64,000 nt of DNA from positions 55,428,001 to 55,492,000 of the forward strand of contig NC_082707.1 in the NCBI RefSeq assembly GCF_030144855.1, in the 5' to 3' direction. Positions 1 through 64,000 of the stretch are shown here, piece by piece. Under the pieces are notes generated by a model that searched no databases, was not told the DNA's origin, and saw nothing but the letters and a program-made list of their open reading frames with translations. This DNA is from Hypanus sabinus. Lineage: Eukaryota. A program made the position numbers and the translations under genes. How positions within the stretch are numbered: position 1 is the first letter of the stretch; each line of letters starts with the position of its first letter.

Positions 1-399
1 AGGTGCAAAATAGTAGCTGACCTGGAAAGGTTATCCCCTACCCTGTGGTTACACAGCTCATTAAAACTCACAACTGCAACCTCATTAAATGAGTTATGGC
101 TTGGTGCCCATCTTAAATTAAACTTTCTCCTTGATAAAACACAGCACAAAGGAAGATGTGATTAGAGTGATAAGAAAGGGTGATAAGAAAGACAAGAACT
201 TTACTGATGACTAAAATTCAAAGTAAACTCCAAAATGTAAAATAAATAGCAGGACCTAAAAAGGCAAATTGTTCAAGTGGACTGCATTACATCTACTTGT
301 TGAAATGTCGTAACATATAACGCATTAATATTTCTGTTCTAGCTATTGCTAGCTCAGACAGTACATCTAAAATCTTTAATTTGAAACAATTCACAAAAA

Positions 400-740
400 G
401 ATAGATAGGTAGATACTTTATTCATCCCCAAGGGGAAATTCAACATTTTTCCAGTGTCCCATACACTTATTGTAGCAAAACTAATTACATAAGTACTTAA
501 CAATATAAATATGATATGCATCTAAAATCACCCTCCCAAAAAGCTTTAATAAATAGCTTTTAAAAAGTTCTTAAGTAGTTACTAAAGTGCATTGAGTGGT
601 AACTTAAACTCAGTCCTAACCCTGGCACTTTAACATGTCTTGCCCCTGGTGGTTGAATTGTAGAGCCGAATGGCATTGAGGAGTAATGATCTCTTCATCC
701 TGTCTGAGGAGCATTGCATTGACAGCAACCAGCCGCTTCA
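400..740 (-). mobile_element. 3' fragment of a Rex1/Babar-like LINE
   Basis: Minus strand reads ...LLSMQCSSDRMKRSLLLNAIRLYNS, like the Rex1/Babar ORF C-terminus, followed by a 3' UTR ending in a (TATC)n-like tail at ~400-415. Confidence 0.6.
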
Positions 741-1127
741 GCTGCATCATTTAGCTTAAAATAACTGACCAAACTTACTATTTTCAAGAATAATTTAACA
801 AATATACTTCTCCAGTTATAACTTAAAGAAAATGTCTATTCCCCCACCCAAACACATTTCACAGGCTACCTAATATTAATTGAAATCCTAAACATAACAA
901 GAATTGATTTTTACAAAGATTTATTTGTCATTAATAGAAAATTACAACTATCAGATATAATAGTCCAAGATGCAAAAACAATTCTCATTGTCTTTGAGAA
1001 TTGTTCTTGCATATTGATGACCTATTTATCAGATTGTTTTATATGGGCATTTTAGGAATAACTCTTGCTAATGAAATGGACTATCATAATGAACAATCAT
1101 GAGTGCAGTTTCAAACCTGATTATTAC

Positions 1128-1204
1128 CTTCAAAGCTTTCAGAATCTCTTCACTATCCCCAGCCTTTCCTATTAGCACAACTTTTGTTCGAATCTGAGGT
1201 ATAT
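1128..1204 (-). CDS. ECT2: ECT2 (RhoGEF, epithelial cell transforming 2) coding exon 2
   Basis: tttgcag|ATATACCT...TTGAAG|gtaata; 77 nt, phase matches exon 1. Encodes (D)IPQIRTKVVLIGKAGDSEEILKALK versus human EMPQIETRVILVQEAGKQEELIKALK. Confidence 0.9.
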
Positions 1205-2689
1205 CTGCAAAGCAGGAATAAATAAATAACAGTCGATACAACATGGCATTGAGTAAAGCCAGTCTTTAAATGAAGGTTCAGAGAACTACAAAAGGTGAAA
1301 AGAATTTAGTATTTATTCAAATGAATGCATATTGCCTTCAAAAAGCTGATATGTTCACTTCATGATAAACCAGAAGGGAATATTCACATGGCTCAACATG
1401 TGTGAGGAACTTCTTCCAAGGAGACCTCTTCTATGGGTTCCAAAGTGAAACCAATGTGAGATCTATACACACTGCCACAAATAGAGCAGTCATTGCTTAA
1501 TTGGCAAATGAGCAAGGTGAATAGGAGTTACGGCACTCCACCTGCAAACCTCACTGGGCTTCTAAAATGAGTTTTACACAGATCAATAGGAAATCTATTC
1601 TACACTCTATGATCTAGAGACAGAACACAATTGGAAACATTGGGGAATAGTACTGACATTCAGGAAGCAAATTACAAACATGTAAATTCTTACTAGGTAT
1701 GGTGCGAGATTATGTGCAAGGAACAAACCAAATTCTATATTAGACAAAAGGTGACTTGCACATAAGATAACACATATCTTTCAACACATCTTAAAGTACC
1801 TTTAGTAATACAACAAACAAGATGCTGAAGGAACTTAGCAGACAGGGTCTGTGGTCGAGAAGGATAATCAGCACATCAGGTTGAACTGAAGGGAGATAAC
1901 CAGTTTGAAAAAGTGAAGGGCTGGAAACAAAGGATAGGTCGATCCATATTTTCTAATAAATTATGTCTACTGTTCAATTTTATTTTTTGAATTTATTAAA
2001 GCTTGACAGCCCTGCTAATAACAGTATTCCCAAAATGTTGCAAGGCTGTGCCAACATTGATAAAGAGAAAGCCATATCCCAATGGTTGGCAACTTGTGGG
2101 GAGGGGGGAGAGAAGAGGGAGATGAAGGCAATAAAATTGTCTCCTGGTAACAAAGTGACAACGTACAAATGATTTATTTTCCAACTTTGACTAAAGGAAG
2201 TTTTTTTGCTTAGCAGAAAACTTAACACACCTTCTCCCCCCCCCCCCCACCCCGTGAAATGGTGCCACTGGTTCAATTACATCCACCACAGAGATCAGAT
2301 TGAATTCATTTCAAGTCTTCATGAAGACAGGGATTTTATTCAAAAGGAATGCACAGGAGAACTAGTCTGGAGTTCAGTGCTCAAGCATCTAGTAGACCCA
2401 GAATTTTCACAAAATAAAAAAAACACAAAATTACTGAGGTCGAAAATGCTGAAGGCTTAGGTCAGACAGTATCAAGGTTCCCACCTTCTCACTCAAACCT
2501 ACAGAGTATTTTAATGCCTCCATCAGTAAAAATGACGTTTATAGATGAAGCTTCTTTTTAAAAATGCCACCTTAGGATATTCAGCTGCATGTTGATTTCC
2601 ACGATTTTTCAGATTCTCAGCGGTCACTTTCTTTTGTTTTTTTTATTGTTGCCTCCAATAACAAACGAGTGTTTTGCTGAGGGAGTCAG

Positions 2690-2850
2690 ATACGGCCAGG
2701 TCGCATCTATGTTAAAGAGTATTCGGGCCGAAGACCTTTCAGCAGGGAATTCTGTACTCTTTTCCATGGATGCTGCCCAACCTGCTGATTTCCTCCAACA
2801 TTTTGTGTGCTGCTTGGATTGCCAACATCGGCAGATTTTCTCCTGCTTTT
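2690..2850. mobile_element. Short fold-back Penelope-like (PLE) terminal fragment
   Basis: Contains the recurrent PLE 3' motif gatgctgcc..cctgctga.ttcctcca.cattttgtgtg plus an inverted partial copy carrying a degraded hammerhead core. Confidence 0.55.
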
Positions 2851-3557
2851 GGTGGGGAAAAAGACAGGTTCCCCCAATATGAATCCTCTACTTGAATAAG
2901 GTTTAATAACTTAAAGTCTGCTAGCCAAATCCAACTAAGTAAACCAAACTAAAAGAATAGTCCATGCGCAATTTTATCAGTACCAAAGACAAAAGTAGAC
3001 CATGGTACTTAAGTGAGCCAGTTGTTGGAGAAACCCTGGAACAGAGCCAACTCTCTTAACGTAACACATTCCTTAATCCTTGCAAAAGCATTCAAGACAT
3101 TTCTAAATATAATTACCCTCGCATTTGAGATCTTTCTAGAAGTACTAAAACTGAACGCAGCGATTAGACTTACGGGTTCTATTAATCCTCTGCTGGATGT
3201 TTCACAATGAGCAAATTCTGTTTTTCAATGGAAAATTCGGGGATATGAATTCGAACTTTGCAGTGATTGCTTGATGTAGGAAAATACAATATATAGCAAT
3301 TACACAAAGAGAAAGCAAAATCATAAAATGCTGGATACCAGGTCTACGTCACCCATTTACAGACGGAATTTGTAACCGCAGCGTAAGAAACGCGGCATTA
3401 TAATTTACTTAATGATGAACTCTTTCGTGTTAAATGCAGATTAGCGATAAGCATCGGCTGCTACTGCCGTAGGGATTTCCAGCAGGTGGTGGCGATGAAG
3501 CGCTACAAAAAGACAAAAAAAAGGGCATCGCCCCTTTCAGAACTAGACCTCCATTAC

Positions 3558-3666
3558 CTTCAGCAAACAAACACCCCTTGGAAACGTCGTCAAAGCGCGA
3601 ATCACTGGCGGAGCAGTCGACCAGCAGGCTCCCGGCGCTGGAGGACACCGCACTCCACTGCGCCAT
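3558..3666 (-). CDS. ECT2: ECT2 first coding exon
   Basis: MAQWSAVSSSAGSLLVDCSASDSRFDDVSKGCLFAE resembles human MAENSVLTSTTGRTSLADSSIFDSKVTEISKENLL. Donor GAAG|gtaatg at 3557. 109 nt (phase 1) splices in frame to 1204. Synteny with NCEH1 agrees. Confidence 0.85.
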
Positions 3667-3779
3667 TATCGGCCGCCCTCACTCGGTTCTCCGGCTCGGC
3701 CCGCTACCTGCCGACAACTTATAAACAGCCCACCTCAGCGCCGGCGCTGCAGCCAGACTCAGCCGTTCGGATTTGGCCC

Positions 3780-3920
3780 AACGACGAAATTCAAAATCCC
3801 AACCAACCTCAGAAGCGGCCATCTCATTGGTCCCCACTGATATCCTCTCGAGAGGCGAGAGTAACCTTCTCCTGATTGGCTGCCTTCGGGACCTCCGACA
3901 ACCTCCAGTCTGTGATTGGG
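3780..3920 (-). promoter_or_regulatory. ECT2 G2/M-type promoter: three CCAAT boxes plus CHR, in a CpG-rich island
   Basis: ATTGG (CCAAT on minus) at 3826-3830, 3875-3879 and 3915-3919. TTCAAA (CHR TTTGAA on minus) at 3790-3795, ~125 bp upstream of the ATG. CpG-rich from ~3450 to ~3965. Confidence 0.75.
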
Positions 3921-4959
3921 TACAACGATGGTAAATCCGACGGACCGGCCCTTCGCCGCCCTCCAGTGGTAAATACAGGGTAAGAAAAATAGCGAATAGT
4001 CTGTGGAAATCTAATGGAAACACTAAGTTCGGTGTACAGATTTTTATTTTAGTTTGCCAGAAGTTAGTTGATCTTCCGGTACATCCAGATGTGTGCAAGG
4101 GAACGCTGTTAATTGGTACAATCCAAATCGAAGGAGTACATGCTAAGATGGTATTGAAACGTAGTGCAGGTAACACAACGGCTTTGTGGGGAAGAACAAT
4201 CGTCTCTCTATCATTAGTCATTGAAGGAATAAGTTATATAGAATCCTCTCAAAGTCTGGGACACCGCAAAAGGGTACATGAATGAGAATTGTGGTCTGTA
4301 CATAAAATGTGCTAACACGATCAAGGTATTGAATTGATAGTATTATGCATATACAGTACAGTATAGACTGAATGGCACTGGGTGTAAATGAAAACATACT
4401 TACTTGTATTTCTTATATAATTTTATTCAGAGTTTGTTTTTGAAATTTAAAGCTATTTGTGCAGGGATCTAAACAGGTGCAATAAAAGAGACTGTCGTTC
4501 AGATTTCAACACCTGCAAATAATCTGCAAAGCGAGCAGCAGGAAAAAGGGAACGGTTGGCATTTCATGTCAAAACCCTACATCACCTCAGACTCCTGTCA
4601 CCTTTCCACTTTTTATACCAGCCACCCCGTCTCTCCACTCTGTCCTGACGGAGTTTTTCACTTCCCGCCAAAACGTTAACAATTCTCTTATCACCCCTCC
4701 ACCCCTGTACTTCTTACCCTGCTGAGTTCATCCAGGAGATTATTGTTCCAAATATATTTGGTATTATTGAATCAAGAGTGCAGGAGGACCAAAGATGTGG
4801 TATTAATTACTTAGGATGTGCAAAAATGAAAAATAAGGCAAGATTGATATATAGAAACACTGATAAAGTAGTGATGGACATTTGTCAAATATTACAAAAT
4901 ATGAATATAGCTAAGAAATTTCTTCGAGCAGAAAAACCCTAGCAACTGCAAAGCCAGAA

Positions 4960-6085
4960 AAACAATCCTCAAGAAATTAGAGAGGAGTCAAAAGTAAAAC
5001 AATTGTTATCATGGGTGACTTTAAACTACACCTGGGCTGGGCTAACTCAGTTATAAACAATACAGAGGAGGAATTTCTGGAGTGTGTATAATGTGGTTTT
5101 CAGCATCAATACAACCAGTAGCTAATCAGAGAGCAGGCCAATTTGAACTGGGTTCTGTTCAATGAGGATGGATAAATGAATAATCTCGTTGCCAGAGGCT
5201 CCTTGGGCAGAAGTAATCATAATACAATAGAATTCTTCAGTAAAATGGAGAGTGATGTAGTTGGTTCTAAGTCAAGAGTCTTGAATCTGAAAAGAAACCA
5301 CCATGGTATGAGGCAAAAGTTTGTTAAGTTAGGAAGTGAAACATTACTTGTGAGATTGGTGGTAGGTTGGCAATGGCAAACTTTTAAGGAGACAATAGGT
5401 GAAAATCATCAAGTGTTCATTCTTGTCTGTCAGAAAATAAATGAAGATGTTCAGTGGTGGCTAATAAGGGAACCTTTGAATAGAATGGGTACCAAGCAAG
5501 AAAATGGGCCTGAAATAGCAAAGAAAGAAGTTTGGAACTCAGGAAAAGGGTACCATGGTATTAATTTCATGAAAATAGTATGAGCTTGAAGGAAAGTACT
5601 AAATGTAAAAGATTTTAAAAAGTGGAGAATATTAACATAGGCATAAATAGGAACAACGAGAACTCAAACAAATTGGATAAATACTTTGCTCTCACCAGGG
5701 ACACAAAACCCTCTCAAAAATGGTCCAGAATGCATGAACATTGAGCAGGAAGAACTGAAGAAAATCAGTATTAGTTCAGAAATGGCATTAAGGAAACTAA
5801 TGGCATTGGAACACAATAAATTCTATATCACACAACTTTAGGGCAAGGCCACTGAAATAGTGGATGCTTTGGTAGTCATTTTCAATACTTCTGGAACTAG
5901 GTTCCTTCTGTTTGGAAGGAACTTAGGAAGAAGCTAACGCTACTTCACAGTTTAATTAAGCTGGAGTTAGTTTGACTTTAGTATTGGGGGTAATGCCAAT
6001 GTTCATTAATGAAGATATATTTGATAAACTGATAGAATCAGTCAGTCGGCATGAATTTATGAAAGAAAAATTATGCCTGAAATTT
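4960..6085 (+). mobile_element. Old degraded CR1 LINE (resumes at ~8478-8900 after a nested younger CR1)
   Basis: Endonuclease-type motifs (IMGDF, LGRSNHNTIEF) and RT remnants. The sequence breaks at ttttgaggtgt and resumes at aacctgtagagtg. Confidence 0.65.
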
Positions 6086-8477
6086 TTGAGGTGTCAGGTC
6101 TCTCAGTGGGAGAGCATTTTGGAGGCAGTGATCACAATTCTATCTCCTTTATCATAGCATTGGAGAGGGATAGGAACAGAGAAGTTAGGGAAACATTTAA
6201 TTGGACTAAGGGGAAATATGAGGCTATCAGGCAGGAACTTAGAAGCATAAATTGGAAACAGATGTTCTCAAGGAAATGTACGGAAGAAATATGGCAAATA
6301 TTCAGGGGATATTTGCATGGGGTTCTGAGTAGGTATGTTCCAATGAAACATGGAAAGGATGGTAGGGTACAAGATCCGTGGTGTACAAAGGCTGTTGTAA
6401 ATCTAGTCACAGAGAAGAGTTTATGAAAGGTTCAAAAACACTAGGTAATGATAGGAATCTAGAAGATTAAAAGGATAGCTGGAAGGAGCTTAAGAATGAA
6501 ATTCAGAGAGCCAGAAGGGGCCATGAGAAGGCCTTGGCGGGCAGGATTAAGGAAAACCCCCAAGGCATTCTACAAGTATGTGAAGAGCAAGAGGATAAGA
6601 TGGGAGAGAATAGGACCAATCAAGTGTGACAGTGGAAAAATGTGTATGGAACTGGAGGAGATGGCAGAGGTACTTAATGAACACTTTGCTTCGGTATTCA
6701 CTATGGAAAAGGATCTTGATGACTGTAGGGATGACTTGCAGTGGACTGAAAAGCTTGAGCATGTAGATATTAAGAAAGAGGATGTGCTGGAGCTTTTGGA
6801 AAGCATCAAGTTGGATAAGTCACTGACCAGACGGGATGTACCCCAGGCTACTCTGGAAAGCAAGGGAGGAGATTGCTGAGCCTCTGGCAATGATCTTTGC
6901 ATCGTCAATGAGGATGAGGGAGGTTCTGGAGGATTGGAGGGCTGCGGATGTTGTTCTCGTATTCAAGAAAGGAAGTAGGGATAGCCCAGGAAATTATAGG
7001 CCAGTGAGTCTCACTTCAGTGGTTGGTAAGTTGATGGAGAAGATCCTGAGAGGCAGGATTTATGAACATTAGGAGAGGCATAATATGATTAGGAATAGTC
7101 AGCATGGCTTTGTCAAAGACAGGTCATACCTTACACGTCTGATTGAATTTTTTGAGGGTGTGACTAAACACGTTGATGAAGGTAGAGCCGTAGATATAGT
7201 GCATATGGATTTTAGTAAGGTATTTGATAAGGTACCCCATGCAAGGCTTATTGAGAAAATAAGGAGGCATGGGATCCAAGGGGTCATTGCTTTGTAGATC
7301 CAGAACTGGCTTGCCCACAGAAGGCAAAGAGTGGTTGTAGACAGGTCATATTCTGCATGGAGGCCGGTGACAAGTCGTGTGCATCAGGGATCTGTTCTGG
7401 GACCCCTACTCTTCGTGATTTTTATAAATGACCTGGATGAGGAAGTGGAGGGATGGGTTAGTAAATTTGCTGATGACACAAAGGTTAGGGGTGTTGTGGA
7501 TCATGTGGAGGACTGTCAAAGGTTACAACAGGACATTGATAGAATGCAAAACTGGGCTGAGAAGTGGCATATGGAGTTTAACCCAGATAAGTGTGAGGTG
7601 AATTTAAAAAGCAAACACGAGGAAATCCACAGATGCTGGAAATTCAAGCTGCCTGTCCTGCTGCATTCCACCAGCATTTTGTGTGTGTTGTGTGAGATGG
7701 TTCATTTTGGTAGGTCAAATATAATGGCAGAATGTAGTATTAATGGTAAGACTCTTGGCAGTGTGGAGGATCAGAGGGATCTTGGGGTCCGAGTCCATAG
7801 GACACTCAAAGCTGCTACGCAGGTTGACTCTGTGGTTAAGAAGGTATACGGTGCATTGGCCTTAATCAATCATGGGATTGAGCTTAAGAGCCAAGAGGTA
7901 ATGCTGCAGCTATATCAGACCCTGGTCAGACCCTCCTTGGAGTACTGTGCTCAATTCTGGTCGCCTCACTACAGGAAGGACATGGAAACATTAGAAAGTG
8001 TGCAGAGGAGATTTACAAGGCTGTTGCCTGGATTGGGGAGCATGCCTTATGAGAATAGGTTGAGTGAACTCGGCCTTTCCTCCTTGGAGCGACAGAGGAT
8101 GAGAGGTGACCTGATAGAGGTGTACAAGATAATGAGAGGCATTGATCGTATGGATAGTCAGAGGCTTTTTCCCAGGGCTTAAGTGCCTAGCACGAGAGGG
8201 TATAGTTTTAAGGTGCTTGGAAGTAGGTACAGAGGAGATATCAAGGGTAAGTTGTTTTTTATTTTTACACAGAGAGTAGTGTGTGCATGGAATGGGCTGC
8301 TGGTGGCGGTGGTGGAGTTAGAAACGATAGGGTCTTTTAAGAGCCTCCTGGATGGCTTCTTGGAGCTTAGAAAAATAGAGGGCTGTGGGTAAAGCCTAGA
8401 TGGTTCTAAGGTAGGGACATGTTCGGCACAGTTTTGTGGGCCAAAGCCTACAGTTTTGTGCTGTAGGTTTCCTATGT
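6086..8477 (+). mobile_element. 5'-truncated CR1 LINE, ORF2 with frameshifts and stops
   Basis: GSDHNSI, NYRPVSLTSVVGKLME, SQHGF, DFSKVFDKVPH, QGSVLGPLLF, KFADDTK, LEYCAQFWSPHY, RGDLIEVYKI; CR1-type 3' UTR to ~8477. Confidence 0.95.
7601..7689. mobile_element. Tiny chimeric PLE-end insertion inside the CR1 RT region
   Basis: Two opposed pieces of the PLE terminal motif, flanked by gtgtgaggtg (7591-7600) and gtgtgagatg (7690-7699). Confidence 0.7.
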
Positions 8478-8909
8478 AACCTGTAGAGTGAATGGATGAT
8501 CTGGATGGGAGTGCACCTGGATAGTGAGTAAACAGTGCAGAGTGGATAAATGAGGTGGAAAAATCAACAAGGCAAATTACTTGAACAGTAACAGATTAGG
8601 AAAAGAGAATAACAATACCTCAATGTATGCATACATCAGTTACGATTGTAACCTACATGTGCATCAGATTTTGGCTTGGATTTGAGTACACAGAGACTTC
8701 TTATTTTGGTCTAATAACTTTTATATTTAGTGCGCAGTTTGGATCTCCTTATCTGCAAGAGGAGAAATATTCTTGCAATCGAGGGAGAGCAGCAGAGTGA
8801 TTTTTAATATGACATAAGTAACAATACTGAAATTAACTGGGATGATTGGGTTTACGTTCACTAGTGTTCAGAAGAATCAGGGGGGAAAAACTTTTAAAAC
8901 CCTCTAAGG

Positions 8910-11900
8910 CCATAGACGTAGGAGCAGAACAAGGCCATTTGGCCCATCCAGTCTACTCTGTCATTTCATCATAGCTGATTTATTTTCCTCTGGCTAAACA
9001 AATTTCTCCTCATCTCTGTTATAAAGTGATGTCCTTCTATTCTGAGGCTGTGCCCTCTGGTCCTAGACACTATTTAAAACATTCTCTCTTGGTCCACTCT
9101 GTTTCATCCATTCAACATACAGTAGGTTTCAATAAGAACCCCATCATTCTTCTAATCTTAAGCAAGTACAGACCCAAAGCCATGAAACGCACCCCGTACA
9201 TTAACCTTTTCATTCCTGAGATCCCCATTATCATAAACCTCCTCTGGACCCTCTCCAATGCCAGTTACATGCCTCTTTAGATATGGGGCCTAAATCTGTT
9301 CAAAATACACTATATGTGATCTGACCAATGCTTTATAAAGCCTCAGGTTTAGATCCTTTCTTTTATATTCTAGTCCTCCATAGACGAATGCTAACATTGC
9401 ATTTACCTTCCATACTACCGACTCAACCTGTAAGTTAACCTTTAAAGAACCCGGCATAGGGATTCCCAAGTGCCTTTGCAATTTCTATTTCAGAATTTGC
9501 TCCATTTAGAAAATAGTCTATACCTTTAGTCCTCCTACTAATGTGCATGATCATACACTTCCCCACACTGTATTCCATCTGCCACTTCTATTCCATCCGT
9601 CCTTTCGCAGATGACTTGCTTCCTCAACACTACTTGCTCCTCCACTAATCATTGTATCATTCACAAACGTAGCCACTTTGCCATTAATTCTATCATCCAG
9701 ATTAAGATATAATGTGAAAAACAGCAGTCCCAATACCGACCCCTGTGGAACAGTCACAGGCAACAACTAGAAACTAAGTCCCCTTCATTCCAACTCTGCC
9801 TCCTGCTAGTCAGCCAATCTTCTGTCCAATCTAGCATCTTTCTTGTAACGGCATAGGTTCTTATCTTGATGAGCAGCCTTGTGTGTGGCACCTTGTCAAA
9901 GGCCTTCTGAAAATCCAAGTAAATAATATCCACTTTGACTATCCTGTATGTTATTTCCTCAAAGAATTTCAACAGGTTTGTCAGGGACAATTTCCTTTGA
10001 AGGAAACCATGCTGAATTCAGCATATTTTATCCTGTGCCTCATAGCTCTCATTCTTAATAATGGACTCCAACACCTTGCCAACCACTGAAGTCAGGCTAA
10101 CTGGCCCATAATTTCTTGATTTTTGTCTCCATTCCTTTTTAAGGAATGGATAGACATTTGCAATTTTCCAGTCCTCTGGAACTATTCCAGAATCTCTTCA
10201 TAACCCCAGAGTGCAGTTAATATCTAGTCCAGGTGAATTATCAACCTTCAGGCCTTTCAGCTTCCCAAGCACTTTCTCCTTAGTAGTAGCAACAATCACT
10301 TCTTCCCCCGACACTTGAATTTCTGGTATGCTGCTGGCGTCGTCCATGGAGAAGAATGACACAAAATATTTATTCAATTCATTTGCCATTTCTTTGTTCC
10401 TCTTTACTACTCTCCACTGTAATTTTCCAGTGGTTCAATATCCACTCTTGTCTCTTTTGCTTTGCAGTATATATAACCATATAACAATTACAGCACAGAA
10501 ACAGACCATCCCGGCTCTTCTAGTCCGTGCCAAATGTTTACTCTCAGCTAGTCCCACCGACCCGCACTCAGCCCATAACCCTCCATTCCTTTCCTGTCCA
10601 TATACCTATCCAATTTTACTTTAAATGACAATATCAAACCTGCCTGTACTACTTCTACTGGAAGCTCGTTCCACACAGCTACTACTCTCTGAGTAAAGAA
10701 ATTCCCCCTCGTGTTACCCTTAAACTTTTGCCCCCTAACTTTCAACTCATATCCTCTTGTTTGAATCTCCCCTACTCTCAATGGAAAAAGCCTATCCACA
10801 TCAACTCTATCTAACCCCCTCATAATTTTAAATACCTCTATCAATTCCCCCCTCAACCTTCTACGCTCCAAAGAATAAAGACCTAACTTATTCAACCTTT
10901 CCCTGTAATTTAGGTGCTGAAACCCAGGTAACATTCTAGTAAATCTTCTCTGTACTCTCTCTATTTTGTTGACATCTTTCCTATAATTTGGTGACCAAAA
11001 CTGTACACAATACTCCAAATTTGGCCTTATCAATGCCTTGTACAACTTTAACATTACATCCCAACTTTTACACTCAGTGCTCTAATTTATAAAGGCCAAC
11101 ATACCAAAAGCTTTCTTCACCACCCTATCCACATGAGATTCCACCTTCAGGGAACTATGCACCATTATTCCTAGATCACTCTGTTCTACTGCATTCTTCA
11201 TTGCCCTACCATTTACCACGTATGTCCTATTTGGATTATTCCTACCAAAATGTAGCACCTCACACTTATCAGCATTAAGCTCCATCTGCCATCATTCAGC
11301 TCACTCTTCTAACTGGCCTAAATCTCTCTGCAAGCTTTGAAAACCTACTTCATTATCCACAACACCACCTACCTTAGTATCATCTGCATACTTAGTAATC
11401 CAATTTACCACCCCATCATTCAGATCATTAATGTATATGACAAACAACATTGGACCCAGTACAGATCGCTGAGGCACACCACTAATCACCGGCCTCCAAC
11501 CTGACAGTTACCCACCACTACTCTTTGGCATCTCCCATCCAGCCACTGTTGAATCCATTTTACTACTTCAATATTAATACCTAACGATTGAACCTTCCTA
11601 ACTAATCTTCTGTGCGGAACCTTGTCAAATGCTTTATAGTCCATAGAGACAACATCCACTGTTTTACCCTCGCCAACTTTCCTTGTAACCTCTTCAAAAA
11701 ATTCAATAAGATTTGTCAAACATGACCTTCCACGCACAAATCCATGTTGACTGGTCCTAATCAGACCCTGCCTATCCAGATAATTATATATACCATCTCT
11801 AAGAATACTTTCCATTAATTTACCCACCACTGATGTCAAACTGACAGACCTATAATTGCTAGGTTTACTCTTAGAACCCTTTTTAAACAATGGAACCACA

Positions 11901-12690
11901 TGAGCAATACACCAATCCTCCGGCACCATCCCCATTTCTAATGACATTTGAAATATTTTTGTCAGAGCCCCTGCTATTTCTACACTTACTTCCCTCAAGG
12001 TCTTAGAGAATATCCTCTCAGGACCCGGAGATTTATCCACTTTTATATTCCTTAAAAGTGTCAGTACTTCCTGAAAAAAAGCTGATATCTGTAAAAAAGC
12101 TTTTTGCCAGCTTAGCGTTATATTTTATTTTCTCCCCCTTTATATTTTTTGATTTCCTTCTGTTGGTATTTAAAAACTTCCTAATCCTTTTATGCTATCC
12201 ATGACTTCTCAACAGTACGGTTTCCTCATCCTCTCTTTAGAATACTTCTTTGGGACACATCAATCCAGACTTCTGAATTGCTCCTAGAAATTCCAGCCAT
12301 TGTTGTTCTACCATCATCCCTGCTAGTGACCCCTTCCAATCAAATTTTGCGAGCCCCTCTTTCGTACCTCTGTAGTGCCCTTTACTCCACTGTAATACTG
12401 ATGCATCTTATCTTAGCTTCTCTTCCTGAAACTGCAGGGTGAATTTTATATTATGATCACTGTCTCCTAAGAATTCCTTTACCTTAAGCTCCCTAATCAA
12501 ATATGGTTCATTACATAGCATCCAATCCAAAATTGCCTTTTCCCTAGTGGGCTCAACCAAAAGCTGCTCTAAAAAAAAAGTAATTTTGTAGGCATTCTAC
12601 AAATTCCTTCTCTTGGGATCCAGTATCGACCCGTTTTTCCCAATCTACCTGCATATTGGGATCCATTGTAACATTGACCATTTTGCATGC
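8910..12690 (-). mobile_element. Degraded CR1 LINE on the minus strand, interrupted by a nested CR1
   Basis: Minus-strand ORFs: ANELNKYF, LDFQKAFDKVPH, VPQGSVLG, LRLYKALVR; 3' end near 8910. Confidence 0.9.
10470..12072 (-). mobile_element. Younger 5'-truncated CR1 nested in the older CR1
   Basis: DKSPGP, NYRSVSLTSVVGKLMES, KAFDKVPH, KYADDTK, LEYCVQFWSPNY; short-repeat tail ataaccatataac at ~10470-10485. Confidence 0.92.
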
Positions 12691-14359
12691 CTGTTGCTCC
12701 TATATTCCATGACACAGCTGATGAAAGCAGTTATCTCATATCCTTCTTAATTACTTTGTCTGGTTGTACTGTTGTCTTTGGGGATTTTTGGACATCAACA
12801 CCAAGATCCCTCTATTCATCAGTACTTCCTGGGATCCTAAAGTTAATAGTGTTAATCTTAACCTCATGAATTTACCTGAAAGTGACTCTTCTTAATATCA
12901 ACACCACCACCAATTTTCATGTAATTTGTCAACTTGGTAAATATGCCTACTACATTTATATCCAGAACAATATTGCATATAAACATAAACAAAGGTCCCA
13001 GCACCAATCTTTATGGTGTTCCACTTTCATTTGCTTTAAAAAAAATCCTTCACCTTCATCCATTCTGAATGTCTGTCAAAACCCCGGCAATCTCCTCCCT
13101 TGCCTTCTGTAGCAAACTGAAAAAAAATTATCTTGTCGCAGATATTTACCCACCTTGAAGACAAATAATACTTCCTCCTTTTCAATGGTAATTTATTCTA
13201 AAGTTTCACCCTCCCAAATTCTCCACTCATAACATCCTTTAGCGATGCTTAAAACTTCCTCCTTATTGTCACATTCAAAGAACACATTGCATATTCACTG
13301 TTTTTCAACCCCTACCTACTTATATGTTCCACTACCCTGATAGCGAGCAAGTCCGGAACAAGAATTGCAGCCTGGGGATATGGACTAAACCTGTCAGGAT
13401 TCAGATGGGATGAATTTCCTTCAAAGAGGGATGAACCTTTGGAATTTTCAACTGCAAAAGGCAAATGAGGCAAAAAATGCTAAAAAAAAAAATCAGTAGA
13501 TAGGGTTCTTATGGCTAAAGGTTAAGAACCAGGCTGAATTTGGATGATCAGCCATGTGAAACTGATTGGCTTACTCACTTTACAATTTTTCTACTTCTGT
13601 GCTTTCTTCAACCTTGCAATGCCCAAAGACCCATTGCCATGACATCAACTGATTTAATGGTAAGCATCTTTGATGTTCCAAACTGGCACTGTCATTATTG
13701 ACAGTTTCCTCAAGGGTTTCAAAAACTACTTCCCCTATTTTATTTCACTAGTTGATTTTTCTTGGCTTTTATCTCACTTGGAACTCAGTATTTAATGTCA
13801 GTAGGATCAGTAAGAATGTGATGGGAAGCTTTCTTAAACAACTACTGCATTCCATTTACACTGAAGCAGCACTTAAAGTGAACATCATTAGTTATAGTCT
13901 GAACAGGGCACCAGTTAAGAATGTTATCTTTGTGGTCCAGGCAGAAAGATGGATTTGAAATAAGGATCAGCCTTAGTTCTTTTGGACAATGTGAAGATGT
14001 CAAAAATCTAAATCTGCCTCTCTTCCTTGTGTGTTCATAGAAGTGTCTGTTTTGTATCCAGGCCTATCAATGGAAATTTAAGCAGGTGCCCTACTTTATA
14101 CAGTTTAAAATTAAAAATAGTGATAGGTCTACTACATTGGCCATTGAATTAGTTCTGATTTAGTCTATGCAAAGCTGAAATGTTGTCAACAACTTTTACT
14201 GAGATAGTTTACATCTTTAAAATATACACAGAAACAAAATCTCTATTTTCCCTTGCTCCACCATTTGCAAAAGATGTAACAATCGTGGAAACGATCTATT
14301 TCCTGGCTGTAAGAACTCAAAATCCTTTTTAGAAGGTTCCTCAATTTACAAACGTTCAG

Positions 14360-14680
14360 GGCCATACAGCATGGGAACAGGCTCTTCAGCCCACCAATTT
14401 GATACCAACCATAAGCACCTACTTACGTAACTCCTAAATTACCCTTCTCCCCATATTTCCATACATGCTTTCAGATTCTACCACTCACCAGAGGCAATTC
14501 ACAGTAGTCAAAAACATAACAACATGTGCATCTCTGGATCTGGGAAGAAATAGAACACAGAGGAAGCCAATATGGTAACTGGGAAAATGTGCTATCTCCA
14601 TACAGAGACCATTAGTGATCAGGAATAAATCTGATCAAGTCACTGGAGTAGCAACACAGCAGCTCATCTGACTGTACTAC
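14360..14680 (-). mobile_element. Degraded V-SINE-like (tRNA-derived) SINE
   Basis: Reverse complement of the V-domain core (tgggaagaaa...gaggaagcca..gtaactgggaaaatgtgc) with a CR1-like tail. Confidence 0.5.
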
Positions 14681-16134
14681 TGTATGCTTATTTTTTAATG
14701 TTCATTAGAGTATCAATATATCTGAGATATGTATGCCAAAGAGTTAATGTGTCACACCTCCAGGCACATTGTGCAAAACTCCACCATAATATATTAATCC
14801 TACCTTTTTAACTTACCAAATTCCGTTTAACAAGATTATTGCAGAATGACACTTTTCTACCTATTATTTCACAATAGTAACTTGTATGGATTGAGACAAA
14901 TGAGTGTGCCTCATAATTAATGGACAGCATCATCCTTACCCGTTAAATAAATTATTTTACTGATTCACCTCTGGCTTCAGCTCACCAAGTGCCGGTTAGA
15001 TCCATGTTCAGAGAGATCGAAGAAAACATGAAGAAAATATTCAGTTCAGGCACATAAAAGGCAGAGTAAATCAACTCCAAAAAAATTGATGTGCAATTTC
15101 ATAGAGACTGCAGCTACTAAAATCAAAAGCCAAACAATAATTTTTAACAGGAGTGCAACATTCTTTGTTTAACACACAAGTATCTGTCTTCACAGAATCT
15201 GCTTTGAGTTAACCTTATGAACTTTAATCACACCTATCAAGATAATGTTTGAAAAGTCATGTATGAAAATAACATTACATTCAGATGTTCATGTTACTAC
15301 ATTGGCACGGCTTAGAAGCAGTAGCATTAATCAACAATACACAAACTACTGTCAGTTAGAACTCTAGCCCTGGCACTCAACCAGAATTTGCAGATCAAAT
15401 TGCAATCCAGCTACAGACCATTTCAATTACATTAAACAGTTTGCATTTACTGATTTGTTCTGCTCACAAGGAGAGATGAATTACTTCAGTTATTCTGAAT
15501 TAAATTGAAATATCATGAACCTGTTCAGACCTTCCATTGAAAACAGCAATGATGTAAAAGAATCCTCTTTGCAACTTACTTGGAACTACAGCAGGGAATC
15601 AGCAACAAAACTGGAAAGAACATTACTGATCAAATTTACTATTCCTGACACATATATCTCTGGAGAAAAAATCTGTTTAAACATGAAGGATTGACGGCCA
15701 CTGTAAACAATTTCCTAATCTACTAATTCAGGCAATGTCAGTCTTTGCTCCAAAGTTGCTAGTTGTCATCAGTTCTGCTCTTGGAGAGGTAACCAGGTGT
15801 GATACAGGGATACTATTCAATGGAAAGCCATACATGCAGTGGTAAACCAATGTGCGTACAAATAATCAAATTTGAGTCACCTAAGGAGTCACAAGATGAA
15901 GTATAAATTTAAAGTCTGAATATTAGTGTTTTAAAATCCATACAGGTAACATGCAAGAATTTGAAACTAATACCATGATTCCAATTTCTATTTGAAGAAG
16001 CTTTGATATATTTTTGGAATATTGTCATTATTAGTGAAAATTCTTGACTACGCAATGTAGAATTTAAAGCATAAGCGTGGCATTCCTTGTTTACAGCAAG
16101 CAAAAGATGGACTTTCATTGGATTTTTTTCCAAT

Positions 16135-16330
16135 TTAAGATACAGTGTGGAATAGGCCTTTTCGGCCCTTTGAGCCGCTCAGCCCAGTAATCCCCAATTT
16201 AATCCTAGCCAATCACAGGAAAATTTACAATGACCAATTAACCTAGCAACTGGTCATCTTTGGACTGTGGGAGGAAACCCATGCGGTCACAAGGAGAATG
16301 TACAAACTCCTTACAGGCAGCAGCGGGAAT
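16135..16330 (-). mobile_element. V-SINE-like SINE fragment
   Basis: tttggactgtgggaggaaacccatgcggtcacaaggagaatgtacaaactcc is the reverse complement of the V-SINE core. Confidence 0.65.
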
Positions 16331-17280
16331 TTTTACAAGAATGGTGGACATCATCCAGATAGGATTCATCCCTTTTGTAAAAGCAGGAAAGGTTTTAGTT
16401 TTCATAGAGGTGCAGGTCAGAGCTATGAAAACAACATAAACTAGATTAAAAAGAAATTATCTTTCTTTAGATAGGATAATTAAAGGTGATTGGTTATCAA
16501 AAGGGAAGTAATGAATATAGACCCAAACAAATTGATTATTCTTGTTAAAATTTCACAAACCCTGGAACTCAAAGATTAAGATGGGAATGCCATAAGGAGT
16601 TAGCAAGGAAGGCTCCTGATATTAAATTAAGGCAATTTTGAATTGGTCTGTGGAAAAAAAAACCTTTGAGACTTTTTAACCAAAATGTATTACTCTTTTT
16701 TCCCCCTCAAAAGTAGAGACCCATCATTGGGCTAATGAGAATGGCAACATTGATATTCTGTAACAGATACTGGTATTTTATATCTGACTTACTGAAGGTT
16801 ATAACAGTTTTGCAAGATATGCTTTTTTTGGTATTGGAGTTGAAACACTAACAATAATTTTTAGGGAATAAATGAGAGGTACAAATGGAGACCAGTTTCT
16901 GCACATTTCTAGCCAAGCCATTCCCTGCTCATAACAAGAAGAGTTCTAACAAAATAAAAGCTCAGCACCCAGTAATTGAAATTTGAATGTTTCTAGCTCA
17001 CCAATGTGGATAGCTGCATTTTAGAATACAAATACACTCCAAGCAAACTTGAAAACTGGCTTGTGGATCCAGCAGAGTAATTCAAAATGAAATAGACAAT
17101 TTTCAACAACCACCGTCACCCCTCCCAACACAGAAAACCTGATACACAACTGTGAAACCAGGTTGAACAATTTATTGAATTGTGTCACAGGGCACTGCAT
17201 GGAACAAAATCTTCTAAGAGAATAATCAAGCCCTGCCAGCAAAATTACATTGCAGCTTTCAATTCATTAACGTATTGCAA

Positions 17281-17300
17281 CACACACACACACACACACA
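17281..17300. repeat. (CA)10 microsatellite
   Basis: Read directly. Confidence 0.9.
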
Positions 17301-17359
17301 CCAACTTCAGAAGCTACTATGACTTAACATTAGTGAAATATAGCAAACTTCCTCTCATT

Positions 17360-17710
17360 AAAGAATTTTATTTTTTCGGCCCCTTGCTTTCAGCTCCTTT
17401 TTTTTTGGTAGTAGGCATTAATATCTTCTGTTGCTAAGTGTATTTACAGTTTTGGGGGTTTGATTGTCCTGATTTATATTCTCTATATTGTGTTGTGGTT
17501 GGTCTGGAGTTTTTTTTTGGTTGCGGGGCTTGGGGAGGATACTAATTTTACATGTCTTCAATTTGGGTGCTTTCTCAATTATCTTTCTTTGTATCATATT
17601 GTTATTGTATGTTTATTTTTGCACTGTATCAATGTTCTTCATTTTGATCTGGGGGTTTTTATCTGTAGCTATGTAGAAAATGTATAAAAAAAAACTAATA
17701 AAAAAAAAGC
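17360..17710 (+). mobile_element. Probable L1/Tx1-like 3' UTR fragment with poly(A), antisense to the THAP 3' end
   Basis: T/G-rich tract ending in aatgtataaaaaaaactaataaaaaaaaa; no coding motif to confirm the family. Confidence 0.45.
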
Positions 17711-17813
17711 ATTTTAAAGAACTTTTTTTTAAAAAGAACTTTTCATCCATTTGTCCTCCATACAGCCCAACCTTTTCTGCAACTGGACTTATTCAAACAG
17801 CAGCCCCCATTTA

Positions 17814-18770
17814 TTACAATACATTAGTATTCCATAAATCATCAGTTTTATTTTCTCTCAGCTCATTGATAATTTTGGTAAGACTGTCTATTTTCTGCTC
17901 TTTTCTCTTCAATTTTTGTTGAAGTACTCTAAACCTTTGCCGATGTTCTTCATTCTTCTTCCTTTCCCAGGCAAGCTTCTTTTCTAAAGTTCTCCTGATG
18001 GTATCGGGACAAGGGCTCATAAAGTAACTGTGATCTTGAGGAAATGTCATTCCTGACAAATCTTGGTCACCCTGAGAAGAAAGCACATTCTCAGCGGAAC
18101 ACTGCAATTCTTCCGAAGGCTGGACTGCGGGGGTTAGATGATGAGTCTGTGTTTCTGGGATAAGTACTTCTGTAGATATCCAAGTTGTTTCTTCTGGTAT
18201 TATTACTCTGTCAGCTGCTTGATCAGCAGATGATGTGAATAAACATGGCAACACATCAGCAGATACATCCACCGAATCTACAAGTGTGGTACATGTATCC
18301 GATTGTACTTCAGGTCTTGATAATACGTTAGCTGTCCAATGGAGTGCGTCTGAGCACAGAACTGCAGCTGAATCTTGAGGTGCTGCCTCTGAATGACCTA
18401 CAATTAATTCACCTGAAACTGATTCCATTTTTCCCTCTGTTCCAGATGTTTCAGTTTGTGCACTGCAGTTAAAGACAGCAAGAACCTGTGAAGATTCTTC
18501 TTCAGGCTTCAAAGGCATTTCCAATACTTGAGAGAATTCTGCTAAATTTAAGACAGCTGCTGCAGCTAGTTGAGCTAGTCGCCCTGAGTTGAGAGTGTCT
18601 GGTGTTAATGGAGACTGTTCATTTGTTACCTTATTTGGGCTGATTGTTTGACTTAATGTTTCATCAATTAAAGCAGGTTGTGAATTCAAAAGTGACATCT
18701 CCACATCTGAAGATTCCTTATGGTGTCCACCATAAGTCTTTACTTTATTTGACTTTCTGGAGCCTGTCGC
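17814..18770 (-). CDS. THAP-domain protein, exon 3 (acidic linker, DHSY HCF-1-binding motif, coiled coil, stop)
   Basis: tatttttcag|GCGACAGGC acceptor; 957-nt open frame to TAA; DHSY at 18024-18035 followed by the heptad-rich RRTLEKKLAWERKKNEEHRQRFRVLQQKLKRKEQKIDSLTKIINEL. Confidence 0.88.
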   Translation of the reverse strand, partial: ATGSRKSNKVKTYGGHHKESSDVEMSLLNSQPALIDETLSQTISPNKVTNEQSPLTPDTLNSGRLAQLAAAAVLNLAEFSQVLEMPLKPEEESSQVLAVFNCSAQTETSGTEGKMESVSGELIVGHSEAAPQDSAAVLCSDALHWTANVLSRPEVQSDTCTTLVDSVDVSADVLPCLFTSSADQAADRVIIPEETTWISTEVLIPETQTHHLTPAVQPSEELQCSAENVLSSQGDQDLSGMTFPQDHSYFMSPCPDTIRRTLEKKLAWERKKNEEHRQRFRVLQQKLKRKEQKIDSLTKIINELRENKTDDLWNTNVL

Positions 18771-19383
18771 CTGAAAAATAAGATCAGTGAAAATATTTGA
18801 ATAAAAATAATTGACTTTACATTGTATGGTCCATCTCTGAAATAGTGTAAACACTCCAAATATTCCTCATATGCATCGTTGAAGAAAACAACATGATTAC
18901 TTTTCAAAGAACGCGAACAAGAATCAACAGCCCTTCCCTTCATCCTCAAACTACGTACAAATGTGCACCTTTGTGCATCTCTGCAACATCTCTCCTTTAC
19001 ACTCTTTGCTTCTGTAGCCAATTAGAATATAGCAATTCAGCATTCCCATAAAAGATAATTTCTGAATTTCTTTTTGGGACAGCAGTAGTTAATGAAAATG
19101 GACCAGTATCTGGCTTTAGAGAGCAACTTCTTAACCATTTTACGAGTAACATGCATTTGTTACTCAACTACTTAGATTAATTCTGTCAGAATTGACAGAA
19201 AATTAATCAAAATTTGATCTTAATATATGGAAGCCTAAAAAGTTAAGCATATGATTATTACCAGCCAACAAAAGACGTACTTGTAGCCACTTGGAAATAC
19301 AGTACTTAAAGAGTATATTGAAAATTTATACTTAATAAACATTACTAAAAATTATTTAACAGTATAAATACTAGACACAATAC

Positions 19384-19573
19384 CTTATTTTTAGGGGGTG
19401 GAAATATAGTTGGTACAGAGGAAAATTTTAAATGCCTTCTATCATTCCGCTCTTCAAAACACTCTTTTATGAAGTGATCACTGCAAAGAGTTGCCCTTGG
19501 TGATGGTGCCCAGTTTTCTCGTGCCACTGCTTTTAACCATTTTGCCATGAGGTCAGGTCTTGAAATGGGAAAC
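19384..19573 (-). CDS. THAP-domain protein, exon 2
   Basis: gttgtag|GTTTCCC...AATAAG|gtattg; encodes (R)FPISRPDLMAKWLKAVARENWAPSPRATLCSDHFIKECFEERNDRRHLKFSSVPTIF, containing the THAP P, W, CxxHF and AVPTIF-like box. Confidence 0.92.
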
Positions 19574-19879
19574 CTACAACACAACCCAAAATAAGGCAGA
19601 TCAATATGACAGATCAAAAGTGGAATTTTAGATTCATATTGTTCTGAGTTGCCATATCTATCAAAACAAACCTCTGCATTTACCTATATAGCTGCCTATC
19701 AGCAATGACCTAATTGCGTTGAGGTGCCTTAAACTCATAATTAAATGAGTTCATCAGTTCAAGGATCTCAACAGAACAAATTCAAGTCCAAAACACAAAA
19801 TTACCAATCATTACATCAGCAGTACTTCAGATATGAAAATTAATGCATTGCTGAGTCAGAAAACTGATCATATGGGGGA

Positions 19880-20575
19880 AGAAAACTAAAACAGAACTTG
19901 CACTGTGAATGGCAGAACTCTGGAAAGTATTGTTGAATAGAAACTAACTGCAGTATAAAAGCATCATTCCCTGAATGTGATAACACAGGTAGATAGGTTA
20001 GTGAAGGCGGCATATCAGGTACTTGCCTTAATTGAATGAAGCACTGAGTACAGTAACTATGACATTATGTAACAGTTTCAGAAAATATTAGTTAGGTTGC
20101 ACTTAAGAGTATTATGAACATTTCTGATTGATATGATGTAGGAAGAATGAGATTAAGCCAGGGAGGGTACAAAAAAATTCATAGGATGTTGCCCAGATTG
20201 TGTAACTTGAGCCACGAGAAGATGGGGACAGATGACATAATAGAGGGATATAGCTTCAGAGGCATGGATGGGGTATACCACCAGAGTCTGTTTCCCATGA
20301 TAGGCCATCTGAAACTAGAGGGCTTACGTTTAAGGTGAAAGGAAGGTTTAAAAGGGATCTGAGGGCCATGTTGTTCATACAAATTATTGTTGGTATCTGG
20401 AATGAGCTGCCAGAGAAGACTGTGGAACAGTAACAACACTTAAAAGGCATCAATACAAGTACTTGACTGAGCAAAGGCATATGGAAACAATGCAGACATC
20501 TGCATTAATATTGACTGGCAACATGGTCTGTATGAACGTAGGGGTCAAAAGACCCATTTGTATGCTGTACAACTT
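19880..20575 (+). mobile_element. Old CR1 3' relic in THAP intron 1
   Basis: Degraded RMLP, SLFP, WNELP-like motifs and a CR1-like 3' UTR. Confidence 0.65.
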
Positions 20576-20804
20576 GATAATTTTAATAAAATGCAGATCA
20601 CCATATCCCCTACAGAAATACCATGGTTGATCTTCCCCATATTCCCTTTACCCTCCCCCTCCCAGATCCAACCACTCACCTGCACAATGGGGAGCGTTTT
20701 TGGTTGTCAATCACCCCGGGATGGGGAGGAAACCAGAGGGACCCCCACGGGGCTACAGGAAGGACTCCACATAGACAGTACCAGAGCTCAGGATTAAACC
20801 ATAT

Positions 20805-21042
20805 ATCTCTGATAGTGAGGTCAAACAGTGGGAAAATCTCTGATAGTGAGGTCAGAGGGAATATCTCTGATAGTGAGGTCAAAGCGTGGGAATGTCTCTG
20901 ATAGAGAGGTCAAACAGTGGAAATGTCTCTGATAGTGAGGTCAAACAGTGGGAAGGTCTCTCATAGTGAGGTGAATCAGTGGGAATATCTCTGATAGTGA
21001 GGTCAAACAGTGGGAAAATCTCTGATAGTGAGGTCAGAGGGA
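20805..21042. repeat. Minisatellite, 8 units of 27-31 bp (atctctgatagtgaggtcaaacagtgggaat), inside a SINE head
   Basis: Eight consecutive units read directly; flanks are a minus-strand SINE (ccagagctcaggattaaacc ... ctgaaccactgtgc). Confidence 0.92.
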
Positions 21043-21960
21043 CCTGAACCACTGTGCAAGCATTCACACCGCCCATTTATCTCCCATTTGTAACATTATT
21101 TTGCTTATTACGAATTCCATGTGCATTTAGACAAAGTTCTTTTAATTTTGACTTAACTGGAGATATAGCCACACACTCATACAATATGTTCTGTCCCTTT
21201 ATGACAGACTCTGGGTTGCATTAGCACTATCATCTCATGAACACTCACCGCTCCACTCCACTTTATTTAAGCCTCAACAATATCTCTAGTTATTCCATTC
21301 ATAAGGATGCTAAGTCCCAGCCTACTCCAATGGAAGCACATCCCAACAGAACAAGGCCCTCTTCCCTCAGAGCAGAGGCTCCCGACCTGCTTCTACTGAC
21401 TGCTTCCTTAATGGTATTGATCCACAACAAAAAAAGGTTGGGAACCCCCGCTTCAGAGCAACAATAATTGAAACTGATTTCTTGACCCATTCTCAATTTA
21501 TACAACTTTTCTTTCAAACCAATGAATAGAGAAGTTTTCCACTGCAAGAACACATTTTGCTGGGAAGAGATTGAGATGAATGGAACCTGTTCTGTATCTC
21601 TTCACCAGTGATTCCTCAAGTCAACCAGCTGGAGCCTGGAGGTGCAGAATGACAGGATGTGGAATCATATTTTTATCCATGTAGTCAGTCAGATCCGTAA
21701 GGGCGTGTTGAATTGGATTCACTGCCGTAATGGGTAAATCATTCAGCAATCCACCACAACTTTTTAAAAAGTGATAAGATAGAGATATCAAATCTTGAAA
21801 TCCAGTGACAGAACTTTTGCAAGGGAGGTTGCTCTAACTGTATCTTTCCACTTTCCCTAATAAAATACATATCTGGCAAAACCAGTGGTAACTGGATGCA
21901 ACACACACAAAATGCTGGTGGAACACAGCAGGCCAGGCAGCATCTACAGGTAGAAGCGCT

Positions 21961-21995
21961 GTCGATGTTTCAGGCCTAGACCCTTCATCAGGACT
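21961..21995 (-). ncRNA. Minimal type I hammerhead ribozyme motif of the PLE (near-intact relic)
   Basis: Minus strand aguc-CUGAUGA-a-gggu-cuag-gccu-GAAAC-AUC-gac; both core boxes are intact, but the triplet is AUC rather than GUC. Confidence 0.65.
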
Positions 21996-22998
21996 AACTG
22001 AAAGGAGAGATACTAAGAGATTTGAAAGTAGTGGGGGGAGGGGGAAATGCGAAATGATAGGAGAAGACCGGAGGGGGTGGGATGAAGCTAAGAGCTGGAA
22101 AGGTGATTGGCGAAAGTGATACAGAGCTGGAGAAGGGAAAGGATCATGGGACAGGAGGCCTTGGGAGAAAGAAAGGGGGAGGGGGGAGCACCAGAGGGAG
22201 ATGGAGAACAGGCAGGGTGATGGGCAGAGAGAGAGGGAAAAAAACAATATGTCAGGGATGGGGTAAGAAGGGAAGGAGGGGCATTAACGGAAGTTAGAGG
22301 TCAATGCTCATGCCATCAGGTTGGAGGCTACCCAGCCGGTATATAAGGTGTTGTTCCTCCAACCTGAGTGTGGATTCATCTTGACAGTAGAGGAGGCCAT
22401 GGATACACATATCAGAATGGGAATGGGATGTGGAATTAAAATGTGTGGACACTGGGTGATCCTGCATTCTCTGGCGGACAGAGCATAGGTGTTCAGCGAA
22501 ACGGTCTCCCAGTCTGCGTCGGGTCTCACCAATATATAAAAGGCCACACCGGGAGCACCAGATGCAGTATACCACACCAGCCGACACACAGGTGAAGTGT
22601 CGCCTCACCTGGAAGGACTGTCTGGGGCCCTGAATGGTGGTGAGGGAGGGTGTCAGGGCAGGTGTAGCACTTGTTCCGCTTACAAAGATAAGTGCCAGGA
22701 GGGAGATCGGTGGGAAGGGATGGGGGGGGGGGGGGGGGAGAGACAAGTGGACAAGGGAGTCGCATAGGGAGCTTTTTCAGCGAAACGGTCTCCCAGTCTG
22801 TTCTCCATCTCCCCCTGGTGCTCCCCCATCCCCCTTTCTCTCCCATCCCATGATCCTTTCCCTTCTCCAGCTCTGAATCAATTTCGCCAATCACCTTTCC
22901 AGCTCTCAGCATCATCCCATCCCCTCCGGTCTTCTATCATTTCGCACTTCCCCCTCCCCCTCCTACTTTCAACTCTCTTACTATCTTTCCTTTCAGTT

Positions 22999-23033
22999 AG
23001 TCCTGACAAAGGGTCTCGGCCTGAAACGTCGAC
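22999..23033 (+). ncRNA. Second PLE hammerhead motif (core mutated)
   Basis: aguc-CUGACAA-a-gggu-cucg-gccu-GAAAC-GUC-gac; CUGANGA box changed to CUGACAA. Confidence 0.55.
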
Positions 23034-23513
23034 AGTGCTTCTCCCTATAGATGCTGCCTGGCCTGCTATGCTCCACCAGCATTTTGTGTGTGTTGCTTGA
23101 ATTTCCAGCATCTGCAGATTTCCTCGTGTTTGGTAATTAGATGCAACTGTATTTTTGTATGAAAAGGTTATGTATCGATGCCAGAATATTACGTTTTTAA
23201 ACAAACCGACTACATACAATCCCAATTAAAATTAATTTAACAAAGAACACATAATATCCACAGCAATGCGTAAAACTGGACAGTAACAGCATTGCAGAGA
23301 TCACTGGTCAGAGGTCCTGTTTTCAAGAGCTGAAAAAAATTGCTTTTCTTGAGTAAGTAGGATTAAAATCACCACCCAACTTCCCAAAGCACACAAAAGA
23401 ACAGTATGCCTTTCAGACAAGGAAATAAAGCCAGGATTCATCAAGGCAGCTTTAATGAGGCCTAGAGGAGGATCAACCCCCCAAAACAGCGTTCTAGCAG
23501 TCTCACTGCATAC

Positions 23514-23584
23514 CTGTGAAAAGTTATGCCGCTTCCTTTCTTGAAGCGGTTTTTACAGTCGAGTGCACTACACGAGACTGGCAT
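23514..23584 (-). CDS. THAP-domain protein, exon 1
   Basis: ATG at 23584; MPVSCSALDCKNRFKKGSGITFH(R) has the THAP Cx4C start; donor CACAG|gtatgc; phase 2 matches exon 2. Total protein 405 aa. Confidence 0.92.
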
Positions 23585-24154
23585 CGTCCCGGGAAGCCGA
23601 ATACAAGCCCGAACATTCAGCGCCCCGTTGCCTGCAAGAAAGATGGCGGACTGGGCGGCGGTGACGTCACCGGCAAGTCAGACTGGGATTGGATCTCGGT
23701 GAAATAATAAAAATATTCCGAATTTCCTGTCAGCGCTTGAAAGTTCAGTCGTAGATCGCATTGCATTAAGGCGAAAATGATTCTTTCAGCAGGAATTTAA
23801 ACTGCCGTTTGTTTAACCAACACAAGATTTTTTTCGTATGCACAAAGACTAAAGTTCGTGATCTTCAATTACGCAGCTCCCAAACAGCATTAATTTAAAA
23901 CCATATTTGATTGCGTTTTCATTAACTGGATGATATTTTTGTATTCTGTATTACTTGCGTAACTATTCCTTCCGGTAGCACCTACGGCTGTTGTTACAAT
24001 AAACCCTGTTTCCGCCCTCTTCGTCTGATAGGTCAACTAACAAACCCAAATCGATCTAATTGGTGACTGTCCTACCGGTGTCAATAATAGGAACGGAAGA
24101 AATGAGTGACTGTATTTCTCTCAGTATTTACCCTTTCCCCCAGATTCTGCAACA
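23585..24154. promoter_or_regulatory. Probable bidirectional promoter shared by the THAP gene (-) and NCEH1 (+)
   Basis: 570 bp between divergent ATGs. YY1-like AAGATGGCGG at 23640-23649, GC box, palindrome CGGTGACGTCACCG (full CRE) at 23659-23672, ETS-like CTTCCGG near 23970. Confidence 0.7.
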
Positions 24155-24292
24155 ATGCGAGCAACACTCGGAGTAATCTTAATTGTTGCCTCTTTGACAG
24201 CTTACTATGTCTACATTCCAATTCCGAACTCGCTGTCCGAACCCTGGAAATTGATGCTGCTGGATGCAACGTTCAGAGGAGTGCAGGATGTG
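24155..24292 (+). CDS. NCEH1: Neutral cholesterol ester hydrolase 1, exon 1 (signal anchor)
   Basis: [46 protein letters not shown] matches human ...[31 protein letters not shown]; donor GTG|gtatat. Confidence 0.93.
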
Positions 24293-27200
24293 GTATATTT
24301 TCTCTTTCTATTCATACTACTTTCCCAACAGGTTGCTGAGAAATCAAAGATTAGAATGACCATTTTAAATATTAAAGGAATGCGTTCATTATTTCAAAAG
24401 TATTTCAGTAGAATAGACTATAATGGGGTTATTTATTTGTGTTTCCTGTTTTGTTGTAGAACTCTATGTACATGCGTCCTATCCCTTAACTCATTTAAAT
24501 TACTGTGCATTATATCATTTTTTCGAACTAAATCCGCGTAGGACCCCGTGATGATGATCAAGCTAGGAGTGGCAGCCTGGCAGGCGGTGGACCGCGTATA
24601 ACTGGTATATAGCAGTGCACGTCAATTAGTACTGTATCGTTCTTTTATTTTTCTTTTAAAGGTCCAGTTATATTTATCGGGATCTTTGGTTTTCCTTACC
24701 TTTACAATTTATGTATAATATATAAGAATTTCGCCTGTAAGATGGCCCGTGTCACATGAAAACCGAAACATTATTTTGTGGGGTTGCTTCCCAGGCAAAT
24801 TGGGTTGTTCAACACAAATCAAAATTACATAAAGGCCAGTGAAACGAATGACCCAATTAATCTGTTTCCTGTTACTGTTGAATGAGGGAGAAGGTTTCAA
24901 CAGTGTGATAATTTTTGAATTGGTCCAGGGATCTTTAAAAATATGGATTTGATTTGGTGATTAATGTGGTACTTTGGGTATGACAGAGAAGTGCAAAACT
25001 TATGTCAACTTGCACAAAATTCTTTCGTGCATTTGAGGATCGAAACAGATTTTGACTGAAGCATTTAGGGCTGCTTTGAAATTAATGGGAAGAGCCCTAT
25101 TTGGAGAATCTGAGGTGTCTTCTAAATAAATGTTTTCTTTTAACTTTTCATTACTGATGTTCACCCTCAGTTGAACTTCATCCCACTCATTGTCACTGAT
25201 CTGGACAGTCTTCATCCCTGAAAATCACTTGGTGATTCCTTACCATTATTCAGCAACTCCTCTTCCAGGAAGTTCTCAGCCCAGTTGCCTTCCATTCCAT
25301 CTGTGCAATAGGGTTTTCCACTGCTTGCAATAATTTCATAAAATATCCAACCCTCACCTGCAGAAGTGTTCATCTTCAGTGGGGAGGTCTAATGTTGATG
25401 TGCTAATTTAGATGCTCCTGGTTTATCTTCACCAATTTAGCAGACCAACAAGAGGTGTGTATATTCTATGTATAAAATATCTGAAGGAGGTCATGGTTGA
25501 GCTCTATACATTATATGGACCATAATTAGAGTATAAGATGCACTAATATATTGTGTTAGCATTAGTGAGGACATGGAAAAGATCTAAAAGAATGTGGCTA
25601 GAGTTGGAGTAGTTTCATTATGAAGAAAAGATTATCTTCAGGCCTTTATATGGAACAGAGAATGAAAAAATATTTATTTCCTTTTAGCAAAAGCACTAAT
25701 AACCAGGGAAAGCTTTACACTATTTTTCTAGAAGGATTAGAGAGTATTTGAAAAAAATAGAGGTCAAGAATTCACCTTGACTAAAGGACAGTATAACCGA
25801 AAGCTCATCACTGTTGAAAAAGAACAAATGATGTGCCCTAAACTGCAAAGCTAAGAAGCAAGGGTTCTTAAGTGGGTTTAAGCTGCATTATCACATTTTT
25901 GGCAGATACGGACTCAGTAGTTTTATTCCTTGTTTTACATTTCTGCAATGCAACTGCAAAAAAAAATTATAAATCATTGACGGAAATTTAACAGGAGGAG
26001 CATGATCTTTTGGCTGAAGACAATTACAAACACAGGATAGGCACTGACAATATTTAACCAAAATATTAAAAAAACAAAAATATACTGGAAATAGGATAAT
26101 CAGATGGATGGAGGCCATTTTTTCAAAACTGCAACTTGTACCTAAAATATTTGATTTATTCCCTTGAAACTTTCTGACTTGTTTAATATTTCCAGTATTT
26201 CCTAATTTTACTTCACAGTCCTTACTGTTTTGAACAATTTTGTCAACAATTCTAACCCTTCATTTCCTTTCCTATTCTCTTGGATTTTGAGAGCTAGCGT
26301 ATGAACACCAATTCCATGGTAGAATATTTTGCCTGGACAATTCATTAACTTTAATAGAGTTTATTGTCTTTTGTTCTTTAGATTTATTCTCAGTGTTATC
26401 CTCAGAAACATAACATCAATGACGGTTCCTTCTTAATGTCATTCCTGATAATTCATGCACTCAATGCTTGAATATTGATGTTATATTTGGAACACCCCAA
26501 CTGAAATTAATATTTTAAAATTCTGTATTAAATTGGCCAAAAATAAGTTACAATAATTTTATTTTTGCCTGAAGTGCCAATAATCTAAAAACTAACAAAA
26601 TATTTCTGGTACAGTATGATCAATTTTTACAGAAAGTGCTAGGATTCATTAATATGGCACAGCAGGTGGTGGCACCTTGTCTCCAAAACTAGAGGTGTAA
26701 CCTTGTATAAACGAGATTTTTAGTTTGTGACAGATTCAGTTTGCTGGAAACAGTCTGTTTTCAGATTTGCTTGCCCTATGCTGACATGACAACATTCAGC
26801 ATGGTCACCAAGCATTTTCCCCATACAAGGAGAAGAAAGTGTGGTGACCATCCAATGAACTGTACCCTTAAACCTGTTACTGACATGTTACGGAACCAAA
26901 GTGAAGAGCATGAGGTAAACAAGATAAACAGTAATGTAGAGTTTCAAAAAGACTTTTCCAGAATACATCCCTTCCTAAAATGACTATAAACTTTGAGGTA
27001 TGTATTAATCACAGGAGGTCAAAACCAACAGCTTATGTTTTATGCACAGCTTAAGACCAGTTGTGGAGTAGGGTGGACCAAAAACAGTTCTTTAAATATT
27101 CTAAATTTAAAAATTACATTAGTAGCTCCTTGCTCAATGGAGAAACCTGGTATACCCATTTACGTTATTTGTTTCATGAATCTATATGACATTTTTTTAT

Positions 27201-29255
27201 CATCACAGTTGTTGATCGTGATGTGGGTGTAACTAAACCAAGTGCGAAGTCTGAGGCATGGATATTCTGTATCACTACATTGTTACCTTAAAATATATTT
27301 GGTTAACTTTTTTTTTGTAATACACAAATATGAGTTTGGTCATTTCTGTCATCATTCTGCCCTAATTTCTAAGAAACATAATTGAGTTATATCTTGGGTA
27401 AAGGGCATACAAACGTTTGTAGATTTATTTGAATGCAGCATACTAATTTAGAAAAGACATCCAAGTCTTTCACAGCATGTGAAGATTCATTATAAATATA
27501 TAAGAATGTCATATGCTTTAATATTAATATTAAATACTATATATTAATGATAATTAGATACAGCTTTTACCACAAGATTTTGCAAAACTCAAAATTGGCT
27601 TTAAGGAGGAAACCTCAAACATTTGCAATTTATTTGGTAACCTTGATCTTGCGACAAGTAACATTGTTATTTAGAAAGCTGTGTAATTTTACTGATTTTG
27701 GAGCCTTTCACTTTGCAATATTGAAAGAAAACTTTGTGACTTATTAAATGCATGCATCACTGTTATGTCTTGGAAGTGATGGCTGACAGCAACTGCTTTC
27801 AAAGAAAAGGGTTGGCTGCTCCACAGAGATCAGGAGGTCTTTGGCGAGAACATTCAAATCAAAAGCATAATTTTAACACTAATTTCATCATCCAAATCCA
27901 CATGTGTATTAGTCATAAAATAGAAGGAATTTGGTCAGGGTAGGGTGTCATCCTTACATTTCTATTTTACATTTTCATTCCAATCTATTGCACCATCTGC
28001 AGAAGGAGTAGTGACAATAGTCCACGAAATTTCTCTAAGATTTGTTTGAACTGAATGTAATGCATTCAGGTGCAATAAATATTATTTTAAACTTCATCAA
28101 ACTGGATTACCAAGATAGGTGTTTGAATTCAGTATATGAAATATTATTTTAGAACTGTTCTGTTGTCTATTTAAACCAATAAAAAATGGATTTAATGAAA
28201 CATTTCATCTTCAGTCCAAATATAATTGGAATTCAAAAAACACTTGTTTTTGAATGAGATTTGGTAAATCATTGAGCATTAAGCGCATATTGGAGAAAAT
28301 CTCTTTTTACTAGAATTGTCACTGAGAAATATTAGAAACATAAAATGCTAAAATCATTCAACCCTTTGAGATCATACCAGCTTTCTGTTCCATTGCCAAT
28401 TCCCTGCAGCACAGCAATTCTTTTCATGTACCGATCCTATTTTCTCTTGAAATCACCCTGCTAAGCTATTCATTCCAGCTAATAAACACTCAGTTTTTAA
28501 AAATAATTTTCTCCTCAAATCACTTATTTCCTTGATTATCTGGACTCCAGTTCTCTCTGGTTCTTACTCTTTCCACCTTCCTATCGCCTCTGTTTAGACT
28601 CCACTTTATATTAAACAGTTCTGTCAGTCCTCTCTTGACTTCCCATGTCCTGCAGAGAATAACTACAGCTTCTACATCCTTTCCCCATAATTCTCTCATC
28701 CTTGTGACTATGTTGGTGAATCTTTTATGCATCCTCTCTAAGCTTCATTTTTGCTTCAGCACTTTAAGAACAATTCATTTAAATTAAGACTTTTGTATTT
28801 TTCTAACTTGTTTTTTTATCTTTATAATTTATAAAGGACAATTCACTGACCTTTTGCCCATATTCTTGTGTAATCTCGTGGCTTTGATTTTTCACGTCAT
28901 TGATTTTCTCTATTTTTAGCGGTGGTCAGCTGACCTTGTGGCAACTCAACAATTGCTCTGCTTCGATAGGTCTCACTTCAGAATATTTGTTCACTTGCCA
29001 AGGAAAGGGGCTTTAAGAAGTGATTACAAATTTCATTACTAGCAATCTGGTATAACGCTATTTATGGATAATGCAGCATGAACTGATATGTATAAACATT
29101 GTTTCAAGTACTTTGTGCAATATTACTGTCTATTCAAATATATTTTTGTGTTATGATAACCAAACTTGGACAGTGCAAAGGACCCAAACTTGGACACTGC
29201 AAAGGTCTCAAACAGTAACATTATTGTTTACTAATCGGAACAAAATTCATATCAC

Positions 29256-29378
29256 AAACAAGAGAAAAACTGCTGATGCTGGAAATCTACAAATTGCTGG
29301 AGGAACTCAGCAGGCCAGGCATCATCTCCGGAAAAGAGTACAGTTGACGTTTCAGGCCAAGACCCTTCAGCAGGACAA
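29256..29378 (-). mobile_element. PLE terminal fragment with hammerhead relic
   Basis: aaacaagagaaaaactgctgatgctggaa... motif; minus strand guc-CUGCUGA-agggucuuggccu-GAAAC-GUC at 29341-29376. Confidence 0.65.
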
Positions 29379-31150
29379 ATTTCACATGTTTACTTATTAC
29401 ATCTGCTTTTCCGAAATCCCACATAAATGAACTAAAGTTGTTGAGTTTTGAAAAACATTTTTTACTTTTTCCATAAACTACTACTAGGTAGAATGCTGTA
29501 AAAGTTGCCCAAATAGATATCTGTGGAGGAGGGAGGAGAGAAAGGGCACTTACTGCCCATCCCATATCATTTGAAATATGCTTAGCTGTAATTTTATAGT
29601 TAGTAGCAAAGCAATGTATAACCTTTGGTAATGCTATTTTCTATTTTCTAGCCACTGTGGTTTCCAGAAGCAGTGATGTCATTATATTAACTAAGTAGTC
29701 ACTTATATAGCACACTGGAAAGTTATAGCTACAACAGCTTTGTCGTTTTACAAGAGCAACATAAAAATTGAGAAAGAGCTCCTAGATTTAACTTTATATA
29801 TAGGTATATACTGTATATGTGAGAGTTTTCACTCTCCAGTAATTCAGATAGAGTTTAATACAGCAAGACAAAAGGATACGACAGATCTAAGGGTGAACAG
29901 GAGAGCATTATAGATTTTTTTGTGTACTGAAAGTTCATGGTTGCCATTTATAGCTTGTAAATTGCAGCTTTTCTCTTCTTAGAACATGATGCACTATGGA
30001 GTAACAAGTATTCAAGCCTCATAATCAGAACATGCCAGTTGTAAAGGGTGTCAAAATGATCATGGACAAGGATACCAAACACTAAATAACTGAGATCACT
30101 CACCAAAATCTGGGCTTAGAAATTAGGTGAAAATAATGTATGCAGTAGGAATCTTGTAGTAATTGACTAATAATGAAATTAAGTACATCTGCAAATGAAG
30201 AACACACAACTCAAGGTCTCACAGTGTTGAATATTACTATTCTTAATTGTACAGTATTCCTATGCATTACAGCCATTTAGGTAATGAAACTTCAACTAAA
30301 CAGATATTACAAATTGCAACCAAAATTATACATTACAGATCAAAAATTTATTCTTACAGAATTTATGTGAGAAACAATAACTAAGCAAGCACAACATAAG
30401 ACAGAAACAGCAAATTTTATCATTTTTTGTCAAGGTTCAATTTATGTAAAATACAATAATGAAATGGAGGGACTTCTATGAACACAACTCCTCCATTATG
30501 GGGAGTATATGGTATTATTTCATACAAGTTACTGTAAGATTGGTATTTGTTATAACAACTAACAACTGTGTTGACACTTCTTGAACCAACTTGCAAAACC
30601 ATAATCATTACAGTTTAGCAACAATGACCAACTTTATCCACTTTGCACTAAAATGGACTTTGTTTTATTGTTCTAATTGTGCTTTCTTGTAAAAATTGTG
30701 TATAATTTACCTTTAATTTATGTTTCTCTTGTGATGCTGCTGCTAGTAAGTTCTTCATTGAACCTGTACATATGACAAAAATCTCGACTTTGACTTTGAG
30801 TTGACCATTGAGTTACGAATAGCTCAATTTAAACTCAGTAGTGTCTAAATATCTACATTCTATGGTGTTAAGAAATAAATAAGGTAATTTCAAGCCTTTA
30901 TTTATAAACATAATACTTCCAGTCATTAGCAGAAACTTCTGTATTTCATTGTAAAAAGAAATTTGTTTGATCAACTATGACTGCTGAAGCAGAATCAGCA
31001 GATTCAACAAGTTATTACAAAATAACCCATGTACCAAATTTCTATTCAACCTTACTTTTGTAATAATTAATAAATTAAGTATGTTGTTTTGTGAAGTTTG
31101 GCTTCAAAAGTATGGGTACGGGTACAATTAATAACACTTTTGTTTTGTAG

Positions 31151-31379
31151 TGTCATTTAGTGCAGCAGCTGGGACTTGGCCATCACCTGAGAGCACTGAA
31201 TTTTGTCATTAATGCATTTGAGATGCTTGCCCCACAATCAAATGAATTGGTTGAAGTGACAGACACAATATTTGATGGAGTACAAGTCAGAGTGTTTGAA
31301 CCCAAGGCAAAGCCGAATGGTGAACTAAGACGAAGCGTTATTTACATACATGGTGGAGGCTGGGCTTTGGGAAGTGCAA
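31151..31379 (+). CDS. NCEH1: NCEH1 exon 2 (HGGG oxyanion motif)
   Basis: ttttgtag|TGTCAT...GCAA|gtaagt; [18 protein letters not shown]...[11 protein letters not shown]...[12 protein letters not shown]. Confidence 0.95.
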
Positions 31380-31682
31380 GTAAGTGAACTAGAACAAGAA
31401 GAAATAAGTTATTTCACCTTCCTTGAAATGTCCATAACACACGTCTTCATTTATAGAGACACTTTGAAAGGAGTACACTATTTAGACCTTGAACTTCTTC
31501 ACTTGTACTGTCATTCAGGGACGTATTCCCTGTCCTCGGAAAGAAACTGTGCAAGAAGTGGAAATTCAGGGCCACAATGGCTTGCTTCATTCACTGATAA
31601 GCATTAATCTTAAAACCTGTCATCAGCATGAAAAAAATAACTTCCAAGTATGGTCCTCCCCTTTTATTTTGTGTTACTGTAG

Positions 31683-31752
31683 GAATGCGATCATATGACC
31701 ACCTTTGCCAGAAGATGGCCAATATTATGAAGGCCGTTCTTGTCTCTATTGA
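31683..31752 (+). CDS. NCEH1: NCEH1 exon 3
   Basis: ctgtag|GAATGCGA...ATTGA|gtaagt; (R)MRSYDHLCQKMANIMKAVLVSI(E); phases fit both neighbours. Confidence 0.93.
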
Positions 31753-32438
31753 GTAAGTACAGTATTCACAAAATAACAGGATAATTTTCCTGTCAATGTA
31801 ATTTTAGGATTATGTTTTGTTTTGGTCAAAACATGGTCAGATAAATTGAAAATTGTTATACAAAATTTCATTTCAAAATATATATTGAAATTTAAACTCC
31901 TAATTTTTATTTCAGCATTTGTATCTTTAAGGAAGGAAACCTGCTGACTGTGATAAAAATACAAATATAATAGTCAGCAAGGAGGAAGGAAAGGGGGAAA
32001 AAGCTTAGAATTTTTTGAGGAACTCTTAACCAGAGCGGAGTAAAAGGGAAGCAATAAATGTATTTGTTTATCTAGAAGGAATTTAATTTTTAACACTTAA
32101 AAAATACTTGGGGAAGTAATTTGAATCTTCTAAGAACTTGTTGTCATTAGTAAGGATAGAAAATCTTGAGTGAAACTAGCCATTAGTGATCAAATACTAA
32201 CTGGATTTGAGCAGACATTAAGCATTTATACCCAGAAGGAATAACACTACTTTCAGGCCCATTAATTTGGTCTTTTTAATCCCCATCCTTCAAACAAGAA
32301 CATAAGTAAGAATATAAAATATTTAAATTATCCTCAAGTAGAAAGTGAATATTGTTTCTTGTTCTTTTGAATCATACTATTGGTAAAATCTTACAAGTCG
32401 AAGCTAACTGAAACTGCATTGCTCATTCTTAAACTTAG

Positions 32439-32610
32439 ATACCGTCTTGTTCCAGAGGCTTATTTTCCTGAGCAGATAAATGATGTTTACAGTGCTACTA
32501 GATATTTTCTACAGCCTGAGGTCTTGTCACGGTATTCAGTGGATCCAAATCGAATTGCACTTTCTGGAGACAGTGCTGGAGGGAACTTGGCTGCTGCTGT
32601 GAGCCAGCAG
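32439..32610 (+). CDS. NCEH1: NCEH1 exon 4 (GDSAG nucleophile elbow)
   Basis: acttag|ATACCGT...CAGCAG|gtaaat; [16 protein letters not shown]...[19 protein letters not shown]. Confidence 0.95.
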
Positions 32611-32934
32611 GTAAATTGTGCATTACACAAACAGCAGTTATCTTATTTCAGTATCAGTTGACCTGCTACAGTTAATAAGCATGACACCTCTCACTGTAAC
32701 ATTTTACATTTTTGAAAATTGTAGATGTATGTATTTGTGGAATTTGCTACTGTTGAGCTCAATTTGACTAAGCCTACAAACGTTGCAGTGGATTGGCCAG
32801 GTTTGACGGATGGTGCCTATATCCCCAAGGGCATTGCATGCAATGTGCTGGCTGCTGGATCCATCTTTCCTCTACAAGGACAACTGTAAACTACTTAGAA
32901 TAGTGGGCATCAGAAAGGCAATGAGAAGATTGCT

Positions 32935-33460
32935 ACATAAACACAAGAGATTCTGCAGATGCTGGAAATACAGAGCAACACATCCAAAATGCTGGAGGAA
33001 CTCAGCATGTCAGACAGCATTTGTGGAGGGAAATAAACAGACAACATTTCAGGCAAGATGGGAAAGCCAGGAGGTGTTGGGTGGAAACAGTGAAAGGCTG
33101 AAGAGAAAGGAATCTGATGGGAGAGGAGAGAGGACCGTGGGAGAAAGGGGAAGAGGAGCACCAGAGAGAGGTGATGGGCATGTGAGAAGAAGAGGTGTAA
33201 GAGGGGAACCAGGACAGGGAATTAAAAAGGGATAAGGAGGGAAGGATTTACCAGAAGTTAGAGAAATTGATGTTCATGCTGTTAGTTAGAGGCCACCCGG
33301 AGGAAAGAAGAAGTACTGCTCCTCCAAGCCTGAATGTGGCCTCATTGTGGCCGTAGAGAAGGCCATGGATCATGCAATAGGAAATAGAATTAAAATGGTT
33401 GGCCACCAAGATATCCCATCTTTTGTGGCAGATGACATGAACGTGTTCGACATGGGAAGG
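32935..33460 (-). mobile_element. Degraded PLE 3' fragment in NCEH1 intron 4
   Basis: Same terminal motif, purine-rich tract and endonuclease C-terminal relic as 21898-22450. Confidence 0.75.
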
Positions 33461-34707
33461 TGGGACATAGCTGCTGATGGCTAAAGTCCCTGGAGGCTAA
33501 CTGTTCAGGAAGACGAGAATTGGGTGAGACGAGGGCTCACAGAAAACCGAAGCTGGCAAAGTATACACTTCCTTTACCCAATGTTTTATAATTAGAAACT
33601 GCTATGATATATGGGGCTCCAGAGCTATACCAGATATTGTTCAACACATTTGATTAGCAGGACACAACCCATCACTCTTGCATATGGATGGCCACCAAAC
33701 TTATTTTCCAAAACATTTAAGAAAAGTAATTATCTAAGCTGTAAAGGTAAATTATTGAACGTTTCTAAAAGTCTATACATTCAGTAATGTTTAATATCAT
33801 CAGAAACTTGGGAACATTTTCTCAAATTTTCTTAGCATTTCCCTTAAATGTGTTTTCAATGTGTCAAATAAAATTCTTAATACAGAAGTATTGAGGCTGT
33901 TCTGAACTAATATCATTAACATGAAATATGTCGTGTATTTAATATTTCAGTAATATTTGAAGAATATTGTAAATATATTGTTTGATTAAGCATTCTTGTC
34001 AACTTAAATAATTCACTGCAGGTTATATGTAAAAATACATGAATTGCATTCATCCTGACATTGCCTGTGGTACATGTGTGCTCACTTAAAGTAAACACGA
34101 AGTTAGACTTGCATTTCAATCACTTTTGTTTCCCAATTAGTTTAATATTTTGGGGTTACAAAATGTAATAAAATGTTTTCCTGCTTCACAACCCTTGCGT
34201 GCTTGGCCTGCTGAGTATTTTCAGCATTTTACTTTTAACTTAGAGTTCCACAGCAAGGAAGAAGCAAGCTCTATAGCCCAACTCATTCATATTGTTCAAA
34301 GTGTCTGTTTGAGCTTGTCTGATTTAGCTGTATTTGGTCCATGTATCTTTCCTATCCATGTACATGTCCATAATTTTACCACGTACCCCTCCCACCACTT
34401 CCTGTGGCAGCTCATTCCATAAGCCTGTGTGGAAAGACTTGCCACTTGTGTACCCTTTAAATCTTTTCCCTCATCTCAAACCAATAGTGTTAGACTACTC
34501 TATCATGGGATAAAAAGCCTGTGGCAATCCATCTTTTTTGTGCCCCCTTTTACTTTATATAGTTCTATAAATAATCCCACTGTCTTCCATCACTCCATAG
34601 AAAATAGTCCCTTCCTATCCATTCTATACTAATAACTCAAGTCTCAATCCCTGTTTCATTACTTAATATATTTTTTTCTAATATATTATTTTTTTCTGTC
34701 CCTGTAG

Positions 34708-35325
34708 CTTGTTCTGGACAGAACTATCACCATCCGACTCAAGCTTCAAGCTCTTATTTATCCAGTGCTTCAGGCTTTTGACTTCAATACTCCTTCTTAT
34801 CAACAAAATATGGCTGCACCCATCTTGAACAAACATGTCATGGCCCGCTTTTGGTTGGAGTATCTAAATGGTGATCCAGGATTTGTCCAGGCAATGTTGG
34901 TCAACAATCATACAGCTTCAGACCAAAGTCAGCTGACGTCCATTCGAGCTCGCTTAAATTGGACAACACTATTACCACAATCATTTAAAAAGAACTTCAA
35001 ACCTGTTATCCAGGTAATGGGAAATCCACAGGTTATCAAGGAGTTGCCAACACTGATAGACCCAAGAGCAGTTCCACTAATTGCAGATAAAGAAATTCTG
35101 CAGTTGTTACCAAAAGCTTACATTTTGACCTGTGAGCATGATATTCTGAGAGATGATGGAATAATGTATGCAAAGCGATTAGAAGATGCCGGAATAGAAG
35201 TGACCTTAGATCATTATGAAGATGGATTTCATGGTGCAATGATATTTGCACTGCCCCCTACCAGTTTTGTTGTGGGAAACAAGATTATGAACAACTATAT
35301 AAACTGGCTCGATAAAAATCTGTGA
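34708..35325 (+). CDS. NCEH1: NCEH1 exon 5 (catalytic Asp and His, stop)
   Basis: cctgtag|CTTGTT; [24 protein letters not shown]...[12 protein letters not shown]...EDGFHG...WLDKNL*. The five exons sum to 1227 nt = 408 aa. Confidence 0.96.
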
Positions 35326-37634
35326 ACATTTGATCAGAGTAGGAAGTTCCAATAGATAATATCACAGCAGGTTCTTTTGGAAAAGACCTTCATGTTTGTG
35401 CAATGCAACAATCCAATGCAAAGTTTTGTTAGCGAGAATTGAATCTGCCTTGTTAGGCTTGATCTGGTTAAAATGTGTATTCTTTCATACTTCAGGAAAT
35501 CCGTATCAGAACAAAGCATAATATGGAAAGAAATAGCTGTGATAACCTTTCGCAATGTAATGATTAGGGCTGGGAAAAGTTTTCATTTTTGGCACCTCCG
35601 TAATTATAAACATGTTTGTGAAGCAATTATTATTAGTTCAAAATAGGTGTGTGATGATTATGTCACTGGTAAACTTAATTTAGGTAATTTTAAATGCATA
35701 ATTGTCAGTAATATTGTGCTATTTTACCTTTGTTTTGCTTGAATATAAAACAAAACTACTGTACATGCAGTTATGTTCAGTGCCTGAGACAGCAGTACAA
35801 CCCCACAAGAACAGTTTTGATGGAATCTTAAGTACTGTTTGAAATGGATTTCAACTGACTAGATACCTAAAGGAATAACATTTTTTTCCTTAAGTGCACA
35901 GTCAAAAGGTGAAAAAGTTGTCAATTGAATAATATCACAATGATTTTCTGCCTATCATTCCATTTCCTTTATTTATTTAACTTTTCTTAACCCATCCCTG
36001 CCTGGAATATTTACATAATTTTTTAAATCATCATCCTAAATGGCCAGACTGTGACTTCTGGCAGAGGCAAATATATTTTAGTTCTATTCAGAAATCTGAA
36101 TATTTAAATGACATTACACTCATTCCTTTGCACATAGGGAACAAAGGCCCAGTACCCTCAACCGAGAAATCAAACTGGAGAATTTCAAGTGCACATCCAC
36201 TAGGACAACTAAAATAACATTCTATACCTGTTTTTCACCCAAACCCGACAGTATTGCATCAAATACTAGAAGCATTCAGCTGGTCAACAGCATCTGTGGA
36301 AAGATAAACATTATGTAACTGCATAATCTGAAAATCTCCATTTTGTTGGGAAGTCTGAAATTATAATGGAGTTTAGTCTGGTAAGAACATTATTCAGAAC
36401 TATATCACTATTCAAATCAATTTCACATCGTAGATAACATATTTAAGAATCTTAACTTTGTATTTTTTTGATTTTTGTTTCAATTGATTTGGATTATTTT
36501 CTGAAATGCTGGACTATAAAATTGAATCAACTAATTTGCTGCTTTGGAACATTAATCTGTGGTTGAATACTTGCTGTACATAATTAACCTTTGTTACAAT
36601 GCATGCCAATATTACGTTGATATAAAATTGTGCTCTGCTGTGGTTTTCAGCTTTGATACTAGGATCTTCAGTTGGGCTTTAGAGAAAACTGAGATATTTA
36701 ATCAGTAGATTACTTCCTCCTCAAGAACTGGACTGTAGGGCATACTACACAGGTATGTCTTCAGTTCCTCAAGTTCATAGGGAGTGCGTATGATCATAAT
36801 GAAGAGGAGTAGAAGAATGCAAAGAGATACGACTTATTTTTAAATTCCAGGACTAATCTCACAATTCAAAAAATTAAATGGGTGTACAAAGGCACCCACT
36901 TGATTATTTAAAATATATATATATAGAAACAGAAATTCAGTTTTAATTGAGATTCATTTGTTATTTTGTAAATTTAAAGGACAGGTCAATTGAATTTTTA
37001 GTTAAGTGTAATTATGCAAACAGTAACATGGATCATATTTAACTAGAAAGCTAATTGATGGTTCCTTCATATCATACAGCAGCTTGCAATTCACATCTAA
37101 CAGCTAATTTTAGGCAATTCATTTGCAAATGAAACAATAGAATAATCAGTATCAATGTTGCAATTATTTTTACTAAAGAGACTGTTGATTAAAAATTGTC
37201 ACTTTACTATAACAAAAAATGCCCATGATTTACTTTATTTAACGCTGTGTAATATATTTTCAAACAATACCAAACCAATTCCTTCTCTCCTCTCCCAGAG
37301 TGGTGACTAATTATATAGGCCAGGGTGTGGTTTCTAAAGCTGCCTGAATAACTTAAAAGTTGTTTTTCCACGTGAACTCAGATTCTAACTATTCTGGTGG
37401 TGTCAATCTTGATTTCTTCTCATCAGTAGTTTGTTTGTATTTAGGAATTACTTGACTTGATTAAGAGTGAGAATTTAAATTTCTGTTTTTTGATAGAGGC
37501 TGTGATATACCTTCCTCAGACAAAATTGTAAATACCAATCAAACTGATGTTATTGCCTTAGTATTTAGAATTCTGCTAAAATAGTTATTACTGCACTAAT
37601 GCACTGAAATCAGCTGCCATTTTGTCCAGAATTC

Positions 37635-37890
37635 CTTTAAGGACCACATTTGTTTGTCACATGAATGCCAAAACCTAAAGTGAAATGAGCCATTTTTGTA
37701 ACGACCAACGAAGTACGAAGATGTGCCGGATGCAACCCACAAATGTCGGCATGCTTACAGTGCCAACATCGCATGCCCACAATGTCTTTGGAATGCGGGC
37801 GGAATCTGGAGAACCTGGAGGAAACCCATGCAGCAATTAGGAGAATAGACAAACTCAGTGGTGCTGTAAAGCACTGCACTACAGTGCCAC
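37635..37890 (-). mobile_element. V-SINE-like SINE
   Basis: Reverse complement of the same SINE family seen at 57825 and 58660. Confidence 0.65.
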
Positions 37891-38834
37891 TCTCACTTTT
37901 TCCTTAAGATTGGTTTAGATTTTAGGAACGTTGCACTGCACAAAACAGTTGTGCCTAAAGCAATTAGCCTGTCAATTGAGCACCATAATTTGAAAATTGG
38001 TGATCAAAAAGAGTTGGTGTGAAGGAGAGAGAACGATGTCAGCATGAATGATTTATTTTGATTTTTTTTAAGAGTATTGATTCCTTGCTATAAGTTCTCA
38101 TTTATCATCTGTTTAGGACATATTGCTCATTTTTGCACACAGTGCCTGTGATAGTTATACTCAGAATCATGCTGTTTGTACAGAGCAATGGAATTCAAGA
38201 GCAACACACACAAAATGCTGGAGGAACACAGGAGCTCAGGCAGCATCTGTGGAAATAACAATGGATGTTTCAGGCCAAGGTTCTTCTTAAGGACTGGGAA
38301 CACAGGAATGTGTTTATGTAGTTTCGTTAAAAGCATGCAAAGGTGCAATTACTATATGCTAGAAGAACTATGTGAAAATAACAAATTAGAACTTCAGCAT
38401 ATCACAAACTCTACATCAGCACAGACTTGATTATCAGTTTGAAGTCACTGCAGTTCATTTGGGAGCACATAAGATAACATCAAGTGAAGAATTAGGAAAT
38501 AAATTAACTAAACCAGCATACAGGCTTTTAAAATACTTAAATATAGAATTTAAGGAAATGGTATTAAAGACATTACAATTTATAAAAACAATAGTAGAAC
38601 TCAAGTTACTGATCAACAGCTACAGCAGCATAATAGATAATAAAATAGTTTACTTTGTTCCCAGAGATAGTATTTATCACAGAGCAAATGTAAATCTTGA
38701 AATCATTATGTTTTTCTATATGATTTTATGCAAATTTTATTGTATTAAAATTTTAAACATTTCAGTTTGTCCCACTGTAACATGGCATGTAAAGTGCATT
38801 TTAAAATGCAAGGCAAATAAAACATAATATTAAA

Positions 38835-39200
38835 CAATATTCTGTAGATGCTGAAAATATTGAGGAACCTACACTAAATGCTGGAGGAATTCAGCAAGTC
38901 AGGCAGCATCCATGGAGAGGAATAAACAGGTCCTTCATTAGGACAGGAAATGAAGGGGAGAGAAGGTAGGGGAAGCAGAATGAGTACAAGCTGGCAGGTG
39001 ATAGGTGAAACCAGAAAAGGGGAGGGGGGATGAAGTAAGAAGCTGGAAGTGATAGTTGGAAGGGCTGAAGAAGGAATATGATAGGAGTGGTCATTGGATC
39101 ATGGGAGAAAGGGAAGGAGGAGGCATACCAGAGGGAGGTAATGGGCAGGTGAGGAGAAGGGGTAAGCGAGGAGCCAGAATAGTGAATGGAAAAAGAACAG
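38835..39200 (-). mobile_element. Degraded PLE 3' UTR fragment
   Basis: ctgtagatgctg...aaatgctggaggaattcagcaagtcaggcagcatc followed by the purine-rich tract. Confidence 0.7.
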
Positions 39201-39699
39201 AGAAGAGAGAAGTTGCAGTTGTGTGTAGCAATTTGGAAACCGGTTATTTTTGAAGAACTTGTTTCAAATTATTAGCTTCTCCAGGAGTAATTAAAAGTCT
39301 GAAAATCCAGTTCTTTTTATTACATTTTGCTAACAAATTTTGCAGAAACTGTTTTCTCACCATCATGGATCAATAACCTGGATCAATTTATTAGCTGGGC
39401 CAAATCTATATATTTCCCTGGAGATATTAGGGACCTTGAAGTGTAATTACAGTATGTCAATTGGTTCTGATGCCTTTTTGTAGATTAACATTCTAGGTAC
39501 CCTGATTACAATACACAGCAGCACTAACCTAGCATATGGAGTCACACTATCTTTAAAGACATTGCCAACTTTTCATGCGTGTCTTAAAGGAGAAGTGTAT
39601 TATGCATGGAGAAATCCTGGAACTTATTCTGACCTGGAAAATATTTAAGAATGGCAGACATATGAGAAATTGATCCCCAAAATTTCATAAGACTGCACA

Positions 39700-40890
39700 G
39701 CTTTAGTTTGAAAGCAAGAATGATTTTACAGGTGAAGTGTGATATTCTGGCAAGAAATATTGATGATGCTAGACTTAAGCCTGCACTGTATTTGAGTCTT
39801 TTGTGCAGCCTTTGATTAGAAACACTGCTTGCCTGTCATGATACTGCAGATGTATTTCTAAGGGCAGCCAAATTTAAGGATTGTGCACAGGCCCTCTTGA
39901 ATGATAGAATCTTTGAAAGATCAAAAGCAATGCATGATGGTCAATTTCTCTTGGTGTTGCACAGTGAAGTTCATGTTCATTGCACATCTGGATATTGAGA
40001 AGAGATGTATGAAAAGAATCTGCAATGACTTTATGGCAGGAAACCGTGATCCCTCCATATTGTCCATAAACTATCGTATTTACTTCCATGATGATGGTCA
40101 TGATTCTGACATCTGTGACACTGGCTCATATCTTCCTCCAAATCACTGGAAAGACAAAATTAACAAACATCAGTGTTCTCTCCCATGCCAATGTCCCCCA
40201 ACTTCAAGAATCTAATTTCAGTAGCTCTGACCAATGGGCACTCTGTCAGATTGTTTAATTGCCTGACAGCAAACACCCAAAGCAAACTCTAGTCTCATTT
40301 CTACTAAGGCAACATCTACTAGATCAAAATCTATCCAAGTCACTGAAAAAGTGTAACATTCCCACCAGCGCATTCTCCCCTTAAGCTTAAGAAATTCATT
40401 GGAGACAATATCTGTTTCTGAGGTCCATTGTTTTTCAATTTTCATGTGGATTTGAGAGTGGAGCAGATAACTTGTTGTGGGATGAAACCACCAAGTTTTG
40501 TTTAAGAATTTTCCAATGTGCTCCTTCCAAAAGATATTGAGAAGAGTTTTTTTTTGCAGAGTCCTTTAAAGATACATTTTTTTTGCTGTTTGTATTGTTT
40601 GATTGGGTTAGTGGAGACACAAATCTAACAGATGCCAATGCCTAGATCAAAAATGTTAACGTAGGCATGCAAAGGACCTCCAGGATAAATAAATATTTGT
40701 TCTGACTGCATCATCTCTGTTGTAGAATCAAGGTCACTCCAAACTCTATCATTAAGCTGCAGTCTGTTGAAACCCATGTGAATACACCTAGTGTCATCGA
40801 GTAATACAACACAGAAACAGGTTCTGGTCCAACTGGTCCAAAGTTGAGTTCCTGGCATAATAAATTTTACCTTTAGGGCAACTGCTGTAC
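39700..40890 (-). mobile_element. Ancient RTE-clade LINE relic (extent uncertain)
   Basis: Minus-strand remnants across frameshifts at ~39800-39990: MNMNFTVQHQEK, IAFDLSK, EGLCTILKFGCP, HDRQAVFLIKG. These match the RTE RT segment DMIFTARQLQEK...AFIDLTKAFDSV.REGLW.IL.KFGCP...HDDMQA. Confidence 0.55.
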
Positions 40891-40934
40891 CCAAGACTGC
40901 AATGCAAGAAATCTCAGATTTTGGGGGTATAGGT

Positions 40935-41560
40935 CAGTCCATCATGAAAACTAGTGCCCCTTCCCTGCCATCTATTGACATTGCCTACACTTATCTTGTA
41001 AGCCAACATAATCAAAGACCCCTTCCCAGCCCTCTCCCCCTTTCCATTAGGCAGAAGATATGAAAGCTTGAAAACATATATCATCAGGCTCAAGAACAGT
41101 TTCTGTCTTACTGTTCAATGATACTTGAATGGACTTCTTGTACCTCTTGAGCTCTCAGTCTGCCTCAGTGTGGTCTATGCACCTTATTGTCTATCTGCAT
41201 TGAACTTCCTCTGTAACTCTATATTACATTCTGTTATTCATTATCCCTTCATACTATCTCAATGTATTTATGTTTTAAAATGATCTATATAGATGGCATA
41301 CTGTGGTAAACTATGTATACCTGTCTGGACACGCCCCTCTGCTGACTGCTCCTGTGGCTCCTCCCACAGACCCCTGTATAAAGGCGATTGGGGCACTGCT
41401 CCTCCCTCAGTCTCTGAGATGTCGTGCTCCCTTTTGCTGTTAATAAAATCCTATCATTCACTTCCAGTCTCCGAGAGTTATTGATGGTGCATCACATACA
41501 AAGCACTTCACTGTATCTTGATATATATGACAATAGTAAATTAAATACCATTTGTGATGA
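40935..41560 (+). mobile_element. Degraded Rex1/Babar-like 3' fragment hosting the solo LTR
   Basis: NIIKDP...LGRRYESLK...RLKNSF-like motif and a 3' UTR ending near 41550. Confidence 0.55.
41302..41494 (+). mobile_element. Solo LTR (193 bp) with perfect 5-bp TSD
   Basis: TG...CA ends, internal TATAAA and AATAAA; CATAC duplicated at 41297-41301 and 41495-41499. Confidence 0.85.
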
Positions 41561-41836
41561 AACAGCAAGTAAAAACAGTTTCAAGCCAGGGTAGCACAAT
41601 TAGAAGAGGGTACATGCTTCTCTGAAAGCATGCAGTACATTAGAGCACCCCAGGTGGGTAATAAGAAGGGTGAAGAAGAAACTTGATGGTTGTGCACAAG
41701 GATATGGTTAGTGCATTGACAGTACTGAAAGCCTGTATCCATTGTTAAAGAACATAGGGGAATACAGATCCCCAACATTGCTCTGAGGTTGGAACCCAAC
41801 CATTCTTGCATTCAAATCAAAAAGTTAAAAACTACC

Positions 41837-42127
41837 AAATGCTGGAAATATGAAATAAAATTAGAAAATGCTGAAAGTACAGCAGAACTGGCAGTAAGTG
41901 GATGAAGAGCAAAGTTAACAATTTTTCATCAGAACACCTATTCACATATATGTGGATGCAATTGTAATGCAGTATTGACAGTAAGTATCATCACAGCATG
42001 AGTCTGGGTATGGTACTGCAGTAGAATTTAGGCAGAAGAGATTCTACAGATGCCCTTTCCATAAAAGTGCTGCTGGATCAGCTGCATTTTCAGCATTTTC
42101 TATTTTTATTTCATATTTCCAGCATTT
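41837..42127. repeat. Fold-back element with 40-bp near-perfect inverted arms (PLE-terminus-like)
   Basis: 41837-41876 is the reverse complement of 42088-42127 with one mismatch. Confidence 0.75.
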
Positions 42128-42579
42128 GCTGGTTTGTGCTTTTCTGGATCCCCATCCAGATCCTACTATTCACTATAAATTTAGTCGATAATTAACCTAC
42201 CAAACCACATATCATGAGATCTGTATGAAAGGAAACTAGGGCAGCAAGAGAAAACCCACACTGTCACAAGAGAAAATACAAACTCTACAGAGTCATCTCC
42301 AGAGCTCAGGGTTGAACCTAGCGGCATTTACAATCTTTTTCAACTCTCAGGATGTTTCAAACTCTTGTGAGAGGTAGAGTATCAACTTGTTACAGTTCCT
42401 CAGATCTGCAATGCTACATCTGCCTTCTAAACCCATACAAGATTAGACTTGGCTTTGGAGCACCTAGATAACAGCAATACAGGTTGCTGTGTATCAATAA
42501 GGCTGCAGAGGGCTGTAGACTCAGCCAGCTCCATTAGGGGGTGCAATGCTCCCAACCATCAAGTACATCTTCAAAAACC

Positions 42580-43410
42580 CTTTTGTAATTACCAAGTTTT
42601 CTGCATTAATTCCTCATAAAATGTGGTTTGATCTTCATCTAAGTTACAATAATAGACAAAACACAATCTGCCTAAATTAAGAACACATGAACAATTGCAC
42701 TACTTCTCATCAATTTAAACAATCACAGTCTAGGTTCAAAAGAGTATGTGAACCTCTGGAGTAATGTCTTCTCCAAGAGTATTTTGGAGTCAGGTGTTCC
42801 AATCACTGAGATAAGACTAGAGGTGTGGGTTGCAGAGGTGCCCACAAAAGACACACAAAGTCAGGTTACTGACAGAGCCTGCATTTTCTCAAAAAAATCT
42901 GTTTATGTACACCGTGCCTTGATCAAAACAACTTTCAGAGGACCTTAGAACAATTGTAGAGATGCATGAAACTGGAAAAGGCTAGAAGAACATTTCTGAA
43001 GACTTGAATATTCATCAGTCCACAATAAGAGAAATTGTCCACAAATGGAGGAGACTCGGTATCTGGTGCTCCTCTCCCTAAGAGTGGCTATCCTGCAAAG
43101 ATCACACCAAAAACACAATGTACAATGCTGAAGAGGTGAAAAAGAACCCAAGGGTAACAGCAAAAGTCCTGCAGAAATCTCTAGAACTTGCAGTTATAGT
43201 CTCTGTACATGTGTCGACTATAAGAAAACACCGAACAAGAATGGTGTTCATGGAAGTACACCACAGAGGAAACTACTGCTCTCAAAAAAAAAGCATAGCT
43301 GCATGTCTCAAGTTTGCAAAGACCACCTGGATGTTCTACAATGTTTCTGGATCAACATTCTGTGGACAGATGAGACAAAAGTTGAAACTTTTGGCAGAAA
43401 TGCACACCAA
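42580..43410 (+). mobile_element. Tc1-like DNA transposon, 5' part, transposase pseudogene
   Basis: SKQLSEDLR, EVKKNPRVTAK.LQKSLE, VHVSTIRK, LKFAK, ILWTDETKVE (first catalytic D) across frameshifts; truncated after that motif. Confidence 0.88.
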
Positions 43411-43446
43411 CACCAAAACCAATAGCAGGAGGGAAAAAGGGCAATG

Positions 43447-43661
43447 TGTGGCGACCCATTTCCTGGCACATCCGAACCGGCTCACAATTAGATAGCCTAT
43501 GGGGGTTTGCAAGCACAGAGCTTTGGAGCCTCTGCGCCATGGGGGGCAGGTTGAGGGAGGCTTAAAAGTGAGGCTGAGGATTTCGAATAAAGTTTTTTCC
43601 TTCGACTGCAGTTACCGACTCCGTGTCGTAATTTTAGCGCTGCGTGTAGCACACCGCTACA
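43447..43661 (+). repeat. 5' LTR of the Gypsy element (215 bp)
   Basis: TGTGGCG...CGCTACA inverted termini, AATAAA near 43587, PBS directly downstream. Confidence 0.88.
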
Positions 43662-43663
43662 AT

Positions 43664-43677
43664 TGGTGACCCCGACG
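43664..43677 (+). promoter_or_regulatory. Primer-binding site complementary to tRNA-Trp
   Basis: TGGTGACCCCGACG is complementary to the vertebrate tRNA-Trp 3' end (...CGTCGGGGTCACCA). Confidence 0.85.
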
Positions 43678-44363
43678 GTCCAAACGATTTTTGGACCAGA
43701 AATGACCGACGCCGCCTCTGTTCATGCGGTTTCGTTGAAACTGCCGGGTTTCTGGACACAGTGACCGAACCTATGGTTCCAGCAAGCAGAAGCCCAATTC
43801 CATGTTCGCCAGATCACCTCAGAAGACACCCGCTACTACTACATGGTGAGCTCCCTCGACCAGGACACAGCGGCCCAGGTCGCGGAGTTCGTACAGTAGC
43901 CCCCGGCAGACGGAAAGTACACGGAATTCAAAGCCCTGCTCCTCAGGACTTTCGGACTCTCACGGCACGAGCGGGCTGCCCGTTTACTGCACCTGGATGG
44001 CTTGGGCGACAGACCTCCATCGGCTTTAATGAATGAGATGTTGTCTCTGGCCGACGGACACACACCCTGCCTCATGTTTGAGCAGGCATTCCTGGAGCAG
44101 CTGCCCGAGGACATACGCCTGCTGCTGTCCGACGCAGATTTCAGTGACCCCCGGAAGGTGGCAGCCCGGGCTGACTTGCTGTGGAACGCCAAAAAGGTGA
44201 GCGGGGCGTCCATCGCACAGATCTCCCAGCCATGCTCCCAGCAGCAAACCAGTCCAGGCCCGGCTGCAGAGCCCGCCAACCCCCAGCCCAAGGAACACTG
44301 GTGCTTCTACCACCAGCGGTGGGGCGCAGAAGCCCGCCGTTGTCGCCCGCCCTGCAAGTTCCC

Positions 44364-44370
44364 GGGAAAC
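44364..44370 (+). other. -1 ribosomal frameshift slippery site (gag-pol)
   Basis: G GGA AAC in the gag frame shortly before the gag stop; the protease is in the -1 frame (GKRQGQPPLMAT). Confidence 0.8.
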
Positions 44371-47300
44371 GCCAGGGCCAGCCGCCACTGATGGCTACGG
44401 TGGCTGGCCTTCGGGATAGCCTCCTGTATGTAAGGGATAGAAGGTCGGGACGCCGGTTTTTGGTCGATACTGGTGCCGAGATCAGCGTTTTACCTCCGAC
44501 GAGTTACGACACCCGCAGCAGGGCACCGGGGCCCCCGAGGGCCGTGAACGCAGCACAGTAAGGACCTATGGCACCCGTCAGGTGCAGCTACAGTTCGACT
44601 CCAGACAGTTCACGTGGGACTTTACACTGGCCGCCGTAGCCCAACCGCTTCTGGGTGCGGATTTTTTGCGGGCTCACAGCCTACTGGTAGACCTGCCCAG
44701 GAAGAGACTGGTACACGTCGAGACCTTTCAGATGTTCTCCCTGGGTGCAGCCCAGTTGCCAGCCCCTCACCTTGGCTCCATCACGCTGTCCGACAACGAC
44801 TTCACCAGGGTCCTGGTGGATTTCCCATCGGTTCTGGCACCGCAGTTCACAGCGGCCATGCCCCGACACAGCGTACAGCACCACATCCCGACCCAGGGAC
44901 CACCCCTCCACGCCCGCGCTCAGCGGCTTCCCCCGGACAAGCTCCGACTGGCGAAGGAGGAGTTCCAGAGGATGGAGGAATTGGGGATCATCCGGCGGTC
45001 CGACAGCCCATGGGCCTCCCCCCTGCACATGGTGCCCAAAACGACGGGAGGCTGGAGACCGTGCAGCAACTACCGCAGGCTGAACGAGGCTACCTCACCG
45101 GACCGCTACACTGTGCCGCACATTCAGGACTTTGCAGCAAACCTGCACGGCGCACGGATCTTCTCCAAGGTAGACCTCGTCCGAGGGTATCATCAAATCC
45201 CGATGCATCCTGACGACATCCCCAAAACGGCTCTCATCACCCCGTTTGGCCTTTTCAAGTTCCTCTGCATGCCGTTCGGCCTGAAGAATGCCACACAGAC
45301 GTTCCAGCGGTTAATGGACGCGGTGGGACGGACCTGGACTTCTATTTGTTCATCTATTTGGATGACATCCTCATAGCCAGCAGCAGTCGTCAGGAGCATC
45401 TGTCCCACCTCCGTCAACTCTGCGCCCGACTGAGTGAGTACGGTCTTACAATCAACCCTGCCAAATGCCAGTTCGGACTCAATACCATTGACTTCCTGGG
45501 CCACAGGATTTCTAAAGACGGGGCAACCCCTCTGCCCGCTAAGGTAGATGTGGTCCGCCACTTCCCCCGACCCACCACGATCAAAGGCCTTCAGGAATCT
45601 GTAGGTATGGTCAATTTCTACCACCGCTTCCTCCCTTCAGCTGCCCGGATCATGCGCCCCCTGTTCGCCCTGATGTCAGGTCCGAGCAAGGACATTACCT
45701 GGGACGAGGAGTCCGTTGCCGCAATGCTAGTACATCCCAGAATGGACGCCCCTACCGCCCTCACATTGGACGCATCTAACACGGCAGTCGGTGGGGTGCT
45801 GGAGCAACTCATCGCAGGTCGCTGGCAACCCCTGGCGTTTTTCAGCAAACACCTGCGGCCACCCGAGCTCAAGTACAGTGCTTTCGACTGGGAACTGTTG
45901 GCGCTCTACCTGGCAATCCGGCATTTCAGGTACTTCCTAGAAGGCCGGCCCTTCACCGCGTTCACGGACCACAAACCGCTTACCTTTGTGTTTACGAAAG
46001 CGTCCGACCCCTGGTCGTCCCGCCAGCAATGCCACCTGTCCTACATCTCTGAATACACGACGGATGTCCGGCACCTCTCAGGTAAGGACAATGTCGTGGC
46101 GGATGCGCTCTCTTGCCCTACCATTCATGCCCTTTCCCAAGGGGTAGACTTTGAGGCACTGGCAGAGGCACAGCAGGCAGATGAGGAGATTCCGAGTTAC
46201 AGAACCGCAGTCTCCGGTTTGCAGCTCCAGGACCTCCCCGTAGGCCCGGGTGAGAGGACCCTACTCTGTGACGTCGCCACCAGCCAGCCCCGTCCCGTCG
46301 TCCCGACAGCCTGGCGGCGCCGTGTTTTCGACTCCATTCATAACTTGGCGCATCCCTCCATCCGGACCACAGTCTGGATAGTTTCCAGCAGGTTCGTTTG
46401 GCATGGACTCCGCAAACAGGTCAGTGAATGGGCCAAAACGTGCATGCACTGCCAGACGGCCAAAGTGCAGCGGCACACCAAAGCCCCACCGCAACAGTTC
46501 CATCCCGCCCACCGGCGTTTCGACCACATTCATGTGGATATCGTGGGCCCCCTGCCAGTGTCGCGCAGAGCGCGGCACCTCCTGACTATCGTGGACCGGT
46601 TCACAAGATGGCCAGAGGCGGTCCCGCTCACCGACACCACCTCCGAATCTTGCGCCCGAGCCCTGATCACCACCTGGATATCTCGCTTTGGTGTACCGGC
46701 CCACATTACCTCCGACAGAGGCGCCCAGTTCACCTCCAGCCTGTGGTCAGCTATGGCCAGCCTTTTGGGGACTCAGCTGCACCACACAACTGCCTACCAC
46801 CCACAGTCGAACGGGCTAGTGGAGCGTTTCCACCGTCACCTGAAGTCGGCCCTCATGGCCCGCCTGCGAGGAGCCAACTGGGCAGACGACCTTCCCTGGG
46901 TCCTACTCGGCATCCGCACAGTGCCCAAGGACGACCTGCACGCCTCGTCGGCCGAGTTGGTATACGGCGCGCCCTTGGTCGTCCCCGGGGAGTTCCTACC
47001 AGCCCCACGGGGGCAAGAGGAAGATCCCGCAGCAGTCCTGGGCAGACTACGCGAGAAGCTCGGTAACCTGGCCCCCATACTCACTTCACAGCACGGGCAG
47101 AACCCGACCTGCGTACCCAAAGACCTGCAGAACTGTAAGTTTGTGTTTGTACGAAGGGGCGGGCATCGGCCACCGCTGCAGCGGCCATACGAGGGGCTGT
47201 TTATGGTGCTCCGGAACAACGGGTCCACGTTCGTGCTGGACGTTGGGGGGAAAGAGGAGGTTTTCACGGTGGACCGCCTCAAACTGGCCCATGTGAACCT

Positions 47301-47689
47301 GGCGCAACCGGCCGAGTTTCAAAATTACAAAATTGTATCAAGACATTTTACAGGAGAATATCAGGGTAGCAGTCCGTTGCCTGAAGCTTAAGAGAAGTTG
47401 GAAGAGGAACTGTAGCAAGTTGACACTCTACCTCTCACATTCTGAAAGATGAAAATGATTGTAAATACTCTTGTCATTATTTCATTGATATCTGGTCTAA
47501 TGTAATTAATGACAGGATATTAGCAAAATATGGAACAATAGTCGAGAAGTGCAAAGGGGCATAACATTTTAAGAAATTTGCTTGTCACAATTGTTACTGT
47601 AAAATTATTCACATTGTTGTTCACAAACATTTTCTCGCAACTGTATGTCTTGTACTAGAATTTATTATGCTTTGTGGCCACAAAAGAAT

Positions 47690-49370
47690 AACAAACCTGT
47701 AGTTTAAGAGGGAGAAGCTAAAGTCAGACGTGATACTATTACAATGGAGTAAAGGGAATTACAGAGGAACAAGAGAGGAGTTGGCCAAATTTCATTACAA
47801 GGGGATACTTGCAGCGATCACGACAGAACTGCAATGGCTGTAGTTCCTGGAAGTAATTTGGGAGGTGCAAGATAGATTCATCCCAAAGAAGAATGCATTT
47901 TAAAGGTAGAATAATGCACAGGTGAAGTCAAAGACAGCATAAAAGCAAAGAAAGATCAGATAATATAGCAAAAATTTGTGGGAAGTTAGAAGATTTGGAA
48001 GCTTTTAAAAGCCCACATAAGGCAACTAAAAAGCCATAAGGAAAGGATGAAATATGGTGACTAATATAAAAGGTAAAACAAGATTTTCCCACAGGTATAT
48101 AAAGAACAAAAGAGAGGTGAAAGTGGATTTCAGACTAATGAAAAACGATGCTGGAGAGATGGTATTGGGGGACAAAAAATGGTAGACAAACGCAATATCT
48201 TGCATATGTCTTCACTGTGGAAAACATTCAGGGGGCAGAAGTGAATATAGATGCTATTACGAAGGAGATAGTGCTTGGGAAGCTGAAAGGTCTAATTGTA
48301 GAAAATCCACCTGGACCAGAAGGAATATGCCCCAAGATTCTAAAAGAGGTAGCTGAACAGATTGTTGAGGGATTAGTAGTGATCCTTCAAGAATTTCTAA
48401 ACTCTGGGATGCTTCCAGAGGACTGGAAAATTGCAAATGTCACTCCACTCTTTAAGAAGAGAGGAAAGCAGGAGAAAGGAAATTACAGGCAGTTAGCCTG
48501 ACTTCAGTGGTTGGGAAGATGTTTGAGTCCATTATTAAGGATGAAGTTTCATGGTACTTGGAGGCACATGATAAAATAGACTGAAGTCAGCATGATTTCC
48601 TTAAGACGAAATCTTGCCTGACATACCTGTTTGAATTCTTTGAGGAAATACTGGCAGGATAAACAGGTGAGTCAGTGGATGTTGGTTTTGGTCTGAAACA
48701 TCAACTGTACTTTTTTCCTATAGTTGCCACCTGGTCTGCTGAGTTCCTCCAACATTTTGTGTGTATTGCAAAGCATTTTCTAAATTGGAAGTAAGTACAA
48801 AATCAGAGGTGCAAAGGGACTTGGGAGTCCTTCAGCAGGATTCCCAAAAAGTTAACTTGCAGATTAAGTCAGTGGTAAGGAAGGCAAATTCATTTCAAGA
48901 GGACTAGAATATCAAGCAAGGATATAATGCTGAGGCTTTATAAGACATTGGCCAGACTTCACTTGGAGTATTGTGTGCAGTTTTAGGCCCCTTATGTAAG
49001 AAATGATGTGCTGGCATTGGAGAGGGTCCAAAGGAGATTTACAGGATTTATTCCAGAAATGAAAGGATTAATGTTGGAGGAGTGCTTGATGGCTCTGGGC
49101 TTGTACTTACTAGAGTTTAGAAGAATTAGTGGAGGGGATCTCATGAAAATATACTAAATATCGAAAGGCCAAAACAGTTGATGTGGAGAGGATGTTTCCT
49201 ATAGGGAACATATAGGAGGGGGTGCAGGACCAGAGGGCACAGACTCAGATTAAAAAGGTGTCTGTTTTGAACAGAGATGAGGAGGAATTTCTTTAGCCAG
49301 AGAGAGATGTATGTCTGGAATTCATTGCCACAGAAGACCGTGGAGGCCAAGTCATTGGATATACTTAAGG
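47690..49370 (+). mobile_element. Degraded CR1 LINE; its 3' end resumes at ~53083-53250 after the HERO-like insertion
   Basis: LGKLKGL, EDWKIANVTPLFKK, GNYR, LEYCVQF, WNSLPQKTVEAKSL; continuation gggttcttaattagtcaggg...ggcctaattctgctcct at 53098-53230. Confidence 0.88.
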
Positions 49371-52300
49371 CACCACCTGACGACATCTGCTCCTGGCCAA
49401 AGGCTTTGGTTACCTCATCAGGTAACTGAAGAGAGGACCCCAGTGTGTGATGCAAGCAGTAGCTGGTTCACCAGTGGCTTCCAGGAAAGACGGGATGGCA
49501 ACTGATAAAGGTCGGTGATGCTGGAAAGATAGGTGACTTCCAGGAAAGACTGTAACGGGCACACAATGCCAGCAAACTTGTGTGCAGCACTTGCAAGAGG
49601 GCACCATACAAGCTATAGATGAACTAAAAATGTAATACCCCCCAGAGTCTCTCAGTGGGTGGAGGGGAATGAGAGAATCAATAGGACAGACAGAACAGGA
49701 ACGACAGTAAGTATGATAATAAGAAGGCTCAAGCAAACAACACTGACTGGTAAGGCATTCATTGCAAAGGGCCATTGCAGCAAAACCTGCAAAAACATCA
49801 AAAACCGCAAGATACATCAAAGCAGGTCCAGCTGTGGGACGAAGGCAACTCAAGTTCAATGCATGGACTCAACATCTGGTGAAATAATGGAGAACTCCAA
49901 CCAGGAAGCACCCCACAGAGCGGAAGATCTCTCCACATCTGAGCCATCCCAGTGTCAAAGAAGGGACCAAGTGAGTGCCCCTTTGGACACCCTGATCTAT
50001 TCATCAAGGAAAGAGAGGATCAGATGGACTAAATAATCAATGTATCTTGGAAGCAGTTCGATGACAACTTCGATTGCACCTTGGGAGATACATTGGCAGG
50101 ATCTGTCTACAGGAAAATCGACTCCCTCACAACCACTGTGTTCAACTCGCGAAAGAGTGATTCGGCCCAATGGAAAAGAAAGGGGATCTTAGACCATCAC
50201 GGCAACCAAACAGGAGGGGAAGGGAGATTCGCCACCTGAGGAGTGAGATAAATATCCTGAACAAACAATTCAAAAACAGTTCACCTGACATAAAAGAAGG
50301 TGTCAAAGATCTAACAGCAAACAGCTGGAACAGCTGTGCAACCTCAGGAGGGTGGAGCAGCTGCAAAAGCGAAGAAGAGAGAAAGAGAGAAGGAGAATGC
50401 AGTTTGTTAAAAACCCATCCAGGCTCACCAGGGCTCTTCTCAACTAGCAAAAATCTGGTACCCTAACCAGCTCAAAGCAGGAGGTGAAACAATTTCTGCG
50501 GGAATCACACAACAATCCCCATAGAAATCAGGGACTAGACTTTAATCAGAAGTCCCCCAGTCCCCCAACCAAGAATCCCAGCATCTGAGCTGAACATGGC
50601 AGAGACCACGTGGCAGGAGGTCCAGGATATCATCAAGAGAGCAAAGTCACCTGCTGCCCCAGGACCAAGTGCTATACCCTACAAGGTATATAAGAAATGC
50701 CCAAAACTCCTCTGGAGTTTGTGGAAGATAATGAGGAAGATTTAGACCAAGGCTCTATTCCACCAAGCTGGAAAATGGCTGAAGAAGATTCCTCAACATT
50801 TGCCCAGTTTACAACAATCTCCCTCCTTAGTGCAGAGTGCAAGATATTCTTCCCAGTGCTTGCGAAAAGGCTGAACTCTTACTTAATAGAGAATCACTGT
50901 AATAACACATCTATCCAGAAAGGTGGCATCCTGGGTTTTTCTGGGTGCCTTGAACACACCTCAATAATCAACCAATTGATCCACAAGGTCAGGCAAAAGA
51001 AAGGCGAGCTAACAGTCATCTGCTTAGACCTATCCAACGCCTATGGATCAATTCCATGCATCCTCATCCAGTCTGGCCTGGACCTCTACCATATCCCACA
51101 AGTAACACAAGACATGATCACCAGCTAACTAGGAGGATTCAGCTATGCTTCACTTCAGCCCACTTTACAATCAGGTGGCAAGACCTCCAAAAAAGGATTT
51201 TAACGGGCTGTACCATCTCCCCCATCTTGTTTGTCATGGGTAGGAACCTCCTCTTATCAGCAGCAGCAGATGTAATCCCCCCAGTGCTGGAGCTCGGCAT
51301 CTGATAACCTTCAATACGTGGATTCATGGATAACTTCACAGTAACTACTATAACCCACGTTCAAGCAAGATGGGTTTTGGAAATCCTGTAAAACATAGCT
51401 ACTTGGGCTAGGATGTCCTTCAAGGCCAGGAAATACAGATGCATGGTGATCAAAAAGGCAAAGTTACTAGCAAGTTCAGTCTTCAAGTACAGGAACAAGT
51501 CATTCCATCCATAGAGGACAACCCAGTAAAGTGTCTTGTAAAGTGGTTTAATGCAGCAATGATAGACAGCACCAACATCACCAACACTGTAAAGTGGAAT
51601 GAGGAGTGGCTTAAGAAGATCAACAAATCCGGACTCCTTGATAAATTTAAGACATGGCTGTACCAACATGGTCTTCTATCAAGGCTACTTTGGCTTTTCA
51701 CATTATATGAGTTCCCCATAACCACTGCAGAAGGCATTGAGAGGAAAGTCAAAAAGCACCGGTGGAGGTGGCTGTGGATCCCCTCCCCAAGTTCTTCTTC
51801 AGTAGGGTTCTACATAAGATCAGTCAGCTACTGCTCCCGTTGTCATCAGTAGTGGAGGAGTTCAAGGTGGCAGTGTAGAGTTGTGTTAACACTGAGGGGC
51901 TCCGATGACAAGCTAATAACCCAAGCAGGAGTCACAACAAGATCGGGCCAGAACAGGGCCACCAGCTCGGCCACAGACCAGGCAGTGAGCTCCCCGCAAT
52001 TGAAAGTTATCATTGGCAAGCAATGCCTGGGACAGCAACAATGCAAGGGACATTTAAGACATGGTCCAGGCAGAGGTACAGAATCGCAAGGACAAAAGCA
52101 AGTTATCGAAGGCAGTGGAGTTGGGGGTCATAGGCTGCCTGGATGAATGGGATCTTCCCAAGATCACTTGGGGAGAGCTTTGGAGACTGGAGCCCTTCTG
52201 CATTTATTTCCTCCTGCAGTCCATGTATGATACTCTCCTTACACCATCACAGCTGTACACATGGGGGCTGAGAGAGGACCCTAACTGCAAGTTTTGTGAT

Positions 52301-53082
52301 CAGTGGGGTTCACTGGCACACATACTGTCAGGATGCAAAACAGCTTTAACGCAAGGAAGGTGTAGGTGGTTCCATGACAAGGTCCCTCTGTCCCTTGCTG
52401 ACGCACTGGAGCAGAAGTATAAAAAGAGACCAACTGGCAGAGAGGGAAACTGGATAGCCATTTTCATAAAGGAGAGGGCCACGCCAGTCATATCAAAAGG
52501 GCCTAAATCCAGTCTGCTGCAAACTGCCAAATCATGGGAGATGGATGTTGATGTGGGGAGGAAGCTGCAGTTCCCTGAGGTGGTGCAAACCACACTTCAA
52601 CCAGATATTGTACTATGGTACACCAAAGACAAGAAAATCATCCTGGTGGAGCTCCCAGTACCACAGGAGGAAGGATGTGAAGAGGCCCATGAGAGTAAGG
52701 CTTTGAAATATCAGTCCTTAGTCCAGGAGTGCAGGGACCAAGGATGGCAGACATGGCTACTCACAGTGGAGATCGGCTGTAGAGAATTCGCGGCAAAGTC
52801 AGCTGGGCCTTGTTGAAAGGATGAAGAACCAAGCAGCTCGCAGGATGGGGGAGGAAGCAGAAAGAGCCTCTTGCTGGATACGGAGCAGGCGAGAGAAGTT
52901 GAGTTGGAAGTCAGGAGCAGATGGCCAGTGACTTGGCCACCACTGCTGACCCACCAACTGGAGAGTGTAAGGGTCAAAACACTCTATGAAGGTTGGGCAC
53001 TACCTGACATCTGCTATTAGCCAAAGGTTACAGTTACCTCATCAGGTAACTGAAGAGAGCACCCCAATCTATGATGCAAACA
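49369..53082 (+). mobile_element. HERO/R2-like non-LTR retrotransposon with restriction-like endonuclease, degraded, with terminal direct repeats
   Basis: N-terminal zinc-finger relic (CSKTCKN...KIHQ); RT motifs QKGGILGFSGCLEH, LDLSNAYGSIP, GCTISPILF, GFMDN; CCHC knuckle CKFC...HILSGC; RLE motif QPDIVLW...IILVELPVP.E...K..KY. Confidence 0.88.
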
Positions 53083-55315
53083 AAAATGGAGATTCATGGG
53101 TTCTTAATTAGTCAGGGCCTCAAAGATTACAGAGAGAAGGTAGGAGAAAGGGGTTGAGAGGATTAATAAATCAGCCATAATGGAATAATGCAGCAGACTT
53201 CATGGACCGAATGGCCTAATTCTGCTCCTACATCCTATGGTCTTAAATTTTACTGCATGTATCAGTGATAATAAACCAAATTCTGACTCTGACCTTGTAG
53301 AGTTTTAGCAATTCCATTCATTTGAATGGAATAGGATGGCTGCAGAGAGAAAGACAAGTTTCAGGAGATTTACACTTTATTGCTTATATGTTTTTAATTT
53401 TTTAAATTCTAAATATAAATAAAACTAAAAATGAATTATTTGATTAAGAATACTGCTATCTCTCTTTTATGCTCTGGTGGAAAAAGTGTCTATGCTCAAA
53501 AGTGCAATAGCTGTTCCACCATTGAGAATTGCCATTCTTCCACATAGTATAATTTCTCACCCAGAAATTATCAATTTGTACTTTATATTATTGTGTGCAA
53601 AGCATCTGTAGGAAGCAGGGCTGGAATTTTACGTAGACAGGAATTCTGCTCCTGCAAGTCAAATCTTAACTGGATTTGAAAATAATCTTGAGCAAATAAT
53701 GTTAATAGTCTACAAATATAATACAGAATATTTATTAAGTTGCATTTTTGCTGATATGTATTTCTCACTTCCTCCTAAGGTTGTCTAAAGATGTAAACTG
53801 CTGTTTAGGTAGTAATGACACCAAAATTAGGATGAAGTAACACTGTGAGTTAATTCAAACTCAGTAATTAATATTTCTGTGATTTATTTTGTTAACTTGC
53901 ATTGAAACAAATAGCAATTATTTATTAAATTAAATTTATCTTCAGGAATAATGTGAAATGGTTAACATAAAAAAATCAGTAAATAGTTTTGTGTAAATAA
54001 TATATATTCAATCATTATTTGAGGTGTGAACTACTCTCTTACTTCAGAATTTTTTTCTACAAATACCTATACAAAAAATTTCACAATATGAATGATGGAA
54101 ATTCCAAACAAAGAACCCATTTTGGATCTGTTTTTGATGTTGGTAGAAGAAACTTGTTAAATAAAAGTATGTTTTATCGTGTTCTGGATAAACCACCACA
54201 TTTTCCTTAAACGGTTATATTCTGCTTTAACTTCCAGCAGTCATTTTGGATGAGTTTTTTTTCACAATTTCATTGCTTTTTTGAACACCTAAACAAAAGT
54301 TTAAGTTCTTTATTGTTCATCAAGTTAATATTACTAAACCTGGGATTATCCTTTTGGCTAAATCAGAGGTTCCCAACCTGGGGTCCACAAACTCCTCAGT
54401 TAATGGTAAAAGCCCATGGCATAAAAAGAGTTTGGGAACACTGTCTGACATCTCATACATAAGAAGCAATTTAAATAAACAAAAACCTATCTTAAGTGTA
54501 TAAGTTTCCTTAAAATGTTTTTGCTGTGCCTTGGCTATTTGACAATTGTTGCTGCAATGAACAATGCTGTAAAGTTGTTATAACAAATGCAAAATCTATG
54601 AAATCTGTATTAAAAAAAGTGTAATATCTCAAAAATGTGGCAGATAGTTAAGTCAAAAATAATACTGAAACTGAGACAAAATTATATTTAAAAATTGCTT
54701 AATGTGGAAGTCAGGAACTAATTAAGACTATGTTGTTATAGTTGAAGCAAAAACTTAGTGCAGGATAGAAGTAGTACAAGACCATGTTAACTAGATATTG
54801 GTATTTGAAAGTCGGGCTGGAACACTGATTAAACAAGGAAACAACAAAGGTTTGAAGCACCCAAGGGGCGACTTTGCTAAAACAAGCAATATTTGCAACA
54901 GAATTTCAGACAAGTAGAATTGTTCAAGGAATAACACATTCTGTAATGCATCAAACAAGAAAGTTAAAGAATGGCTCATTTGACAGGATAGGACTAACAA
55001 TAAATGAAAAAATATATTTTTGATGGGAATGGTGGTCACAAAACACTAGAAATTTATAACAGGTAAGATTAAAGAGAAAAAAATGTATAAAGTATGCTGT
55101 TAGAGAGATGCAATCAGAAACTCAAATGTAATAAATTTGCTATGCTTATAACCAATATACAATAGCTATTTGTTGCAGGCAGGAACAAACCTTTTGAGTT
55201 AACTTAAATGAGATACCAATTGGAATTTCTCAGACCAATTATATCAGTAGATTCTTTATGTAAAGCCTTATCATGCCAAAAGTGAAGTTGGAGTAAAATT
55301 ATACATATTAAGTTT

Positions 55316-56075
55316 CCAGTAAGATGGTGGTACACTCAAATGCAGAAGTTTCTACAGGGCCAACCAAAGGTGATATGTTCTTTTTTAAATGTAATTTCTT
55401 ACAATTGCAAGACCCCACTGGACATTAAGAACTTAAAGTATTGTGGGTCTAACCTATCTGCTTGTTGGGAGAGAAACTGAAGGAGCTGGACTTGGTGTGG
55501 ATCGTGCTGTTGCCTGCGTCAGACAGGTGTCGGAGTGCGTGTGGTGAACAGTCTAATAGTGAGTGATAGTCTTAGTCTCCTATCTTGTGATCACAAGACC
55601 CTGTTCATGTGGAATGTTGCTAGTCCAATTCACTGGCTTACTGCTGAATTGTGGGGGGGGGGACGGTGGGGCAGCTGCATGGCCTCAGTCATAGCAAGGA
55701 CTGGGCCTCAAGCCATGGAGTTCTTTGTTTGCAGCCGCCCAGTTGAGACGGATTAGAATTGGTGCACTCTACTGTAGTGCTGGCGGTGGTGTGGTGTAAC
55801 TGGAATAGGAGCTGCCCTCTAGTGTTCGCTCAGCAGAAGACAAGCTGTATTGTGTTTGACTGCAGACTGCTGCAACATTCATGGGTTCAGGGGCTTGAAC
55901 TACATTTTCTGTGTGACAGTATTTTCATGTTATATGTACTATGTAACCCCTGTGCTGTGTATCACTGTTGGCACCGTGGTATTGCATCTTGGTACTGGAA
56001 TAATGCTGTTACATTTGGCTATATCCATGGGTATTCATGGATGGGTGAATGACAATTAAACTGGAACTTGAATTT
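55316..56075 (+). mobile_element. Unclassified degraded interspersed repeat (possibly a non-autonomous Rex1/Babar relative)
   Basis: GC-richer block starting aagatggtgg and ending gacaattaaactggaacttgaa, a tail like that of the neighbouring LINE; no coding motif recognised. Confidence 0.35.
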
Positions 56076-56309
56076 AAATGGTATCAGTGTTCAAGGGAAC
56101 ATGTAAGCAAAGAGAAACACTAACAGTTTATAAGTACTAGTTATTTTATAGTTTTGGAGTACAAGGATCAATGTACGAAATATCAAAGAATGAGACCTGA
56201 GTGGTAGGGTGAAAAGGAAAAACCGCAAAGTAAGTGAGAATTAGCACAATATAAAACTTAGGGAGTAGTAGAAAGAACTGTAAGGACACTTCATAGTTAT
56301 TGAGTGATG

Positions 56310-57182
56310 AGGCAGTAAATAAGCATACAGGAGGGAAATTGAAAATTTGGCTGAGTGATATAATAATAACCTCTCACTCAACGTTAATACGACCAAGGAA
56401 CTGATTGTAGACTTCAGGAGAGGGAAACCAGAAGTCCATAAGCCAGTACTCATCGAAGGATCAGAGGTGGAGAGAACCAATAGCTTTAAATTCCTGGGTG
56501 TCACTATCTCAGAAGACCCATCCTGGACCTGTCATATAAATGTAATTACAAAAAAAAAGCATGGCAGTGCCTCTACTTCCTCAGGAGTCTGCAGAGTTTG
56601 TCATGTTATAAAAAACATTGGCAAACTTCTATAGATGTCTGGTGGAAAATGTATTGACTGGCTGTATTATGGACTGTATGGGAACACCAATGCCTTTGAG
56701 TGGAAAATCCTAAAAAAGGTAGTAGATTTGGCCCAGTACATCACGGATAAAGCCCTTGCAACAATTCAGCATATCGATATGAAATGCTGTCATAGAAAAA
56801 GAGCATCCATCATGAAAGATCCTCACTACACAGGCCGTGTTCTTTTCTACCTGTAGAAGGTACAAGTGCTTCAGGACTCACACCCCCAGGTTCAAGAACA
56901 GTAACAACCCCTCAACAATCAGGCTCTTGAACAAAAGGGGATAACTACACATTCTTTCTCTGGTATTCCCACAACTGATGGTCGCACTTTAAGGACTCAT
57001 CTTGTTAAGTCACACTTGTTATTTATTGATATTTATTTATTTGCACAGTTTGTTGTTCATTGATCCTGTTTACAGTTACTGACCTGCAGATTTGCTAAGT
57101 ATTTCTGCAGGAAAAAGAATCTCAGGGTTGTAAGTGATGCCATGTATGTACACCAATAATAAATTTGACCTTGAACTTTGAA
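56310..57182 (+). mobile_element. Rex1/Babar-clade LINE 3' part
   Basis: AYRREIENLAE, NNLSLNVN.TKELIVDFRR, FKFLGVTISED; tail aataaatttgaccttgaactttgaa. Confidence 0.85.
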
Positions 57183-57824
57183 GGAAATTAAACATATTGA
57201 ATAAGAATTTGAAATCTGAGGATAATCTAAATTAGCAAGAAGATAAATTTCTGAGTCTTGATACAGGGTAGGAGATGAACAGCTAAAAATGTATGAGTTA
57301 AAATTAATGGTGGATAGAACGGCAGCAAAAAGATTATTTATTAAGCATATAAATGATATAGGCAGAAAATTTCTGTGAAGTGGGCAGAAGTTCACTTAAT
57401 CTTTTATATGTCTTTTTACATTTCTAGTGGTCATATTGCAGGACCATGTTTAATCTAATAACCTAAACCTATTTCAGTGAACAAAACTGCAGAATTGAAT
57501 AATTAATGAAACATACACATTGTTTCCAATTACAGGCATTATGCAAGTTACAACTCGGAACTGTTCATAAACAGTGAGGGATGCCGAAGGGAGGGGAGGA
57601 AGACAGGCACACAGATATGCCCCATTTCTAAATGGCAGAAGATGCCCGCAACCCTGCTAACCCAAGTTAGCAAATCCATCCTTAAGGGCCGCACAGATCT
57701 CCCAAACATTCAGCCATATATTAGTCAGGCATTTTAAACCTGGGAAGAGTTGTAACTTGTTTTTAATTAAAGTCAAATTACATTAGTTACTGTAGTAAGG
57801 ATATCCAGCACAAGCCTTTTCCTG

Positions 57825-58142
57825 GCAGCATGGTAGCATAGCATTAGCACAACACTTCACAGCAACGGCATTTACTGATTGAGGTTCAATTTTAAGGTTT
57901 TTGTATCTTCTCCCCATGTCCACATGGATTTCCTTTGGGTACCCCAGTTTTCTCCCACATTCAAAACATATATGGGTTAGGATTGGTAAGTTGTGGGTAT
58001 GCTACCTTGGTGCCAGAAGCATTGCAATATTGCCAGGCTGCCTCCAGCATACCCTTGGACTGTGTTGATTGTTGATGTAAGCAATGCATTTTACTGTATG
58101 TTTCAATGTACGCGTGACAACTAAAGCTAATCTTTATCTTTG
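57825..58142 (+). mobile_element. V-SINE-like SINE
   Basis: A-box-like tggtagcatagc, B-box-like ggttcaat, V-domain ttctccccatg...tggatttcc..tgggtaccccagttttctcccacat. Confidence 0.7.
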
Positions 58143-58659
58143 CTTTAACTTCAAGAAGATACATAGGTACATATATTCAAACTAACAGTCCAAAAGACTT
58201 CCTAAGTTGTGATTTTAAAATCTCAATAAAAATGTTTTTTTGTTTTCTTAATTATCTGAGGAAATTCGTTATTTAGGTATGGATAATTCTGGAGGTTAAT
58301 GCTGAACCTGTGCACTTTTGAAGTATCACTTTGCCAGAAAAATAGAAAAACTACTGCAGAATGTATAAATGAAATAGGCTTCTACTAATTTAGTTGCAAA
58401 TATCCTATTTGGAAAATGGAAATAAACAACATAATATAAGTATTTCAATGAAAGATAATTGACCTAAAGACTTCTCACTTAACTTCTTGACATGCTAGAT
58501 ATCTAGCATATTATGTGTTTATTTCAGATTTCCAGGATCTGCAGTTTTCTGCTATTTGAAATAAATTGTGCAACATTGTGATGAATCATGCTGCCATGTT
58601 GAAGGATAATTATAGTTGCTTCTTTGCCATGCAACTTTTAATGAAAGGTTCTAGCAGAA

Positions 58660-58960
58660 ATGCAGTAGTATAGAGGTTAGCATAACACTTAACAGTGCCA
58701 ACAATAGGACTTTGGTTCCTGCTACTGTCTATAAGGAGTTTGTATGTTCTTCTTGTGGCTATGTGGACTTCCTCCAAGTGCACCATTTTCATTCCACATT
58801 CCAACAACCAACAGGTTGGGTTAGTAAGTTGTGAGTGTGCTATGTTGGTACCAGAAGCCTCAAGCATGCTGTTCCCAGCATGTCCTTGGACTGTGTTGAT
58901 GCAAATGATCCATCTCACTGTATGTTTTGATGCACATGTGACAAATAAAGCTTATCTTTT
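58660..58960 (+). mobile_element. V-SINE-like SINE
   Basis: Second copy of the same family, ending gtgacaaataaagc. Confidence 0.7.
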
Positions 58961-60572
58961 TAAAATTTTAAATATTTATAGCCCCTCCCCTGAGAGTTCC
59001 AGCATTTAAGATCCTCCACTTACAGATTACTGGAAATTTTATGTGGAACTACAAATTTTCATTTCTATTTGCATGGGTGATGAATTGAAGAAAGAAATGT
59101 ATTACTACACCTTTTGTGAATTTATCCTATTTCAGCAGTTGGCACTTAACACTTACTTATAAACCTAACAGGTTCAAAATCTTTTCTTCAGTGACCCATT
59201 CCAGCTATATTTCTTAAGCAAGTGCATCTCCAATATAACAGAACCTATGACATCCCAGCAACTAAATTTTCACAAAGGTGGTAATGGTTTAACACATACA
59301 TTCCATTTGGCTTCAGATTTGCTTCTTTTCACTTGGTTGATCACTTAGACAAATCAGACTTTCTGGAGACAAATTTTAATTTCTGATTAGTGTCCCAACA
59401 ACTGAGGCTGGATTGGCTTGGAATTTCAAATGCCGAAATCTTCATGCCCTTTGTAAGTATAAAAGCTTGAATTTACCACAGACTATAAGATGTAGTGTTT
59501 ATTTTCCTTTGAAAGAACAGTGCTGAACTTTCCCCAAAGGATGATACTGAATATGTTAATAAAGTGAACATAGTGTAAAGTTTTAAAAAGATGAAACTTT
59601 ATAAGAATATCTTTCTTCTATCACAATGCACAGCTCAAATATTAACTTTTTCCACAAATAGTTAATATGCATCATGGAGTTCTTATGTCAACAATTGTGA
59701 AACTTTTCTGAAGCAGAACAGTGGATATTATCTTGGATAATATTTAACTCAGAACTGAAATAAGCCTATAACAAAGATGATCTAGTCATTATTACATTGT
59801 TATTTGTAGAATATACTATGTGTAAATTGTCTGCAAATCTTCAAACTGTGATTACATTTCAAAAGGCACTTAGTTGGTTGTTTTTATGAATACTAGGAAA
59901 GATTCTTAATGAATGCAAATCTTTCTTCCTTTGAAAGCAGCAGAAAAAAATTGGATACTTATTGAAAAGGCATATGTGATCGATGATGCAGAAGTTACTC
60001 TTCACCTATAGAAGGCACTGGTTTTACCTGAGCTGGGGTATGAAGATAAATGTACTTCAGAATATTGGAATGTTCTGCAGGAAAGGATAGGATATTAATA
60101 TTTAATCATAGTTTTCAAAAAGAACTTAATTAAGTACTTGAAAAGGAAACAAATTGCTGGACTTGGGGGTTAATTGCAAACACTTTCCCGTGCTGTATAA
60201 TTCTAAGTCTTCATCATTTGGAGGTAAGTAGGTTTCATCATCAAGTGCAAATCAGTAACTTAGCAACCAGATGAGGGGAGTTATCAGGATATGACATTAA
60301 ATAGCTTGTGATGATTTTCTGAGCAAAATGTCTCTTCAGAAGTTTCTGTTTACACTTAACATATAAAAAGAATTCATCCAATATTTCATGCAAAGTAAAT
60401 GTGTGAATTCAGTAAGCATTATCCCCTTAACACAAGGGGTTGTCAGGACTCACTATAATTTAGATTAATTTTTATTTGTAAATTCCAAGAACAATTTTGA
60501 CATAAATTCTCCATATTTATTACCAAACTAATGAATTCAGTCAGCTTTACGTTATGGAAGGGCTGCATTCCT

Positions 60573-60815
60573 AGAAAACTCACAAAATGCTGGAGGAATT
60601 CAGCAGGCCAGGCAGCATCTATGGAAAAGAAAACAGTCAAAGTTTCCAGCTGTAACTCCTCGGCAGCACCGAACACTCCAGTTCTGCCAAAGGGTCTTGG
60701 CCAGAAACATCGACTGTATTCTTCTCCATAAATGCTGCCTGGCCTGCTGTGTTCTTTCAGCATTTTGGGTGTGTTGCTTGGATTTCTAGCACCTGCAGAT
60801 TTTCTCTTGTTTGTG
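60573..60815. mobile_element. Fold-back non-autonomous PLE derivative
   Basis: caaaatgctggaggaattcagcaggccaggcagcatctatgg and its inverted copy ccataaatgctgcctggcctgctgtgttctttcagcattttg; each arm ends in a hammerhead relic. Confidence 0.78.
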
Positions 60816-61223
60816 ATTGGATTCCTGGAAAACTGTATGCATTGCTGTTTTTTATAATACAATCTTGGAAATGCATCCTTTTTTCCAATTACTTGGTTCA
60901 AATTACATATATTGATAAATAATCTGGAAATCACTAATGGCATTTGAGTACAGTAACTTGGGTCAGAAATAAATTTGTGGTCTTTATCTGGTATGACTTG
61001 AATCCAAATTCATTTACAAAACATTTCAGCAGTATTTAGGTCTGGTTTATAGGGAAGTTACCTTTCAATGGCAAATAATTAAAAGTAAAGTATTGTACTA
61101 GTTGTTGCACAGGAAGCCCATTCCTGTTACTAGAAAATATAGTTAATGTTTATCCACAAATTAGAGATGTTCCTCTCATCTCAACTGAAAACTTATGGAA
61201 GAATGTTTAAACAAATGAAACTA

Positions 61224-63230
61224 GGGGCTCCGGTGACATCATCGTCGAGAATGGCAGCTTAAGTCACTAGCTCCTCCGGAAAAATGCGTAATGAGCCCCG
61301 TTATCCCATCAAATATAACATTTTTCAAAAAACATTTGAACTGAAAAGAGGGGCAAAATTGGGGAAAAAGAATGAAAATTAAATAAGTGACACTTCAGAG
61401 CCTGTGGCCGAGAGGAGTGCAGCGAGCGGCTCTCCTACCCGACCTCATGCTAGCCAGGCGGCTGCTGGGCCTCGTTCAGGCGAAGTGGCGAATATATTCA
61501 AAATCCTGAAAGAAATAATGGAGGTCCAGAAAGATATAAAACAGCAGCTCCGTGATATTAAGTCAGAGCTTGCCAGCGTCAATCAAAAAACAGCGGTGGC
61601 AGAGACTTGAATTGAGAAGGTGGAAGATTGTGTTCAAAATGTGGAACAGATACTGAGTAAGACAATAAAAATATTACATCACCAAGAAGGTAAACTGCTT
61701 GACCTGGAGGAAAGATCACGGCAGAAAAATATCAGAATCTACAACGTTCCCATAGGAGCAGAGGGCTCGTCTATGACGGAGTTTGTTGGAAAGTTACTGC
61801 GGGACGCGCTGGATCTTCCCTCGGCTATGAAGCTGGAAGTCGAAAGAGCCCACCGCGCGCTCGGCCCGAAACCTACCCAGGATAGAAAGCCACGCTCAAT
61901 AATAATTAAATTCCTTCGGTACAGCACCAAGGCAGAGATTATACGAAGGGCCTGGGGTAAGAAGAGAGTGTTTTTTGATGATAAATTAATAAATTTCGAC
62001 CAAGATTACCACCCACCCCCCCCCCCCCCCCCCACAGTCCTGCAGAAACGCAAAGAATACTCTGAGGAAAAGTGAGTACTAAAGCAAAAAAAGATTAGAT
62101 TTCAAACTCCGTACCCTGCTAAACTTCGAGTGTTTTATGACAACGGGACGCGGTTGTACCAGACAGTGGAAGAGGCGACTACAGACATGAAGCCCAGAGG
62201 GTTGCCCATCAGCATGACCAAAACAAAAGAAAGCTTTGCTGAGGAATTGTCCTGCTTGGCTTGGGAAATAGTGCGAGAAACGAGAAGGCAGGAGACAGGA
62301 GGAGGCCGAGAGAAATATATCAGGAAGAGACCAAGAGTTTCCCAAATTCAGTCCTCACCCCCTTCAGAACAGCCATAAGGTTTGGCTAACTTTAAAAATG
62401 TTGAGAAGCTCAACAGAAGCAAAAGTACACAGTGATATACCAATCTCGAGAAATACTTATTATAATGTGGATTTTATATTACTTAGTTGTTATTCTTTAT
62501 TCGCTCACTTACTCCTTTTCCCCCCACCAAAATGAGAATATATATATATGTATGTAATGTGTGTGTATGTATGTGTGTATATATATATAAAAATATATAT
62601 ATATATATATATATATATGAGACGAGTACACAGGGAAATCTTTTCTGTGTAATGGATTTGTTCACTGACTTTTATGAATACTGCAATGGGGGCCTTCAAC
62701 TCACAAGTAGGAGGGGTTATCCCCCACAGCTAGACTCAACGCAGGGTCATCTACTCGAGACCTCAAACTTGGAATCACACGTTCGTTGCCATTTTTGTTA
62801 TTATTTGCGTTTCTTGGTTCTTATTTGTTTAGGGAGTAGGTCGATTAAGTTTTATTCTAATATCAATGATACATTGACAGATAAATACAGATGGCTAAGG
62901 AAGGTAAAATTCATTTCTTTTAATGTCAATGGGCTATTAAATCCAATCAAACGCAAGAGAATTTTATCCAATTTGGAACAATTTGATTCATACTGGGAAA
63001 AATGGTTTAACTACATAATGCCTCATAGGCCTGATTTTATTCTCACAAATCAATGAATCTTTTGTAAAAAAAAGATCACTCCCTACTTGTACATAGTTCT
63101 TTCCTTTTGTTTTTTCTTTCCACTCTTTTCTATAAGTGTGTACCTTAGATAAATACTTTGTGGAGATTTGTGATATATATGATTATATGATATATATGTA
63201 CAATGTCTGAAATGCATCTTATGGAAAAAA
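61224..63230 (+). mobile_element. L1-clade element with ORF1 but almost no ORF2, both ends present, ~15-bp TSD
   Basis: ORF1 motifs (LEERSRQKNIRIYNVP, VERAHRA, PRSIIIKF, FDQDY, YPAKLRV). ORF2 start KFISFNVNGLLNPIKRKRILS joined directly to NLEQFDSYWEKW...*. Flanks aaacaaatgaaacta (61209-61223) and aaaaaaatgaatcta (63226-63240). Confidence 0.88.
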
Positions 63231-64000
63231 AATGAATCTAACCTTTGAAGTTTGTCCTGATTTGAAACATAATGCTCTGCCATTCTTCATGAAATGTTCT
63301 CCATTGCACAATTGTTGCTTTGATGTATCCATTCCATGAGACTTTATAAGTTCTGCTTGCAGACTGACAAACTTGGACTTAAACCATTGATGCGCTTCCT
63401 CCAGGTTTGCACTGATCTGAAAACATCACAAATGTCAACACTATCTCAAAGATTTACTGAAAAATAAAGACCTAGGCTGAATGTAGTGTGCACCTTCTCC
63501 GATAATTGTATTCAGTACTCAATATCCATAGAGCTCCCTGCAACTATTCTTACTACACTCACTCTTCTGAGGGCTTGCCACACATCCTCCTTCAGATCAC
63601 TGACAAAGCTGCATGCCAAGAAGTGATGAACAAAGATATTAGATAAAAGGTGAAATCTTACATAGTTAAAATAGTTTTGTGTTATACTGGTGCGCAGAAG
63701 GACTGTAACTTCTGTCAGCTTATGCCCACACCATTGCAGGAAACTAGGATTTAGAACAGATAAATCATAGAATGAATTTGGATTAAATTCTGAAATTCTG
63801 GACCAATCTAATTTTGAAGAGCAACTTTGCCTGAGGAAGAAAATGGTCATCATTTTCAAAACAGTACAACAGGATCCTTATTTTCACCTCTGAGAATAAA
63901 CACACCTCTGGTTTGGCATCCCACTAAATCAAACCACAGCAATTCCCTGGCATCATTCTACTGCAATGTTAATACAACAAATCTTGAAGTACAAGCTTCA

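Follow-up and report, generated by a model that had tools for sequence, protein, structure and literature searches.

Gene structure and neighbours of the THAP locus

The window (the whole stretch of 64,000 nucleotides analysed, from Hypanus sabinus contig NC_082707.1) carries a THAP gene on its minus strand, between ECT2 and NCEH1. Three exons, 23584-23514, 19573-19384 and 18770-17814, join in frame to 1218 nt (405 codons plus stop), both introns have a GT donor and an AG acceptor, and the translation is identical, letter for letter, to RefSeq XP_059802309.1 of H. sabinus. The in-frame join and this identity bear out the three-exon GT-AG model and the 405-aa product of the original prediction. 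The gene had been called unassigned, but it is not unannotated: RefSeq carries a prediction for it, though its automatic names are inconsistent.

The coding part of exon 1 (23514..23584, minus strand) is 71 nt long, encodes residues 1-23 plus 2 nt with zinc ligands C5 and C10, and is followed by the GT donor at 23513. Intron 1 (19574..23513, minus strand) is in phase 2 and filled with repeats. Exon 2 (19384..19573, minus strand; 190 nt, residues 24-87) supplies the remainder of the THAP domain, with W36, C54, H57, F58, P78 and SVPTIF, and is recognised by the Pfam THAP profile on its own (E 3e-11). After intron 2 (18771..19383, minus strand; phase 0), the coding part of exon 3 (17814..18770, minus strand) encodes residues 88-405 and the stop, comprising a basic tail, an acidic linker, an HCF-1-binding motif (HBM) and a coiled coil. 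Exons 1 and 2 of the chimaera gene are 71 and 190 nt, equal to those of the stingray. Decayed repeats had been noted around the intact gene; those seen in its introns are a 31-bp tandem array and a pair of long inverted arms that enclose a GIY-YIG fragment.

The location between ECT2 and NCEH1 was confirmed on both sides. On the plus strand, divergent from the THAP gene, the first coding exon of NCEH1 was found as an ORF at 24155..24541, 571 bp away from ATG to ATG. A later NCEH1 exon at 34765-35325 matches Abhydrolase_3, and the product listed in the Hypanus contig gene table has 408 aa (COesterase/BD-FAE/Abhydrolase_3). On the other side, past the 3' end of the THAP gene, an ECT2 exon, DIPQIRTKVVLIGKAGDSEEILKALKVI, is read in the same direction at about 1117..1205 (minus strand), in a splice context. 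Pfam gave no identification for this short exon; its best match in a PDB sequence search was 4n40, 'Protein ECT2' (E 0.007), and it also matches the gene that follows the THAP gene in chimaera. Stingray and white shark have about 570-585 bp between the head-to-head NCEH1 and THAP genes, and chimaera has about 4.2 kb.

Transcript and upstream region

Logan contig L002 (run SRR8090269) is an intron-less transcript of the THAP orthologue from another ray. The blocks in which it aligns stop at 23514, 19575/19384 and 18767, where the gene model has its junctions, and the contig lacks intron 2. Spliced expression, whose lack had been named in advance as evidence against the gene, is therefore seen in a related ray (not Hypanus) with the same junctions as predicted. 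Beyond the stop codon L002 aligns to 17813-17735, 17368-17298 and 17181-17026, so that at least part of the 3' UTR lies within 17026..17813 (minus strand).

At the other end, L002 aligns up to 23625. The segment 23585..23700 (minus strand) would hold the 5' UTR and, judging from its motifs and CpG ratio, a putative core promoter. A palindromic CRE, TGACGTCA, is located at 23662-23669, upstream of the coding start, and a YY1-like motif, AAGATGGCGGA, begins at 23640 in the same 5' region. Across 23500-24100, which the THAP gene and NCEH1 have in common, the observed/expected CpG ratio does not fall below 1. The two genes probably form a pair sharing a CpG-rich bidirectional promoter.

Domain content of the 405-residue protein

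The Pfam THAP profile (PF05485) scores 59.7 bits on the protein against a cut-off of 23.9. It can be seen that the zinc ligands C5, C10, C54 and H57 are present with the spacing C-x4-C-x43-C-x2-H, and that they are invariant or nearly so in the orthologue alignment. The signature residues P26, W36, F58 and P78 all stand at THAP1 positions, and the AVPTIF box that closes the domain reads SVPTIF in the stingray protein. An AF2 model of the full-length protein (pLDDT 43) was uninformative for the THAP domain and a domain-only run (pLDDT 82) was used instead; with it Foldseek matched THAP2 (TM 0.74) and THAP1 at E 2e-6. The ESM Atlas look-up returned generic THAP clusters only.

The linker that follows, residues 105-325, is acidic (pI 4.05) and contains LAQLAAAAVLNL at residues 152-163. 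An Ala-rich helix, LNSGRLAQLAAAAVLNLAEFSQVLEMPLK (residues 147-175; 18507..18593, minus strand), hardly varies among sharks, rays and chimaera. Column identity reaches 0.98 over residues 151-165, dN/dS in the helix is 0.10 between two rays, and AF2 places a helix at residues 149-161 with low confidence. A second conserved island of the linker is EETTWISTEVLIPE.

DHSY at residues 333-336 (18024..18035, minus strand) matches the HCF-1-binding consensus [D/E]HxY, stands six residues before a predicted helix and is kept in all orthologues, including that of coelacanth. This coiled-coil helix, residues 342-395 (17847..18008, minus strand), is modelled confidently by AF2 (pLDDT 80-97); its a/d heptad positions read L/F/L/L/I/L/I/L, its dN/dS is 0.05, and its basic clusters RKK and KLKRK make up a candidate nuclear localisation signal. 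In THAP factors the HBM consensus adjoins the coiled coil (PMC13631171). By this layout the stingray protein resembles the HCF-1-recruiting THAP factors of the THAP1, THAP3, THAP7 and THAP11 type. With THAP domain, HBM and coiled coil all found, the gene is intact and has the THAP1/THAP3-like architecture ascribed to it at the outset.

Conservation and distribution

Orthologues are present in rays, sharks, chimaera and coelacanth, and the corresponding protein models, from coelacanth and over a dozen species of cartilaginous fish, are 319 to 426 aa long. By NG86 the overall dN/dS is 0.17-0.19; the value falls to 0.004-0.02 in the THAP domain and to 0.05-0.12 in the part with HBM and coiled coil, and rises to 0.4-0.8 in the linkers. 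The gene is thus under purifying selection (dN/dS about 0.18), and the neutral rate that had been named as a refuting outcome did not occur. A decayed or chance reading frame, or a mis-annotated model without function, is refuted by these dN/dS values and the spliced L002 transcript, and the conserved exon structure and the orthologous models in so many species leave virtually no room for it.

An exhaustive HMM search with a profile of the non-THAP part recovered only shark, chimaera and coelacanth (E 1e-24) proteins and one marginal THAP1/2-like protein. Among 1.84 billion representatives this profile found no tetrapod or ray-finned relative, an absence that refers to predicted proteomes, where unannotated genes or members inside the coelacanth's 50% cluster are missed. 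Word-indexed searches for proteins, whether started from the C-terminal part, from the whole alignment or from the THAP region, retrieved only cartilaginous-fish orthologues and three distant THAPs; since they missed even the coelacanth protein, they say little on absence elsewhere. Most likely, the gene was present in the jawed-vertebrate ancestor and was later lost in ray-finned fishes and tetrapods.

Relation to named THAP proteins

THAP-domain identity to every reviewed Swiss-Prot THAP is at most 44%: 37-44% for THAP1, 40% for THAP4, 38-39% for THAP3, 38% for THAP2 and 28-38% for THAP5. In contrast, the stingray and coelacanth domains are 73% identical (134 bits). The statement that no named THAP matches closely is thus upheld; the separation is drawn from sequence identities and bit scores, from indels and from the neighbouring genes. 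In part the same holds for the suggestion of a lineage-restricted paralogue: no named THAP was matched, but the gene is not young; it is an old gene of jawed vertebrates that Chondrichthyes and coelacanth have retained. We consider it likely that this is an ancient THAP1-like paralogue of jawed vertebrates, a functional transcription-factor gene with its own orthology group and orthologous to none of the twelve human THAPs. Literature searches brought up no description of the gene.

An alternative is that the gene is the 1:1 cartilaginous-fish and coelacanth orthologue of THAP5, which either was relocated to the NCEH1 locus or has remained there, while tetrapod THAP5 diverged quickly. The two are alike in overall size (405 aa against 395 aa in human and 372-413 aa in Swiss-Prot), long linker, HBM and C-terminal coiled coil, and in NCBI most shark proteins go by the name THAP5-like. 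THAP5 identity falls below that of THAP1, THAP4 and THAP3, but because THAP5 evolves fast in tetrapods (Xenopus 28%, human 37% identical to the stingray protein, within the range of 28-38%) the low identity is weak evidence against orthology. All THAP5 entries align with 3-4 extra positions in the domain, whereas no gap is needed to align THAP1 of fish and frog. Outside the THAP domain, no similarity to THAP5 was detectable: the exhaustive C-terminal profile search reached no THAP5 representative at E 0.001, yet it did reach the marginal THAP1/2-like protein. In addition, duck THAP5 lies between PNPLA8 and DNAJB9 (PMC8042899), a neighbourhood that was not encountered in stingray, where the neighbours are NCEH1 and ECT2. 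THAP5 orthology therefore seems unlikely.

Of the THAPs compared, THAP1 is the nearest to the protein. The THAP1 domain is of equal length and is the best solved-structure match (profile against PDB: 83.7 bits, ungapped over residues 1-81; THAP2, 64 bits), and it gives the top identity (42-44%). In both proteins the HBM immediately precedes the C-terminal coiled coil, which carries basic clusters. The THAP1 gene has three exons with intron 1 after c.71 (PMC4049367), and the stingray gene likewise has three exons and its first intron after coding nucleotide 71. One might conclude that THAP1 (or else THAP2 or THAP3) is the orthologue and that the linker expanded in this lineage only. Yet the exon number and intron position are a paralogue-level likeness and no proof of orthology, and THAP1 of fish and frog is no more than 37-42% identical. 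Against human THAP1 the coelacanth protein, 73% identical to that of stingray in the domain, scores 74 bits and the stingray protein 80 bits; orthology to THAP1 predicts the opposite, namely that the coelacanth member should be the closer one. The C-terminal profile recovered no THAP1 representatives. Unlike human THAP1 (the DYT6 product, 213 aa), the stingray protein is about twice as long, due to the acidic linker of about 220 residues with its own conserved islands; the gene adjoins NCEH1, a different neighbourhood, and the searches gave no tetrapod copy of it. Orthology to THAP1, THAP2 or THAP3 is accordingly quite improbable.

THAP4 is 40% identical to the stingray protein in its THAP domain, and the shared residues include the WLKAV..NW stretch. 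Unlike THAP4, the stingray protein lacks the haem-binding nitrobindin domain and ends after the coiled coil. Pfam on the whole protein found no domain besides THAP, neither nitrobindin nor an RNase-H-like transposase domain.

It had further been suggested that the gene may derive from the N-terminus of a P-element transposase, domesticated after its catalytic part was lost. THAP domains are indeed common to P-element transposases, and a P-element THAP is a structural match at E 0.003, but identity is only 19% to the P-element THAP and 33% to THAP9, and the protein has no transposase domain by Pfam. The first intron sits where that of THAP1 does, the protein has the HBM and the coiled coil that host THAP factors typically possess, and the gene is single-copy at one conserved position beside NCEH1 in ray, shark and chimaera. 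A separate and recent domestication of a P-element is thus very hard to sustain.

Possible function and significance

The protein probably acts as follows. The N-terminal C2CH THAP finger would bind a specific DNA site and the C-terminal coiled coil would allow dimerisation, while DHSY, just before the coiled coil, would recruit HCF-1 and chromatin partners to target promoters, as in THAP1 and THAP3. THAP1 and THAP3 have been shown to recruit HCF-1 to target promoters. The canonical HBM is no guarantee of HCF-1 binding, as THAP5, with the motif, failed in co-immunoprecipitation (PMC13631171). The invariant Ala-rich helix and the island EETTWISTEVLIPE of the acidic linker probably dock a further partner. 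Interaction with SIN3 or SUMO through conserved linker motifs is speculation on loose motif fits.

A bolder proposal is that the gene represents a thirteenth vertebrate THAP lineage, a lost duplicate of the THAP1/2/3 group (human 3q26-type segment) from the early vertebrate genome duplications, kept in slow-evolving lineages (cartilaginous fishes and coelacanth), its Ala-rich helix perhaps recruiting a co-regulator that no other THAP uses. We put this forward tentatively and regard it as possible but doubtful. If it is true, cartilaginous fishes and coelacanth have an HCF-1-linked regulator that is missing from standard model vertebrates.

The gene adds an unnamed and well-conserved member to the THAP family, which is treated as twelve genes in recent reviews. 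It is a real, conserved gene and an ordinary extra member of a well-known family; because its toolkit is the standard one of THAP proteins, the gain is chiefly for cataloguing and evolution, not for mechanism. It is also a further case in which cartilaginous fishes and coelacanth retain an ancient gene that ray-finned fishes and tetrapods have lost. Pdx2 is described in outline as an ancient vertebrate paralogue kept in cartilaginous fishes and coelacanths and missing from ray-finned fishes and tetrapods (PMC2944030). On that outline its distribution is the same, but it belongs to the unrelated homeobox family and is a precedent for the distribution only.

The RefSeq names of the orthologues disagree, reading 'peroxynitrite isomerase THAP4-like' in stingray and coelacanth, 'THAP5-like' in most sharks, and uncharacterized for others. 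One of them is functionally wrong: 'peroxynitrite isomerase' is a misnomer for the stingray protein, as it has no nitrobindin domain.

A new, unnamed member of the THAP family

The THAP gene beside NCEH1 is encoded on the minus strand by three coding exons (23584-23514, 19573-19384 and 18770-17814), and both introns have a GT donor and an AG acceptor. The in-frame join is 1218 nt, that is, 405 codons plus stop, and its translation is identical to a protein of the Atlantic stingray, Hypanus sabinus, XP_059802309.1 (P0001), named 'peroxynitrite isomerase THAP4-like' in RefSeq. The three-exon model of the original prediction thus agrees letter for letter with the RefSeq one. RefSeq already predicts the gene under inconsistent names, and a literature search turned up no publication about it. 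The family is well known, and this gene is a new, unnamed addition to it.

Orthologous models were found in rays, skates, sharks of five orders and the chimaera Callorhinchus, and among these cartilaginous fishes identity is 76-97% within the THAP domain and 64-78% outside it. In the Callorhinchus locus (L001) the exons are of 71, 190 and 699 nt, the first two having the stingray lengths. A 1713-nt Logan transcript contig of another ray (L002, run SRR8090269) carries the ortholog without introns. It aligns to the window in three blocks with ends at 23514, 19575/19384 and 18767, i.e. at the predicted junctions, which shows that the ray ortholog is spliced there. The dN/dS ratio (Nei-Gojobori) between the stingray and this ray is 0.185, with regional values of 0.018 in the THAP domain, 0.095 in the Ala-rich helix, 0.048 in the HCF-1-binding motif (HBM) plus coiled coil, and 0.4-0.6 in the linkers. 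Between stingray and chimaera it is 0.17-0.19, at a dS close to saturation. Such ratios, together with a spliced transcript from a related ray, are at odds with a neutral locus lacking spliced expression, the outcome against which the original prediction had staked itself.

RefSeq also lists X2 isoforms in Rhinoraja (P0002), Stegostoma (P0013) and Heptranchias (P0005), which start at Met33 or use an alternative first exon; C5 and C10 of the zinc site are missing from them. Should these isoforms exist, they would have the coiled coil and HBM but be unable to bind DNA, and might act as dominant-negative partners.

Protein anatomy and proposed mechanism

THAP is the sole Pfam domain of the protein (59.7 bits, cut-off 23.9), and exon 2 alone matches it at E 3e-11. 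Zinc ligands C5, C10, C54 and H57 and the signature of P26, W36, F58, P78 and the SVPTIF box all occupy the exact THAP1 positions. An AF2 model of the domain alone (pLDDT 82) matched the solved structures of THAP2 and THAP1 at E 2e-6 and the P-element THAP at E 0.003. No nitrobindin domain was found by Pfam over the whole protein, and 'peroxynitrite isomerase' is therefore a misnomer. The domain is followed by a short basic tail and then by a 221-residue acidic linker (pI 4.05) with two conserved islands, LNSGRLAQLAAAAVLNLAEFSQVLE at residues 147-171 (identity 0.98 over 151-165 among elasmobranchs) and EETTWISTEVLIPE at residues 280-293. DHSY lies at residues 333-336, and a predicted helix at 342-395 (AF2 pLDDT 80-97) has a clear a/d heptad pattern.

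The chimaera protein P0024 (L001 10001-13731) has 319 aa. It retains the Ala-rich helix, the TWI.TEVLIPE island, the HBM and the coiled coil, while about 86 acidic-linker residues, corresponding to stingray ~176-261, are missing; this stretch thus appears dispensable.

In most THAP proteins a [D/E]HxY motif, which brings HCF-1 to promoters, adjoins a coiled coil that mediates a dimerisation thought necessary for DNA binding (2026 family review, PMC13631171). The stingray protein has the same three modules, all under strong constraint, which suggests that it would be a dimeric, sequence-specific DNA binder and might carry HCF-1 to its target sites. This HCF-1 step is inferred; THAP5, despite its canonical motif, failed to co-precipitate HCF-1 (PMC13631171). 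No counterpart of the invariant Ala-rich helix at residues 147-175 was found; SIN3 is a possible partner of it.

Relation to named THAP proteins

Identity of the THAP domain with Swiss-Prot entries was 37-44% for THAP1, 40% for THAP4, 38-39% for THAP3, 38% for THAP2, 28-38% for THAP5 and 32-35% for THAP6 to THAP9. Fish and frog THAP1 aligned to the stingray domain without indels, whereas THAP4, THAP5 and THAP8 needed 3-8 additional positions. That the gene is the THAP5 ortholog is improbable: THAP5 is the commonest NCBI name for the orthologs, but its domain is less similar and of different length, C-terminal similarity was not detected, and its locus differs, duck THAP5 being flanked by PNPLA8 and DNAJB9 (PMC8042899).

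Orthology to THAP1, THAP2 or THAP3 is less probable still. The best match among solved structures was THAP1 (83.7 bits, ungapped over 1-81), followed by THAP2 (64 bits). The THAP1 gene, too, consists of three exons, and its intron 1 follows c.71 (PMC4049367), the same position and phase as intron 1 of the stingray gene. However, the coelacanth protein scores 74 bits against human THAP1 and the stingray protein 80, while the two score 134 against each other. The coelacanth is thus no nearer to human THAP1 than the stingray is, the pattern expected if they represent a separate paralogue rather than THAP1 orthologs.

A separate P-element domestication, also raised in the original prediction, is unlikely: intron 1 sits where it does in THAP1, the HBM and coiled coil are of host type, the gene has kept its place next to NCEH1 in the ray, the shark and the chimaera alike, and identity with the P-element THAP is only 19%.

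Distribution and age

A profile built from the protein outside its THAP domain was run exhaustively against 1.84 billion cluster representatives, and only four proteins fell under the cut-off of E 0.001: a shark representative, the chimaera, the coelacanth (P0018, E 1e-24) and a marginal THAP1/2-like protein of 235 aa. The current coelacanth model (P0020, 412 aa) is likewise named 'THAP4-like'. Stingray and coelacanth are 73% identical in the THAP domain and about 70% in the HBM and coiled coil; the linker has diverged. Orthologs in coelacanth and cartilaginous fishes indicate, as judged from these comparisons, a gene older than the cartilaginous/bony vertebrate split. No tetrapod or ray-finned representative was found, and this absence is provisional because the search covers predicted proteomes clustered at 50% identity. 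Other genes, Pdx2 among them (PMC2944030), are already known to have this kind of distribution.

Neighboring genes and intergenic region

In the Hypanus gene table the opposite-strand neighbor is NCEH1, a 408-aa COesterase/BD-FAE/Abhydrolase_3 gene. It lies 571 bp from the THAP ATG, so its first exon begins at 24155; a later exon at 34765-35325 matches Abhydrolase_3. On the other, downstream side, a minus-strand exon at ~1117-1205 matches the gene after THAP in Callorhinchus, with 4n40 'Protein ECT2' as top PDB match (E 0.007). These neighbors bear out the predicted location between ECT2 and NCEH1. The THAP gene and NCEH1 are also head-to-head in Carcharodon, with a 585-bp gap, and in Callorhinchus, where the coding regions are ~4.2 kb apart with a tiny 32-aa model in between.

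The 570-bp intergenic stretch has a CpG observed/expected ratio of at least 1, a palindromic CRE at 23662 and a YY1-like AAGATGGCGGA at 23640, and may be a bidirectional promoter common to both genes. The CRE palindrome TGACGTCA and YY1-like box GCCATCTT (23640-23669) lie immediately upstream of the ATG and seem to be kept in sharks and Mobula, where over-extended RefSeq models (P0009, P0011, P0021) translate this stretch as '..VTSAA..GRHL..'. In Callorhinchus a CCGGTGACGTCA match occurs at L001 9349-9363, ~640 bp upstream of the ATG.

Mobile elements in the window

Intron 1 of the THAP gene contains a ~1.2-kb insertion (21898-23096) with nested inverted arms of ~320 nt per side (167 + 96 + 54 nt, 89-93% complementary). 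Between the arms lies a minus-strand ORF of 150 aa (22294-22746) that matches a GIY-YIG nuclease (E 5e-5), and the insertion resembles a decayed mobile element, Penelope-like or of another kind that carries GIY-YIG. The same intron has a tandem array at 20803-21036 (31-bp unit, 7.7 copies, 85% match). LINE-like reverse-transcriptase fragments with frame breaks (Pfam RVT_1; 7331-8182, plus strand, and ~9100-12100, minus strand) occupy much of the THAP-ECT2 interval. Downstream of the NCEH1 exon at 34765-35325, a long plus-strand ORF of 681 aa (45346-47391) encodes the last part of a reverse transcriptase, RNase H, and the zinc-binding and core domains of an integrase. It is the pol of a Ty3/gypsy-type LTR retrotransposon and still looks largely intact.
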